In this document: one piece after another, positions 1-48,756 of the stretch
Position numbering within the stretch: position 1 is the first letter of the stretch
Layout of the letters: each line of letters starts with the position of its first letter
DNA from: an uncultured Fibrobacterota bacterium
GTDB taxonomy: Bacteria; Fibrobacterota; Fibrobacteria; UBA5070
Assembly (NCBI GenBank): GCA_903825275.1
Contig: CAIKAA010000499.1
Location: 1 to 48,756, forward strand
Reading direction: 5' to 3'
Length of the DNA: 48,756 nt
Position numbers and translations under genes: made by a program
Notes under the pieces: model-generated
What the model saw: the letters and a program-made list of their open reading frames with translations, nothing else
Database searches by the model: none
What the model was told of the DNA's origin: nothing

Positions 1-1725
1 AGGGACGCCTTGATCGCATTGGGTGTCCAGAAGAATGTGAATCTTGTGGTCGACCCGACCATTTCAGGATCACTCACCATCAATCTTCGCAAGATCGGGT
101 TTCGCGATGCCATCCAGTTGTTGGCGCGTGAAAACAACTTGGTTTTGGAGCCACTACCCGGCGCCTTGAAGATTGCCAAAAAAGTGGTGCCACCGCCACC
201 GCCGCCACCAGAACCCTTGTGCAAGGTCGAGCTCCAAGACGGATTGGTTTCGGTGGATATCCAAGGCGTTCCGCTTCCCACGGTGGTGCGGAAATTGTCG
301 GAAGTGACCGGCGTCAACATCTTGATGGAGTCTGTGCCTTCCACCAATGTCGTGATCTTCTTGCAGAAGATGCCGCTCCAGCAGATTTTGGCCTCGATTG
401 CCGAGTCGCAGTCGCTTGTTCTGCATGAAAAAAATAAGATTTGGATCTTTTCTGCCGCGCCGGTCGTGCGCGGTCCCGATGGCACGGGGGGCTCCTTTCG
501 ATTGACTGTGGAAGATTCTCTGGTCAGCTTGGAGGCTCGCCAAGTTCCCTTCCAAGACATTCTGAATTCCATCTCCCAAAGAATGAACGGGAATTTAGTC
601 GTGCTGGGAACTCCCCCCGGATCAGCCACGATCAAGCTCAACAAGGTGACCTGGGAGCAGGTATTCAACTTGTTGTTTTCGGGCACCGAGTATACTTGGT
701 GGAAACGCGACGACGCTTGGTTTGTTGGGCCAAGCAATAGCCCTGGGGTCACCAATTCCGAGTTGATTCCACTCAAGCACATCAAGGCCGAAGACGCTCT
801 GGAGATGGTTCCGGCATCTATTCAGCGGAACGCCCAATTGAAGGTGATGAAAAGCCACAACGGAATCGTAGTGCTGGGCGCTCGCGAAAGCATCGATGGG
901 GTTCGACAATTTTTGGACAAGATCGATTATGCGGTTCCGCAAATTCTGATCGAGGCATTGGTGGTGGATTTGGATGTGGACAAGCTCCGGGATATTGGCG
1001 TGAATGCTTCGTTCTCCAAGGCCGGCTTGGGGACAAGTAGTCGTGCTTTGTATCCGGGTTTTGATCAACTGATCCAGGTCGGAGAGTCCAATGGGAGTTC
1101 CGTGCAAATTCCCGGACTCCGGGACGTGGTTCGTCTTCCCAGCGATTTTTTCGCCAGGGTGCATGCGCTGGAGCAAGAGAAAATCCTCAAGATTCGTTCG
1201 CGTCCCCAGATTGCGACGTTGAATGGATCTGAAGCGACCATCACTGTGGGACAAACCCAGTATTTCCTGCTCAAGACAGAAACGGCGATCCCCCAATCAT
1301 CAACCACGACGACCCAGACCACCCAGCGTTTTGAAAAAATCGAAGCCAACGTGACTCTTACGGTTACGCCATTCGTGACCGGGGAAAGGGAGATCACCTG
1401 CGACATCGTTCCCGATTTTTCCGAGCCAGAAGGGGCATTTGACGCGAACACCCCCCCCACGATCAATCGGCGCATATTGAAATCCAAGGTGCGGCTTCTA
1501 GACGGGGAGACCATCGTGTTGGGGGGATTGGTCAAAGAATCGATCAATAGCGTTCATGACCAGGTGCCCTTGCTTGGATCGATCCCAATTCTTGGTGAGC
1601 TTTTTAAAAATCGAAACACAACCCATTCCCGCAGTCAGCTCATGATCTTCGTGACACCGCACATCTATTACGGATCGGATTCCAAAGTAGATCCAGAAGC
1701 GATTATCAAGAAGAACGAGGAATGA
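1..1725 (+). CDS. Secretin (GspD/PilQ family), 5'-truncated by the window edge
   Basis: The frame is open back to base 1; the track ORF 10..1725 starts at an internal TTG. A C-terminal secretin signature is readable: 'IRSRPQIATLNGSEATITVGQTQYF', 'RLLDGETIVLGGLVKES', 'VPLLGSIPILGELFKNRN...SQLMIFVTPHI'. The N-terminal part has three STN/secretin-N-like repeats and a PPPPPPP linker. The stop overlaps the next start (ATGA at 1722-1725). Confidence 0.85.
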   Translation, partial: RDALIALGVQKNVNLVVDPTISGSLTINLRKIGFRDAIQLLARENNLVLEPLPGALKIAKKVVPPPPPPPEPLCKVELQDGLVSVDIQGVPLPTVVRKLSEVTGVNILMESVPSTNVVIFLQKMPLQQILASIAESQSLVLHEKNKIWIFSAAPVVRGPDGTGGSFRLTVEDSLVSLEARQVPFQDILNSISQRMNGNLVVLGTPPGSATIKLNKVTWEQVFNLLFSGTEYTWWKRDDAWFVGPSNSPGVTNSELIPLKHIKAEDALEMVPASIQRNAQLKVMKSHNGIVVLGARESIDGVRQFLDKIDYAVPQILIEALVVDLDVDKLRDIGVNASFSKAGLGTSSRALYPGFDQLIQVGESNGSSVQIPGLRDVVRLPSDFFARVHALEQEKILKIRSRPQIATLNGSEATITVGQTQYFLLKTETAIPQSSTTTTQTTQRFEKIEANVTLTVTPFVTGEREITCDIVPDFSEPEGAFDANTPPTINRRILKSKVRLLDGETIVLGGLVKESINSVHDQVPLLGSIPILGELFKNRNTTHSRSQLMIFVTPHIYYGSDSKVDPEAIIKKNEE

Positions 1726-3041
1726 TCCGTAAGGTCCTTTCGAAGTGGGTGGAATGGGTGGCCGGTAGGCTTGGGCCCTGGAATCTTTGTGGAATCGAAC
1801 GGCTGCCTGGAGAAACTCGATACGTTCGTCTCCAAAGAGGCTGGAAGGGCTGGCGGGTAGGAACTTGGAGGACAGAAAATGCCTTCGATTTTTCGATCGA
1901 AAGGCGCGAAATCAGCCATGGCTACCACTGCTTGCTGGGTAATGTGCCCATCCTGTTCAAAAATTCGATGTCCGAATTGGAATGGGACGCAATCAATCTG
2001 GATTCCCCCTCGTACATCGAGTGCAATCCCTCCTGGGGTTGGCCTTTCTTGTGGCGGGGAGACAAACTTGTCCAGGTTTTAGGCGAAGAACAGCCCTGCA
2101 CCACCGGGTTGTCGGGAAGTTTATTGCTTGCCATGCTCGCCCCGGGCCATCTTCCAGAGCATTGGATCGCGGTTCGATTTTTGAGAGAGAGTGCGATGGT
2201 ATGGTTTCTAGACGGTTGCGACCTCCAGAGATTCGTGAATCTTTCAGGAGGCACTTCCGATCCAGTCTTGTTGGAGCAGGAATGGAACCAGCTCTTGAGC
2301 CAGGATCTACCTCAACAATTACCGAATCATGTGGGTGTGCCCATCGCGGTCCTGGAAACGACCGATCACGAACGAACGGATCGAATGCTCGCCTCGCAAC
2401 AAGAGATGCTCTTCGCGCCTCCTTGGCTGCCTCAGTTTGAGTTGGTGCCCGAGCCGATTCGATTTGCCGCAGCGGCTGCACAACTGCACCGGTGTGGGCA
2501 TGTCATCGAAGACAATCCCTACGGATGGGAAGCTCAGTTGCGGATGGGGCGGCGATCCGCAGCCATGGGATTGATGGCAGGAGCCGCGCTGTTGGGGCTG
2601 GCGGGATGTATCGAATTGGGATTTGCAGGGAACCAATTTCGATTGGATCGAAACATTGCCGCAAGTTCGAATCAACTTGCAAAAAATGCAAAGCGTGTCG
2701 AATTGGTTCTTACCTGGCAAAAGGCCGAGGAACAAAATAAGCTGCGGATTCGGGAATTCATGAAGCTTGGTGGCCGACTTTCCGGAGCGATGGTGAGTGG
2801 CGTGTCTTGTTTGAATGGACCTGTTCGAGTCGTTTCCTGGGAGGGCCAACGCTTTGACGATGGGTTCCGACAAACCTTGGTTGTGAAGACGGTGGGAGAT
2901 GCCAATCTGGGCCATTGGACAACCTGCCTTTCTGGTGCTTTTGTTGGGCCATCCTTTAGGGTGCAAATGACAGAATCCGGCAGAGATGTGAATCCTGACG
3001 AAAAAACCGTCGTGACACTAGGGTCGGGTCTTTTGCCATGA
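1722..3041 (+). CDS. Hypothetical inner-membrane assembly protein (GspL-like / PilM-PilN-fusion-like by architecture)
   Basis: 439-aa ORF with ATGA overlaps at both ends. It has a roughly 285-aa N-terminal soluble part, one TM segment 'AAMGLMAGAALLGLAGCIELGFAG', then a coiled-coil-like region 'NQLAKNAKRVELVLTWQKAEEQNKLRIREF'. The call rests on architecture and position only; I recognised no family motif. Confidence 0.4.
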   Translation: MIRKVLSKWVEWVAGRLGPWNLCGIERLPGETRYVRLQRGWKGWRVGTWRTENAFDFSIERREISHGYHCLLGNVPILFKNSMSELEWDAINLDSPSYIECNPSWGWPFLWRGDKLVQVLGEEQPCTTGLSGSLLLAMLAPGHLPEHWIAVRFLRESAMVWFLDGCDLQRFVNLSGGTSDPVLLEQEWNQLLSQDLPQQLPNHVGVPIAVLETTDHERTDRMLASQQEMLFAPPWLPQFELVPEPIRFAAAAAQLHRCGHVIEDNPYGWEAQLRMGRRSAAMGLMAGAALLGLAGCIELGFAGNQFRLDRNIAASSNQLAKNAKRVELVLTWQKAEEQNKLRIREFMKLGGRLSGAMVSGVSCLNGPVRVVSWEGQRFDDGFRQTLVVKTVGDANLGHWTTCLSGAFVGPSFRVQMTESGRDVNPDEKTVVTLGSGLLP

Positions 3042-3514
3042 CACCGAAGTTGTCTCGACAAATTCTGGCACTATTGGGCTGGGGGTTTGGGATCTTTTTC
3101 AGCTCGTGGTTTTTAGTCGTTCGGATACAGAATCGCCTAAATGCAACACGCCATCGCCAGTCGCAATTGGACAGTCTCGATCTTTTGAAAAAACAATTGA
3201 AGGAAGTTTTGCCTTCTGAACATGACAAGTGCTTTCATCCATGGGGCTCATTGTCGCAATCGGATATCGATTCCACGGCCCAGGAATTTGGGATCAAGAT
3301 CGAGAAAAATTTATCGTCTTCCTCTGGCGCCAACGGGATAGATTATTCGCTGGTCGCAACGGCATCGTTTCCCCAAATCGTTGGGTGGATCGGCGACCTG
3401 GAACTTCCTCGCCACGATTGTATTGTGGAACGCTGGACATTCTCTCCATTGGATCCATCGGGGGGTGCCATCAAAGCGGCGATCAAGTTGAGTTGCCGAG
3501 GTGGATGGAAATGA
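3038..3514 (+). CDS. Hypothetical GspM/PilO-like single-TM assembly protein
   Basis: 158 aa. N-terminal TM 'ILALLGWGFGIFFSSWFLVV', followed by a polar helix and a small C-terminal domain. ATGA overlaps on both sides. Size and topology fit GspM/PilO; no sequence motif was recognised. Confidence 0.4.
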   Translation: MTPKLSRQILALLGWGFGIFFSSWFLVVRIQNRLNATRHRQSQLDSLDLLKKQLKEVLPSEHDKCFHPWGSLSQSDIDSTAQEFGIKIEKNLSSSSGANGIDYSLVATASFPQIVGWIGDLELPRHDCIVERWTFSPLDPSGGAIKAAIKLSCRGGWK

Positions 3515-3960
3515 GATCTCGATTGATTCGATTGTTGATTTTAACCGCCTCGGCAATCTGGCTTTTTGTCGTCTACCGCATCACCGATTTCCATTTCTTT
3601 GGAACAAATAACACGATTTCGGTGCAGAATTCGAGCGACAGCATACCCGTGACACCGATCATGTGGAAAAATCTGCACGATGTTTTCCAGTCCAAGGATG
3701 CCAAACCGCTGGGAGTTGTCGCGAGACATCGTGTCCTCCCGGCAGTCAAGGAATTCGTCCAGCCAATGGCGCCTATCGGAGATGCGCCGATCTTGAAAGG
3801 TGTGTTGGCTGGTGAACCGCCCTTGGTGATTCTGGATTCTTCGGGAAAGTCAGAATTTGTCAAAGCTAAAAGCGCAGCCTTTGGATGGCTTGTGGTTGGG
3901 GTCACCGATAGCGGCGTGATGATTTCCAAAGGTGCCACACGCCGACTTCTTAAGCGATGA
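3511..3960 (+). CDS. Hypothetical PilP/GspC-like single-TM protein
   Basis: The track ORF 3229..3960 overlaps the previous gene. I chose ATG 3511 (MRSRLIRLLILTASAIWLFVV...) because it forms an ATGA overlap with the upstream stop, like the other junctions in this operon. It has an N-terminal TM and a C-terminal beta-rich part 'PILKGVLAGEPPLVILDSSGKSEFVKAKS...VVGVTDSGVMISKG'. Confidence 0.35.
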   Translation: MRSRLIRLLILTASAIWLFVVYRITDFHFFGTNNTISVQNSSDSIPVTPIMWKNLHDVFQSKDAKPLGVVARHRVLPAVKEFVQPMAPIGDAPILKGVLAGEPPLVILDSSGKSEFVKAKSAAFGWLVVGVTDSGVMISKGATRRLLKR

Positions 3961-5246
3961 GGCCAGTATCCAGAATTCGTCGTGGCGTCGCGATGCCAGT
4001 TGCTCTGGGAATACTGGTGCTGGTCGGTCTCTTGGTCGGCCTTCTCTTCGAGCAGGTACGGATCAACAATCACCTTGCCTTGAAAAATTATCGGGATGCT
4101 CAAAAGAGTTTGCTCGTTGCATCGGGTTTGGCTCATTCCGTCAAGATTATTGCCGGGCTCAATGATTCTAGCCCGATCGCCTACGAGGCGCGAGTGGTGC
4201 TTGATTCCCTTGGCACGGCCTATCGACTGAAATTAGAGCCGTGGGGCGCATTGATTCGTTTGACAATCGTTCCGATTGTCATGGGAGACTCTGTCAAGTT
4301 GCAGAGCTTCGAAGTGGGATCGTACCTGAGTTCGGACAGTTTGCCAACGATTGGGATTTCTGGTGGTGGCGGTGTTTCCTTGGAGACGGCGGCATCGGTC
4401 CTAGGGGCAATCTGGACGCGAAGTGTGGTGAAAAATGCTCAAGGGGGCGCCCCACGTGGAACCACCGTTCGGCCGGATCGGGATCAAGCCATGCGGAGAA
4501 TGTTTCTACCACTTGGGCTTGAGTCGGAGTGGTTGGCACGTGTTGATGATGCCTTGAAAAGGCAAAAACCGATCGATTCGGGCTTATCCTTTTCAAAAGA
4601 TTCGGGAGCTGCGAAACGCCTTGGCGGTGTGGTTGCAAGCGTCCAAATATTTTCGGATTCCCTAGCGATTCGCGGATTGGTGGGAGAGAATTTACTCCTG
4701 GTTGCTCGTCGAATTTCATTTTCGGGGACCAATCGTTGCAAAAATTGCTTGGTTCAATCCACACAGGATGTTTCGATCGAAGGAAAATTGCACTGGGATG
4801 GTCAAATATTGGCCAGGGATAGCATCGTTTGCAATATGGAAGATAGTGTTACGGGAAGTCCCATCGCAATAGTCCAGGGACGAGTTAACATTGAGGGGAA
4901 TAAGAAAAAACAAGGAATGATGAAACTGAAACACGGCGTATTTACCGGTTGGTGGGGAACCAGCTCGGAGATTGGCTATGCAACCGAACGCATGACCAAG
5001 ATAGAGATGGGAAAATCTGTTGTCTTATTGGGCGTTTTGTCGTCAGGTGCCTTGATTGTCCCAAAAGGGAAAATTGAAGGTTCGATTCTGGTTTCAGGAG
5101 TCGCGCGAATCGATTCGCGAGGTGTGTTGTGGGAAGGGGGACTTGATTCGGTGAAGACTTCGTCTTTTTCACCCAAAGAACGAATCTTGTTCCCATGGCT
5201 CCCTGGAATGCCCCCTACCATGATTCGCAAAGTCCTTCGTTGGTGA
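3957..5246 (+). CDS. PilX-N-terminal-domain / GspK-like pseudopilus-associated protein
   Basis: The N-terminus 'RRGVAMPVALGILVLVGLLVGLLFEQ...AQKSLLVASGLAH' matches the RGVAL-type hydrophobic N-terminus (no Glu5) typical of PilX_N/GspK proteins. The C-terminal half has repetitive beta-helix-like segments (for example 'VSIEGKLHWDGQILARDSIVCNMEDSVTGSPIAIVQGRVNIEG'). ATGA overlap at the start. Confidence 0.5.
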   Translation: MRPVSRIRRGVAMPVALGILVLVGLLVGLLFEQVRINNHLALKNYRDAQKSLLVASGLAHSVKIIAGLNDSSPIAYEARVVLDSLGTAYRLKLEPWGALIRLTIVPIVMGDSVKLQSFEVGSYLSSDSLPTIGISGGGGVSLETAASVLGAIWTRSVVKNAQGGAPRGTTVRPDRDQAMRRMFLPLGLESEWLARVDDALKRQKPIDSGLSFSKDSGAAKRLGGVVASVQIFSDSLAIRGLVGENLLLVARRISFSGTNRCKNCLVQSTQDVSIEGKLHWDGQILARDSIVCNMEDSVTGSPIAIVQGRVNIEGNKKKQGMMKLKHGVFTGWWGTSSEIGYATERMTKIEMGKSVVLLGVLSSGALIVPKGKIEGSILVSGVARIDSRGVLWEGGLDSVKTSSFSPKERILFPWLPGMPPTMIRKVLRW

Positions 5247-5248
5247 AG

Positions 5249-5584
5249 ATGGTTTCAAATGTTCGGTCGGGAATGACCATCCTTGAGGTCTTGGTGGCAT
5301 TGGTCATTTTATCCACAGCGGTTCTGGGACTAACTATGTTTTTATACCCGGCAAAATGGAACCAAAGCGCGATTCATCGAATTTCAAACGACTCTCTTCT
5401 AGAAGCCGAGGTTGGGGAAGTGATGCGAAATCGCCCGGAAATCGGCTACCAAAAGGTGAAAAACCTTGGTGTTGGGGAAGAATTGAGAATTGTGGTAGGT
5501 CCAGGGGGTGCTGGGAAAAGCCTTCACGGCGAACTGTTGAAGGGTAGCAAGGTGGTTTCGAGGCTGGTGGCGACTTGGCCATGA
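5249..5584 (+). CDS. Prepilin-type (type IV pilin-like) pseudopilin, GspI-size
   Basis: ATG 5249 lies 2 nt after the upstream stop. 'MVSNVRSG/MTILEVLVALVILSTAVLGL' gives a prepilin peptidase site G/M with Glu at +5 and a hydrophobic helix. 111 aa. Confidence 0.8.
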   Translation: MVSNVRSGMTILEVLVALVILSTAVLGLTMFLYPAKWNQSAIHRISNDSLLEAEVGEVMRNRPEIGYQKVKNLGVGEELRIVVGPGGAGKSLHGELLKGSKVVSRLVATWP

Positions 5585-5811
5585 GACGTTCTTCCTGTGG
5601 AGTAACATTAATTGAGCTGCTCGTGGCCTTAGCATTGCTTGGAATCGTTCTTGATCTGGGATTTCTAATTCTCCGGGATGGTCAGAAAATGCTCCAAAAA
5701 CAACAGGTCCAAGCGGTAGACTTTCAAAGCTCCTTCCTGAGGCAAGCTCAGACCCGGAACAACCGGCTCGATAGCTGCCTTGGTAAGCCATTGGATCAGT
5801 GCATGAAGTGA
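5581..5811 (+). CDS. Short prepilin-type pseudopilin (76 aa)
   Basis: ATG 5581 forms an ATGA overlap with the upstream stop. 'MRRSSCG/VTLIELLVALALLGIVL' is a classic N-methylation motif with Glu5. It has only about 45 residues after the helix. Confidence 0.65.
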   Translation: MRRSSCGVTLIELLVALALLGIVLDLGFLILRDGQKMLQKQQVQAVDFQSSFLRQAQTRNNRLDSCLGKPLDQCMK

Positions 5812-5895
5812 AAAATTGCTTTTGGTGTGATGTAGATAACGGGTTGGGACACGTTTTGCCCCCTTCCACAATCTGGATATTCACTGAATCTCTTT

Positions 5896-6135
5896 GGAGT
5901 GACGCGGAGACACTCCGGAGTGATGCGGAGACACTCTGGAGTGACGCAGAGGTACTCTCGAGTGGTGCGGAGCCACTCCGGAGTGATGCGGAGACACTCT
6001 GGAGTGACGCAGAGGTACTCTCGAGTGGTGCGGAGCCACTCTGGAGTGACTCGGAGACACTGTGGAGTGTCGCGGAGATACTCTCGAGTGATACTGAGAC
6101 GCTCTGGAGTGATGCAGAGACATTCCAGAGCGACA
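5896..6135. repeat. Tandem array of about 11.5 x 21-bp units (consensus GGAGTGAYGCGGAGACACTCY) with a 63-bp higher-order repeat
   Basis: I counted units directly, starting at 5896, 5917, 5938 and so on to 6106, plus a degenerate last unit. Positions 5917-5979 and 5980-6042 are identical at 62 of 63 bases. The first 6 nt of a unit (GGAGTG) are the reverse complement of its last 6 (CACTCC). Five of six reading frames are open across the array, which generates the overlapping track ORFs. Confidence 0.95.
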
Positions 6136-6286
6136 CTAGCGACCATACTCTGACCGCGACCAGCGTCTAGAGAGCACGATTTTTCCGTTTGTCGGTCTGA
6201 ACGTGGAGCGAAGAATGCGGTCAGAAGCTATCCTCCATCGGTCCGTCGGATGGCCTCTCGGCGATCCAAACCGGAGGAGCTTTGTT

Positions 6287-9200
6287 GTGATTTTCCTACG
6301 AAACCTCAGTTTCCCGACTCTTTCGGCTGTTTTGCTGGCCGCTGGGGCGTGTTTTGCTGCCGATCCGACGCCTTATGATTCCATTGCGAACCCTCTGGGA
6401 CTGCTGCCTCAGACCGATGCGACTGTTCAAGCTAAGGGTGACCTGTTAAATATGAAGCTGTCTCGGATCCGGCTGAACCAGGCGGGGTATCGAACGGTCG
6501 ATGTCGCGGCGGGGATGGCGAAGTTCTATTACTTGAGTGCATCCGGGACTTCGGCAATCTTTCAAGTTGTCTCGCCCAACGGGATTGCTGTGGGCACCTT
6601 AGGCACCATGGCAGCGAAGGTCGGAGGAGGTGTTGTTTCCGGCTCGGTCGTCGCCTATGCATCGAATTCGGCGGAACACAAAGACAACGGCGATGGGGAT
6701 TTCAAGCCGGGCTACCCCATGACGAGTGCAACGGTTTCAGGCACTTTGTTGGAAGGCATTCTACCGGCGACGTTGCCCACTGGAATCTATCGAATCGCCG
6801 TTGGTTCGGACACCTCGGTCAAATTCATCGTCAGCGACAACGTTTATGGGATGGCCCGTGATGCCGCAATGAAGTTCTTTGGTGTGGCCCGCTCGGGCGA
6901 TTACCAATCGTGGTTCCATCCCCCCTCACACATGTGGGATGGATGGCTTTACGATAGCGCTGCCCGCAATCCCGATGGATCCTACAAGTACAAGGGCGCA
7001 CTGACCGGGGGGTGGTACGATTGCGGCAATCACCTCAAAGAAGCGAGAACCAATAGCTATCCCCTTGCCACCTTGGGAATGGTAGCTGCGACCATGCCAG
7101 ATCGCAACCCCGATCATTTTGGTCTGAACCAAGCAAATACCCGTCAAACCGACGGCATTCCCGATATTTTGCGCGAGGCTTGGGTGGGGGCCCAGTTTGT
7201 TTTCAAATCGTACCGTCTTGCCCAGGGCAAAACAGCGAACATGTACTTGTCGGTTGGGGATCCGATCAAAAAACTCGATTTCATGTGGTGGGGGCGTCCC
7301 GAGAACCAAGACAATGTCCTGAGCGTGAATCGAGGTGGACGTCGCGAAAGAGGGGTGATTAAGAATTGGGGCTCGGCTTCGATGGCGGATTATGCCGCAG
7401 GGTTGGCTTTCCTGTCCAAACAGTACCGCCCCTATGATGCGGCATTTGCCGACTCCGCCTTGATGATCGCCAGGGCGATGTACCAGCAGGCCAAAACCAG
7501 CAATATGCAGGAAGGCCCCTCGGACTATTTCGGGGAGACGATAAACAACGATGATCTGGCACTGGCTGCGGTGGCCCTTCTATGGGTCACTGGAGAAAAG
7601 CCATTTCTGGACGATCTGATCACCACGCCTTTCATGCCCGACGGAGCTGGGGGCACCTGTGGCGCCACCCAGATCGCAGCTTTCCCGGCGGCCTCGTTTG
7701 CCGGCGGGTTCATGGGATGCGGTTCGAACAACATGACCCACGGAACTGCCCAATTGGCGTGGGCCAACGTCAACGATCTCGCACTGTATTCTTTTATGAA
7801 GCTGATCCTGAAAGATGATGCGACCTCGACAAAATACGGCATCACTCCTGCCGATCGGCTGGCTCTGTATGAGAAATGCCTATCGAACTTGATGTACAAC
7901 ATCTCCGATGCGTCGGTGGGAAGCGCCTCGGTCGCACTGCCAGCGCCCACTGCAGGGCTTGGATGGAAATTCACCAAATACAACTACGATCCCATTTGGT
8001 ACAGCTCGGCAGTAAGCACTCCCGGTTGGTGGAACAAGTACCAGTTTGGCAACCTCGCTTCGCTGTACCTGTACTACGACGCGACCTCGGCTGTCGAGGG
8101 GGTTCCTCTCCCGCATTTCCCCGGTGGGACCGATTGGAAACGCAAGGAGGTTCTTCAGGCCTTGCTTGGTGGACTGAATTACATGCTCGGGACAAATCCT
8201 GTCGATCTTTCCTATATCCTTGGCATTGGGTCGAAAAACCCAAACCACCCCCACCATCGTGCCGCAAATCCGGATGGACGCAATGTGCCAGGTGCCTATT
8301 ACAACTACGCCATCCCCACTGGTGGACTTTATGGGGGTTCGATCACCGGCCCCACGAACACGGAGGTTCTCGTAGACCGGCATGCGGACAACGCCAATCA
8401 ATTCAAGGTTTCGGAAGCGAACTGCCCCGATGCATCGGCAGCCATGGTCATCCCTTTTGCCGGCCTTGCCCGCTCGGAGGTCCCACGCGCGCCCAATGCA
8501 ACCGTGAAGGTCCTCTACACCACCGACACCTCGGCGGTGATCCAGGTCGATTTGGACAAGTGGGGGTTTGTCAACCTCAAGTACGGCCTGGATTCGGTCT
8601 TGGTCAACCAGACAAATTCCGTCAACGGAAACGACACATCGGTTTCCATCCGCGTGAACATCAACAAGCTCAAGGCCGGAACGCAGTACTTCTTCAACGT
8701 CGCCTCGTCGGATTTGTACGGGAATGGTTCCCTGGTGGCCAAGTGGCCCAATGGATCGAGCGACTCGATTCCGTTCACCTTCACCACAAAAGCAACCCCT
8801 CAACCTCCTCCAACCTTTGGCAACATCAAAGTTTGCAACGTCACCTCCGATTCGGCGGAAATCCTATGGGTTACGCGGAATGGACAATATCTGTCCGGTG
8901 TGTTGTTTGCCGACAGCGCTAGTTGGAAGTCCGCGGCTTACTCGGAAGTCGACAGCGATGTGGTCGGAAACGTCCCGGTCACATTTCACCACGTCAAGCT
9001 CCATGGGCTCCGTCCCAAGACGACCTACTACTTCAAGGTGGGGGTTCCCGGATCCTACGACGCCACTGTGGGGTGCTTTCGCACACCCAATGAAGATGTG
9101 AAATTCGATGTGCGCGCTTCTGGATACATGTGGAATGGGATGCGCACTCTGACTGTCGCGATCACCAACCAAGACAACAAGCCTTACGATTCCTTGCAAC

Positions 9201-12200
9201 TTCGACTTTATGTGACGGGCACTGCCGCCAACGTCTTTGACCTAGGCTTGCGTTGCGACATTGGGATCAAGTACCGCAGCGATGGCTTCCAGGACTCCGG
9301 AGTGGTTGGAGTGATCAATCCGAATTTGCGCAAGTCGCATCCCAAGAAGATCGACTCCACTTGTAGCGACACCCAGATCTGCCAATGGTATTTCGATGTG
9401 CCGCTATGGGGAATCGGGATGGAATCGCAGGCGCGGATGCGATTGGACCTGGTCTGGGACAAGCACAAGATAGAGATGAGCCAAGGTCCTAACCCGGTTC
9501 CAGTACTGTTCGACGACCTCTTGAACATGGCCCCGACCCACGATGTGTTCGATCCGGCCAATGGCGATTGGTCGATGCGTCCGCATGTGGCGGGGACTGA
9601 CAACGGTCTTTCGCCGGTCGATTTTGGCGGGGTCAAGTACACCAACGACGCCACGACCAAGGAAATCATGGATCTGGCTCCCCAGACCGTGGAGGTCAAC
9701 CCGTATATCGCGGTCTACCGGCGCAATGATTTCGTCTACGGCTATTCTCCCTTTGCCGGCGAACAAGCCAAGAAGCGCACCGTCTACGCGATGAACGCCC
9801 AATTCAACGCGCCCTTCGATGTCGCCAATGGCTCGACCATCCAGATGGGAACCGCTTCTTCGACCCGCCTCACGGGAACGGCCGATGTCTACGACCAACT
9901 CACGCCCGGGGCCAAGGGGTACATCACCTCGATCTGGGTGAATGGCGTCCCCCTTTCCGATGCCGCCCGCAAAGGCGCAGCCTTGCGCCAACCGGATGGC
10001 ACCTGGAAACTCAACATCCCCTTGCAGCTCACCACGGGGACCAACAAGCTGGACGTGACCCTGTTCGCCAGCTCCGACTCCACCGACACCGCCTCGACCG
10101 CCGGGACTTGCACCGACGGCAAAGGCTGCGCCTTCCAAAACAACGAGTGGTACGTCAACTACGCCTCCAACCTCACGCCGTCCTTGCTGACGGTGGTGGA
10201 TGGATCCGGCAACGTTTTGGGCTTGGTGACGCCCGACAGTTCGAGATTGGTCATCCGCGTCCAGGACGGCAACGCCAACCTGGTGAAGACCGCCGTCGAC
10301 AACCTGAACGTCTCGGTGACCAATCTCCGCACCGGCCTCGCGGTGGTGCAAGCCCTCTCCGAAACGGGAGCAAGCACCGGCATCTTCCAAACCAACCTGC
10401 TATCCTTGGTTTCTGGCGTCGCCACCACGGGCCAATTGCAGATGCTTCCCGGTGACACCTTGCTGGTGAAGTATGTCGATGCCTCGGACGCGACGGATAG
10501 CAATTCCGTCAAAATCTGGTCGAAGACGACTTGGCCGTCGCTGGTGTCTGGGGCGGTTGTCGCTGGTTGTGGGGGGACTCAGATCCAGGCCAAACTGGAC
10601 CGGCCGGTGGGTGCAGGAGGTGTCCTTGGTTCCGAAATCCTCTCCAACGCGGATTTCGAAAATCCCGCGGCCACTTTTTTGGATGAATTTTACCAGTATT
10701 CGGGCCCATTGGGTGGGTGGACTGCCCAACATGTGGATGTGGTTGGGTCGTTTGTCCCTGGTCTCGAGCCAGCGGTTGGCAAACAATCGGTCGATTTGAA
10801 TGACGTCAATCCAGGATCCCTCGGGCAAGCCGTGAACCTGGCGGTCGGCACAACAATTCGACTGTCGTTCCAATACTCCGTCAATCCAGCTCCAGCCGGC
10901 GTTTCAACAGCTCCACGGCTTCGGCAAGCGGAGATCATTTGGGATGGGATCGCTTTGGATACGTTGGCTTGGGACATTGTTTCCGAGCCACAACGAACTT
11001 GGAAGCGGTATTCGATCAATTTGGTCGCCACGGGCCATGACTCCATCTGCTTCCGTGCTCTGACTTCCGGCAATGCTGGAATCATGCTGGATGACATTTC
11101 GATCAAATCGATCGGCGGATCCTTGGGCTCTACGATCACCGATTCCATTGCAAGTGGTTTGGTTGTTCTGACAAACTCCAACGGGGACACCCTCTCCCGT
11201 CAATCCATCTCCGCTTCGGATGTGCGGGTCAGCGGCGATGGAACCAACCTTTCTATTGCTTCGACGATTGCGGATCCAAAAATGGTTGCAGGAGGAGTGT
11301 TGTCCTTGCAGATCCGTACCCAAAACGGAAGAATGATCACGACAAGCGTCCCCCTGAAGGACTCCATCGGCCCCTGGATCGACTCGGCAAAAATTGTCGA
11401 GAATCTTGGCGGAAGCCCTGTCGACACGCTTCTCTTGTGGAACTCCGAGCTGACCAAGCCACTGGGAAAGACTCTTCCCGTTCTTTTGCAGCGCAATGGT
11501 TTGGCTTCATCCACAGCCGGGCTGACGGTGGATTCGGCTTGGTTGTCGGATGCCGCCACGGGGCGCTGGACATACGCGATTCGCGGAGGGGTGATTCACG
11601 CCCACGACAGCTTGCGGTGGAATCCGACTCTCGTCCAAGATCTTCACGGCAATCCAGCTCTCGATTGCCCGTCGCTGTTGCGCGAGGTCAAGTTGGTTTC
11701 GCGGCCAGCACCCTTCTCGCGGGCCTGGTTGAAGGATGCGAACGGCGATGGACTTGCCGATCAGGTGACCCTGATCTTCCGCAAAATGCTGGTCGCCTCC
11801 GATCTTCCCAATTCCATCCAAGCGACCTTTGGTTCCGGGAATGTGGTGCGGACCGCCTTGGTAGACATCTCGATGGCGACAGATTCTGTCCTGGTGGTGC
11901 CGCTGGCCAATCCCTTCCCGATCACCGAGACCCGCGGGTCGGCGCTCGACGGATCGGGAAGCCTCCTGCTGACCAAATCGGGCGACCAAACGGGCCCCTA
12001 TGCCTTGATCGACAGTGTCGGGCCAGTCCTCTTGACGGCCAAGCTGCGCTATGGTTCCACAAACACCGATAGCCTGGAACTGGAATTTTCGGAGCCGGTT
12101 CGGGCCGGTACAGGCACGGGCTGGTTGGTCAAGTCGCCGGCCTTCGAGTTGGGAACGGTTGGTCTGCCCACTTCGATCTCCTCCACGGTTTGGAAACTTC

Positions 12201-13435
12201 CCATCGATACCGCGATGGTTTTGCCGGGCGACTCGGTTCGGCCCCTTGCCTTGGGGAAATGGGTGGATGGATCGAAGGACAATCGAGTGGGAATCAATCA
12301 TCCCTGGGTGGTTGTGGCCGGTGGCGAGCGCGCCCCCGTGGGCGGGTGGTTCCAGGATCTGAATGGAGATGGAGCGGTCGACCAGGCGACTGTGATGTTT
12401 GCCAAAACCCCGCGGACTCGGTCGGCCATGAAACTGCTTTGGCCTTCTCGGACAGGTTTTGACACCGTCAAGATCGACAGCGGGAACTGGACCTTGAATC
12501 CAGATGGATTGTCGGCCACCATTTCGGTCGGTCCTTTCACCCCAGGAATCACGTCCAGCTCCACCAACTTGCTCGGACGCTGGAGCTCCGACGGCGTGGT
12601 CAGTTCCTTCCCCATGACCGACAAGGTGCCGGCGGTGATCCTTTCCGCCACGGTTCGCTATGCCTCTGCCTTGGGCCTTCCCGACACCCTGAAGGTGCGC
12701 TGGAGCGAGGCTTTGACCTGGTCTATCGGATCCTCTTTGGTGTTCCGAAAAAATTTGGTCAAGAACGTGTTGGGGGAAGCCGTTCGACAGGCAGATCTTC
12801 TTCGCGATCCGGATGGACTCGGTGCATCCCTTTTGATGAACCCGGACTCGAACGCCATGCGACGCGGCGATTCGGCGAAATTGGCTCCCAATGTTGCCGA
12901 CCTGTTGGGGAACCAGGCGATCGATCCGACCGTGTGGGTGCCGGTGACCTTTGGATTGCGACCGCCTCGATTGGATGCGACTCTGCGCCCTTACTTCAAG
13001 TACGACAAAACATGGGAATTCGGCACCGGGCCGTCCTTCCAGACTTGGGTGTGGGATCGGGATCAGGAACGCTGGATGTACCCTGATGGCAGTGTGCCGA
13101 CAGATGTCGATTCGAGCCACTTTGCCAGCTTGACCCTGACCTTGAACCAAGTCGTGGAAGCCTTCGCCTACATCTACGACAATGGCGGCGCCTATGTCGC
13201 CTCGGCAAACTTTAAGGACATCCGCAAGCTGGCTGCCGAGGGCAAGTTGCCCATGGATGCTTCGGGAAGCTACCAAGCGCGCTTCGCTTGGGATGGTCGA
13301 GCCAACACGGGCAAGATGGCGGCCAGTGGGGTGTACTACATGCGCTTGCTCATGACCTTCCAAGTCGAGGGCCAAGACAAGCCCTACATCGTCAACCGGG
13401 TTTACACCCTTGGCTTCAAGCACTCGGTGAAGTGA
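6287..13435 (+). CDS. Giant secreted multidomain protein with a divergent GH9-like (endoglucanase-fold) domain, paralog 1
   Basis: The longest frame is 6203..13435. I prefer GTG 6287 because GGAGGAG lies 7 nt upstream and it gives the signal peptide MIFLRNLSFPTLSAVLLAAGACFA/AD. GH9 hallmarks: CelD_N-like 'IRLNQAGY'; 'GGWYDCGNHLKE' at the DAGD-motif position; 'GIGSKNPNHPHHR' (G-x-K-x4-P-H-x-R); 'DNANQFKVSE' (D-x4-F-x3-E). Two FN3-like modules follow ('TSAVIQVDL...GTQYFFNV', 'SDSAEILWVT...KTTYYFKV'). After those come a CBM3-like 'ITNQDNKPYDSLQLRLYVTG', a DUF642-like jelly roll, Ig-like 'SEPV' modules with DxNGDG loops, and a tail 'FAWDGRANTGKMAASGVYYMRLL' resembling FlgD-Ig/T9SS C-terminal domains. 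Confidence 0.85.
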   Translation: MIFLRNLSFPTLSAVLLAAGACFAADPTPYDSIANPLGLLPQTDATVQAKGDLLNMKLSRIRLNQAGYRTVDVAAGMAKFYYLSASGTSAIFQVVSPNGIAVGTLGTMAAKVGGGVVSGSVVAYASNSAEHKDNGDGDFKPGYPMTSATVSGTLLEGILPATLPTGIYRIAVGSDTSVKFIVSDNVYGMARDAAMKFFGVARSGDYQSWFHPPSHMWDGWLYDSAARNPDGSYKYKGALTGGWYDCGNHLKEARTNSYPLATLGMVAATMPDRNPDHFGLNQANTRQTDGIPDILREAWVGAQFVFKSYRLAQGKTANMYLSVGDPIKKLDFMWWGRPENQDNVLSVNRGGRRERGVIKNWGSASMADYAAGLAFLSKQYRPYDAAFADSALMIARAMYQQAKTSNMQEGPSDYFGETINNDDLALAAVALLWVTGEKPFLDDLITTPFMPDGAGGTCGATQIAAFPAASFAGGFMGCGSNNMTHGTAQLAWANVNDLALYSFMKLILKDDATSTKYGITPADRLALYEKCLSNLMYNISDASVGSASVALPAPTAGLGWKFTKYNYDPIWYSSAVSTPGWWNKYQFGNLASLYLYYDATSAVEGVPLPHFPGGTDWKRKEVLQALLGGLNYMLGTNPVDLSYILGIGSKNPNHPHHRAANPDGRNVPGAYYNYAIPTGGLYGGSITGPTNTEVLVDRHADNANQFKVSEANCPDASAAMVIPFAGLARSEVPRAPNATVKVLYTTDTSAVIQVDLDKWGFVNLKYGLDSVLVNQTNSVNGNDTSVSIRVNINKLKAGTQYFFNVASSDLYGNGSLVAKWPNGSSDSIPFTFTTKATPQPPPTFGNIKVCNVTSDSAEILWVTRNGQYLSGVLFADSASWKSAAYSEVDSDVVGNVPVTFHHVKLHGLRPKTTYYFKVGVPGSYDATVGCFRTPNEDVKFDVRASGYMWNGMRTLTVAITNQDNKPYDSLQLRLYVTGTAANVFDLGLRCDIGIKYRSDGFQDSGVVGVINPNLRKSHPKKIDSTCSDTQICQWYFDVPLWGIGMESQARMRLDLVWDKHKIEMSQGPNPVPVLFDDLLNMAPTHDVFDPANGDWSMRPHVAGTDNGLSPVDFGGVKYTNDATTKEIMDLAPQTVEVNPYIAVYRRNDFVYGYSPFAGEQAKKRTVYAMNAQFNAPFDVANGSTIQMGTASSTRLTGTADVYDQLTPGAKGYITSIWVNGVPLSDAARKGAALRQPDGTWKLNIPLQLTTGTNKLDVTLFASSDSTDTASTAGTCTDGKGCAFQNNEWYVNYASNLTPSLLTVVDGSGNVLGLVTPDSSRLVIRVQDGNANLVKTAVDNLNVSVTNLRTGLAVVQALSETGASTGIFQTNLLSLVSGVATTGQLQMLPGDTLLVKYVDASDATDSNSVKIWSKTTWPSLVSGAVVAGCGGTQIQAKLDRPVGAGGVLGSEILSNADFENPAATFLDEFYQYSGPLGGWTAQHVDVVGSFVPGLEPAVGKQSVDLNDVNPGSLGQAVNLAVGTTIRLSFQYSVNPAPAGVSTAPRLRQAEIIWDGIALDTLAWDIVSEPQRTWKRYSINLVATGHDSICFRALTSGNAGIMLDDISIKSIGGSLGSTITDSIASGLVVLTNSNGDTLSRQSISASDVRVSGDGTNLSIASTIADPKMVAGGVLSLQIRTQNGRMITTSVPLKDSIGPWIDSAKIVENLGGSPVDTLLLWNSELTKPLGKTLPVLLQRNGLASSTAGLTVDSAWLSDAATGRWTYAIRGGVIHAHDSLRWNPTLVQDLHGNPALDCPSLLREVKLVSRPAPFSRAWLKDANGDGLADQVTLIFRKMLVASDLPNSIQATFGSGNVVRTALVDISMATDSVLVVPLANPFPITETRGSALDGSGSLLLTKSGDQTGPYALIDSVGPVLLTAKLRYGSTNTDSLELEFSEPVRAGTGTGWLVKSPAFELGTVGLPTSISSTVWKLPIDTAMVLPGDSVRPLALGKWVDGSKDNRVGINHPWVVVAGGERAPVGGWFQDLNGDGAVDQATVMFAKTPRTRSAMKLLWPSRTGFDTVKIDSGNWTLNPDGLSATISVGPFTPGITSSSTNLLGRWSSDGVVSSFPMTDKVPAVILSATVRYASALGLPDTLKVRWSEALTWSIGSSLVFRKNLVKNVLGEAVRQADLLRDPDGLGASLLMNPDSNAMRRGDSAKLAPNVADLLGNQAIDPTVWVPVTFGLRPPRLDATLRPYFKYDKTWEFGTGPSFQTWVWDRDQERWMYPDGSVPTDVDSSHFASLTLTLNQVVEAFAYIYDNGGAYVASANFKDIRKLAAEGKLPMDASGSYQARFAWDGRANTGKMAASGVYYMRLLMTFQVEGQDKPYIVNRVYTLGFKHSVK

Positions 13436-16400
13436 TGCGACACGGGTGGGGAGCGTTGGCGTTTCTGGTAGCCGTCGCCTTCACGGATGCCAGGGCCGCG
13501 ATCGACTTGACTTGTGCGACCTGCGACCGCAGGGTGTTGGATTCGCAAAACGTCCACATTGGTTCGGTGCGAATCAACCAAGTGGGATACCGCACGGACG
13601 ATCCGCACAAGCGCGCCGTCGTGGGAGACCCGAAGTCGACCACTTTTAGCGTGTTGCGTACCAATCATTCGGTGGCATTCACGGGGGCCTTGGCCAGCCA
13701 AGGGACGTTTCCCTACAAGGGTCGGATCCTGACCCGGGGCTATTTCAATTCGACCACGGCTCTCTACGATTTCAGAAACACCAACGATACCGATTCGGTC
13801 ACGGTCACCTCCAAAGAGCCGCTTTGGACGGCTGATTTCGGCGGCCTGTTGGAAGAAGGAACTTTCCGCGTGGCCGTGGGGCCCGACACCTCCCTTCCCT
13901 TTGACATCCGCATGACGATCTACAACGACGTGTTCGAAACCTCGCTCAAGTATTTCGGGATCGAACGTTCGGGAGACAATGGCTCGTGGATGCACGGGCC
14001 AAGCCACATGAAGGATGGATCCGGTCGACCGGGAGGGAATGCCAAATCCGGGAGCCTTTCCGGGGGATGGTACGACTGCGGGGATTACTTCAAGGTGGGG
14101 CAGACCGATGCCTACGCCTTCACGAATCTGATCCTCGCCTACACGCTGTGGCCCCAAAAGGCCGAAGACCGCTATGGCAATTCCTACCTGGACACGATTC
14201 CCTTTGGCAATGACGGAGTGCCCGACCTGTTGCGCGAGGCGAAAATCGGGGCAGATTTTGTCGTCAAGCTCTACAAGGCTTCGGTGGAAGACGGCTTGAT
14301 CGCCAACCACGACATGTACCAGGAGGTGGGCGTTTGGGACAATGACCACTCCCTCTGGGACCAGCCCGAGCGCCAAGACGCGGCCCCGATCGCCAAGGGC
14401 GGTGCGCCTCGGCCCGTCGATGCCGGCGCGGGCGCGGCAGTGGCAGCCCAATTCGCGGGATCACTGGCCTTTTTTGCCAAGGCGTGGGTCCCCTTCGATC
14501 CGGTCTATGCCGATTCTTGTCTCAAAATCGCCAAGGACATTTATGCCAAGGTGGTGATCCCCAACTGGAACGCACCGGGATTTGCACCGGTCAAATTTTA
14601 CATCGTCCAAGGTCGCTGGGACGACGATCTCGCATGGGCCGCCACAGGCCTTTGGTACGCGACAGGTGACACGGCTTACAAGTTCGATTTGATGGGAAAC
14701 ACGACCTACGGGAACAATCCCCTGTCGGTGTTCAATTTCGAGACCTTCAAGGCAGGGTTTTTGGCGATGCACACCTCGCATCTGTTCTCGCCGGGCGGCT
14801 GGGTGATGGATTATCAAAACACCTTCATCCATCCCATTTGGGCCTTGTGGGATTTGTTCTACAAGACCGATGTCTTGGCCGCCAAGTGGGGAATTCCCCA
14901 GGCCGAAGCGATCGACATGCGCAAGCGGATTTTGCGGCTGGTGGGGTCGCGCTACGCCCACGAGACGACGAACAGCCCCGATGGTTCGGTGTATCCTGGC
15001 ACGAATGTCAACATCCTGCGCCCCTACGATTTGGTTTGGTCCTCGAACACTTGGGGCATGAACCGCTACAACCTGGGAGGATTGCTCCCGATTGTCGCCT
15101 ACCACGAGATGATCAAGGGGGATAGCGCAACGTCGGCGGCGAACTATTGGAACATTGTGCTGGACAACATGAATTACAACCTGGGGGCCAATCCCTGGGA
15201 CATCAGTTTCGTGATGGGGGCGGGCTCGAAAAATCTCCAGCATCCCCACAACCGCATCTCCAATCCCGAAGGCTACAACGCCGGCGGCATTCCGTACGCC
15301 TACCGTTCCCCCAAAGGGGCCTTGATGGGCGGCGCCATTCCCGGGCAGCTGTTGCGCGACGAATGGGTCAAGTACGACGTCACCGAAACCTGCATCGACT
15401 TTTCTTCCCAGATGGTGCTGCCGTCCCAATACCTCGCCCTCGACCTTCCTCCCGACACGACCGGTCCCGTCTTCTCGAACGTGACGGTGGTGTGGGTTTC
15501 CGACACCTCGGCAATCGTCTCTTGGCAGACGGATGAATTGTCGCGCGATACCCTTTTCTACGCCGGTTCGGTGGGAGGGGTTCCCATCGGTTACCAGGTG
15601 GCTTCTCTCGCGAAGTCAAAATCTGTCACGCTGACGGGTCTTTCCCCAAAGACCACCTACGATTTCCGGTTCGTGGGGATGGACATCTACCGCAATGTGA
15701 GTCGCGACAACAACCGGGGACGCGACTACCAGCTCACCACAACGTCTACCGCGCCGCCGTTGCCAAAACTCACCGACGTCAAGGCCTGCAACATCCGGTC
15801 GGACCGCGCCACCCTCTATTGGTGGACCGACGTTCCTTCGACATCGTCGGTGGAATACGCCGTGGAAGGAGCCAATTTCGCAACCTCGAAAATACGGGTG
15901 GATGGTGACGACGAGGGCATTCCGGGGCGTTTCCACAAAGTCACCCTCAAGGGATTGGCTCCCGGAACCACCTACCGCTACGACGCGATTTCCGGCCCCG
16001 CCCGCGAAGACAGTGGCGCCTTGCACTACCGGTTCACCACCACCGCCGATTTTGCCAACTACACGGTTCAGATCAAGGCGACGGATCGCTACAACGCCGG
16101 TGCGGGAGCCCATTTCTATCTGGAGGTGGCCAACAACGAATCCAAGCCCTATGTGGGGCTGGAGCTTCGTTTCTACTTCAAGGCCGATGCGGCGACGGCG
16201 TCAAAAATTGTCGTCCACTCCAACGACAACATGCTTTATCTCGTCACCGGACTGGCCACGGTGCTTCCACCCCAGGTCACCTTTGGCTCGGCCCAGCCGG
16301 TGGCCGGGGTGGACAGCACCTGGTACATCCCCATCACGATCGCGGATACCTTGCCGGTAGCCGGGCGGTTGCGGATCGAAATGAAGTTTGGCGATGTGAA

Positions 16401-19400
16401 CTGGATCCCCCTTCCCTTCTCCAGCTTGAAGAACTCCTGGTCGTTGGTGGCGCACACGACCCCGGCACCGTTCGCGGGAGTGGATCTGAACCACCTATGG
16501 GCCGAAGCCCAGCCCGTGGAGCTGTGGAACAACGTGCCCACGGTGACCTATGTGCAGGATCCGTACATCGCCGCCTACTATCACGGCGAGCATATCTACG
16601 GCTACACCCCGGATGGCGACAAACCCAAGCTCCCTCGTTCGGTGGGGTTTGCCTTTGATGGTCCACTTCCCAGTCCTGCTACTTCGGTGAAGCAGGATTC
16701 CGTCTTGGTCCACTTTTCCGGCCGTACCTGGGGCAAACCCGATGTGACCAGCATGTTGGTCCAGCGAGATTCTCCGGCCTTCGTTCCCACCACCGGAATT
16801 CTCTCGCGGGCGGATTCGGTCCGGTTTGCCCAAATCCTGACCGATCCCCAAGGAACCACCTCCCACGAATGGGCGTTTTGGGCCGACCGCTCGACCCCGC
16901 TGTGCGCCTGCGCTTGGCAGCGCTACACAGTGGTCGTGGACACGATGAAGGTGCCGCCCCGAACCTTGCACTTTGGTTGGAATCCCTCGGGTGCGGTGGA
17001 CGCCTTTGCCTCGACCCGCAAACCGCTCACCTTGAGTTTGTTCGACTCGTCGGGTCTTCCTTTGGACACCTCGGTTGGGGCAGCCCTTTCGGCAAGCGGG
17101 TCCAGGTTGACCTTCTGGTCGGCGGCCACGGGCGGGTCGATGATCACGACCTTGGCCTTGGTTCACGGCACGGCCCAGGTCTGGGTGTCCGACAATTTCG
17201 CCGACACGGTGGTCGTGTCCGGATCGGCCTCCCTTGCGGGTTCGGTGGTGACGTCGGGATCGGTGACTGTGCGGTTCGCGGCGGCTCCCCCGTGGCCCCT
17301 GGTCGACAGCGCCTGGACCCTCGACGCCAATTGCGATGGGATTCCCGATTCGGTTCGGATTTCCTTGTCCAGTGCGATCCCACCCGGTGTCCAAGCGACC
17401 GGTTTGGGTCTGGTCCTCGATGGAAAGCCCTCCCTTTATCCGCCCACCTCGCTTCAAATCAATGGACAAATATTGTCTATTGCAGCCCCGGCAGGAATGA
17501 CGGGTGCGAGTTTTGGAACGGGTCGACTGGCCCTGCATGTGACCACGGGCGGACGGAATCTGGACACGGCTTCAGCCTTTGTGGTCACGGACCGGGTTGG
17601 CCCGGTGGTGCTTTCGGTTTCGGCCCAAGAGCGATTTGGAGCCGGACTCGACACGGTCCGCGCCGCCTTCTCGGAGCCCGTCACGTCCCATGGCGGCTGG
17701 CCATTTGGCGTGCGGCGTTCGGGAGCCATGGTCGCGACACCTCTGGGGCCGATTTTGGTCCGCAATGCCTTGCCTGATTTGTTGGAGTGGAGTTTGTCCC
17801 AAACCTCCTTCGCCGCGGGGGATTCGGCCCTTTGGTCCAACCCCGGACTGGTCGTCGATTTGGCGGGAAATGCGGCCCAATCCTGTAAATCTCCCGGTTC
17901 GATCGGGTTGCGTCGCAAGACGGTTCCCTTGCAAAGCGCCGCCATCGTAGATGTTGACGGGGACGGGCGCGCCGATTCGGTCCGGCTGCGTTTTGTCCGC
18001 GCCCTGGGCGACATCGAGCTGCCAGATTCCGTCAAAGTGTCGTGGGGCCCCAGGGACTCTGCGATTGTCCTTCCCGCCGCCCTGATCTTCCGATCCCCAG
18101 ATAGCACGGTCCTTTCCTTTCGTGTCGGTTTCCCTTGGGGATGGACCTCGGCTTCTTTGGCGGGTGCCAATCTCTTGGTGCTGCAAGGCGATGCCGCCAC
18201 GGGGCGCCGCGATGCGAGGTCGACGATCGACAGCGTCGGGCCGGTCCTGTTGGCGGCTACCTTGCGCCGGGGTGCCCTCACCGATACCTTGCGGATCACG
18301 GTTTCCGAGCCGGTCCGAGCCGGGGGAAGTGTGGACTTGTCGCGCCAGGGTCGCTTGGATTGGACCTCGCTTTCTAGAATTGGGTCGACAGATTCTGTCT
18401 CGTGGAAGCTGGTCGCTCCCTCGGGAGCTTTCCAAGACGGCGATTCGGTGAAGCTGGCCCCGGCCCTTTCGTTGGGGGTCTTTTCGGACCGATCCGGAAA
18501 TGCTGCGGCGCCCAACGCCCCATGGATTCGGGTCCAGGCAGGCGATGGGGCGCCCCTTGTGGCCGTGGCCCAAGATCTCGATGGCGATGGCAAGGCCGAA
18601 ACCATTCGTCTGAGCTGGGAAAAGCGTCCTCGTCGGGCACACGGGTTTGTTTTTTCGGCCCAGGATTCGTCCGGACAGGTGGTTATTCGAACGGTTCCTT
18701 CGGGGGTCGGAACCTGGACGAGTGCGGGAGACACTTTGGTGATCGCCTTGGTCGACCCATTCCCCTTTGGCCTGACTTCCGGCTTCAACACATCGACCCA
18801 GACCGAATTATTCGACGATGGCTCCCTCGACAGCCTGCCTTTTGCCTTGACCGATGGGGTGGCACCGGTCGCCGTGTCGGCCATGATCCGCTACGCCTCG
18901 GTCGGCCAGACCCTGGACACCCTGGTGGTGCGTTCCAGCGAGCCCACGATCTTTGGGAGTCCGGATTTATTCCAAGTCACCACGGCTCAAGGATTGGTGA
19001 ACACTGTCCATGGGATTGGCGCCGGTCAATCCCCCGATGGCCGCACCACATGGCTTTTGCTGAATCCCTTGGATTCCGCGATCACGAGCTTTGGGCGGGG
19101 AGACAGCTTGCGTTTGTTCTCGCCCAGCGCCCGCGATGGCCAGGGGAACTTGGCCTTGGCCAATGGGCACCTGGTGCGGGTCCAATTCGGCACCCGACCG
19201 CCTCGATTCACGCTCGACTTCCTTCCCGGCTTAAAAATCCAGTCCAACGGGACCAAACCAACCGGCGCTCCCATCGAAATTTTGGTGCGACGCTTGGGTT
19301 CGAACCGCTGGACCACGTTGGACGGTCTTCCTGTCGAAGAAAATTCTCCGCGCATCGGGCCGCGGATCCAGACGAACTCCCCCTTGGGTGGTGCCTTGGC

Positions 19401-19668
19401 GATCTTCGACAACATGGGCACCTATGTCGGTGGACAAAATCTGTCTGGATTGGAAAGCAAGGCGGCCCGCGGAGAATTGGATGTCGATCCGGTGGGCCAA
19501 TACGAAGTTTGGATCGCGTGGAATGGGTTGACCTCCAAGGGCACCCTGGCTGCTTCCGGTGTCTACGCGGTGCGGCTGATTTTGCGGCGCAATGTCGGGT
19601 CGAGCTCCAGCTACTTGGGGCAAGACTGGATGAACCAAGTCTATCGCATCGGGTGGATTGTGAAATAA
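13435..19668 (+). CDS. Giant secreted multidomain protein with a GH9-like domain, paralog 2
   Basis: ATG 13435 overlaps the upstream TGA (TGATG). Signal peptide MRHGWGALAFLVAVAFTDARA/AI. Collinear with paralog 1: 'VRINQVGY', 'GGWYDCGDYFKVGQTDAY' (DxGD intact), 'GAGSKNLQHPHNR', 'DEWVKYDVTE'. It also has two FN3-like modules ('TSAIVSWQT...KTTYDFRF', 'SDRATLYWWT...GTTYRYDA'), CBM3-like 'VANNESKPYVGLELRFYFKADAA', three DxDGDG loops, Ig-like 'SEPV' modules, and the tail 'IAWNGLTSKGTLAASGVYAVRLIL'. Confidence 0.85.
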   Translation: MRHGWGALAFLVAVAFTDARAAIDLTCATCDRRVLDSQNVHIGSVRINQVGYRTDDPHKRAVVGDPKSTTFSVLRTNHSVAFTGALASQGTFPYKGRILTRGYFNSTTALYDFRNTNDTDSVTVTSKEPLWTADFGGLLEEGTFRVAVGPDTSLPFDIRMTIYNDVFETSLKYFGIERSGDNGSWMHGPSHMKDGSGRPGGNAKSGSLSGGWYDCGDYFKVGQTDAYAFTNLILAYTLWPQKAEDRYGNSYLDTIPFGNDGVPDLLREAKIGADFVVKLYKASVEDGLIANHDMYQEVGVWDNDHSLWDQPERQDAAPIAKGGAPRPVDAGAGAAVAAQFAGSLAFFAKAWVPFDPVYADSCLKIAKDIYAKVVIPNWNAPGFAPVKFYIVQGRWDDDLAWAATGLWYATGDTAYKFDLMGNTTYGNNPLSVFNFETFKAGFLAMHTSHLFSPGGWVMDYQNTFIHPIWALWDLFYKTDVLAAKWGIPQAEAIDMRKRILRLVGSRYAHETTNSPDGSVYPGTNVNILRPYDLVWSSNTWGMNRYNLGGLLPIVAYHEMIKGDSATSAANYWNIVLDNMNYNLGANPWDISFVMGAGSKNLQHPHNRISNPEGYNAGGIPYAYRSPKGALMGGAIPGQLLRDEWVKYDVTETCIDFSSQMVLPSQYLALDLPPDTTGPVFSNVTVVWVSDTSAIVSWQTDELSRDTLFYAGSVGGVPIGYQVASLAKSKSVTLTGLSPKTTYDFRFVGMDIYRNVSRDNNRGRDYQLTTTSTAPPLPKLTDVKACNIRSDRATLYWWTDVPSTSSVEYAVEGANFATSKIRVDGDDEGIPGRFHKVTLKGLAPGTTYRYDAISGPAREDSGALHYRFTTTADFANYTVQIKATDRYNAGAGAHFYLEVANNESKPYVGLELRFYFKADAATASKIVVHSNDNMLYLVTGLATVLPPQVTFGSAQPVAGVDSTWYIPITIADTLPVAGRLRIEMKFGDVNWIPLPFSSLKNSWSLVAHTTPAPFAGVDLNHLWAEAQPVELWNNVPTVTYVQDPYIAAYYHGEHIYGYTPDGDKPKLPRSVGFAFDGPLPSPATSVKQDSVLVHFSGRTWGKPDVTSMLVQRDSPAFVPTTGILSRADSVRFAQILTDPQGTTSHEWAFWADRSTPLCACAWQRYTVVVDTMKVPPRTLHFGWNPSGAVDAFASTRKPLTLSLFDSSGLPLDTSVGAALSASGSRLTFWSAATGGSMITTLALVHGTAQVWVSDNFADTVVVSGSASLAGSVVTSGSVTVRFAAAPPWPLVDSAWTLDANCDGIPDSVRISLSSAIPPGVQATGLGLVLDGKPSLYPPTSLQINGQILSIAAPAGMTGASFGTGRLALHVTTGGRNLDTASAFVVTDRVGPVVLSVSAQERFGAGLDTVRAAFSEPVTSHGGWPFGVRRSGAMVATPLGPILVRNALPDLLEWSLSQTSFAAGDSALWSNPGLVVDLAGNAAQSCKSPGSIGLRRKTVPLQSAAIVDVDGDGRADSVRLRFVRALGDIELPDSVKVSWGPRDSAIVLPAALIFRSPDSTVLSFRVGFPWGWTSASLAGANLLVLQGDAATGRRDARSTIDSVGPVLLAATLRRGALTDTLRITVSEPVRAGGSVDLSRQGRLDWTSLSRIGSTDSVSWKLVAPSGAFQDGDSVKLAPALSLGVFSDRSGNAAAPNAPWIRVQAGDGAPLVAVAQDLDGDGKAETIRLSWEKRPRRAHGFVFSAQDSSGQVVIRTVPSGVGTWTSAGDTLVIALVDPFPFGLTSGFNTSTQTELFDDGSLDSLPFALTDGVAPVAVSAMIRYASVGQTLDTLVVRSSEPTIFGSPDLFQVTTAQGLVNTVHGIGAGQSPDGRTTWLLLNPLDSAITSFGRGDSLRLFSPSARDGQGNLALANGHLVRVQFGTRPPRFTLDFLPGLKIQSNGTKPTGAPIEILVRRLGSNRWTTLDGLPVEENSPRIGPRIQTNSPLGGALAIFDNMGTYVGGQNLSGLESKAARGELDVDPVGQYEVWIAWNGLTSKGTLAASGVYAVRLILRRNVGSSSSYLGQDWMNQVYRIGWIVK

Positions 19669-19696
19669 GCCTCGCTCCGACAGGGGCGGTTTTTTG
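19669..19696 (+). terminator. Possible intrinsic terminator after giant gene 2
   Basis: Directly after TAA (19666-19668) comes 'GCCTC gctccgaca GGGGC GG TTTTTT'. This is a short 5-bp stem (one G:U pair) followed by a T6 run. The stem is weak and the T-tract is clear. Confidence 0.45.
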
Positions 19697-19724
19697 ATTC
19701 CCAATCCTGTATACTGGGGTGACG

Positions 19725-20645
19725 ATGGATCAAACAATCGCGCCGCTGGTGAGTTTTTTGGAAACCGTGCTTTTGGGCAAGCCCCAAGCGGTTCGTTTGT
19801 TGGTGCAAGCCTTGCTTGCCGATGGCCATGTGTTGTTGGAAGATGTGCCGGGAACCGGCAAGACGACGTTGGCGCGCGCCTTGGCCGCCGGAATCGGTGC
19901 CGATTTTCGCCGCATCCAATTCACCCCCGACCTATTGCCCACCGATGTGACCGGAGGGGCCATTTTCCGGCCCACCACCGGTGAATTCGAGTTGCGCAAA
20001 GGTCCCGTTTTCGCGAATGTCTTGTTGGCCGACGAGATCAACCGGGCCTCACCGCGGACCCAAAGCGCCCTTTTGGAGGCCATGGAAGAGCGCCAGGTCA
20101 CTTTGGAAGGCGATCCCTTCCCTTTGCCCGATCCCTTTTTGGTCCTGGCGACCCAGAATCCCATCGAATTCCACGGTGTCCACCCGCTTCCCGAAGCCCA
20201 AATGGACAGGTTTTTGATTCGCTTGGAGATTGGCTACCCCGACGAGGAAACGGAGCGGCAGATTTTGGCGGGGCACCGGAGCCTTCGTCCAACTGACGCC
20301 AAGATGGCCGCAGTGACGACCCTTTCGGAGGTGTTGGCTTCGCGCCAGAAGGTTCGCGCCCTCCACATGGATCGGGCGATCGAAGGCTACATCGTGGCCT
20401 TGGTGCGAGCCACGCGCGCCCATCCTTCGGTGCGGCTGGGAGCCAGTCCCAGGGCCGTCTTGGCGTTGGGATCCTTGGCGCAGGCGGCGGCCTGGATGGA
20501 GGGGCGGGACCATGTCCGGCCCGAAGATGTCCAAGACGTGGCCCGACCGGTTTTGGGCCACCGGATCTTGGCCCGCGAGGCGTCGTCGGGAGCCGTGAAC
20601 CGGATTGTCGAAGACGTGTTGCGAACGGTTGCGGTGCCGGCCTGA
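19725..20645 (+). CDS. MoxR-family AAA+ ATPase
   Basis: Walker A 'EDVPGTGKTTLARALA', 'RIQFTPDLLPTDVTG', Walker B/sensor region 'VLLADEINRASPRTQSALLEAMEERQVT', 'FLVLATQNPIE'. The track starts at GTG 19719; ATG 19725 is equally possible. Confidence 0.9.
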   Translation: MDQTIAPLVSFLETVLLGKPQAVRLLVQALLADGHVLLEDVPGTGKTTLARALAAGIGADFRRIQFTPDLLPTDVTGGAIFRPTTGEFELRKGPVFANVLLADEINRASPRTQSALLEAMEERQVTLEGDPFPLPDPFLVLATQNPIEFHGVHPLPEAQMDRFLIRLEIGYPDEETERQILAGHRSLRPTDAKMAAVTTLSEVLASRQKVRALHMDRAIEGYIVALVRATRAHPSVRLGASPRAVLALGSLAQAAAWMEGRDHVRPEDVQDVARPVLGHRILAREASSGAVNRIVEDVLRTVAVPA

Positions 20646-20656
20646 GAGCTTCCCCC

Positions 20657-21886
20657 ATGTCCGATTTTCGACAGGTTCTGAAATGGATTTTGGCCACCTG
20701 GCCTCGACGTTCCCACCGCCGCAACCCCATCGAGGAACTTCATGCGTTTTTTGCCGAGCGCCTGACAGATTCTGGCAAAAAATTGTCGTTGCTTTGGGTG
20801 GTTTCTCTCGCTTTGGCCATGGCACCAGGCTGGAGTCCGGCCGAGGGATTGTTTTCCTTGTTGACTTCGGTGCTTTTGGTCTCGCTGGTGCTGGCGGTTC
20901 GATCCCCGTCCCTGAAGGCCAAATTCTTGTCCTCGGGTCGGGCGGTGGAAGGCGAACAGGTGGAGCTGCGATTTCGCCTGGAAAACACCTCCAAACGTGC
21001 TTTGGAATGGGTTGGAATTGGGCTGTTTCGCGCCCGTGACGGGTTGGCTTCCCGCGACGAGATCACCCTGACCGAATCCCTGGAAGCGGGGGCTACTTGT
21101 GACTTGACGGTGAGGGTCCAATGCCAGTCTCGAGGACCCACGGGGTTTCCTGGAGTGGGCGTGGTCAAGCCGGATGGGTTTGGATTGGCGCGCTCGCGAA
21201 AGATTGATTTCCAACCTTTGGACGTGGAGGTTTGTCCGGCGAGCTTGGCGGTGAAGCCGGGCCGATTTCTGTTCGATGGCCCGAGCGGAGCGGCGTTTGC
21301 CGAAGCGGTGGGAATGGGAGCGGACCGGGAGCGAATCTTCCAGGGCGTGCGCCCTTTCCGGGAGGGAGACCGCTTGCGCGACCTGGACCACAAGGCCTGG
21401 GCGCGCTGGAACATTCCCATTGTGCGGGAGTTCGCTTCGGCTCCGAACCGCGGCATCGCGATCGCGATCGAAACTGGATGCGAGGGGCTTTTGGAACGTT
21501 CCCGAATCGATCCCATGCTTCGCCTGGCAGCCGGAGTGGCGGCTGATTTTTGTCGCCGAGGGTGGCTGGGTAGTCTTCGGATCGATGGAGTGTTGGCCAA
21601 GGTTCGCTTGGATTCGGTCGAGGACGTGGTGTCGGCTTTTGCGCGGGTGCCCCGCTGCGGGTGGGGGCGTTGGCCCAAACCAACCGGATTTTTAACTGAG
21701 ACAGAGGAGCGGACTCCGGTCCTGGTCTTCGGGGTGTCGCCTCGGGTTGCTTTTGGGCGTGATTCCTCTCTTGGCTTCGTGATCAAACGCCTCGTGGTGG
21801 TCTTCCGTCCAAAGGACCAGGAGATCGATGAAGAGGTCCGACAAATTTTGGTCTCCGAGATCGCTTTGGGAGAAATTGTCTTGTGA
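20657..21886 (+). CDS. DUF58-family protein (MoxR partner)
   Basis: 'VRPFREGDRLRDLDHKAWARWNIPIVREF' matches the DUF58 core (Y/F-x-x-GD-x-x-R-x-ID-W-K-A-x-AR...VREF). It has N-terminal TM segments and lies immediately after MoxR. Confidence 0.75.
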   Translation: MSDFRQVLKWILATWPRRSHRRNPIEELHAFFAERLTDSGKKLSLLWVVSLALAMAPGWSPAEGLFSLLTSVLLVSLVLAVRSPSLKAKFLSSGRAVEGEQVELRFRLENTSKRALEWVGIGLFRARDGLASRDEITLTESLEAGATCDLTVRVQCQSRGPTGFPGVGVVKPDGFGLARSRKIDFQPLDVEVCPASLAVKPGRFLFDGPSGAAFAEAVGMGADRERIFQGVRPFREGDRLRDLDHKAWARWNIPIVREFASAPNRGIAIAIETGCEGLLERSRIDPMLRLAAGVAADFCRRGWLGSLRIDGVLAKVRLDSVEDVVSAFARVPRCGWGRWPKPTGFLTETEERTPVLVFGVSPRVAFGRDSSLGFVIKRLVVVFRPKDQEIDEEVRQILVSEIALGEIVL

Positions 21887-23778
21887 CGGGCGTGTCGCAC
21901 ACCGGTAACGATCAGACCGATCGCTGGACCTTCCGGACCTGGTTCCTTCCTTGGCTGCAACTGGCCTTGGTGTGCGCCGTGGCCGCCCTTCGCAGCCCGG
22001 CCTTACCCCTCTATGTCTGCCTTCTCGCGTTGGTTTGCCTCCCGATCCTGCGCGGGCCGTTGGCGCACCGGCGCTGGACGAGCTGGCTGGTTGTGGCGGT
22101 CTGCGCAATTTGGTGGGTGGCGGAATCCGCTTCGGAAAATTCCCTACGTGGATATTTGGAATTGGTGCGGATCGGCGGGTGGTGTCTTTGCGTGTTGGGT
22201 GCTGGTCAAATTTTGTCTTTGGGTCGCGGAGGATCCATTGTACTGGTCTCGTGGTGCATGTTGGGAGCCACCTGGGCATTTGGAGGTGGAGAGGGTTTTG
22301 CGGGAGCCTGGCCGCTCTTGGTCCAAGGAATTCTGACGATTGAAAGCCTCCGGCGAAAAAATGGTCGGACGGGACGCAGTTGGGTCGCGGCGGGTTTTTG
22401 GATGGCGTCCTTGCTGGTCATGGGCGGCGTTGTGGTCTTCCAATTGTCCTGGTTTCGCTCGGGAGGCTGGGGCCAAAGGTTGGATTGGCAGGAATCAAGT
22501 TCTAGGATCAAAGGCTTTTCAACCCTCTCCCGATTGGGGAGTTTTGGACCCTCGGCGTTGTCGGACCGCGACAATTTGGTCGCGCTGCGGGTCTGGTCGG
22601 ATTCGCCGCCCACGCTGATGAAAGGGATGATCCACGACATCTATTCGAACGGCTCCTGGCTGGCCACCCGGTCGATCAAATTCAAGGGGTTTGAGAAGAT
22701 GACCCTGGACCATGCCCAATTTTGTCGAGACCAAGTGGATCCCGGTGCCGCAAGGGGCTGGGCTTCCAGTCCCGACGACCGGGTTCCTGTGCTGTTCGCA
22801 CCGCCGGGTACCGGCTGCGTGGGGGTGGTCGCCGACAGCTTGTGCCTTTCTTCCCAGGGCGTCTTTGGAGCCCCGCCAACGGGTTTGGGACGAGGCTGGT
22901 TTTGGTACTCCACCGACAAGGTGGATACCGAAACGATCCCGTCGGAACGGCGGGTTCCGTCGGAGCTGGTGGGTTTGTTGGATTCGGCGTGGTCGGAAAT
23001 GGAGCGCCTCGACCCCAAGCGGGATATCGCCTCGTTGTCGGAACAGGACCGGGTCCAACTTCTTTCCGAATGGTTTCAGCTTCGCTTCCAATACGACTTG
23101 GATGTTCCTCAAGAGAAAGGCCTCGATCCCCTGCGGGTCTTTTTCCGCAGCAGAAAGGGGTATTGCGAATACTTCGCCACGGCCGCAGTGCTTTTGTTGC
23201 GTCGGGCCGGAGTCCACGCTCGCTATGTGACTGGCTATTCGCAACCCGAGGCCAAGGGGGTAGGAAAATGGTGGCTCTATCATCAAGGAGATGCTCATGC
23301 CTGGGTGGAATGGAAGCCGAAACAGGGCAATTGGACCACCTTTGATCCCACTCCGGTGGCACAGATGGCCCATGACAAGGGTGAGAGAAGGTGGATGCGC
23401 TGGGGAGAATCCCTCGCCGGTGGGGCGGTTTATGGTTGGCACTGGATCCGCGACGGTGCTTGGCGATCGCGATTGGATGGGTGGCAGACGCGTTGGGAGG
23501 CGTGGTCTGGACCGCTCAAAGGGGTGGGAGGATGGATCTTGGCGATGGGATTGGGGGGACTGGTGATTTGGAAACGCCGTCAAACGCTCCGATCCGGAAA
23601 AAGAGGGGAATGGATGATCCGACTGGAGCGTGCGGAATCCGCTTTGCGTCGTCAAGGTCATGTTCGGTCGCGCGGCGAAACCATCCGTGATTTTTTGACA
23701 AGGCTTCCCGAAAACCTCGATTCCAAGGCCATGGGCACATTGCGGGCCTACCAAGACCAACGCTGGAAGGCTAAATAG
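21883..23778 (+). CDS. Membrane transglutaminase-like protein (TgpA-like)
   Basis: GTG 21883 overlaps the upstream stop. It has multiple N-terminal TM helices. The transglutaminase core is readable as 'RKGYCEYFATAAVLLLRRAGVHARYVTGY' (Cys) and 'GDAHAWVEW' (His). A further TM helix lies near the C-terminus. Confidence 0.8.
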   Translation: MTGVSHTGNDQTDRWTFRTWFLPWLQLALVCAVAALRSPALPLYVCLLALVCLPILRGPLAHRRWTSWLVVAVCAIWWVAESASENSLRGYLELVRIGGWCLCVLGAGQILSLGRGGSIVLVSWCMLGATWAFGGGEGFAGAWPLLVQGILTIESLRRKNGRTGRSWVAAGFWMASLLVMGGVVVFQLSWFRSGGWGQRLDWQESSSRIKGFSTLSRLGSFGPSALSDRDNLVALRVWSDSPPTLMKGMIHDIYSNGSWLATRSIKFKGFEKMTLDHAQFCRDQVDPGAARGWASSPDDRVPVLFAPPGTGCVGVVADSLCLSSQGVFGAPPTGLGRGWFWYSTDKVDTETIPSERRVPSELVGLLDSAWSEMERLDPKRDIASLSEQDRVQLLSEWFQLRFQYDLDVPQEKGLDPLRVFFRSRKGYCEYFATAAVLLLRRAGVHARYVTGYSQPEAKGVGKWWLYHQGDAHAWVEWKPKQGNWTTFDPTPVAQMAHDKGERRWMRWGESLAGGAVYGWHWIRDGAWRSRLDGWQTRWEAWSGPLKGVGGWILAMGLGGLVIWKRRQTLRSGKRGEWMIRLERAESALRRQGHVRSRGETIRDFLTRLPENLDSKAMGTLRAYQDQRWKAK

Positions 23779-23783
23779 GGAGA

Positions 23784-24374
23784 GTGCTCACGACCGGAGA
23801 CGCTGCCAAATTGTTGAACGTGACCTCGCAGACCATCATCAATTGGATGGAATCGGGGAAACTTCCGTTCGTCCGCGTGGGTCGCGGTCGACGCAAGATT
23901 TTGCCGCGCCAGATCCGCGCCTTTGTGGAAACGGAAAAGCTTCCGATCGCCGGGTTGGATCCGCTTTTATGGGCCAAGGTTTTGGACCAGACCGATTCCA
24001 CTGAAATTTCCTCCGAACTCCCGATGTTGGTATTGGATTCCCTAGGGAGCGTCGTCTTTTGGAGCCCTTCCGCTCGGGAGCGCTTTGGCTGGACCACTTT
24101 GGATTTGGTGGGACAGCCTCTCTCGATCATCCCCGCCAGAGTTCCTGGATTGCCGGTCGATTTGACGGACTTGGCCTTGCCTTCGGGAAACGAGACCTTT
24201 CGAACCTTACTGCTGGAAATTCAATCGCGGGAGTCCAAGTGGCTGGCCACCGATTTGACGGTTTCCTGGGTCTTCGACACGCGAGGCGCGGTTGTGGGCA
24301 CGGTGATTTTGCTGGAAGCCCCTAAGATCTCGTCGGGGGTTTCGGTCAAATTCAAACGCCGCGCCATTGGCTAG
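23784..24374 (+). CDS. Excisionase/MerR-type HTH DNA-binding domain fused to a PAS-like sensor domain
   Basis: 'LTTGDAAKLLNVTSQTIINWMESGKLPFVRVGRGRRKILPRQIRAFV' is the excisionase-family HTH pattern. The C-terminal part 'MLVLDSLGSVVFWSPSARERFGWTTLDLVGQPLSIIP' is PAS-like. It starts 6 nt after the transglutaminase stop, so it is probably in the same operon. Confidence 0.65.
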   Translation: MLTTGDAAKLLNVTSQTIINWMESGKLPFVRVGRGRRKILPRQIRAFVETEKLPIAGLDPLLWAKVLDQTDSTEISSELPMLVLDSLGSVVFWSPSARERFGWTTLDLVGQPLSIIPARVPGLPVDLTDLALPSGNETFRTLLLEIQSRESKWLATDLTVSWVFDTRGAVVGTVILLEAPKISSGVSVKFKRRAIG

Positions 24375-24380
24375 AAGGGG

Positions 24381-24734
24381 CTAAGGCCGCTTGGCGGGGT
24401 TGACCAAGGTGGTGTCGACAAAACGCACGGCGACCTCGCCCGGCAAGACCAAGCCCAGGCGACGAGCTTCCCCCGCGATGGTGGCGGAGTCATTGGAAAG
24501 CTGGTGCAAACTGTCTTCCAGAGATTTCAGCCGGTCCCGCAAGGAATCGTTGTGGATTTGCAACGCCGCCAACCGTTGGGCAGTTCGCTGTTGTCGCACC
24601 ACCCCGTAGGGGCCAAAGGTCCAGGCGTAGATCGTGAACAAGACCGACACGATCAGGATCCAACGTCCGATCGGCAACCGCTTGGGCGGATGGGCAGCCA
24701 GATGTGGAGTTTGGCTTGGCGAGGGGGAATTCAT
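24381..24734 (-). CDS. Septum-formation initiator (FtsB/DivIC-like) protein
   Basis: 117 aa with one TM 'WILIVSVLFTIYAWTF', a coiled coil 'QRLAALQIHNDSLRDRLKSLEDSLHQL', then 'IAGEARRLGLVLPGEVAVRF', typical of FtsB/DivIC. The ATG overlaps the dprA stop (ATGA). Confidence 0.6.
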   Translation of the reverse strand: MNSPSPSQTPHLAAHPPKRLPIGRWILIVSVLFTIYAWTFGPYGVVRQQRTAQRLAALQIHNDSLRDRLKSLEDSLHQLSNDSATIAGEARRLGLVLPGEVAVRFVDTTLVNPAKRP

Positions 24735-25843
24735 TCCAGAATCCCAAACCGAGCTCCACCCATCCGTTGGATGCGCCCGGAAAGCTCGAGCAAGACCAGC
24801 TCTCCTTGCAGTTGGGACATGGGCATTTGGGTTTGCAGAGCGATCTCCTCGATGCTGGCGTCGTGCTTTTGGAGCAATTTAACCACCAAAGAGTCCGACG
24901 GGTTGTCTTCCCTCCACCTTCCCGCCTTCCACCCCAATGCCGACCAGAGGTCGTCTGGGGATGCGCAAAGCCCCGCTCCTTGGCGCAACAGCGAAAAACA
25001 ACCTTCGAAGGTGGGGGCGTTGGCCGGACCGGGGCAGGCCAAAAGTTCGCGATTTTGTTCCAACGCGTTCCTGGCGGTGATCAAAGCGCCGCTTTTGTGA
25101 GGGGCCTCGACCACGACCACGGCTTGGGAAAGCCCTGAGATAATGCGATTGCGGCGAACAAAATTGGCGGGCACCACGGGAGCTCCAAACGGGTGTTCGG
25201 TGATGATCACGCCTGACTGGGCGATTTGTTGGGCCAGACGTCCTCGTCCGGTGGTCCCCAATCCGTTCAGGGGGCAGCCGAGGACCGCCAGGGTTTCCCC
25301 GCCCTGTTCCAAGGCGGTGCGGTGGGCGACCTCGTCGATGCCTCGCGCCAGTCCGGAAACAATCCGCAGGCCGCCTTGGGACCAAGGTCGACAAAGGTTG
25401 CGAGCGGTCTCGGTTCCGTAGGAGGTGGGGCTTCTTGTCCCCACCACGGCCACCGCGCGGGGATGGGAAAGGGGCAAAACGCCTTGGGCGAACAGAACCG
25501 GTGGCGGAGAAGCGATTTCGCGCAACCGCGACGGGTAATCGGGGTCGTCTAGGCACACAATGGACGCGCCCAACGATTCGGTCATCGAGACCTGGCGCCG
25601 GGCCCAGAGTAGATCGGGGCCATCCAGGATGGATTGGATGGTGGCGGCTCCCAAAGCAGGATGGATGCTTTCCAAATCTTGACGAGAGGCGCCGAAAGCG
25701 GCCTGGGGGGATCCAAATCGATCGATCAGAGCCTGGCTTCGCACCGGACCCACGCACTCGATGTGGGTGAGCGCCAACCAATACAAGCGGGTGATGCCAG
25801 GAGAATCGGACCGAAGGGAGGGTTTGTGAGTGGCGGTGACCAT
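24731..25843 (-). CDS. dprA: DNA-processing protein DprA (Smf)
   Basis: 'VVGTRSPTSYG', 'SGLARGIDEVAHRTALEQGGETLAVLGCPL', 'ANFVRRNRIISGLSQAVVVVEAPHKSGALITARNALEQNRELLACPG' form the DprA Rossmann core. The track ORF extends to a TTG at 25897; ATG 25843 (MVTATHKPS...) was chosen, so the start is uncertain. Confidence 0.9.
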   Translation of the reverse strand: MVTATHKPSLRSDSPGITRLYWLALTHIECVGPVRSQALIDRFGSPQAAFGASRQDLESIHPALGAATIQSILDGPDLLWARRQVSMTESLGASIVCLDDPDYPSRLREIASPPPVLFAQGVLPLSHPRAVAVVGTRSPTSYGTETARNLCRPWSQGGLRIVSGLARGIDEVAHRTALEQGGETLAVLGCPLNGLGTTGRGRLAQQIAQSGVIITEHPFGAPVVPANFVRRNRIISGLSQAVVVVEAPHKSGALITARNALEQNRELLACPGPANAPTFEGCFSLLRQGAGLCASPDDLWSALGWKAGRWREDNPSDSLVVKLLQKHDASIEEIALQTQMPMSQLQGELVLLELSGRIQRMGGARFGILE

Positions 25844-25995
25844 AGGGGGTAAAGAGAAGATACTGCTCAAATAAGCAAAACGCAAATTTTTCTTCAAGGC
25901 AAGGAAGTGGGAAAACGGATGCCAATGGAACGGTTTCTCCCGGTTTTCGACAGGTCCTGTCAGAGGAAAAAATGTGTCCTGGTTTGATTCAGTGA

Positions 25996-26010
25996 TGGCA
26001 CGGCAATTGA
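25996..26010 (+). promoter_or_regulatory. Sigma-54-like -24/-12 element (TGGCAC-N5-TTGA)
   Basis: TGGCACGGCAATTGA lies 68 nt upstream of ATG 26078, with correct GG-N10 spacing. The -12 element reads GA instead of the canonical GC. The same variant recurs at 39838. Confidence 0.3.
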
Positions 26011-26077
26011 TCTAGAAAGCCCCCAGGAAAGCGGATTCAACAAAGCTTTCCTAGCCCCTCAACGTGGAGTTGGAACC

Positions 26078-26461
26078 ATGAACAAGCTCACCCTCGCATT
26101 GGCCTTGACCTTCGCCACCTCGGCATTTTCGAATCACTACTACGTAGACCGCCAGTGGGACCGGGACGATTCCAGGGAATGGCGGTACGAGTCTCGTGAA
26201 CACCGGGAACTTCGCCTGGAACGCGAGCGTCGGGACCGGGAACACCAGCGCATGGAAGAAGAGCGCCTAAGGATCGAAGCCCAGCGTGCTCGTTGGCAGG
26301 CAGACCGTGACCGCGAGCGGTTCCATCATGAGCGGATGGAGCGTCGCGAAGCGTCACGCGAGGAGGTCCGGGAGCCGGTCCGCAATGAACCACCGGTCGT
26401 CTTGAATGCCCCTCCTGCCAAGCCCCGGGTCCGCCTGGAGGTGGAATTGCCCCGGCAATAA
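26078..26461 (+). CDS. Small secreted Arg/Glu-rich (ER/K-type helix) protein, function unknown
   Basis: Signal peptide 'MNKLTLALALTFATSAFS/NH'. The mature part is dominated by alternating R/E/D ('RELRLERERRDREHQRMEEERLRIEAQRARWQADRDRERFHHERMERRE'). GGAG lies 8 nt upstream of the ATG. Confidence 0.6.
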   Translation: MNKLTLALALTFATSAFSNHYYVDRQWDRDDSREWRYESREHRELRLERERRDREHQRMEEERLRIEAQRARWQADRDRERFHHERMERREASREEVREPVRNEPPVVLNAPPAKPRVRLEVELPRQ

Positions 26462-26470
26462 ACCACCCCT

Positions 26471-26485
26471 GGCACCAAAGGTGCC
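26471..26485 (+). terminator. Hairpin immediately after the 26078..26461 gene (possible terminator)
   Basis: GGCACC-AAA-GGTGCC is a perfect 6-bp stem 10 nt after the stop, followed by 'CTGCCTGTTTCG'. The T-tract is weak and interrupted. Confidence 0.4.
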
Positions 26486-26782
26486 CTGCCTGTTTCGTAG
26501 TGCCGTTGTAGTCGATCCAACCGCTAAGGGTCGGGCCGTCAAACCTAACGCCATAAGTCCCCGCAGACAGCTCCAAACCGAGGCGATCGAAAAGCCTGTC
26601 CTGAGAAGGTGTTTACGAAGAGAGGAATCAATTTATCCGCTCGGCCTGAGGAGCGGCGCCTGCCCTTAGATTGTCGAAGGGACAGGCTTTCAGGGAAGCG
26701 GAACCGAAAAGATGGATCACTTGGTGCGGAAATCCGGAATGGATATGACACCATTTTACAACCAAGGGAGAGTGGTTCCAGA

Positions 26783-26788
26783 TATAAT
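26783..26788 (+). promoter_or_regulatory. Perfect TATAAT hexamer 7 nt upstream of ATG 26795 (possible leaderless-type promoter)
   Basis: 'gaTATAATccctctATG'. I found no good -35 at 17 +/- 1 nt, so this is speculative. Confidence 0.25.
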
Positions 26789-26794
26789 CCCTCT

Positions 26795-28651
26795 ATGCCG
26801 ATTTCGAGCCGACTCAGCTACCCAAGAACCCATCGCTTTCTGATCCCCGTCATGGGAACCGGACACTCCATCGACACGCCGCTGCGCGTGGCCCGGTGGG
26901 GGATTTCCTCGGTCATCTCCCTGGTCGACGACATCATGATCGAACAGGTCCACCGCCTGCATTGCCAGCGGCGGGGGCTGCCCTTCGAGGCGGTTTCGCC
27001 CAGGACCCCCAAGGCCCGTTCCGAGCGGATCCGGCGCTACATGGACTTTCTCTTCGACCAGGTTCAACTCCAAATGGCTGAGCTGAGGGCCCAGCCGTTC
27101 CTCCCCAATTCCGAAAAGTCCCGCTGGTTCCAGCTCTTGCCCGAGTCTTCACCTCTCAAGGCCGAATACCAAGCCTTGTTGAAAATGGCTTCCAGCGAAG
27201 AGCGCAGCCAAGCCGAGCTCGCCTTGAGCGCCAAGATGGAGCCCGGCTCCATCGATGCCAACATCATGACCAAATTGGATCGGCGTCCTGTCAATGCCGA
27301 TGGGACCTTGTCCGATCCTCGCCTATCCGATGCCAAGCTGGCCTTGGAAGGGTTCGCTCTCTCGCGCAATCCGGGAAACATGATCTTCTCGGCAGGCATC
27401 AATCCAACCTTGTACGGGGTCATTGAAGAATTCCAGGGATTTTATCGACAAGGCGAAGCCGAGGCGGAAAAGGGGATCGTGGTCAAGGTTTCCGACTTCC
27501 GTTCGGCATTGACCCAAGGCAGGTTTCTGGCCAAAAAGGGGATCGAGGTTCGCGAATTCCGCATCGAATCGGGGCTGAACTGTGGAGGCCACGCGTTTGC
27601 CTCGGATGGCGAATTGCTCGGGCCCATCGTGGACGAGTTCCGTCGCGAGCGCCATCGCTTGCGGGAAGAATTCTTGAAGATGGTCAAAACCGCCTACCAA
27701 AAAAAATCCCTGGCCTGGTCCGAAGCGGCCGAATCCCACGAGGCCGCGATCACCGTCCAAGGGGGCTTGGGGAACACCGCCGAACACCGGCGCATGATCG
27801 AAGATTTCGGGATGGACGCCACCGGTTGGGGTTCGCCATTCCTGCTGGTTCCCGAGGCCACGCCCATCGACGACAAAACCCGTCAAATGCTGGTGCGCAC
27901 CCAGGAAGGCGACATCTACCTTTCCGACAGCTCGCCGTTGGGGGTGAAGTTCAACAACCTTCGCGGCTCGAGCGCCGAAACCGAACTGTGGAAGCGCTTC
28001 GACGAAGGTCGGCCGGGATCGGCCTGCCCCAAGGGATTTTTGGTGACCAACACCGAGTTCACCACAACGCCCATCTGCACGGCATCGAAGGAATACCAAA
28101 CCGCCAAGATCGCCTCGCTTGGCGGCATCGACTCTCCTGACGCTCGTCAGATCGCGGTGAAGGAATGCATCTGCCACCAACTGGGGAATGGCGCCTTGGA
28201 ATTCATCCGCCAAGAAACCGCGATCCTCAAGCATGAGGCCGCTCCGGAGCCGCGCCAAGCACCGGTCAGCATCTGCCCGGGGCCCAACATCATTTGGTTC
28301 AACCGCACCTATTCGCTTTCGGAAATGATCGACCACATCTATGGACGGATTCCGTCTTTGGTTCCCCAAGAAAGGCCGCATGTTTTCGCGGCCGAAATCG
28401 ATCTGTATCTGGATCATTTCGAAAAGCTCTGCGCCGACACCCATCCCGAAAACGCTCGGGATCTCCAGAAGGTCGACACCTTCCGCGTGAACCTCGCCGC
28501 GAACCTCGCTTGGTACCGGCAGTGGTTGGCGGTTCGTTCGGGATTCGATGGTGAAAACCTTTCCTCGCTGCGGGAAGCGGTGGAACGCGCCGAAATGCGG
28601 CTGTTGACGATCCAGGAAGAACCCGCCTACGGAGTGCTGGCCAAGGCATGA
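26795..28651 (+). CDS. Conserved-looking enzyme of unknown function (618 aa)
   Basis: The track ORF begins at 26609, but its first 62 codons are Arg-rich low-complexity sequence, so I chose ATG 26795. Ordered, enzyme-like segments include 'FLIPVMGTGHSIDTPLRVARWGISSVISLVDDIMIE', 'FRIESGLNCGGHAFASDGELLGPI' and 'VQGGLGNTAEHRRMIEDFGMDATGWGSPFLLVPEA'. I cannot assign a family. Confidence 0.55.
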   Translation: MPISSRLSYPRTHRFLIPVMGTGHSIDTPLRVARWGISSVISLVDDIMIEQVHRLHCQRRGLPFEAVSPRTPKARSERIRRYMDFLFDQVQLQMAELRAQPFLPNSEKSRWFQLLPESSPLKAEYQALLKMASSEERSQAELALSAKMEPGSIDANIMTKLDRRPVNADGTLSDPRLSDAKLALEGFALSRNPGNMIFSAGINPTLYGVIEEFQGFYRQGEAEAEKGIVVKVSDFRSALTQGRFLAKKGIEVREFRIESGLNCGGHAFASDGELLGPIVDEFRRERHRLREEFLKMVKTAYQKKSLAWSEAAESHEAAITVQGGLGNTAEHRRMIEDFGMDATGWGSPFLLVPEATPIDDKTRQMLVRTQEGDIYLSDSSPLGVKFNNLRGSSAETELWKRFDEGRPGSACPKGFLVTNTEFTTTPICTASKEYQTAKIASLGGIDSPDARQIAVKECICHQLGNGALEFIRQETAILKHEAAPEPRQAPVSICPGPNIIWFNRTYSLSEMIDHIYGRIPSLVPQERPHVFAAEIDLYLDHFEKLCADTHPENARDLQKVDTFRVNLAANLAWYRQWLAVRSGFDGENLSSLREAVERAEMRLLTIQEEPAYGVLAKA

Positions 28652-29025
28652 ATTTCCGAGGAGCCCCCGAAGAGGCGGTTCGTCGGGCGATTTACACCCA
28701 CCTGACCCAGCGCCTCGGGGTTCCCAAACCCTGCATTCGCCAGGAGCTGGCCCTATCCGCCTGGGACCCCAAGGTCAAGGATCGCGTCGATCTGGCCGTG
28801 TTCGCGGCCCAAGGAGTGTCGGTGGAGCCGGTTTTGTTGGTGGAATGCAAAGCCCCGGAAGTCCCCTTGGACGAACTCGTGGTCGCCCAGGTCCGCCGCT
28901 ATCTGCGACTCTTGCCCGCCCGCTGGATCGCCATCACCAATGGAAGACAAATTCTGTCGTGGCGACTGCGGGAAGGCGTTTGGGAAGCGGCCATTCTTCC
29001 GGTTTGGGCCGAGATGAAGAGTTGA
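28648..29025 (+). CDS. Small PD-(D/E)xK-fold protein resembling the type I restriction enzyme R-subunit N-terminal domain (HSDR_N-like)
   Basis: 'RQELALSAW...KDRVDLAVFAAQGVSVEPVLLVECKAPEVPL...QVRRYLRLLPARWIAITNG' shows the D...E-x-K nuclease-fold pattern and the HSDR_N-type layout. The ATG overlaps the upstream stop (ATGA). Confidence 0.55.
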   Translation: MNFRGAPEEAVRRAIYTHLTQRLGVPKPCIRQELALSAWDPKVKDRVDLAVFAAQGVSVEPVLLVECKAPEVPLDELVVAQVRRYLRLLPARWIAITNGRQILSWRLREGVWEAAILPVWAEMKS

Positions 29026-29170
29026 ATTTTCCGAGGCACAAACCCTTTCAGAAATTCACGCCGATCGAGTGTCCAATGTCCCGCTCGTCTTGAGGAGGCA
29101 CCGTGCAAACCTTCGACTCAAGAGCCGTCCAACCTCAGCTATCTGGAATGCAGGACGTGATCCAAACGGA

Positions 29171-30628
29171 TTACCCCAACTTGGCGATGGCGTGCCGGTA
29201 GACTTCTTCGTACTTGCGAACGTCGGCGTCCCAACTGAAATCGCGCTCCATCACGCGGCGGCGCATCGCCTGGAAGTGGTGGGGTCGGTCGAAGAACGTG
29301 CTCACCGCCCAGCCTAGCGTGTAGTACAAGGACTCGGGTCGATAATCGTCGAAGACGAATCCGTCTCCGCCGCCATCCCATTCCTGGTAATTGCGTACCG
29401 TGTCGGTCAGTCCACCGGTGCGGCGCACCACCGGAAGCGATCCGTAGCGCATGGCGTACATCTGCGAGAGTCCGCAGGGTTCGAACAGGGAAGGCATCAG
29501 GTATAAATCGGAGCCAGCGTAAAGGATGTGGGCCAGGTCTTCGTGGTAACCGATCCAGTTCCCCACGATTCCCGGATGCTTGCGCTGCATCTCGCCGAGC
29601 CACCATTGGACATGGGGGTCTCCGGATCCGAGGAACACGACCTGGAGGTGCATTTCCTGGATCGCGCGTTCGAGCATCCCCTCGATCAAATCCAGACCTT
29701 TGCCGGGCGCAAATCGCGAGACCATCGCCACGATGCAGCGCGAATCGTCTTCCGAAACGCCCATGCGGCGCTGGAGTTCCCGCCGACAACTTTTTCGCCC
29801 GTCCATCTTGTTGACAGAAAATGTCTGCGGAAGATGCTTGTCCGAAGCCGGGTCGTAGACATCCGCGTCGATCCCGTTCAGGATGCCGTACAGGTCTTCC
29901 CCTTTTTGGGACAAGTAGGGAGCCAAGCCTTGCCCTCCCGCGGGGGTTCGGATCTCGTTGGCGTAGGTGGGCGACACGGTGGTGATCGCCTCCGAGAAAT
30001 GGATCGCGGCCTTGAGAAAATTCACCTGCCCGTGGTCTTCAAGCACGTCGGGGACAAAATGTTCGGGGCCGATCCCCATCCAGTCCAAAACACCCTTTTC
30101 GCCAACCCCTTGGTAGGCGAGATTGTGGATCGTCAGCACCGAGGCGCTCTGGGAAAGCGGAGAAAGGAACGCCTCCCAGGTCTTGCGGAACACGGCCGTG
30201 GCGGCCCCCTGCCAGTCGTGGGAATGGATGATGTCGGGGATCCATTGGGTGTCTTTGCAGCTTTGCAGGGCCGCCTTGCAATGGAAGGCGAACCGTCCCA
30301 AGTTGTCGAAATAGCTCTGGCCTTTTTCGTCGTAGATGCCAGCTCTTCCAAACAGGTCGTCCCGCTCGATGAACAGGGCCTTGACCCCATCCCCGTGATC
30401 GCATTGGTGCAAGGCGCACCAAACCTCTCCGGTTCCCATGTGGACGCACATGGTTTGCAAAGACTGGATGCCAAAGCGGCGGCGGTCGATCACGGCGTAA
30501 AGGGGAATGCAGATCCTCACCTCGTGGCCTGCCCGCGACAAGGCCTTGGCCAACGAACCCACCACACCGGCAAGCCCCCCCGTGGTGACATAGGGGTGCG
30601 ATTCGGAGGCAACGAACAGAATCTTCAT
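29171..30628 (-). CDS. glgA: Glycogen (starch) synthase GlgA
   Basis: 'MKILFVASESHPYVTTGGLAGVVGSLAKALSRAGHEVRICIPLY' is the GlgA N-terminal K-x-G-G-L region. 'HSHDWQGA', 'GILNGIDADVYDP' and 'LMPSLFEPCGLSQMYAMRYGSLPVVRRTGGLTDTV' are also present. Confidence 0.92.
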   Translation of the reverse strand: MKILFVASESHPYVTTGGLAGVVGSLAKALSRAGHEVRICIPLYAVIDRRRFGIQSLQTMCVHMGTGEVWCALHQCDHGDGVKALFIERDDLFGRAGIYDEKGQSYFDNLGRFAFHCKAALQSCKDTQWIPDIIHSHDWQGAATAVFRKTWEAFLSPLSQSASVLTIHNLAYQGVGEKGVLDWMGIGPEHFVPDVLEDHGQVNFLKAAIHFSEAITTVSPTYANEIRTPAGGQGLAPYLSQKGEDLYGILNGIDADVYDPASDKHLPQTFSVNKMDGRKSCRRELQRRMGVSEDDSRCIVAMVSRFAPGKGLDLIEGMLERAIQEMHLQVVFLGSGDPHVQWWLGEMQRKHPGIVGNWIGYHEDLAHILYAGSDLYLMPSLFEPCGLSQMYAMRYGSLPVVRRTGGLTDTVRNYQEWDGGGDGFVFDDYRPESLYYTLGWAVSTFFDRPHHFQAMRRRVMERDFSWDADVRKYEEVYRHAIAKLG

Positions 30629-30686
30629 GAAAAAGCTTTCCCGTGAACAGTCAGATACGGAAAGTTAGCCTAGAGAATGCGACAAT

Positions 30687-31259
30687 GTGAGGATGGACCT
30701 GGTGTCGGATGCCAGACAAATTGTTCGAAAATCGACGATCGGGGTAACCCTGATCGAGTTGCTGGTCGTGCTGGTCTTGGTCGGGATCACCGCCAAGTTC
30801 GCGGTGGGCTCGTGGCAGAAGGTGCAGGCCAAGATCCAAGCCAGGGCTTCTATGGAAACCCTGTTGGTCGCCTTGCACCGCGCCCGAAGCGATGCAACCA
30901 CCAAGGAACGGCGATCGGGTGTGGCGATCTCCAACGATTCCAGCTCGAGCTTCGTGACCAATGGAGCCTCCCGCAGCGGCTTGCGGTACTTGAGGTTCGT
31001 GGACGCCACCACCACCGGAACGGTGGGGTCCTTCGACGACCAGGACAGCGTCATCCAGGATTGGCAAACTCTCGATGGCAAGGCCTTTGCCTACTCGATG
31101 AGTTCCAGCGGCTTATCCAATGGGGTGGCCAGCATCGTCTTCAGTTTCGATGGCTCGACGGACAACGATCTGCGGATGAATTTGGGGATGGCCAATTTTA
31201 CGGACACCTTCCATCTCCTCCTGCTCCCCGCAACGGGCTTGGCCAGACTGGAGAGGTGA
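30687..31259 (+). CDS. GspH/FimT-like prepilin-type minor pilin
   Basis: '...VRKSTIG/VTLIELLVVLVLVGITAKFAV' is a prepilin motif with Glu5. It is followed by 'ASMETLLVALHRARSDATTKERRSGVAI', typical of the GspH/FimT family. Start is GTG 30687 or ATG 30693. Confidence 0.75.
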   Translation: MRMDLVSDARQIVRKSTIGVTLIELLVVLVLVGITAKFAVGSWQKVQAKIQARASMETLLVALHRARSDATTKERRSGVAISNDSSSSFVTNGASRSGLRYLRFVDATTTGTVGSFDDQDSVIQDWQTLDGKAFAYSMSSSGLSNGVASIVFSFDGSTDNDLRMNLGMANFTDTFHLLLLPATGLARLER

Positions 31260-31260
31260 C

Positions 31261-31650
31261 ATGAATCGCCGGGGATTTAGCATGATCGAGATGATGGTGG
31301 CTTTGGTGATTCTGGGGATCGTGATCCAGATCTTTTTCCAGACCACCAAATACTCCAGCCAAAATCAGGGGAAGACGCGCGATTGGACGGCGGAATCGGC
31401 GGTGCTGGAAAAGACCATGGAAGGCCTTCGGACGGATTATTCCATGACCCAACTGCAGGGCTTGTCCCGATCGTGGCTCGACTCCTCCCAAGGCGGGACA
31501 AAAATTGCCGTGTCGGTGAGGGGAAGCCAGGCTCCCACGACGGTCGCCACCAGCTTTCCCGCCAATCTGTTGGCCCAGGTCTTTGTGGCCGTGTACCGGG
31601 TTGGCGGCACCGACACCCTTTCGGTCAACACCATCTTGTGGGTGAATTGA
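31261..31650 (+). CDS. Prepilin-type minor pilin (PilV/GspI-like)
   Basis: 'MNRRG/FSMIEMMVALVILGIVIQIF' is an N-methylation motif. 129 aa. Confidence 0.8.
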   Translation: MNRRGFSMIEMMVALVILGIVIQIFFQTTKYSSQNQGKTRDWTAESAVLEKTMEGLRTDYSMTQLQGLSRSWLDSSQGGTKIAVSVRGSQAPTTVATSFPANLLAQVFVAVYRVGGTDTLSVNTILWVN

Positions 31651-31651
31651 A

Positions 31652-32590
31652 ATGAAAGGCTTCACGCTCATCGAAGTCTTGATCGCCATGGTGATCATGG
31701 TGTTGATTTCCAGCGGAGTGCTGTTGACCTTCCAGTACCAGAACAAAAACTTGGTCACCCAACGCGGCATTGCCGAGATGAATTTGATGGCCAAAGGCAT
31801 TTCGGAAGAAATGTCCCGAAACTTGCGGATGGCGGGTGGCGTGCTGCCTCCGGGAGTTGGCGGGCTCAAAGTCTACGGGAACGGCGTCGAGCGTTTGACG
31901 GTGGTCCTCAATCGCGGAGGCGGCGTCGACACCACCCGCGACATGTCCTATTTCCGGCCGGGTTCGATCACCACCAGCCAGGGGGTTTTCCAAAACGCCT
32001 TGTTCCTTCCCGTGCGCCATGTCACGGGGGTGTTCACGGACAGTGGATACATCGTGACCACCGTGCGAGTTCCCCCTTCCTCCTACCCTCTGGGGACGAC
32101 TCCGGCCCCCACCACCGACACCATGATCGTCTTGCCCGTTTTGGAAATGTCCACGAATTTTTCGATCGGAGGAATTGCCGCTGGACCGTTTGTGATCGTG
32201 GACGGATCGTGGTTTGCCTCCAAATGGCCTTGGCTGAATTCCGTCCAAACCAGTGCCAACATGTACGTGTACGGTTTGGATTCCGTCCGCTACTGGGCCT
32301 CGGCCGACACGGTGTTTCGCAAGATCAATCGCAACGATTCGGCGGCGTACGCGCTGGGAGTCGATTCCTTGCGGCTCCAGTACATGCATCCCACAGGAGC
32401 CTGGAGCGATTCTTTGCTCGGGACCGATCCCGCCAACCAGATCCAGAAAGCTCGGGTGCGCATCCGCGTGCGCACGCGGCAGAAGGACCTTTCACTTGCC
32501 GCTTCGAACCCCTCCACAAAGGGGTACCACTACCAGACCATCGAGACCGAGGTCGCACTTCGCAATACGTCGACCCTGGTCAACAAGTGA
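31652..32590 (+). CDS. Prepilin-type minor pilin (PilW/GspJ-like)
   Basis: 'MKG/FTLIEVLIAMVIMVLISSGVLL' is an N-methylation motif. 312 aa. Confidence 0.8.
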   Translation: MKGFTLIEVLIAMVIMVLISSGVLLTFQYQNKNLVTQRGIAEMNLMAKGISEEMSRNLRMAGGVLPPGVGGLKVYGNGVERLTVVLNRGGGVDTTRDMSYFRPGSITTSQGVFQNALFLPVRHVTGVFTDSGYIVTTVRVPPSSYPLGTTPAPTTDTMIVLPVLEMSTNFSIGGIAAGPFVIVDGSWFASKWPWLNSVQTSANMYVYGLDSVRYWASADTVFRKINRNDSAAYALGVDSLRLQYMHPTGAWSDSLLGTDPANQIQKARVRIRVRTRQKDLSLAASNPSTKGYHYQTIETEVALRNTSTLVNK

Positions 32591-32598
32591 GGGAAAAA

Positions 32599-34404
32599 AT
32601 GGGAAACATCGGCCATCAAGTCGCCCCGCCGCGTCGCGGTGTGGCGATGATGCTTGTGTTGGTGCTGTCCGTGGTGATTTTGGCCATGGGCATGGCCATG
32701 ATCGGTCTTACCGGAGACGTGTTGGGAACCACCGTAGACACCAAAACCAAGATTCGCGCCCGCTACGCGGCCGAATCGTCCATTTCAGTCGCCATTGCCG
32801 ATGCCGTCTACCAGGCGGGCAACATTTTTGGCGGAGGAATCAGCGCGTCAAGCCGGGTGGTCAGTTTTGGCAACGACCAGGGGGAGGCCGACGTCAGTTC
32901 CGGCAACAATTTGGGCCAAGAAGTCATTTTGCAAAAACGCAGCCCCATGAACAACCTTCGCGGCAACAAGATCCCGCTCAAGATCGACGCCACGGGAACG
33001 TCGGGGTCGGCCACGGCGCGCATCTCGGCGAGCGTCGCCTTGTACCAGGTCCCGATCTACCAATTCGGCGTCTTTTACGAGGGAGCGTTGGAAATCACTC
33101 CGGGCCCCGACATGTTCGTGATGGGTCGGGTTCACACCAATGGCAATGCGTATTTCCGGGGAATCGCCTCGCTTTCCTTCCAGGGGCCGGTCACGGTGGC
33201 CGGCAACATCGTGCAGTGGAACCGAAGTTCCAGCGGGCATGTATTGTACCGGCGCAAACCCGATTCGACCACCAATTTGTACGAACCGGGGGGCTTGACC
33301 ACCACTCTGACGGCCATGACCGTCTCGTCCCAACCCCCTCCGGTTGGCGGGGTGAGCAATGCTCGTTTTGGGGAGACAAGACTTGTCCTTCCCATCGGCG
33401 TGGGAACGCCGCACAGCATTCTGGGGCCGCGAGATGGAGGCGATCCGGACGCCTTGAAACGCCAGAAATTTGATTGGATCGTCCAGGCCCGCTCCAGTTC
33501 AAATGCCCGGTTCGTCTACACCGGCATCGAGACGCCACCCAGCTGGATCACCGGGCCCAACGTCTTCTACGACCGTCGCGAGCTGAAATGGATCAAGGTT
33601 TGGGACTTCGATGTCGCGGCCCTAACGGCTTCGGCCAATCAAGACAGCATCTTCTATTTGGACGACTTGACCACCTCGACAATTCATGTCACCGGATCCG
33701 CCGACCAGGTCATCAATGCCTTCCGGATCAAGAATGGCACCGTGTTGCCGCGCAACATGACGATCGCCTGCGGCAAACCCGTCTACATCATGGGGAATTT
33801 CAACACCCAAGATGGGTCGGGAAATGTCAATGCCTACAAGAACGCCCAGATCGCTTCCGATGCCGTTTCCGTGTTGTCCGCCCAATGGCCGAGTTGGTCC
33901 AGAGCCAACATCGGTTCCGGCGGATTGACGGCTGCCAGTAGCTCGATGGAGCAGGCGTTTTCCACCGCCAATTGGGTTTCCTGCTCGGGCTGCCCGGCAG
34001 CCCAATCGGTGGCCACCACCGGCATCGCGCCCACCGCCGACATCCAAATCAATGCCGCCATGATCACGGGCAACAAGCCAAGCCGGGCCGACTGTCTGAC
34101 AATCGGAAACTCCGAATCCACTTACGAAGGCTGCTACGAAGGCGGCTGGCACAACACCTTGCGGTTTCTGGAAGATTGGTCGGGCAGGACTGTGACCTTC
34201 AAGGGGAGTTTCGTGTGCATGTGGGCGGCCCAGACGGCGGGTTTGCGCACCGATCCGGCCGTGCAGGTGATCAACAGCGGCTATTACTCGCCACCCAACC
34301 GCATTTGGGGCTACGACACGCGCTTCAACGACTTGAACAACATGCCGCCAGGGGCGCCTTTTTTGGCAACGGCGATCTTGACCAACTGGCTGGAACGGAA
34401 ATAA
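32599..34404 (+). CDS. Large PilX-N-terminal-domain protein (601 aa)
   Basis: The track ORF 32209..34404 overlaps the previous gene. ATG 32599 gives 'MGNIGHQVAPPRRGVAMMLVLVLSVVILAMGMAMIGL...ARYAAESSISVAIADAV', a PilX_N/GspK-type N-terminus. Confidence 0.6.
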   Translation: MGNIGHQVAPPRRGVAMMLVLVLSVVILAMGMAMIGLTGDVLGTTVDTKTKIRARYAAESSISVAIADAVYQAGNIFGGGISASSRVVSFGNDQGEADVSSGNNLGQEVILQKRSPMNNLRGNKIPLKIDATGTSGSATARISASVALYQVPIYQFGVFYEGALEITPGPDMFVMGRVHTNGNAYFRGIASLSFQGPVTVAGNIVQWNRSSSGHVLYRRKPDSTTNLYEPGGLTTTLTAMTVSSQPPPVGGVSNARFGETRLVLPIGVGTPHSILGPRDGGDPDALKRQKFDWIVQARSSSNARFVYTGIETPPSWITGPNVFYDRRELKWIKVWDFDVAALTASANQDSIFYLDDLTTSTIHVTGSADQVINAFRIKNGTVLPRNMTIACGKPVYIMGNFNTQDGSGNVNAYKNAQIASDAVSVLSAQWPSWSRANIGSGGLTAASSSMEQAFSTANWVSCSGCPAAQSVATTGIAPTADIQINAAMITGNKPSRADCLTIGNSESTYEGCYEGGWHNTLRFLEDWSGRTVTFKGSFVCMWAAQTAGLRTDPAVQVINSGYYSPPNRIWGYDTRFNDLNNMPPGAPFLATAILTNWLERK

Positions 34405-34444
34405 GCCACCCCGTAGTTGCCTCTCGGCTTTGTTCGTGTGCCCT

Positions 34445-34856
34445 GATTGCTGCTCGGGTTAAAACCCTGGCACCCTGCGGGTGCCCCGCCTGCTTTGTAA
34501 ACACGTAGCGGTCGCAGGATCCTCATAACAAAACTGCAGCTTTCGCTTTGCTAAAGAACCCTGCGAGGACTTTAGTCCGAGCCCATGCAGGATCGTTGGA
34601 TACCCGCTGCTCGGGTTAAAACCTTGGCACCCTGCGGGTGCCCCGCCTGCTTTGTAAACACCTAGCGGTCGCAGGATCCTTGAGACACATTGGTGCAGCT
34701 TTGCTTGCGAGCCCAGATTGCTGCTCGGGTTAAAACCCGGGCACCCTGCGGATGCCCCGCCTGCTTTGTAAACACCTAGCGGTCGCAGGACCCTCAAAAC
34801 AAAACTGCAGCCTTCGCTTTGCTAAAGAACCTTGCGAGGGTTTTAACCCGAGCCCA
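34445..34856. repeat. Three tandem copies of an intergenic repeat (about 130-140 bp; the middle copy is internally deleted) with terminal inverted repeats
   Basis: A core of about 78 bp (GATTGCTGCTCGGGTTAAAACCCTGGCACCCTGCGGGTGCCCCGCCTGCTTTGTAAACACNTAGCGGTCGCAGGATCCT) occurs at 34445-34523, 34604-34680 and 34716-34794. Copies 1 and 3 carry a shared tail of about 62 bp. In copy 3, GCTCGGGTTAAAACCC (34723-34738) is the perfect reverse complement of 34838-34853. There is an internal hairpin GGCACCC-TGC-GGGTGCC. Confidence 0.9.
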
Positions 34857-34994
34857 TTTAGGATGGAACCCTTCACGCGGCTCGGGTCTGAGAACACGAA
34901 GCAAGCTTCGGGCTATCAGAGGATCCACCGTGTCCAGCCACGCTTCCAAGTTGGTTCTTGACGAGACCTGTCGAGGAATGGGACTCTAAAGACG

Positions 34995-35840
34995 ATGCTA
35001 TCGATCATCGGTGTATTAGTTGTGACCTTCGGAGTGCTCGGAGGATTCATCATGGCAGGAGGCAACCTCCTGGCTTTGATCCAACCTTCCGAATTCATCA
35101 CCTTGGGTTGTGCCGCGACTGGCGGCATGTTGATCTGCACGCCCGGCTACACCCTTTCGGCAACCATGAAGAAAATCCCCAAGATTTTTGGGATCGGTTT
35201 GAGCAGCCAAGATTTTCTCGACATCCTGGTGATGCAATACGAGCTCTACAACAAGGTTCGTAAGGAAGGCATCCTTTCCATCGAACAGGATGTGACCATT
35301 CCTTCCAACAGCGTGGTGTTCAAGAAGTTCCCCAAGTTCCTCGACAACCACGAGGCGGTCGATTTTTACTGCGACGCCTTGCGCCAGCTGGTGAACGGAA
35401 TCGATGCCGGAGCCATCGATTTGTCCATCGAGACCGATCTGGAAACCCACGAGAAGGAAATCAAGGGGATTCCCACCGTCTTGGCGCGCGTGGCGGATGC
35501 CTTCCCGGGGCTTGGCATCGTGGCAGCGGTGTTGGGAATCATCATCACGATGTCCAAGCTGGATGCCCCTCCTGCCGAGCTGGGGGAGCACATCGGTGCG
35601 GCGCTGGTGGGGACCTTTCTGGGCGTTTTGCTGGCCTATGGGTTCATCAACCCGATGAGCCAAAAACTGGAAACGATCAACGCCGAAGAAGAAATGTACC
35701 TGGCCTGTTTGGCCTCGGGATTTCGCGCCTTCTCCCAAGGCTTGGCCCCCATGGTGGCCATTGAAGTCGCCCGCAAGTCCCTTTACCACGTCTACCGACC
35801 GGACCTTGAAACGCTGTCCAACGCAGCCAAGAAGGGGTAA
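34995..35840 (+). CDS. motA: Flagellar stator protein MotA
   Basis: 'MLSIIGVLVVTFGVLGGFIMAGGNLLALIQPSEFITLGCAATGG' parallels the MotA N-terminus. The C-terminal TM pair 'FPGLGIVAAVLGIIITM...GAALVGTFLGVLLAYGF' is present. It is followed by motB. Confidence 0.92.
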   Translation: MLSIIGVLVVTFGVLGGFIMAGGNLLALIQPSEFITLGCAATGGMLICTPGYTLSATMKKIPKIFGIGLSSQDFLDILVMQYELYNKVRKEGILSIEQDVTIPSNSVVFKKFPKFLDNHEAVDFYCDALRQLVNGIDAGAIDLSIETDLETHEKEIKGIPTVLARVADAFPGLGIVAAVLGIIITMSKLDAPPAELGEHIGAALVGTFLGVLLAYGFINPMSQKLETINAEEEMYLACLASGFRAFSQGLAPMVAIEVARKSLYHVYRPDLETLSNAAKKG

Positions 35841-35843
35841 CCG

Positions 35844-36689
35844 GTGGCGGACAAGGACAAGGATGGTGGGATCCAGGCGCCGCCGAAAAAGCACAAGCAT
35901 GGCCATCCTCCGCATGGTGGTGCGTGGAAAGTGGCCTTCGCCGACTTCATGACCTCGATGTTCGCGCTCTTCCTGGTGCTGTGGATCATTTCGAGCACCT
36001 CGGCTTCCCAAAAAGAGGCCATTGCCCAATACTTCCAGCACCCCACCGTGTTCCAATCGGGTTCCAGTTCCCCCATGAACATGGGCGGCGCGACCTTGGA
36101 CAAGAAAAAGGGCGAGGGAATGGAGTCGGACCAAAAGACCTACGAGACCAAGAAGATGAAAAGCGTCGATTCCGCCTTGGCGGCCGATTCCCTGCTGAGG
36201 AAATTGGGCAACCAATTCAAAACGCGGATGACCGAGCAAGGCTTGGAAATCCAGGTTTCCGATGCCCAGGGGTTGGGGACCTTCGAGCTTGGATCGGCTC
36301 GGATCAATCCCCAAATGGTGGAACCTTTGCAGCACATGGCCAAGGTGTTGGCCGAGTTGAACAACCGCATGGTCATTTCGGGACACACCGATCGCTACGC
36401 CTATTCCGGAAAAGGCTACTCCAATTGGCAACTGTCATCCGATCGCGCCAACGCCGTTCGCGACGCCTTCACCTCGACGGGAATTCCCTCGGAACGGTTC
36501 AATGCCGTGATCGGTTATGGCGACACCGAGCTTTCCAAGCCAGACGACCCCTACGCTCCGGAAAATCGCCGGGTGACGATTCTTGTCCTCAAACAGGATG
36601 CCACCACGATTCCCGCCACCGCCCAAGAAGGAAAACCTTCCGAAAAAGACGAATGGCATCCTCTGGGCGAGACCGTCAAAAAACACTGA
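35844..36689 (+). CDS. motB: Flagellar stator protein MotB (OmpA-like C-terminal domain)
   Basis: 'GGAWKVAFADFMTSMFALFLVLWII' is the MotB plug/TM with the conserved Asp. The OmpA-like region is 'ISGHTDRYAYSGKGYSNWQLSSDRANAVRDAF...GYGDTEL...ENRRVTILV'. GTG start. Confidence 0.92.
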   Translation: MADKDKDGGIQAPPKKHKHGHPPHGGAWKVAFADFMTSMFALFLVLWIISSTSASQKEAIAQYFQHPTVFQSGSSSPMNMGGATLDKKKGEGMESDQKTYETKKMKSVDSALAADSLLRKLGNQFKTRMTEQGLEIQVSDAQGLGTFELGSARINPQMVEPLQHMAKVLAELNNRMVISGHTDRYAYSGKGYSNWQLSSDRANAVRDAFTSTGIPSERFNAVIGYGDTELSKPDDPYAPENRRVTILVLKQDATTIPATAQEGKPSEKDEWHPLGETVKKH

Positions 36690-36870
36690 GCCCGGGAGCT
36701 TGAGTTCGATTTTCTGGCGCAGCTTTTTGGCCTACGAAAGAGACCAGCGGCATCTCGCCTTGGCGGTTGGCAAGCGCCCGAGTCGCACCAATCCGTGCCT
36801 CGTTTCCGTCAGGATCGGATGCCCTGCATTCCGCCAGGGGATCCATCGTTTCCGTGGGACATCACATGAC

Positions 36871-36912
36871 AAAAAAACGTCCATCTCCTTCGATCGGAAA
36901 TGGACGTTTTGG
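36871..36912. terminator. Bidirectional intrinsic terminator between motB and the convergent HTH gene
   Basis: AAAAAAACGTCCAT-(15 nt)-ATGGACGTTTTGG has a perfect 11-bp inverted repeat (AAAACGTCCAT/ATGGACGTTTT). It is flanked by A7 on the left (T7 on the minus strand) and T4 on the right. A second hairpin, TTCTGGTCT-(12 nt)-AGACCAGAA, lies at 36934-36963. Confidence 0.7.
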
Positions 36913-36969
36913 ATTCTTACCAAGCACCTGGTTTTCTGGTCTGGGGGTGGTCCGAGACCAGAAACGAAC

Positions 36970-37377
36970 TCAGGCTTTGAGGACCTTCAAGGCGGCCGCG
37001 ACTTGCTTTTCCAGCACCGGAAGTCCGGCTTTCTTGAGTTCTTTGCGGACCGCGTCCAACGACGAGATCGCTTCGGAGACCGCTTCGTTTACGGCCAGGC
37101 CATACACGATGCCTTGTTCCGAGGGCTCGCGGGTCACCGCGTATCCGAGCTCGCGCACACGATCGACTTCGCGAGCCAGAGTGCGTGGGTGCACATCGAA
37201 ACCGCGCTTGGCGAGTTCCTTGAGCACGGTGGCCTCGGGAGCAGGACCTTCCTGTTCCTTGAGGGTGTCGATCAGAGCCTTCATTTTGCGGGCTTGAACG
37301 ACGTAGGACGCCTCGCCCCGATCGACCTTGGGCTTCGATGCGCGGGCTGGTTTTGCTTTGGCCTTAGTATTCGCCAT
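36970..37377 (-). CDS. Small basic protein with a Lys/Ala-rich tail and a winged-HTH-like segment
   Basis: 'MANTKAKAKPARASKPKVDRG' is a histone-H1-like basic tail. 'VLKELAKRGFDVHPRTLAREVDRVRELGYAV' resembles HTH_11/DeoR-type 'RTixRDixxLxxxGyxi'. No firm family assignment. Confidence 0.4.
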   Translation of the reverse strand: MANTKAKAKPARASKPKVDRGEASYVVQARKMKALIDTLKEQEGPAPEATVLKELAKRGFDVHPRTLAREVDRVRELGYAVTREPSEQGIVYGLAVNEAVSEAISSLDAVRKELKKAGLPVLEKQVAAALKVLKA

Positions 37378-37697
37378 GATTGCCTCCTTTTGGTACTTGC
37401 GTAGGGATCTGTCACAGGTCGGTCATATCCGACGGCTGTCGATTTCTGACGACAACCTAGATGATCACATGATTGTAGTGCAAGGTCAAGGGCGGAATTT
37501 GTCAAGAGTTTTGATGATTTGTTGGGAATTTGATTGATTTCCGTTCGCAAATTGAGCGACGAGTTCCGTCCAAGGGCAAAGCCCAGTCCTCTGAACCCCC
37601 TAAACGAGGGAAGTTGGGAACGAGAAAAGGACCGCTTCTGCCGACCGGGGTTTTGCGCCGGACCGATTCTCCGTCTGGTTGTACCTTTCCCCCCACC

Positions 37698-38051
37698 ATG
37701 TCCGAGCCGAAACAGCAAGATGGGGGCCTGATCGAGGCCCTTGACCAGGTTCTTGAGGAGCGCAAATCCCAGGATCCCTCCCAATCCTATGTCGCCAAGC
37801 TTTACCTCAAGGGTTTGCCCAAGATTTTGGAAAAAATCGAGGAAGAATGCCGCGAGACCATTGAAGCGGCTTCCGAGGACGAAACCGACCACTTGGTCTA
37901 TGAGGTCGGCGACCTTTGGTTCCACACCTTGGTTTTGCTCCACCACAAGGGAAGAACCGGCGCGGACGTGCTGCAGGAATTGGGACGCCGATTCGGCGTT
38001 TCAGGGATTGTCGAAAAGGCCTCGCGGCCGGTCAAGGAGAAGGCAGAATGA
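37698..38051 (+). CDS. hisE: Phosphoribosyl-ATP pyrophosphatase HisE
   Basis: ATG 37698 lies inside track ORF 37530..38051. 'SYVAKLYLKGLPKILEKIEEECRETIEAASEDE..HLVYEVGDLWFHTLVLLHHKG' is the HisE MazG-like helix pair. Confidence 0.85.
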   Translation: MSEPKQQDGGLIEALDQVLEERKSQDPSQSYVAKLYLKGLPKILEKIEEECRETIEAASEDETDHLVYEVGDLWFHTLVLLHHKGRTGADVLQELGRRFGVSGIVEKASRPVKEKAE

Positions 38052-38893
38052 TCCAGATCGGAATTCCCTCCAAGGGCCGACTCCACGAACCGATCGTCGC
38101 CCTTTTGAAGCAGGCGGGGTACCGGTTTCGGGTCGACGGCCGCAGTTTGCGCATCGTGTGCAACGGATCCAATACCTCGTTGGTGTTGTTGCGCACCGAC
38201 GACATCTCCACGCTGGTGTCGGCGGGAATTCTGGACGCGGGGATCAGCACCCAGGACATCGTGGAAGAGAGCCAGGCCGAAGTCGTCGAGGTCATGAAGC
38301 TCGACATGGGCCATTGCCGCATCGTGGTGGCGGTTCCGGAAAACGGGCCGTTCCATCAGCCCAAAGATTTGGATGGCAAGACCATCGCCACGTCCTTCCC
38401 TCGCCTTTCTGGCAATTTCTTTGAAAAGCACGGCGCTGCCCCGCGGTTTGTGGAAGTGGGTGGGTCGTGCGAAGCCATGGTTCCGCTGGGCATGGCCGAG
38501 GCGATCGTCGACATCACCGAAACCGGAAATTCGCTGCGCGACAACGGGCTTCGCATTCTTTCGGAAATCGGATCGTACCAGACCGTTCTGGTGGTGAGGC
38601 CCGAGCGAATCGAGGATCCCGAAATCAAGCAATTGGCTCGGCGCATCCAGGGGGCCATGATCGCCCAGACCTACCGCTTGATGGAATACAACATTCCCCG
38701 CAGTCGCTTGGCCGAAGCGGAAAAGATCACGCCTGGTTTCCAAAGCCCGACCGTGACCGCTTTGGAAGATGCCGCTTGGTGCGCGGTTCGCGCCTTGGTC
38801 CCCCAAAAACAATCGGGCAAAATCATGGATGAATTGGAAGCTTTGGGCGCGACGGCCATCATCCAGTTCGGAATCGAAAACTGTCGGCTTTAA
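38048..38893 (+). CDS. hisG: ATP phosphoribosyltransferase HisG (long form)
   Basis: ATG 38048 overlaps the hisE stop (ATGA). 'MIQIGIPSKGRLHEPIVALLKQAGY', 'LLRTDDISTLVSAGILDAGISTQDIV' and 'AEAIVDITETGNSLRDNGL' are present. The C-terminal regulatory part (281 aa total) is also there. Confidence 0.9.
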   Translation: MIQIGIPSKGRLHEPIVALLKQAGYRFRVDGRSLRIVCNGSNTSLVLLRTDDISTLVSAGILDAGISTQDIVEESQAEVVEVMKLDMGHCRIVVAVPENGPFHQPKDLDGKTIATSFPRLSGNFFEKHGAAPRFVEVGGSCEAMVPLGMAEAIVDITETGNSLRDNGLRILSEIGSYQTVLVVRPERIEDPEIKQLARRIQGAMIAQTYRLMEYNIPRSRLAEAEKITPGFQSPTVTALEDAAWCAVRALVPQKQSGKIMDELEALGATAIIQFGIENCRL

Positions 38894-38915
38894 CCGAAGC
38901 GACCCGGGGACCAGC

Positions 38916-39695
38916 ATGATCCAATCGTATCCTCCCAAAAGCCGATTCGTTCGAGCCCTTGGCTTGCTGCGCGGCTTGTGTTTTTTCGGCCTGCTCATCT
39001 TCTCGATTCTCTTCTTTGGATTTTCCTTGATTCCCGCGGCGATCTACTTCAAGCGGGCGGCCTTCATTCGTTGGATGAATCGCACCTATTTGGGAATGGC
39101 CCACCCCTTGTTCGGGATCAAATTCGATGTCCGGGGCAAGGAAAATTTTTCTTCCCGCAACACGGTGATGGTCTGCAACCACCAAAGCTGGCTCGACATC
39201 ACCACCCTGATGTTGGAGGTGAAGTATCCCGCTTTCCTCGCCAAGAAAGAGATCGAGAGATGGCCCTTCTTTGGTGGGGCGATGAAGGTGGTTGATTGCG
39301 TGTTTGTGGATCGAAACGATCGCCGTTCCCGCCAGGTGGTGGCAACGGACATCAAGGCCAAGCTGGCCCGAGGTGTCGACTTCTGCATCTTCCCCGAGGG
39401 CACGCGCAGCCCAGATGGGCGCATGAAGGATTTTGCGACGGGTGCCTTTCGCATCGCGGTGGATGCCGAAGCCATGCTGACACCGGTCGTGATCGACGAG
39501 TCCTGGTGGATTTTGAACAAGCGAGGCATCCGTTTGTACCCGGGAACGGTGCGGGTGCGGGTGCTGCCGCCCATCGACACCCGATTGGAAGAAAACCGCG
39601 ACTCCAAAGAGCTGACCAAGCGCGTCCAGGCGATCATGGCCGAGGCCCTGGCCCAAATGCGTCAAGAGCCCGAAGCGTCCGGGTTCGCTGGCTGA
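38916..39695 (+). CDS. plsC: 1-acyl-sn-glycerol-3-phosphate acyltransferase (PlsC family)
   Basis: ATG 38916 lies inside track ORF 38769..39695. It has an N-terminal TM, the HX4D box 'VCNHQSWLDI', 'FLAKKEIERWPFFG', 'FVDRNDRRS' and 'IFPEGTRSPDG'. Confidence 0.88.
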   Translation: MIQSYPPKSRFVRALGLLRGLCFFGLLIFSILFFGFSLIPAAIYFKRAAFIRWMNRTYLGMAHPLFGIKFDVRGKENFSSRNTVMVCNHQSWLDITTLMLEVKYPAFLAKKEIERWPFFGGAMKVVDCVFVDRNDRRSRQVVATDIKAKLARGVDFCIFPEGTRSPDGRMKDFATGAFRIAVDAEAMLTPVVIDESWWILNKRGIRLYPGTVRVRVLPPIDTRLEENRDSKELTKRVQAIMAEALAQMRQEPEASGFAG

Positions 39696-39837
39696 GGCGA
39701 AGGCGTAGGCCGCTCGTTCCGCGACGATTGCATCCACACCACTCCCGATCCCGACAGGGCCAACATCGAACAAGACACTCGCAGTCCGATTCCTGCACAG
39801 TTTTGTCCACCGTGGTGTTTCCGTCCTCCATATCGGG

Positions 39838-39852
39838 TGGCACAAGAATTGA
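39838..39852 (+). promoter_or_regulatory. Sigma-54-like -24/-12 element (TGGCAC-N5-TTGA), second copy
   Basis: TGGCACAAGAATTGA lies 42 nt upstream of ATG 39894. It is the same TTGA variant as at 25996, and the gene has GGAG 6 nt before the ATG. Confidence 0.35.
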
Positions 39853-39893
39853 CCTAGTCTCGGATGTTCGTTTCTAACCCATTGGAGTGCATC

Positions 39894-40430
39894 ATGCGGC
39901 TGTTCCCCTTGTTTCTCGTCCTCAGTGTCGCGATTTCCTATGCCGAAGAATCCATTTCCCCGAATCCGGTCGTTCGCATGTCCTTGGGAATTCCGGTGTT
40001 GTCCGTACTCGGTGAGCTAGGTCTCGAGGGGCGAATTCTGGTTGGCTCGGATGCATCGCCTTGGCGATTTGGTGGAGAGGCAATCGGCCTCTCGGAATTT
40101 TCTTTCGACCAGCCCTCCAGAGGCCTGAGTGCCACCAACGCCTGCCTCGGTTACGAATTTTCTCCCACTGGCCCCGTCTCCGTGATGTTGATCGGGGGCT
40201 TGGGCTGGGCAAAGTGGACCGATCACGGCGCACTGATACCCGATGAGGGAATGTTTCACCTCGGAAATACTTACGAAAGCGTCAAAGGATCCGGCCCCGC
40301 GCTTCTGGTCGAAACCAGTGCCGGAAGTTCCTTCGGCAGGGTGCTCGGTATTTCGATCAACGGTGGAGTGTTGTTGAGCCATCATCCCACCGCCTTCGCG
40401 GATTTGATGCTGGATGTCGGGAATTGGTGA
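39894..40430 (+). CDS. Small secreted protein, possibly an 8-stranded outer-membrane beta-barrel
   Basis: ATG 39894 gives the signal peptide 'MRLFPLFLVLSVAISYA/EE'. The sequence has alternating-hydrophobicity, Gly-rich strands and ends in 'LMLDVGNW' (a C-terminal aromatic residue as in OM barrels). Confidence 0.45.
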   Translation: MRLFPLFLVLSVAISYAEESISPNPVVRMSLGIPVLSVLGELGLEGRILVGSDASPWRFGGEAIGLSEFSFDQPSRGLSATNACLGYEFSPTGPVSVMLIGGLGWAKWTDHGALIPDEGMFHLGNTYESVKGSGPALLVETSAGSSFGRVLGISINGGVLLSHHPTAFADLMLDVGNW

Positions 40431-40506
40431 GCCGTTGCCCAGGTCGACCCGTACAACGCCAACGGCAAGTTGTGTTCCTCGGCACCCAGGCCCAGGCCGA
40501 GCGGTC

Positions 40507-41709
40507 TCAATCCTCGACACACCGCAGGGAGAACCCAAAAATCTTGTCCTTGTCCATGCGACTCATGTTGGGGTAGTTGGCATCTAAGGACCGCCACCAC
40601 GCGTTCGAAGCGTTCTCGGTGGCCGACCAAAAGTCACCTCCATTGCCAAGGCCACCAAAGGTCTCGGCGTAGCCGCGAAAGCCCCCCGGCAAACCCGTGA
40701 AGCCGTAAAGGTCCAATCCGTTGTCGTTTGGAGACCAACCAGTTTTTGACTTAAGCTGCGCACCCGCATATCCAGGTCCTCCCGTAAAACCCATCAGGGT
40801 CGTCCACTCGGCATCCGAGGGAACGTGCCAACCGAACGGGCAAATTCCTCGCACGCCGCTGGGGTTGCTGGTGCTTGAAGCCGCACCTGCCATGACGGCA
40901 CTCCAGGTGTACAGACGGCCATAGGTGTCACAATTCGCCGAAATGTTCCCATAGCACCAGCCAGAGTCCGCACCGGCACTTTGGTAGTTCAGGTTCTGAG
41001 CCATCCAGGTTTGGGACTGCAGCTTGACATACTTGTAAGGCTGCTTGTCTCGTGAGTCCGTAAAGATGCCGGTCAAGGAAGTGTCGATGGGCGTCACCAT
41101 TCCAGAGGTATCCAAATTTGCCAAGGCAATGCGGGCCACCACCTGCCATCTCCATTGGAACAGCAACGTGTCCACAATCCCCTGCGATCGGGCGGCTATT
41201 GTTTGTTGTAGGGATCGGGCCGATTGTAGGGATCGGGCATGCCCGATCCTTACAACGGTCCCGGCCAAAATCGTTTCCGGCCGCCCGTTCACCGTGACCC
41301 GCAACCATGCCATTTCCGTTCCCGGCAACGCCATTGGAAGGTGGTGCGAACCGGCACCCAAGCGCGCGCTGGGCAGGCGCCCCTGCAGGGAGCCCTTCAG
41401 GTCATACGCCTCCACGGAAACCATCGACGGTTCCCGAAGCGTTAGTTCCACTGCCTTGCCCGTCCAACGGGCTTGCGAGGTCGCGAGGTTTCGTGCGTCA
41501 ATTTCTGTCGTGACCAAGGACCAAGCCCCGGTCGTGTCCGACCTGGTGTTGGTGCCCGCCAGAGCCAACGACACATACACATCCGTTAGACGGTGGCCAG
41601 CCAAATCGGTCACGGTACCGGATACGGCAGCGAAGCAAGGGAGGCTGGACAAGGCCAGTAAGGTGAGAAGGACAAAGGATCGTTTCATGGAAAACCTTGT
41701 GGGATTCAT
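40507..41709 (-). CDS. Secreted protein with a Fibrobacter succinogenes major paralogous (FISUMP) domain
   Basis: The C-terminal 190 aa read 'FTDSRDKQPYKYVKLQSQTWMAQNLNY...CDTYGRLYTWSAVM...ICPFGWHVPSDAEWTTL...LKSKTGW...GLDLYGFTGLPGGFR...GGDFWSATE...AWWRSL...GFSLRCVED', the FISUMP pattern. Signal peptide 'MNPTRFSMKRSFVLLTLLALSSLPCFA/AV', followed by a CarboxypepD_reg-like 'SGTVTDLAGHRLTDVYVSL'. ATG 41709 forms an ATGA overlap with the fliJ stop; ATG 41688 is the alternative start. Confidence 0.85.
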   Translation of the reverse strand: MNPTRFSMKRSFVLLTLLALSSLPCFAAVSGTVTDLAGHRLTDVYVSLALAGTNTRSDTTGAWSLVTTEIDARNLATSQARWTGKAVELTLREPSMVSVEAYDLKGSLQGRLPSARLGAGSHHLPMALPGTEMAWLRVTVNGRPETILAGTVVRIGHARSLQSARSLQQTIAARSQGIVDTLLFQWRWQVVARIALANLDTSGMVTPIDTSLTGIFTDSRDKQPYKYVKLQSQTWMAQNLNYQSAGADSGWCYGNISANCDTYGRLYTWSAVMAGAASSTSNPSGVRGICPFGWHVPSDAEWTTLMGFTGGPGYAGAQLKSKTGWSPNDNGLDLYGFTGLPGGFRGYAETFGGLGNGGDFWSATENASNAWWRSLDANYPNMSRMDKDKIFGFSLRCVED

Positions 41710-42158
41710 TCTGCCCCCGCGTTCAACCGCACCCACCTTTGGGCCGCGACTTCCGAGGTGAAGACCTGCTCCTTGCGGGACAGGTCCAGCCGGTACTGGG
41801 CGTAGCGGCGTTCTCGCAGCTTTTCGAGCACCTGGACGGCCCGGCGGGCCTCGATCAGGGCTGTGCGCGCCTTCTGGGTCGCCAAGGCCGCCTCGATGCA
41901 GGCTTGGCGCTGGGAGGCGATGTTGCGGTTCTGACCCTGGGACCATTCCAGGAACAAGGATTGGCCTTGGGCCCAGATCTCTCCGGATCGCGCCGAGGTT
42001 TGGGCTTGGATTTCGTTCGTGAGGTCTTCTTGCAAGACCACTAGGGCGTCCCGCGCGGCCTGCTCGCGGGCGACCATTTGGCCCAAGAACTTCTTGGCGG
42101 TTTCCTCATCCCGACGACGCAGCCGCAACACTGGCTCGAGCCGGAATTGAAAACTCAT
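41706..42158 (-). CDS. fliJ: Flagellar export chaperone-like protein FliJ
   Basis: 150-aa all-helical protein starting 'MSFQFRLEPVLRLRRRDEETAKKFL', the typical FliJ opening. It sits directly after fliI with an ATGA overlap. Confidence 0.7.
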   Translation of the reverse strand: MSFQFRLEPVLRLRRRDEETAKKFLGQMVAREQAARDALVVLQEDLTNEIQAQTSARSGEIWAQGQSLFLEWSQGQNRNIASQRQACIEAALATQKARTALIEARRAVQVLEKLRERRYAQYRLDLSRKEQVFTSEVAAQRWVRLNAGAE

Positions 42159-43549
42159 TTGCGGGCGCCGGGTGCGGGCATTTTGGCGGCCTGACCCATT
42201 TTAACAAGTTCTGCCCGCGATTCGGCGAAAGGTGTCGATTCTTCGCGGCCTTGGCGCAAAAAGGGCTGCCATTTTTCGCGCAACTTGATGGCCAGATCGA
42301 CCCGTGGATCGGATCCTTTTTGGTAGGCGCCCAGGGTGATCAAGTCTTCGTTCTCGCGGTAGATGGCCATCAGGGCCAACAGCTCCCGCGAGGCCTTGCG
42401 GTGCTCTTCATCGATCACGTCGCCCATGCAACGGCTGATGGATTTCAACACGTCGATGGCGGGAAAGTGGTTTTTGTTGGCCAGGTCTCGCGAGAGCACC
42501 ACGTGGCCGTCCAAGATGGAGCGGATCGCGTCGGCGACCGGTTCTTCCATGTCGTCGCCATCGACCAGCACGGTGTAAAGCCCCGTGATCGAGCCTTTGT
42601 CGGAAGTGCCCGCGCGTTCGAACACCTGAGGCAACAAGGCGAACACCGAAGGGGTGTAGCCTTTGGTGGCCGGGGGTTCGCCAATGGCCAAACCAATTTC
42701 GCGCTGGGCCATGGCCAAGCGGGTCGAGCTGTCCATCATCAACAACACGTCGCGACCTTCGTCGCGAAAGCTTTCGGCGATGGCGGTGGCGGTGAAGGCG
42801 GCCTTGACACGAGCCACGGCGGGCTGGTCGGACGTCGCGCAAACCACCACTGATCTGGCCAAGCCTTCGGGGCCCAGATCGCGTTCCAAGAATTCCCGGA
42901 CTTCGCGGCCGCGTTCGCCAATCAGGCAAACCACGTTGACTTCGGCTTCGCAGCGCTTGGCCAGCATTCCCAACAGAACCGATTTGCCAACGCCCGATCC
43001 GGCGAAAATCCCCAAACGCTGGCCGCGGGCCAACGTCAAAAATCCGTCCAGGGCGCGCACTCCGGTGCCCATGGGTTTGTGGATGCGCATCCGTGTGAGC
43101 GGATGCGGTGCGGCACCCGTCACCGGCCTTCGGTGTCCACCCAAGGGGCCTTTGCCATCCAGGGGGTTTCCCAGACCATCCAAAATTCGTCCGATCAAAT
43201 TGGGTCCGGTGGGAGTCATCAGCGGCTTTCCCGTGGCAACCACTTCCAAGCCCGGTCGAATCCCTTCCATTCCTCCCAAAGGCATCAACAGCGTGGTTCC
43301 TTCTCGGAATCCCACCACTTCGGCCATGCCAAACAGCGCGTCTCCGGCGGCCAAGGCGCACAGTTCGCCGATTCCCGCGGCGGGTCCCGACGATTCCACC
43401 AACAGACCCACCACCCGCGTGATGCGTCCGCGGACTTCCACTGGATCGCAATCCGCGATGGTGCGCAGCCAGGTGGAGGTGCGGTCAGGCGGGAAGGTGA
43501 CCACGCGGGCGCTCCTCTTCCAGCGCCTGGGCCAAAGCTCGTTCGACAT
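42155..43549 (-). CDS. fliI: Flagellum-specific ATPase FliI
   Basis: Walker A 'GIFAGSGVGKSVLLGMLAK', Walker B 'VLLMMDSSTRLAMAQREI', 'PPATKGYTPSVFALLPQVFERAG'. The start is uncertain: ATG 43549 overlaps fliH by 65 nt, and GTG 43504 is an alternative. Confidence 0.95.
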   Translation of the reverse strand: MSNELWPRRWKRSARVVTFPPDRTSTWLRTIADCDPVEVRGRITRVVGLLVESSGPAAGIGELCALAAGDALFGMAEVVGFREGTTLLMPLGGMEGIRPGLEVVATGKPLMTPTGPNLIGRILDGLGNPLDGKGPLGGHRRPVTGAAPHPLTRMRIHKPMGTGVRALDGFLTLARGQRLGIFAGSGVGKSVLLGMLAKRCEAEVNVVCLIGERGREVREFLERDLGPEGLARSVVVCATSDQPAVARVKAAFTATAIAESFRDEGRDVLLMMDSSTRLAMAQREIGLAIGEPPATKGYTPSVFALLPQVFERAGTSDKGSITGLYTVLVDGDDMEEPVADAIRSILDGHVVLSRDLANKNHFPAIDVLKSISRCMGDVIDEEHRKASRELLALMAIYRENEDLITLGAYQKGSDPRVDLAIKLREKWQPFLRQGREESTPFAESRAELVKMGQAAKMPAPGARK

Positions 43550-44270
43550 TTTCTGTCAAGCGCGGAATGCGGGCATCGATGGTTCCGGTGTCGGTCTCGA
43601 TCACGATGCCCCCACGGCCAACCGATTCATCGGGTTCGATCACGACCTTGCGGGCGCCTCCACGGCCTCCCCACAATTCCTTCTCGACTTCCAGGGAAGT
43701 GAGATCTTGGGGATGGCAGCGCAAGATCACGCGCGCTTCCGAGCCGAGCTTGCGCAAGGCCATGCGGGCGACATGCATGGATGCCTCGCCGGGAATTTCG
43801 CAGGCTTTGCCCACGATCCGCCGCGAGATGGCCATGGCCAGCTCCATCAAGCGCGATTCCCAATCCAGATAGACCTGTTCCAAAGACCGCTCGATGGCTT
43901 CCAGGCGCGAGCGAATCGAGGCTTCGACCTCGCCGAGCTTTCGTTCGGCTTGGGCCTGGGCGATGGCTCGGCCCGAGGTTTCTCCGGCGGTTGTCCCGTC
44001 CTTCAGACCCTTCTGGTAGGCCTCGTCGCGCCCGACGACCAATTGCCGTTCGTACTCTTCCTTGCGCGACTTGAGTTCGGCTTGGGCGGTCGCCAAACGG
44101 GTTTCCAAATCGTTGATCTTGGCTTGTTTGGGATCGCCCCCGCGCGAGGTAGGCAAGGTGATCAGATCGAAAGCGCTTCCCGCCAGGTCGTCGAAGGAAA
44201 GGGCCTTGACCGAGGACGTTCCGCCTCGGACAATTCCTGACACCTGGGTGGGGCGTTCGGACGGGTCCAT
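43485..44270 (-). CDS. fliH: Flagellar assembly protein FliH
   Basis: Positioned between fliG and fliI. It has a central charged coiled coil ('AQAELKSRKEEYERQL...AQAQAERKLGEVEASIRSRLEAIERSLEQ') and a C-terminal 'VVIEPDESVGRGGIVIETDTGTIDARIPRLTENVERAL', typical of FliH. Confidence 0.75.
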   Translation of the reverse strand: MDPSERPTQVSGIVRGGTSSVKALSFDDLAGSAFDLITLPTSRGGDPKQAKINDLETRLATAQAELKSRKEEYERQLVVGRDEAYQKGLKDGTTAGETSGRAIAQAQAERKLGEVEASIRSRLEAIERSLEQVYLDWESRLMELAMAISRRIVGKACEIPGEASMHVARMALRKLGSEARVILRCHPQDLTSLEVEKELWGGRGGARKVVIEPDESVGRGGIVIETDTGTIDARIPRLTENVERALAQALEEERPRGHLPA

Positions 44271-44273
44271 CGG

Positions 44274-45347
44274 TTAGACCACGATCTCGTCGCCGCCGCC
44301 GCGACCGGAAATGACGACTTCGCCCGCGTCTTCCAGACGGCGCACGCTGTCGACGATCTTCTGCTGGGCTTCTTCCACGTCGCGCAGTTTCACGGGTCCC
44401 ATGAACTGGATTTCTTCCGAAATCATTTCCGCGGCGCGCTTGGACATGTTGCGCAGGAACTTGTCGCGGGTGTCGTTGCCCGCGCTCTTGAGCGCCAGCG
44501 CCAGCACCTTGGAATCGACTTCCTTGAGCACGCGCTGCATCGAGCGGTCGTCGAGCATGATGATGTCGTCGAAGACGAACATGAGGTTCTTGATCTCGGT
44601 GGCCAGTTCCGGATTTTCGCGCTCCAAATGGCCCATCACGTTCTTTTCGGTGGCGCGATCGGCCATGTTCAACAGTTCGGCCAAGCTCTTCACGCCGCCC
44701 ACTTCCGAAGTGTCGCCGCCCACCAAGTCCTTCATTTCCGCCGCCAACACCTGTTCGATGTTTTCCAGCACGTCGGGCGTGATCGATTCCATGGTGGCGA
44801 TCCGCTGCGAGACGTCGAACTGCAGGTCTTGGGGAAGCGCACCCAACAACCGGGCCGCCATCGCCTTGTCCATGTGCGCCAAAATCAGCGCGATGGTTTG
44901 GGGATGTTCCTTTTGGATAAAGTTGACCAGCTGGTTGGCGTCGATGTCCGACAACATGTGGAAACCCGTGGTCCGAATCGCCTTGGTGATCTTGGCCAGG
45001 ATTTCTTGGGCGCGGGCCGGTCCGTAGGTGGTTTCCAAAAGGTCTTTGGCGTAATCCAGGCCACCTTGGGAAACGTATTGCTGGGCCAGTCCCATGGTGT
45101 GGAACTCTTGGAGGGCCGCCTCGCGCATTTCCTGCGTGACGCCTTCCAATCGCGCGATTTCCTTGGTCAGGGTTTCCACCTCGGCCTCGGCAAGTCCCTT
45201 CAAGATTTCCGCTGAAGCTTCGCGCCCCAAGGCCACCATCACAATGGCGGCTTTTTTGGGACCGGGAATGTCGTAGATCGCGTCGGGGCCCCCCAGTTTG
45301 AGGCCTTTCTTGCGATCCGCTTCCTTGTAGAACTGCTTGGCTGCCAT
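44274..45347 (-). CDS. fliG: Flagellar motor switch protein FliG
   Basis: 'KKAAIVMVALGREASAEILKGL', 'EIARLEGVTQEM', 'MLSDIDANQLVNFIQKEHPQTIALILAHM', 'NLMFVFDDIIMLDDRSMQRVLKEVD', 'ALALKSAGNDTRDKFLRNMSKRAAEMISEEI'. Confidence 0.9.
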   Translation of the reverse strand: MAAKQFYKEADRKKGLKLGGPDAIYDIPGPKKAAIVMVALGREASAEILKGLAEAEVETLTKEIARLEGVTQEMREAALQEFHTMGLAQQYVSQGGLDYAKDLLETTYGPARAQEILAKITKAIRTTGFHMLSDIDANQLVNFIQKEHPQTIALILAHMDKAMAARLLGALPQDLQFDVSQRIATMESITPDVLENIEQVLAAEMKDLVGGDTSEVGGVKSLAELLNMADRATEKNVMGHLERENPELATEIKNLMFVFDDIIMLDDRSMQRVLKEVDSKVLALALKSAGNDTRDKFLRNMSKRAAEMISEEIQFMGPVKLRDVEEAQQKIVDSVRRLEDAGEVVISGRGGGDEIVV

Positions 45348-45350
45348 CGA

Positions 45351-46943
45351 TCAGCGCCCCTTCTTCTCGTTGGTGAGCCCTTCTTGCAGCCAGTTTCTGA
45401 CCAACTTGGCGAATCCGCCAGGCTCGGCCTTGGTCATGTATTCGAGCTTGGAAAGCAGTTCGTTGACGCGCATGGCCTCCGTGTAGACCTGGTCTTCCTG
45501 CTCTTCGTCGGTCATTTCCTGAGGAATCACCTCGGCATAAGCGGGCTGCGGCGGCGTCATGGTCTCTTGGAGGAGTCGGATCAACGAGCGCAACAAGAGC
45601 AGGCCGGCAATGATCACGAGTCCCATGATGCCCCAACGGATCCAGTTGTTCCAGGGCAGTGGCTTGCGGCTCATTTCCTCCAGCGCCAGCGAAACCACGG
45701 GGTTCTCGAACTTGACGCAAGTCACGAAGACGTTGTCGGCTCCCGGTTGGGCGCCCACCGCGTTGCGGACAAGTTCTGTCAACTGGGAGACCTCTTCGGC
45801 GCTGCGCGCCCTCCAAACCTGGGTGGGCGTTGCCTTGGAATCTTTCGTTGCCGAGGTGTCTTTCACTTCCTCCCAGCGACCATCGACGGCCACGCTGACC
45901 GTCACGCGTTTGCGCATCGATCCGGGGGCGCTGACGGATTTGACCACGGTGCGATCGATTTCGTAGTTGGCGGTTCGGGTATCGCGGGAAACAGTCCCTT
46001 CGGACGGGGAATTTTCCTTGGCTTCTTCTTCGGTCTGTTCCGACCGGACCACCTTGGATTGGGGATTGAAACTTTCGGCGGTCTTCTCGGTCTGGTCGAA
46101 ATCGATGTCGGCCGAGACTTGGACCCGGTGGTTTCCCGAGCCCACGACCCCGTCCAAGATTTCGGAAACCTTGTTCTGCAATTGGACTTCCACTTGGGCG
46201 CGGATCTCGTTGTTGGCTTCGCTGACCGCCGAGGGGCCATCGCCTCCGCCGCGGTTCAAGACCCGTCCATCGCTGTCGAGGATCGTGACATTGGATGGTT
46301 TCAAGCCCTCGACCGAGCTCGCGATCAACTGGGCGATTCCCTTCACCGACTTGCGGTCCAGATCCTGGCCCGGCTTCATCTTGATGACCACCGACGCGGT
46401 GGGAGGCTGGTCTTTTTCCGTGAACAAGGATGGCTTGGGGATGGAAATCAAAACCCGGGCGTTCTCGACTTGGCCCAATCCCGAAATGGTGCGGGCGATC
46501 TCGCCTTCCAGGGCGCGCCGGTAATTGATATTTTGGACAAAATCTGTCAGTCCAAGTTGGGTCTTGTCGAAAATTTCCCACCCGACAAATCCGGATCGAG
46601 GCAGGCCTTGGGCGGCCAAGGTCAGGCGTTGCTCGTCGAGCTTTTCCTTCTTCACCAAGATGTCGCGGCCGTTGTTGTCCAGTTTGTACTCGACCTTGGA
46701 AGCCTTGAGTCCTTCGACAATCTGGGAAGCTTCGGGGGCATCGAGATTGCGAAACAGGGTTCCGTAACCCGATTTGGATTCGGATTCCTCGACCTGCTTG
46801 GTGACGCCAGGCCAGACGATCAAGCCGACCAGGCCCAAAAAGGCCAGGATGGCAGAAGCTCCCAAGACCAGCTTCTGGCCTCGGTCCAGCTTTCTCCAGA
46901 CTTCGGAAAGTCGCACCAAAAATTGACGGAGGTAGTCGAACAT
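45351..46943 (-). CDS. fliF: Flagellar M-ring protein FliF
   Basis: N-terminal 'WRKLDRGQKLVLGASAILAFLGLVGLIVW' (TM1), 'RLTLAAQGLPRSGFVGWEIFDKTQLGLTDFVQNINYRRALEGEIARTI', a C-terminal TM 'WIRWGIMGLVIIAGLLLL', and an acidic tail. Confidence 0.9.
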   Translation of the reverse strand: MFDYLRQFLVRLSEVWRKLDRGQKLVLGASAILAFLGLVGLIVWPGVTKQVEESESKSGYGTLFRNLDAPEASQIVEGLKASKVEYKLDNNGRDILVKKEKLDEQRLTLAAQGLPRSGFVGWEIFDKTQLGLTDFVQNINYRRALEGEIARTISGLGQVENARVLISIPKPSLFTEKDQPPTASVVIKMKPGQDLDRKSVKGIAQLIASSVEGLKPSNVTILDSDGRVLNRGGGDGPSAVSEANNEIRAQVEVQLQNKVSEILDGVVGSGNHRVQVSADIDFDQTEKTAESFNPQSKVVRSEQTEEEAKENSPSEGTVSRDTRTANYEIDRTVVKSVSAPGSMRKRVTVSVAVDGRWEEVKDTSATKDSKATPTQVWRARSAEEVSQLTELVRNAVGAQPGADNVFVTCVKFENPVVSLALEEMSRKPLPWNNWIRWGIMGLVIIAGLLLLRSLIRLLQETMTPPQPAYAEVIPQEMTDEEQEDQVYTEAMRVNELLSKLEYMTKAEPGGFAKLVRNWLQEGLTNEKKGR

Positions 46944-46949
46944 GGCTTA

Positions 46950-47261
46950 CTAGACCTGCATGCGCATGAGTTCCTGATAGGCGTCGAGAGTCTTGGAGCG
47001 AATCTCGAGCATCAGGTTGAAGCTGGTCTTGGCCTCAGAAACGGCGGCCATGACCTGGTGGACATCCTTGATTTCGCCGGAAACGAATTTTTCGATCGAG
47101 GCGTCGGCCTCGTTTTGCATCGAATTGACATCGCCCAAAAACCCTTTGAGCGTGTCTTCGAAGGAAGGCGCTTTGGGGTCGTGGACCTGGAGCGGGCTCC
47201 CCAAAGTTGCCGGTGCCCCGACAGGAGAGAGACCGGGATTGATTTTTTGGATGGGATCCAC
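46950..47261 (-). CDS. fliE: Flagellar hook-basal body protein FliE
   Basis: 'SFEDTLKGFLGDVNSMQNEADASIEKFVSGEIKDVHQVMAAVSEAKTSFNLMLEIRSKTLDAYQELMRMQV' is the FliE pattern. GTG start with AGGAGG 7 nt upstream. Confidence 0.88.
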   Translation of the reverse strand: MDPIQKINPGLSPVGAPATLGSPLQVHDPKAPSFEDTLKGFLGDVNSMQNEADASIEKFVSGEIKDVHQVMAAVSEAKTSFNLMLEIRSKTLDAYQELMRMQV

Positions 47262-47281
47262 TGGATTTCCTCCTATTCGGT

Positions 47282-47482
47282 TCAGGCGATAAAATCGACG
47301 AAACGGCCCTTCACGGGTCCCTTGACAGATTGGGCTGCGACTACAGGATCCACTGGGCGAGGGGTGCTTGTCAAGGGTTTGTTCGCGACAGGACTTGTCC
47401 TAGCCGGACTCAACCTCTGGACAGCGGCTTCGCGGGTGGCGAAAAACGCATCGTAGCGGGCGGTGGAGGCGATCGCGTTCAT
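47282..47482 (-). CDS. Hypothetical 66-aa ORF filling the flgC-fliE gap
   Basis: Its ATG is 4 nt after the flgC stop with GGAG 10 nt upstream. Its stop is 20 nt before the fliE start. The sequence is Pro/Ala/Thr-rich with no recognisable motif, so it could also be a non-coding spacer. Confidence 0.35.
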   Translation of the reverse strand: MNAIASTARYDAFFATREAAVQRLSPARTSPVANKPLTSTPRPVDPVVAAQSVKGPVKGRFVDFIA

Positions 47483-47486
47483 GGAC

Positions 47487-47993
47487 TTAGATCTCCAATG
47501 CTTTGGTCAGCATCGATTTGGCCGAGCCCATGGCGGTCGTGTTGGCTTCGTAGGCACGGGTGGTCGAGATGAGGTCGACCATTTCCTGGACCACGTTGAT
47601 GTTGGGGTAGGCCACGTACCCATCGCTGTTGGCGTCGGGGTGGCTTGGGTCGTAGACGAGTTTGGGAGGCGTCTCGTCCTGGGCGATTCGGTCGACCGTG
47701 ACGCCCGACCCGACCTTGTCGTTTTGGACCTGAAACAGGTCCGAAGGGATGGGCAGGTGGTGGGCGTTGGTGGTGGCCCCGAGCATCGAGGCATCTTTGA
47801 TCACCAACCGGGGGTTGACCTCGGTCGAGTCGGCGCGCAAGACGGCGGTCTGGCGCTTGTAGGGGCCGCCTTCGGCGGTGCGGGTGGTCTCGGCGTTGGC
47901 GATGTTGGAGGCGATCAGGTTTTGGCGCACCCGCATGGCGCGCAAGCCGCTTGCCGAGATGTTCAGGCCGGTGAAAAGTTGGACCATGGACAT
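47487..47993 (-). CDS. flgC: Flagellar basal-body rod protein FlgC
   Basis: 'LNISASGLRAMRVRQNLIASNIANAETTRT' and the C-terminal 'GYVAYPNINVVQEMVDLISTTRAYEANTTAMGSAKSMLTKALEI'. Confidence 0.93.
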   Translation of the reverse strand: MSMVQLFTGLNISASGLRAMRVRQNLIASNIANAETTRTAEGGPYKRQTAVLRADSTEVNPRLVIKDASMLGATTNAHHLPIPSDLFQVQNDKVGSGVTVDRIAQDETPPKLVYDPSHPDANSDGYVAYPNINVVQEMVDLISTTRAYEANTTAMGSAKSMLTKALEI

Positions 47994-47995
47994 GG

Positions 47996-48478
47996 TTAGC
48001 CTTTCCCGGCGATGGCGGCGCGGAGGGTGCCGGTGCGTTCAGTCAGGAACTTCACGCCAGCGTTGAACAAGATTTGGTTTTCCGCCAGTTTGGCCATTTC
48101 CATGTCGATGTCCACGTTGTTGATCTGCCCTGGCTGAGTGGGCTCGTTGGGGCGATAGGCTTGGGGCTGGATGTGGTCCATGGTGGGGCGCCCAATCGAC
48201 ATGTGGTTGGCGTTGGTTTGGGCTCCCAGAAGCTGCTGGGGGTTCAGAGCCTTGCGCAATTCGCTCTCGAACGAGACTTCGATCCGTTTGTATCCAGGCG
48301 TGTTCACGTTGGCGATGTTGTTGGCGATGGCCTTCTGGCGAAGGGCCGAGGCGTCCAGCGAAAGCCTGACGGCTGGCTCGGAAGTGTTTCTGGAGATGGC
48401 TTTGTCGAAAATCACAATGGTCCAATAAAGCAAGGCGCGGGCCAAACACCAGACTGGCCTCTTGTCCCCAGCCATCAC
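47996..48478 (-). CDS. flgB: Flagellar basal-body rod protein FlgB
   Basis: 'LDASALRQKAIANNIANVNTPGYKRIEVSFESEL' and 'VDIDMEMAKLAENQILFNAGVKFL'. The start is uncertain: the longest frame starts at GTG 48478 or ATG 48475. GTG 48415 (MIFDKAIS...) would give a more typical protein of about 139 aa. Confidence 0.9.
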   Translation of the reverse strand: MMAGDKRPVWCLARALLYWTIVIFDKAISRNTSEPAVRLSLDASALRQKAIANNIANVNTPGYKRIEVSFESELRKALNPQQLLGAQTNANHMSIGRPTMDHIQPQAYRPNEPTQPGQINNVDIDMEMAKLAENQILFNAGVKFLTERTGTLRAAIAGKG

Positions 48479-48660
48479 AATCTGAAAAGGGGGCAGAAAG
48501 TGCCGTTCTGGAAAGGGGAGGGAAGAATCTTCCCGATGGAAACTCTAGGTCTCGCGGCAGATCTAGAAAAGCCTAGGGCAGAAGTGGCGACGATTCCGTA
48601 AAAGGAAGGCCAACGAGATCGCCTGATCCTGGGCAATTCTCAACTACCATTTCGGATTCC

Positions 48661-48756
48661 ATGCGCGTCCTTCTTTTGACCAACGAATACCCTCCCAACG
48701 TCGATGGCGGAGCGGGAGTCCACATCCAACACCTAAGCCGCGAGCTGTCTCGCCTA
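48661..48756 (+). CDS. Glycosyltransferase family 4 (5' fragment, runs off the window)
   Basis: Not in the ORF track because it is under 60 aa. ATG 48661 translates to 'MRVLLLTNEYPPNVDGGAGVHIQHLSRELSRL', the typical GT4 N-terminal E-Y-P-P-x-x-G-G-x-G pattern. Confidence 0.55.
   Translation, partial: MRVLLLTNEYPPNVDGGAGVHIQHLSRELSRL

Follow-up and report, generated by a model that had tools for sequence, protein, structure and literature searches.

A tandem pair of giant GH9 genes

The window, a stretch of 48,756 nucleotides from the genome of an uncultured bacterium of the Fibrobacterota, a phylum of cellulose degraders, contains two very large tandem genes of the glycoside hydrolase family 9 (GH9), denoted here ORF-A and ORF-B.

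6273-6289, forward strand: Shine-Dalgarno sequence GGAGG (6273-6277, 9 nt 5' of the GTG) and GTG start of ORF-A (6287-6289), read in the sequence
6287-13435, forward strand: ORF-A, 2382 aa, GTG start; giant GH9 paralog (clade A1) that has lost the catalytic base
13433-13437, forward strand: TGATG, in which the ORF-A stop and the ORF-B start overlap, one base shared
13435-19668, forward strand: ORF-B, 2077 aa, ATG start; giant GH9 paralog (clade B) with intact catalytic residues
19672-19699, forward strand: terminator-like hairpin and T-run, seen in the sequence directly 3' of ORF-B

Both reading frames are intact and open, which confirms the initial annotation of two giant ORFs overlapping by a single base, and all the peptide strings quoted there are found in the translations. 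Homologs of ORF-A align from the GTG start, with query coverage of 98-100%, and the arrangement is best explained as a putative two-gene operon. Putative Sec signal peptides, judged by eye only, are present in ORF-A (MIFLRNLSFPTLSAVLLAAGACFA/AD) and in ORF-B (MRHGWGALAFLVAVAFTDARA/AI). The two proteins had been described as collinear but diverged paralogs and, judging from their sequences, this is what they are: BLASTP aligns them in the same domain order with 28% identity over 1162 aa (E 4e-91), and their C-terminal 750 aa with 33% identity (E 1e-62).

Conservation of the pair in Fibrobacterota

Both the pairing and the size of these proteins were originally considered unusual; however, they are not peculiar to the window but are conserved across the class Fibrobacteria. 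The search found 513 relatives, of which the 80 listed carry Fibrobacterota labels, save for a few bins with other labels. Phylogenetic analysis showed two deep clades, A and B (121 and 120 cluster representatives, respectively), both of which occur across the class, including rumen Fibrobacter, and among the 43 genomes that list both, 40 have A immediately 5' of B in the same orientation. A related MAG encodes three giants, as does a same-genus genome. Given that the present genome is itself an MAG of 600 contigs and that the relatives lack the one-base overlap, their A and B being separated by ~10-75 nt, the tandem might be construed as a local duplication of recent origin or as an artefact of assembly, without functional pairing. 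This highly improbable scenario is effectively refuted by the two deep clades, both with orthologs throughout the class, and by the prevalent A-then-B order; furthermore, the identity between A and B is only 28-33%.

The N-terminal heads and a hidden CBM3 fold

The N-terminal half of each protein consists of the following modules.

6449-6841, forward strand: ORF-A Ig-like (CelD_N-like) module, ~aa 55-185, collinear with the ORF-B CelD_N region
6845-8467, forward strand: ORF-A GH9 (alpha/alpha)6 domain, aa 187-727 (PF00759, E 3.8e-43; PDB GH9 matches)
8489-9076, forward strand: two FN3 (X1-like) modules of ORF-A, aa 735-930 (fn3 and Pur_ac_phosph_N matches; alignment with ORF-B)
9077-9841, forward strand: ORF-A CBM3-like module with insertions, aa 931-1185 (row of the family alignment; collinear with the modelled ORF-B module)
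13552-13914, forward strand: ORF-B Ig-like CelD_N module (PF02927, E 1.4e-9 over aa 44-106)
13921-15429, forward strand: ORF-B GH9 catalytic domain, aa 163-665 (PF00759, E 2.6e-59; alignments to 1ia6 and 4cj0)
15457-16029, forward strand: two FN3 (X1-like) modules of ORF-B, aa 675-865 (fn3, E 2.8e-8; Pur_ac_phosph_N, E 1.3e-11)
16030-16680, forward strand: ORF-B CBM3-fold module, aa 866-1082 (profile, AF2 model, Foldseek)

As annotated from the outset, both N-terminal domains belong to GH9 (Pfam Glyco_hydro_9, 149 bits for ORF-A and 202 bits for ORF-B, along with PDB GH9 matches; an own-genome search places the ORF-A match at 6845-8425), and each protein contains two FN3 modules; the PDB FN3 matches of those in ORF-B are weak. 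The CelD_N module claimed for each protein is significant in ORF-B but not in ORF-A itself, for which it is supported by collinearity and by matches in the family (19 of 23 members in a Pfam search). The proposed HMM annotation of these two proteins recovered GH9 and fn3 but not CBM_3 and FlgD_ig (both below significance in Pfam) or TIGR04183 (no match at E <= 0.01), so family profiles and a structure model were needed to identify the CBM3 module and the C-terminal domain. The family profile for the ORF-B module matches the CBM3a structure 1g43 (E 5e-4), and the alignment from which it derives includes the ORF-A module. The AF2 model of the ORF-B module (pLDDT 88) has 28 top Foldseek matches, all of them to CBM3 (the best being 4jo5, E 1.7e-7, TM 0.71), despite an identity to solved CBM3s of 14-20%. 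Profile and predicted structure together confirm the suspected CBM3-like module as a hidden CBM3 fold. In the Fibrobacter papers, no CBM3 has been reported among Fibrobacter cellulases.

The architecture of the head is not unusual, contrary to the original assessment, because the first ~1080 aa repeat the Ig-GH9-X1-X1-CBM3b core of Clostridium thermocellum CbhA, a Cel9 cellobiohydrolase with the layout CBM4-Ig-GH9-X1-X1-CBM3b-dockerin (PMC3766687). The order Ig-GH9-FN3(X1)-FN3(X1)-CBM3 is common to CbhA and the pair, and the CbhA Ig-GH9 (1rq5/1ut9) and CBM3b (3zqx) structures are among the sequence and fold matches. Unlike CbhA, the pair lacks the N-terminal CBM4 and the dockerin, has an Ig-like stalk of ~1000 aa and a FlgD/T9SS-like C-terminal domain instead of the latter, and carries Cys for Ala in the DAGD motif; the sequence identity is low.

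Disrupted active site of ORF-A

7019-7030, forward strand: DCGN of ORF-A replacing the GH9 motif DAGD, the second Asp (catalytic base) being Asn (alignment to Cel9M, 1ia6)
14074-14085, forward strand: DCGD of ORF-B (alignments to 1ia6 and 4cj0; acid Glu651 in TETC)

Cys does replace Ala in both proteins, as first noted, but the motif of ORF-A reads DCGN rather than DCGD, so that both aspartates are kept by ORF-B only. In Cel9A, D55 and D58 serve as the base, whereas the acid is a Glu (PMC4221708). DCGN is present in all 19 members of the ORF-A subclade, a monophyletic group with a support of 1.0, in which the replacements of the base Asp by Asn, of an active-site His by Phe and of an Arg by Lys are each 100% conserved; clade B and the other clade-A members retain D, H and R. 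In particular, the Fibrobacter A-type proteins keep DCGD/DH/NRY where ORF-A has DCGN/DF/NKY. Most members of the DCGN clade also lack the Tyr that precedes the acid Glu.

In the same clade, the acid Glu and the first Asp, along with HPHHR and the majority of the cleft residues, are 100% conserved, and, in a same-genus comparison, the A1 GH9 domain is more conserved than the stalk (60% vs 47% identity). Given that both aspartates have been described as sharing the base function in Cel9A (PMC4221708), both proteins could be active cellulases, with ORF-A using the first Asp of DCGN as the base or having a shifted specificity or mechanism (transglycosylation, a different glucan). We consider this unlikely: the D, H and R residues changed together, with the Tyr mostly lost as well, and between the same two genomes, the GH9 identity is 60% for A1 compared to 80% for B (ORF-B and its same-genus ortholog), a much faster apparent evolution of the A1 domain that we count in support of relaxed constraint. 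Moreover, A1 in relatives adjoins an A2 copy that is intact, consistent with duplication followed by subfunctionalisation. Thus, ORF-A is probably hydrolytically dead or crippled and would be a non-hydrolytic binder of glucan chains and cellulose, although residual or altered activity may persist with the first Asp and the acid Glu intact. ORF-B, with the full GH9 catalytic set, is best explained as a working beta-1,4-glucanase. Of the initial characterization of the pair as cellulose-binding and cellulose-cleaving, the cleaving part therefore probably applies to ORF-B only, the ORF-A clade having lost the base and two more active-site residues.

Non-catalytic 'pseudo-enzymes' with glycoside hydrolase folds are employed as carbohydrate binders. 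ORF-A resembles these in that the fold is conserved and the cleft residues are kept while the catalytic base is replaced. To our knowledge, there is no characterised pseudo-enzyme of the GH9 family.

The C-terminal halves: stalk and C-terminal domain

It is the C-terminal half, that is, the stalk and the C-terminal domain, rather than the head, that is distinctive in both proteins.

10607-11122, forward strand: jelly-roll insert (choice-of-anchor C / MAM-like) of ORF-A only, aa 1441-1612 (TIGR04362, MAM)
11123-13096, forward strand: ORF-A beta-sandwich stalk with DxNGDG loops (DANGDGLAD, DLNGDGAVD) (33% identity to the ORF-B stalk; motif positions)
13097-13432, forward strand: ORF-A C-terminal domain, ~110 aa, WDG..G..AASGVY..RL...LGFK (own-genome HMM, E 6e-22), reaching to within 1 residue of the stop
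16681-19329, forward strand: ORF-B stalk of Ig-like beta-sandwiches (AF2, Foldseek, motif positions)
19330-19665, forward strand: ORF-B C-terminal beta-sandwich domain, WNG..G..AASGVY..RL...IGW (own-genome HMM, E 4e-23; AF2; PDB and NCBIfam profile matches)

The stalks, ~900-1200 aa long, precede the 110-aa C-terminal domain. The AF2 model of the ORF-B stalk, built from 8 sequences only and with the first 91 residues unmodelled, is all-beta (pLDDT 75), with Foldseek matches to multi-Ig proteins; the beta-sandwiches come after the poorly modelled segment (aa 1083-1173). The original description of about 1000 aa of Ig-like 'SEPV' modules holds with respect to the Ig-like stalk, but literal SEPV occurs once per protein (with one SEPT in ORF-B), and the stalk is better described as ~210-aa two-module repeats, three in ORF-B (starting with DANCDGIPD, DVDGDGRAD and DLDGDGKAE) and two plus a partial one in ORF-A. 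The Asp-rich loops possibly bind Ca. The insert in ORF-A matches TIGR04362 with E 1.7e-11 over positions 2-157 of 157, albeit below the cut-off, and MAM with E 0.001; otherwise, it is found in only 9 clade-A relatives, from the DCGN and other A subclades.

The C-terminal domain of ORF-B is modelled with six strands and one helix (pLDDT mostly 70-90). Homologous domains terminate ~20 ORFs of the genome, that is, ~18 large ORFs besides the pair, and in 19 of the 20 matching ORFs the domain lies 0-15 residues from the stop, the exception being a weak internal match; among ten such ORFs scanned, PA14 is present in two, Calx-beta in two and GLUG in one. The domain profile matches the C-terminal domains of FlgD, PorU (6za2 residues 1082-1146 of 1156, E 0.0018) and PorZ in the PDB, and among 22 such domains, the NCBIfam model for PorZ matches 9, that for PorU 8 and TIGR04183 4. 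These matches indicate a relationship with FlgD-Ig and with the C-terminal domains of PorU and PorZ. The suggestion of a FlgD-Ig/T9SS-type domain thus stands for FlgD-Ig, but the canonical T9SS type-A model (TIGR04183) is failed: the pair's domain forms a class separate from the 16 canonical C-terminal domains of the same genome, with a weak profile-profile match (probability 13%, 12 columns) to its 12 canonical type-A domains.

The combination of a Sec signal with a ~100-aa beta-sandwich at the extreme C-terminus, common to many large secreted proteins, nevertheless resembles type-A cargo. The search for T9SS genes, proposed as a check, had a mixed outcome: SprA is present (416 bits, above the cut-off), along with two PorU-like genes (322 and 280 bits) and one PorV-like gene (87 bits), all below curated cut-offs, but GldM was not found in the genome, and GldK is matched through a generic domain only. 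Multimodular T9SS-linked cellulases are known in 'Ca. Paraporphyromonas polyenzymogenes' of the Bacteroidota (PMC5831590), and T9SS export has been proposed for cellulases of Fibrobacter succinogenes (PMC6851124).

Fibrobacter succinogenes counterparts and localization

Fibrobacter homologs share 36-40% identity with the pair in the first 1100-1200 aa and remain collinear as far as the C-terminus. In a Fibrobacter contig, A and B are followed by genes for a histidine kinase, a response regulator and a sigma54 activator; unlike this locus, the window lacks these genes and has the one-base overlap. The pair presumably corresponds to Fisuc_0393/Fisuc_0394 (FSU_0809/FSU_0810) of F. succinogenes S85, a correspondence drawn from size, adjacency and the downstream sigma54 regulator in the papers and in Fibrobacter sp. 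loci rather than from the S85 sequence itself. The S85 genes are annotated 'glycoside hydrolase family 9' and are adjacent; as in the Fibrobacter sp. locus, a sigma54-type regulator is encoded within a few genes downstream of them (PMC3079729).

The S85 proteins are exported and cellulose-associated in proteomes (PMC4619616, PMC4668043), and their recovery from envelope, outer-membrane and extracellular fractions (PMC4619616, PMC6851124, PMC4668043) supports the export originally predicted for the pair. Fisuc_0393, of 233 kDa, was seen in the proteome of the envelope on cellulose only (PMC4619616), is stably expressed above the 90th percentile (PMC6204037), and had previously been identified as an outer-membrane protein that binds carbohydrates (PMC4668043). 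However, both proteins show enrichment in the extracellular medium, where, according to Burnet et al., Fisuc_0393 is ~6-fold more abundant than in the outer membrane (PMC4668043), so the view of the pair as cell-surface fibres rather than released enzymes is tentative. Together with the failure of TIGR04183 and the presence of non-T9SS FlgD and C5a-peptidase domains among the best PDB matches, these data would fit released enzymes or vesicle cargo, with no wall-anchored fibres and with a merely structural or adhesive Ig-like (FlgD-type) C-terminal domain. This is possible but rather doubtful, given that the extreme C-terminal position of the domain is typical of a sorting tag, that it matches PorU and PorZ, and that SprA is encoded. 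Most likely, we infer, the domain is a sorting tag read by the SprA/PorU-type (T9SS-like) machinery of the genome.

A predicted enzyme and a predicted cellulose binder

On balance, we find it fairly probable that ORF-A and ORF-B are a conserved Fibrobacterota pair of secreted GH9 giants, each with a CbhA-like head, a stalk and a sorting tag. Each protein would be made with a Sec signal peptide and would carry an Ig-GH9-FN3-FN3-CBM3 head, with a beta-sandwich chain of 900-1200 aa in the place of the dockerin; the C-terminal tag would be shared with the other large ORFs, of which those examined carry adhesin-type domains. After export, the proteins would be located at the outer membrane, on vesicles or in the medium, with the CBM3 holding them on cellulose. 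Conceivably, the two cooperate, with ORF-B hydrolysing beta-1,4-glucan and ORF-A, from a subclade in which N, F and K took the place of D, H and R and were then conserved, acting as a binder alongside it.

Two tandem giant paralogs and their surroundings

The initial annotation described two tandem, overlapping and collinear giant paralogs in the window, here ORF-A and ORF-B, and this description is borne out by the ORF coordinates, by the TGATG in which the two genes share one base, and by BLASTP, which aligns the proteins collinearly throughout with 28% identity over 1162 aa (E 4e-91) and with 33% identity in the last ~750 aa (E 1e-62). The peptide strings quoted at the time are all present.

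Features of the window
1-1725: secretin (Secretin/STN/Secretin_N), at the window start
6287-13435, + strand: ORF-A, GTG start with GGAGG 9 nt upstream, 2382 aa
13435-19668, + strand: ORF-B, ATG start, 2077 aa
14077-14079: Cys215 of ORF-B, the Cys of the DCGD motif
15391-15393: Cys653 of ORF-B, two residues after the catalytic Glu
19672-19699: terminator-like hairpin and T-run, directly after ORF-B

Since no terminator was found between ORF-A and ORF-B and one follows ORF-B, a two-gene operon is likely, and the stop/start overlap is compatible with a putative translational coupling of the two genes. The one-base overlap is particular to this genome, the corresponding gaps in relatives being 10-75 nt. 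A sigma54 promoter 5' of the first giant gene was considered because a sigma54 activator sits downstream in Fibrobacter, and was rejected, matches to GG-N10-GC (73 loci) being at the level of random windows; a sigma70-like promoter was looked for upstream of the same gene and not found.

The flanks of the giant pair are not conserved across relatives. Conserved linkage to the upstream secretin-pilus-like operon was rejected, given that a same-genus genome has no upstream similarity and the Fibrobacter neighbours differ; neither the secretin gene nor the pseudopilin genes show conserved linkage to the giants. Two N-methyl pseudopilin genes, within 31261-32590, adjoin MotA/MotB genes (34995-36689). 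Downstream, a trio of MoxR AAA, DUF58 (409-aa ORF) and transglutaminase genes (19719-23778) separates ORF-B from an HTH-PAS gene; the trio looks inserted here because in a same-genus genome, as in a related MAG, the HTH-PAS gene immediately follows B. Further on, a 680-aa ORF with no Pfam match (26609-28651) overlaps with the beginning of a small HSDR_N_2 (PD-(D/E)xK-like) gene, and a related MAG has both genes in synteny (613 aa and 106 aa).

A family of giants in Fibrobacteria

A word-indexed search with the N-terminal halves as queries returned 296 relatives of ORF-B and 205 of ORF-A, 1339-2655 aa long, with source names that were all Fibrobacterota, Fibrobacteria or Fibrobacter. A scan of species-representative genomes yielded 513 relatives, the best 80 of which are Fibrobacterota records, the cultured F. 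intestinalis ATCC 43854 among them, except for a few bins labelled otherwise. Giant GH9 pairs of the typical Fibrobacter kind at six loci (L038, L055, L067, L070, L073, L091) are filed in bins that bear the names Eggerthellaceae, Alistipes onderdonkii, Oscillospiraceae, Sodaliphilus, Methanomethylophilaceae and Senegalimassilia; these contigs are probably mis-binned. In a sample of 151 genomes, 93 had a match.

A maximum-likelihood tree from the N-terminal 800 aa of 241 cluster representatives divided the family into two deep clades, A (n=121), which includes ORF-A, and B (n=120), which includes ORF-B, each containing both environmental Fibrobacteria and rumen Fibrobacter. The pairing, previously held to be unusual, is conserved: in 40 of the 43 genomes of this sample with both A and B among the matches listed, A immediately precedes B, with both genes on one strand, and in the remaining three the two are on separate contigs. 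A Fibrobacter sp. contig, for instance, encodes A (2153 aa), B (1951 aa), a histidine kinase, a response regulator and a sigma54 activator, in this order; in other classes of Fibrobacterota, most sampled genomes have a single giant. Relatives also possess a third giant GH9, A2, a clade A member with intact catalytic residues, so that the order is A2-A1-B in a same-genus complete genome (G104; L012/L013) and A1-A2-B in a related MAG (JGI contig), A1 being the subclade of ORF-A. Only A1 and B were found in the present genome (96.8% complete, 600 contigs), with no A2. Origin of ORF-A by a deletion that fused A1 and A2 is ruled out by its full-length 53% identity to the same-genus A1. At 53-72% protein identity, synonymous sites are saturated. 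The pair is, then, the local member of an annotated but uncharacterised family that is conserved across the class Fibrobacteria.

A CbhA-like head with a divergent CBM3-fold module

The assignment of the N-terminal parts to GH9 was upheld by Pfam, with PF00759 (Glyco_hydro_9) scoring 148.9 bits in ORF-A (E 3.8e-43) and 202.1 bits in ORF-B (E 2.6e-59) against a cut-off of 27.7, and by PDB sequence matches, all of which are GH9 enzymes (Cel9M, CelD, Cel9G, CbhA, E4). Both proteins also have FN3-type Pfam matches, and ORF-B matches CelD_N.

The CBM3-like module proposed to follow the FN3 pair escapes Pfam CBM_3 (PF00942), which has no match at E <= 0.1 in either protein and is reached by only one of 23 family members (P0061, E 5.8e-4). 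Nevertheless, a 17-sequence family profile of this module had three matches in the PDB, all of them CBM3 (1g43, E 5e-4; 2xbt; 6d5b), and with an AlphaFold (AF2) model of ORF-B residues 866-1082 (pLDDT 88) the top 28 Foldseek matches were CBM3 structures, with target TM values of 0.50-0.73 (best 4jo5, E 1.7e-7, target TM ~0.7). Because profile, model and structure search agree despite the Pfam miss, the proposal holds: by this modelling, the module is a divergent CBM3 fold, with predicted cellulose binding. Read roughly, the 1g43 alignment may place a Trp and a basic residue of ORF-B at positions of the planar aromatic/polar strip. Fibrobacter members have the module in collinear position. This contrasts with the published view, in which no cellulase of F. 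succinogenes S85 is reported to have CBM1, CBM2 or CBM3 (PMC3079729) and Fibrobacter cellulases tend to be without identifiable CBMs (PMC6291624).

The architecture of the first ~1080 aa, initially considered unusual, is known from Clostridium thermocellum CbhA, which is organised as CBM4-Ig-GH9-X1-X1-CBM3b-Doc (PMC3766687) and the core of which has the same order as the head of the giants, Ig-GH9-FN3(X1)-FN3(X1)-CBM3. Unlike CbhA, the giants have no match to an N-terminal CBM4 or a dockerin and end in a chain of beta-sandwich domains (the stalk) and a C-terminal domain. A direct match of FN3-FN3-CBM3 to X1-X1-CBM3b of CbhA was sought by PDB sequence search and rejected, as only generic FN3 matches appeared.

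Loss of catalytic residues in one subclade of clade A

The replacement of Ala by Cys in the DAGD motif, reported for both proteins, stands and characterises the family, DCGD being present in 218 of the 241 representatives; the two proteins differ, however, in that ORF-B retains both aspartates (DCGD), whereas in ORF-A the second is replaced by Asn (DCGN). The 19 DCGN proteins form a single clade (support 1.0), namely A1, in which further residues are replaced.

Residues in the DCGN clade compared with clade B and the other clade A members
Second Asp of DAGD: Asn in the DCGN clade (100%, 19/19); Asp in the others
His of the D-H-x-x-W-x-x-P-E motif: Phe in the DCGN clade (100%); His in the others
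Arg of N-R-Y: Lys in the DCGN clade (100%); Arg in the others
Tyr at position -4 from the acid Glu: lost in most of the DCGN clade (Phe in ORF-A); Tyr in the others

The first Asp, the acid Glu (Y-x-x-x-E) and HPHHR are retained in every clade, the acid Glu with 100% conservation. In Cel9A, the two Asp residues serve as the base, with the Glu as the acid (PMC4221708, citing Zhou et al. 2004). In a same-genus genome pair, the GH9 domain is the best-conserved part of B, with 80% identity; in A1 it shows 60% identity, no better than the A1 FN3 modules and above the A1 stalk (47%). Given these identity patterns, the residue losses and the presence of A2 in relatives, the sequences fit a history of A1 in which duplication would have been followed by loss of catalysis, the protein being kept for a different role, for which the binding of glucan chains would be the simplest candidate.

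Across the N-terminal 800 aa, only two cysteines exceed 85% conservation in the family, those of DCGD and of E-x-C, which in ORF-B are Cys215 and Cys653 and in ORF-A lie in DCGN and SEANC. They occur together in 227 of the 241 proteins, and in the two members with the canonical DAGD the second site is Ser. The two cysteines may form a disulfide that links the acid and base loops.

The stalk and an insert in ORF-A

An AlphaFold model of ORF-B residues 1083-2077, built from an alignment of 8 sequences and with the first 91 residues unmodelled, is all-beta (mean pLDDT 75), and Foldseek matched it solely to multi-Ig/FN3 chains, namely, FMG1B, the T9SS-secreted grappling hook GhpA, DSCAM, the S-layer proteins SbsB/SbsC and alpha2-macroglobulins. 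Motif mapping delineates three ~210-aa repeats in the ORF-B stalk, each starting with D-x-[DN]-[GC]-D-G-x-x-[DE] and holding a 'D-x-V-G-P-V ... SEP[VT] ... D-x-x-G-N-x-A' module, and two such repeats plus a partial one in ORF-A; we infer that the Asp-rich loops could bind calcium. ORF-A also contains a 170-aa jelly-roll insert that is absent from ORF-B and shared with only 9 other clade A relatives, from DCGN and other A subclades. Its identity as a defined CBM was rejected, the only similarities being to choice-of-anchor C (E 1.7e-11) and to MAM (E 0.001), both below threshold.

A distinct C-terminal domain and the question of export

Both giants end in a ~110-aa domain, and an HMM built on the last 110 residues of the family matches ~20 ORFs of the present genome; in 19 of the 20 the match ends 0-15 residues before the stop, and the exception is a weak internal match (C201). 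The ~18 ORFs other than the giants that end in this WNG..G..aSGVYl.R...lGw/vK domain are mostly large (contigs C451, C354, C589, C232, C174, C29, C563, C515, with two ORFs, C120, C459, C199, C302, C307 and others; loci L002-L011), and in ten that were scanned its partners include PA14 and Calx-beta (up to 16 repeats), in two ORFs each, and GLUG in one.

The earlier view of a FlgD-Ig/T9SS-type terminus holds in part. In the PDB, the domain profile matches FlgD Ig-like domains (E 9e-5), a C5a-peptidase domain, and the C-terminal domains of PorU (residues 1082-1146 of 1156, E 0.0018) and PorZ (E 0.016); among NCBIfam models, single domains match PorZ in 9 of 22 cases, PorU in 8 of 22 and TIGR04183 in 4 of 22 (best TIGR04183 E 2.3e-4). 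By contrast, TIGR04183 (Por_Secre_tail) matches neither ORF-A nor ORF-B, and profile-profile comparison (hhalign) with the type-A domains of this genome is weak (probability 13%); a canonical T9SS type-A identity was therefore rejected. The ORFs with this domain do not overlap with the 16 ORFs of the same genome that pass TIGR04183. The T9SS genes, suggested as a check, gave a mixed picture: SprA is encoded above the cut-off, two PorU-like proteins and a weak PorV-like protein score under theirs, GldK is matched through a generic domain only, and GldM was not found in this 96.8% complete genome. On balance, we lean towards the view that giant surface proteins have in this C-terminal domain a distinct sorting tag related to T9SS. 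For F. succinogenes glycanases, T9SS export via basic terminal domains has been proposed (PMC6851124), but that study lists no such signal for FSU_0809. Overall, the initial annotation is confirmed in its observation and partly right in its interpretation.

Proposed counterparts in Fibrobacter succinogenes and possible implications

Fibrobacter succinogenes S85 has two adjacent GH9 genes, Fisuc_0393/0394 (FSU_0809/0810), with a sigma54-like regulator, Fisuc_0397, downstream (PMC3079729), and Fisuc_0393 is a 233 kDa protein detected in the envelope proteome only of cellulose-grown cells (PMC4619616). Because gene adjacency, the downstream regulator and protein size agree, we infer from the published description that this locus corresponds to the giant pair. 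Fisuc_0393 is among the CAZyme genes with expression above the 90th percentile and low variation (PMC6204037); the extracellular medium is enriched in both proteins, and Fisuc_0393 is also found in the outer membrane and was earlier identified as a carbohydrate-binding outer-membrane protein (PMC4668043). The two appear never to have been assayed, since the activity column for them is blank in the genome paper.

Degradation of crystalline cellulose by Fibrobacter is a question that has stood for decades: these bacteria have no cellulosome, no GH6/7/48 exocellulases and, according to the genome papers, no CBM1/2/3 on any cellulase (PMC3079729, PMC6291624). Conceivably, although as a whole this is rather unlikely, the giant pair is the missing crystalline-cellulose machinery of Fibrobacterota, where B would be a CbhA-like, CBM3-bearing processive cellulase and A its partner, in some lineages a purely chain-binding pseudo-enzyme. 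The two would be co-translated and exported via a T9SS-type class of C-terminal domains that had escaped recognition and is used by giant surface proteins, and they would assemble into a long fibre on the cell surface, by which cellulose chains are gripped and fed.

Against the literature searched, three findings appear to be new: that the module has a CBM3 fold, that the C-terminal domains form a separate class, and that the loss of catalytic residues is conserved in the ORF-A clade. The DCGN subclade, if the proposed history is true, would be an example of a GH9 enzyme turned binding protein, and the second class of C-terminal domains, found on large adhesin-like proteins, may widen the range of T9SS-type cargo outside Bacteroidota. 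Because it combines a divergent CBM3-fold module, a CbhA-like GH9 head, a stalk and a sorting-type C-terminal domain, the pair, highly expressed in F. succinogenes, is a concrete candidate for the binding and processive attack of crystalline cellulose.
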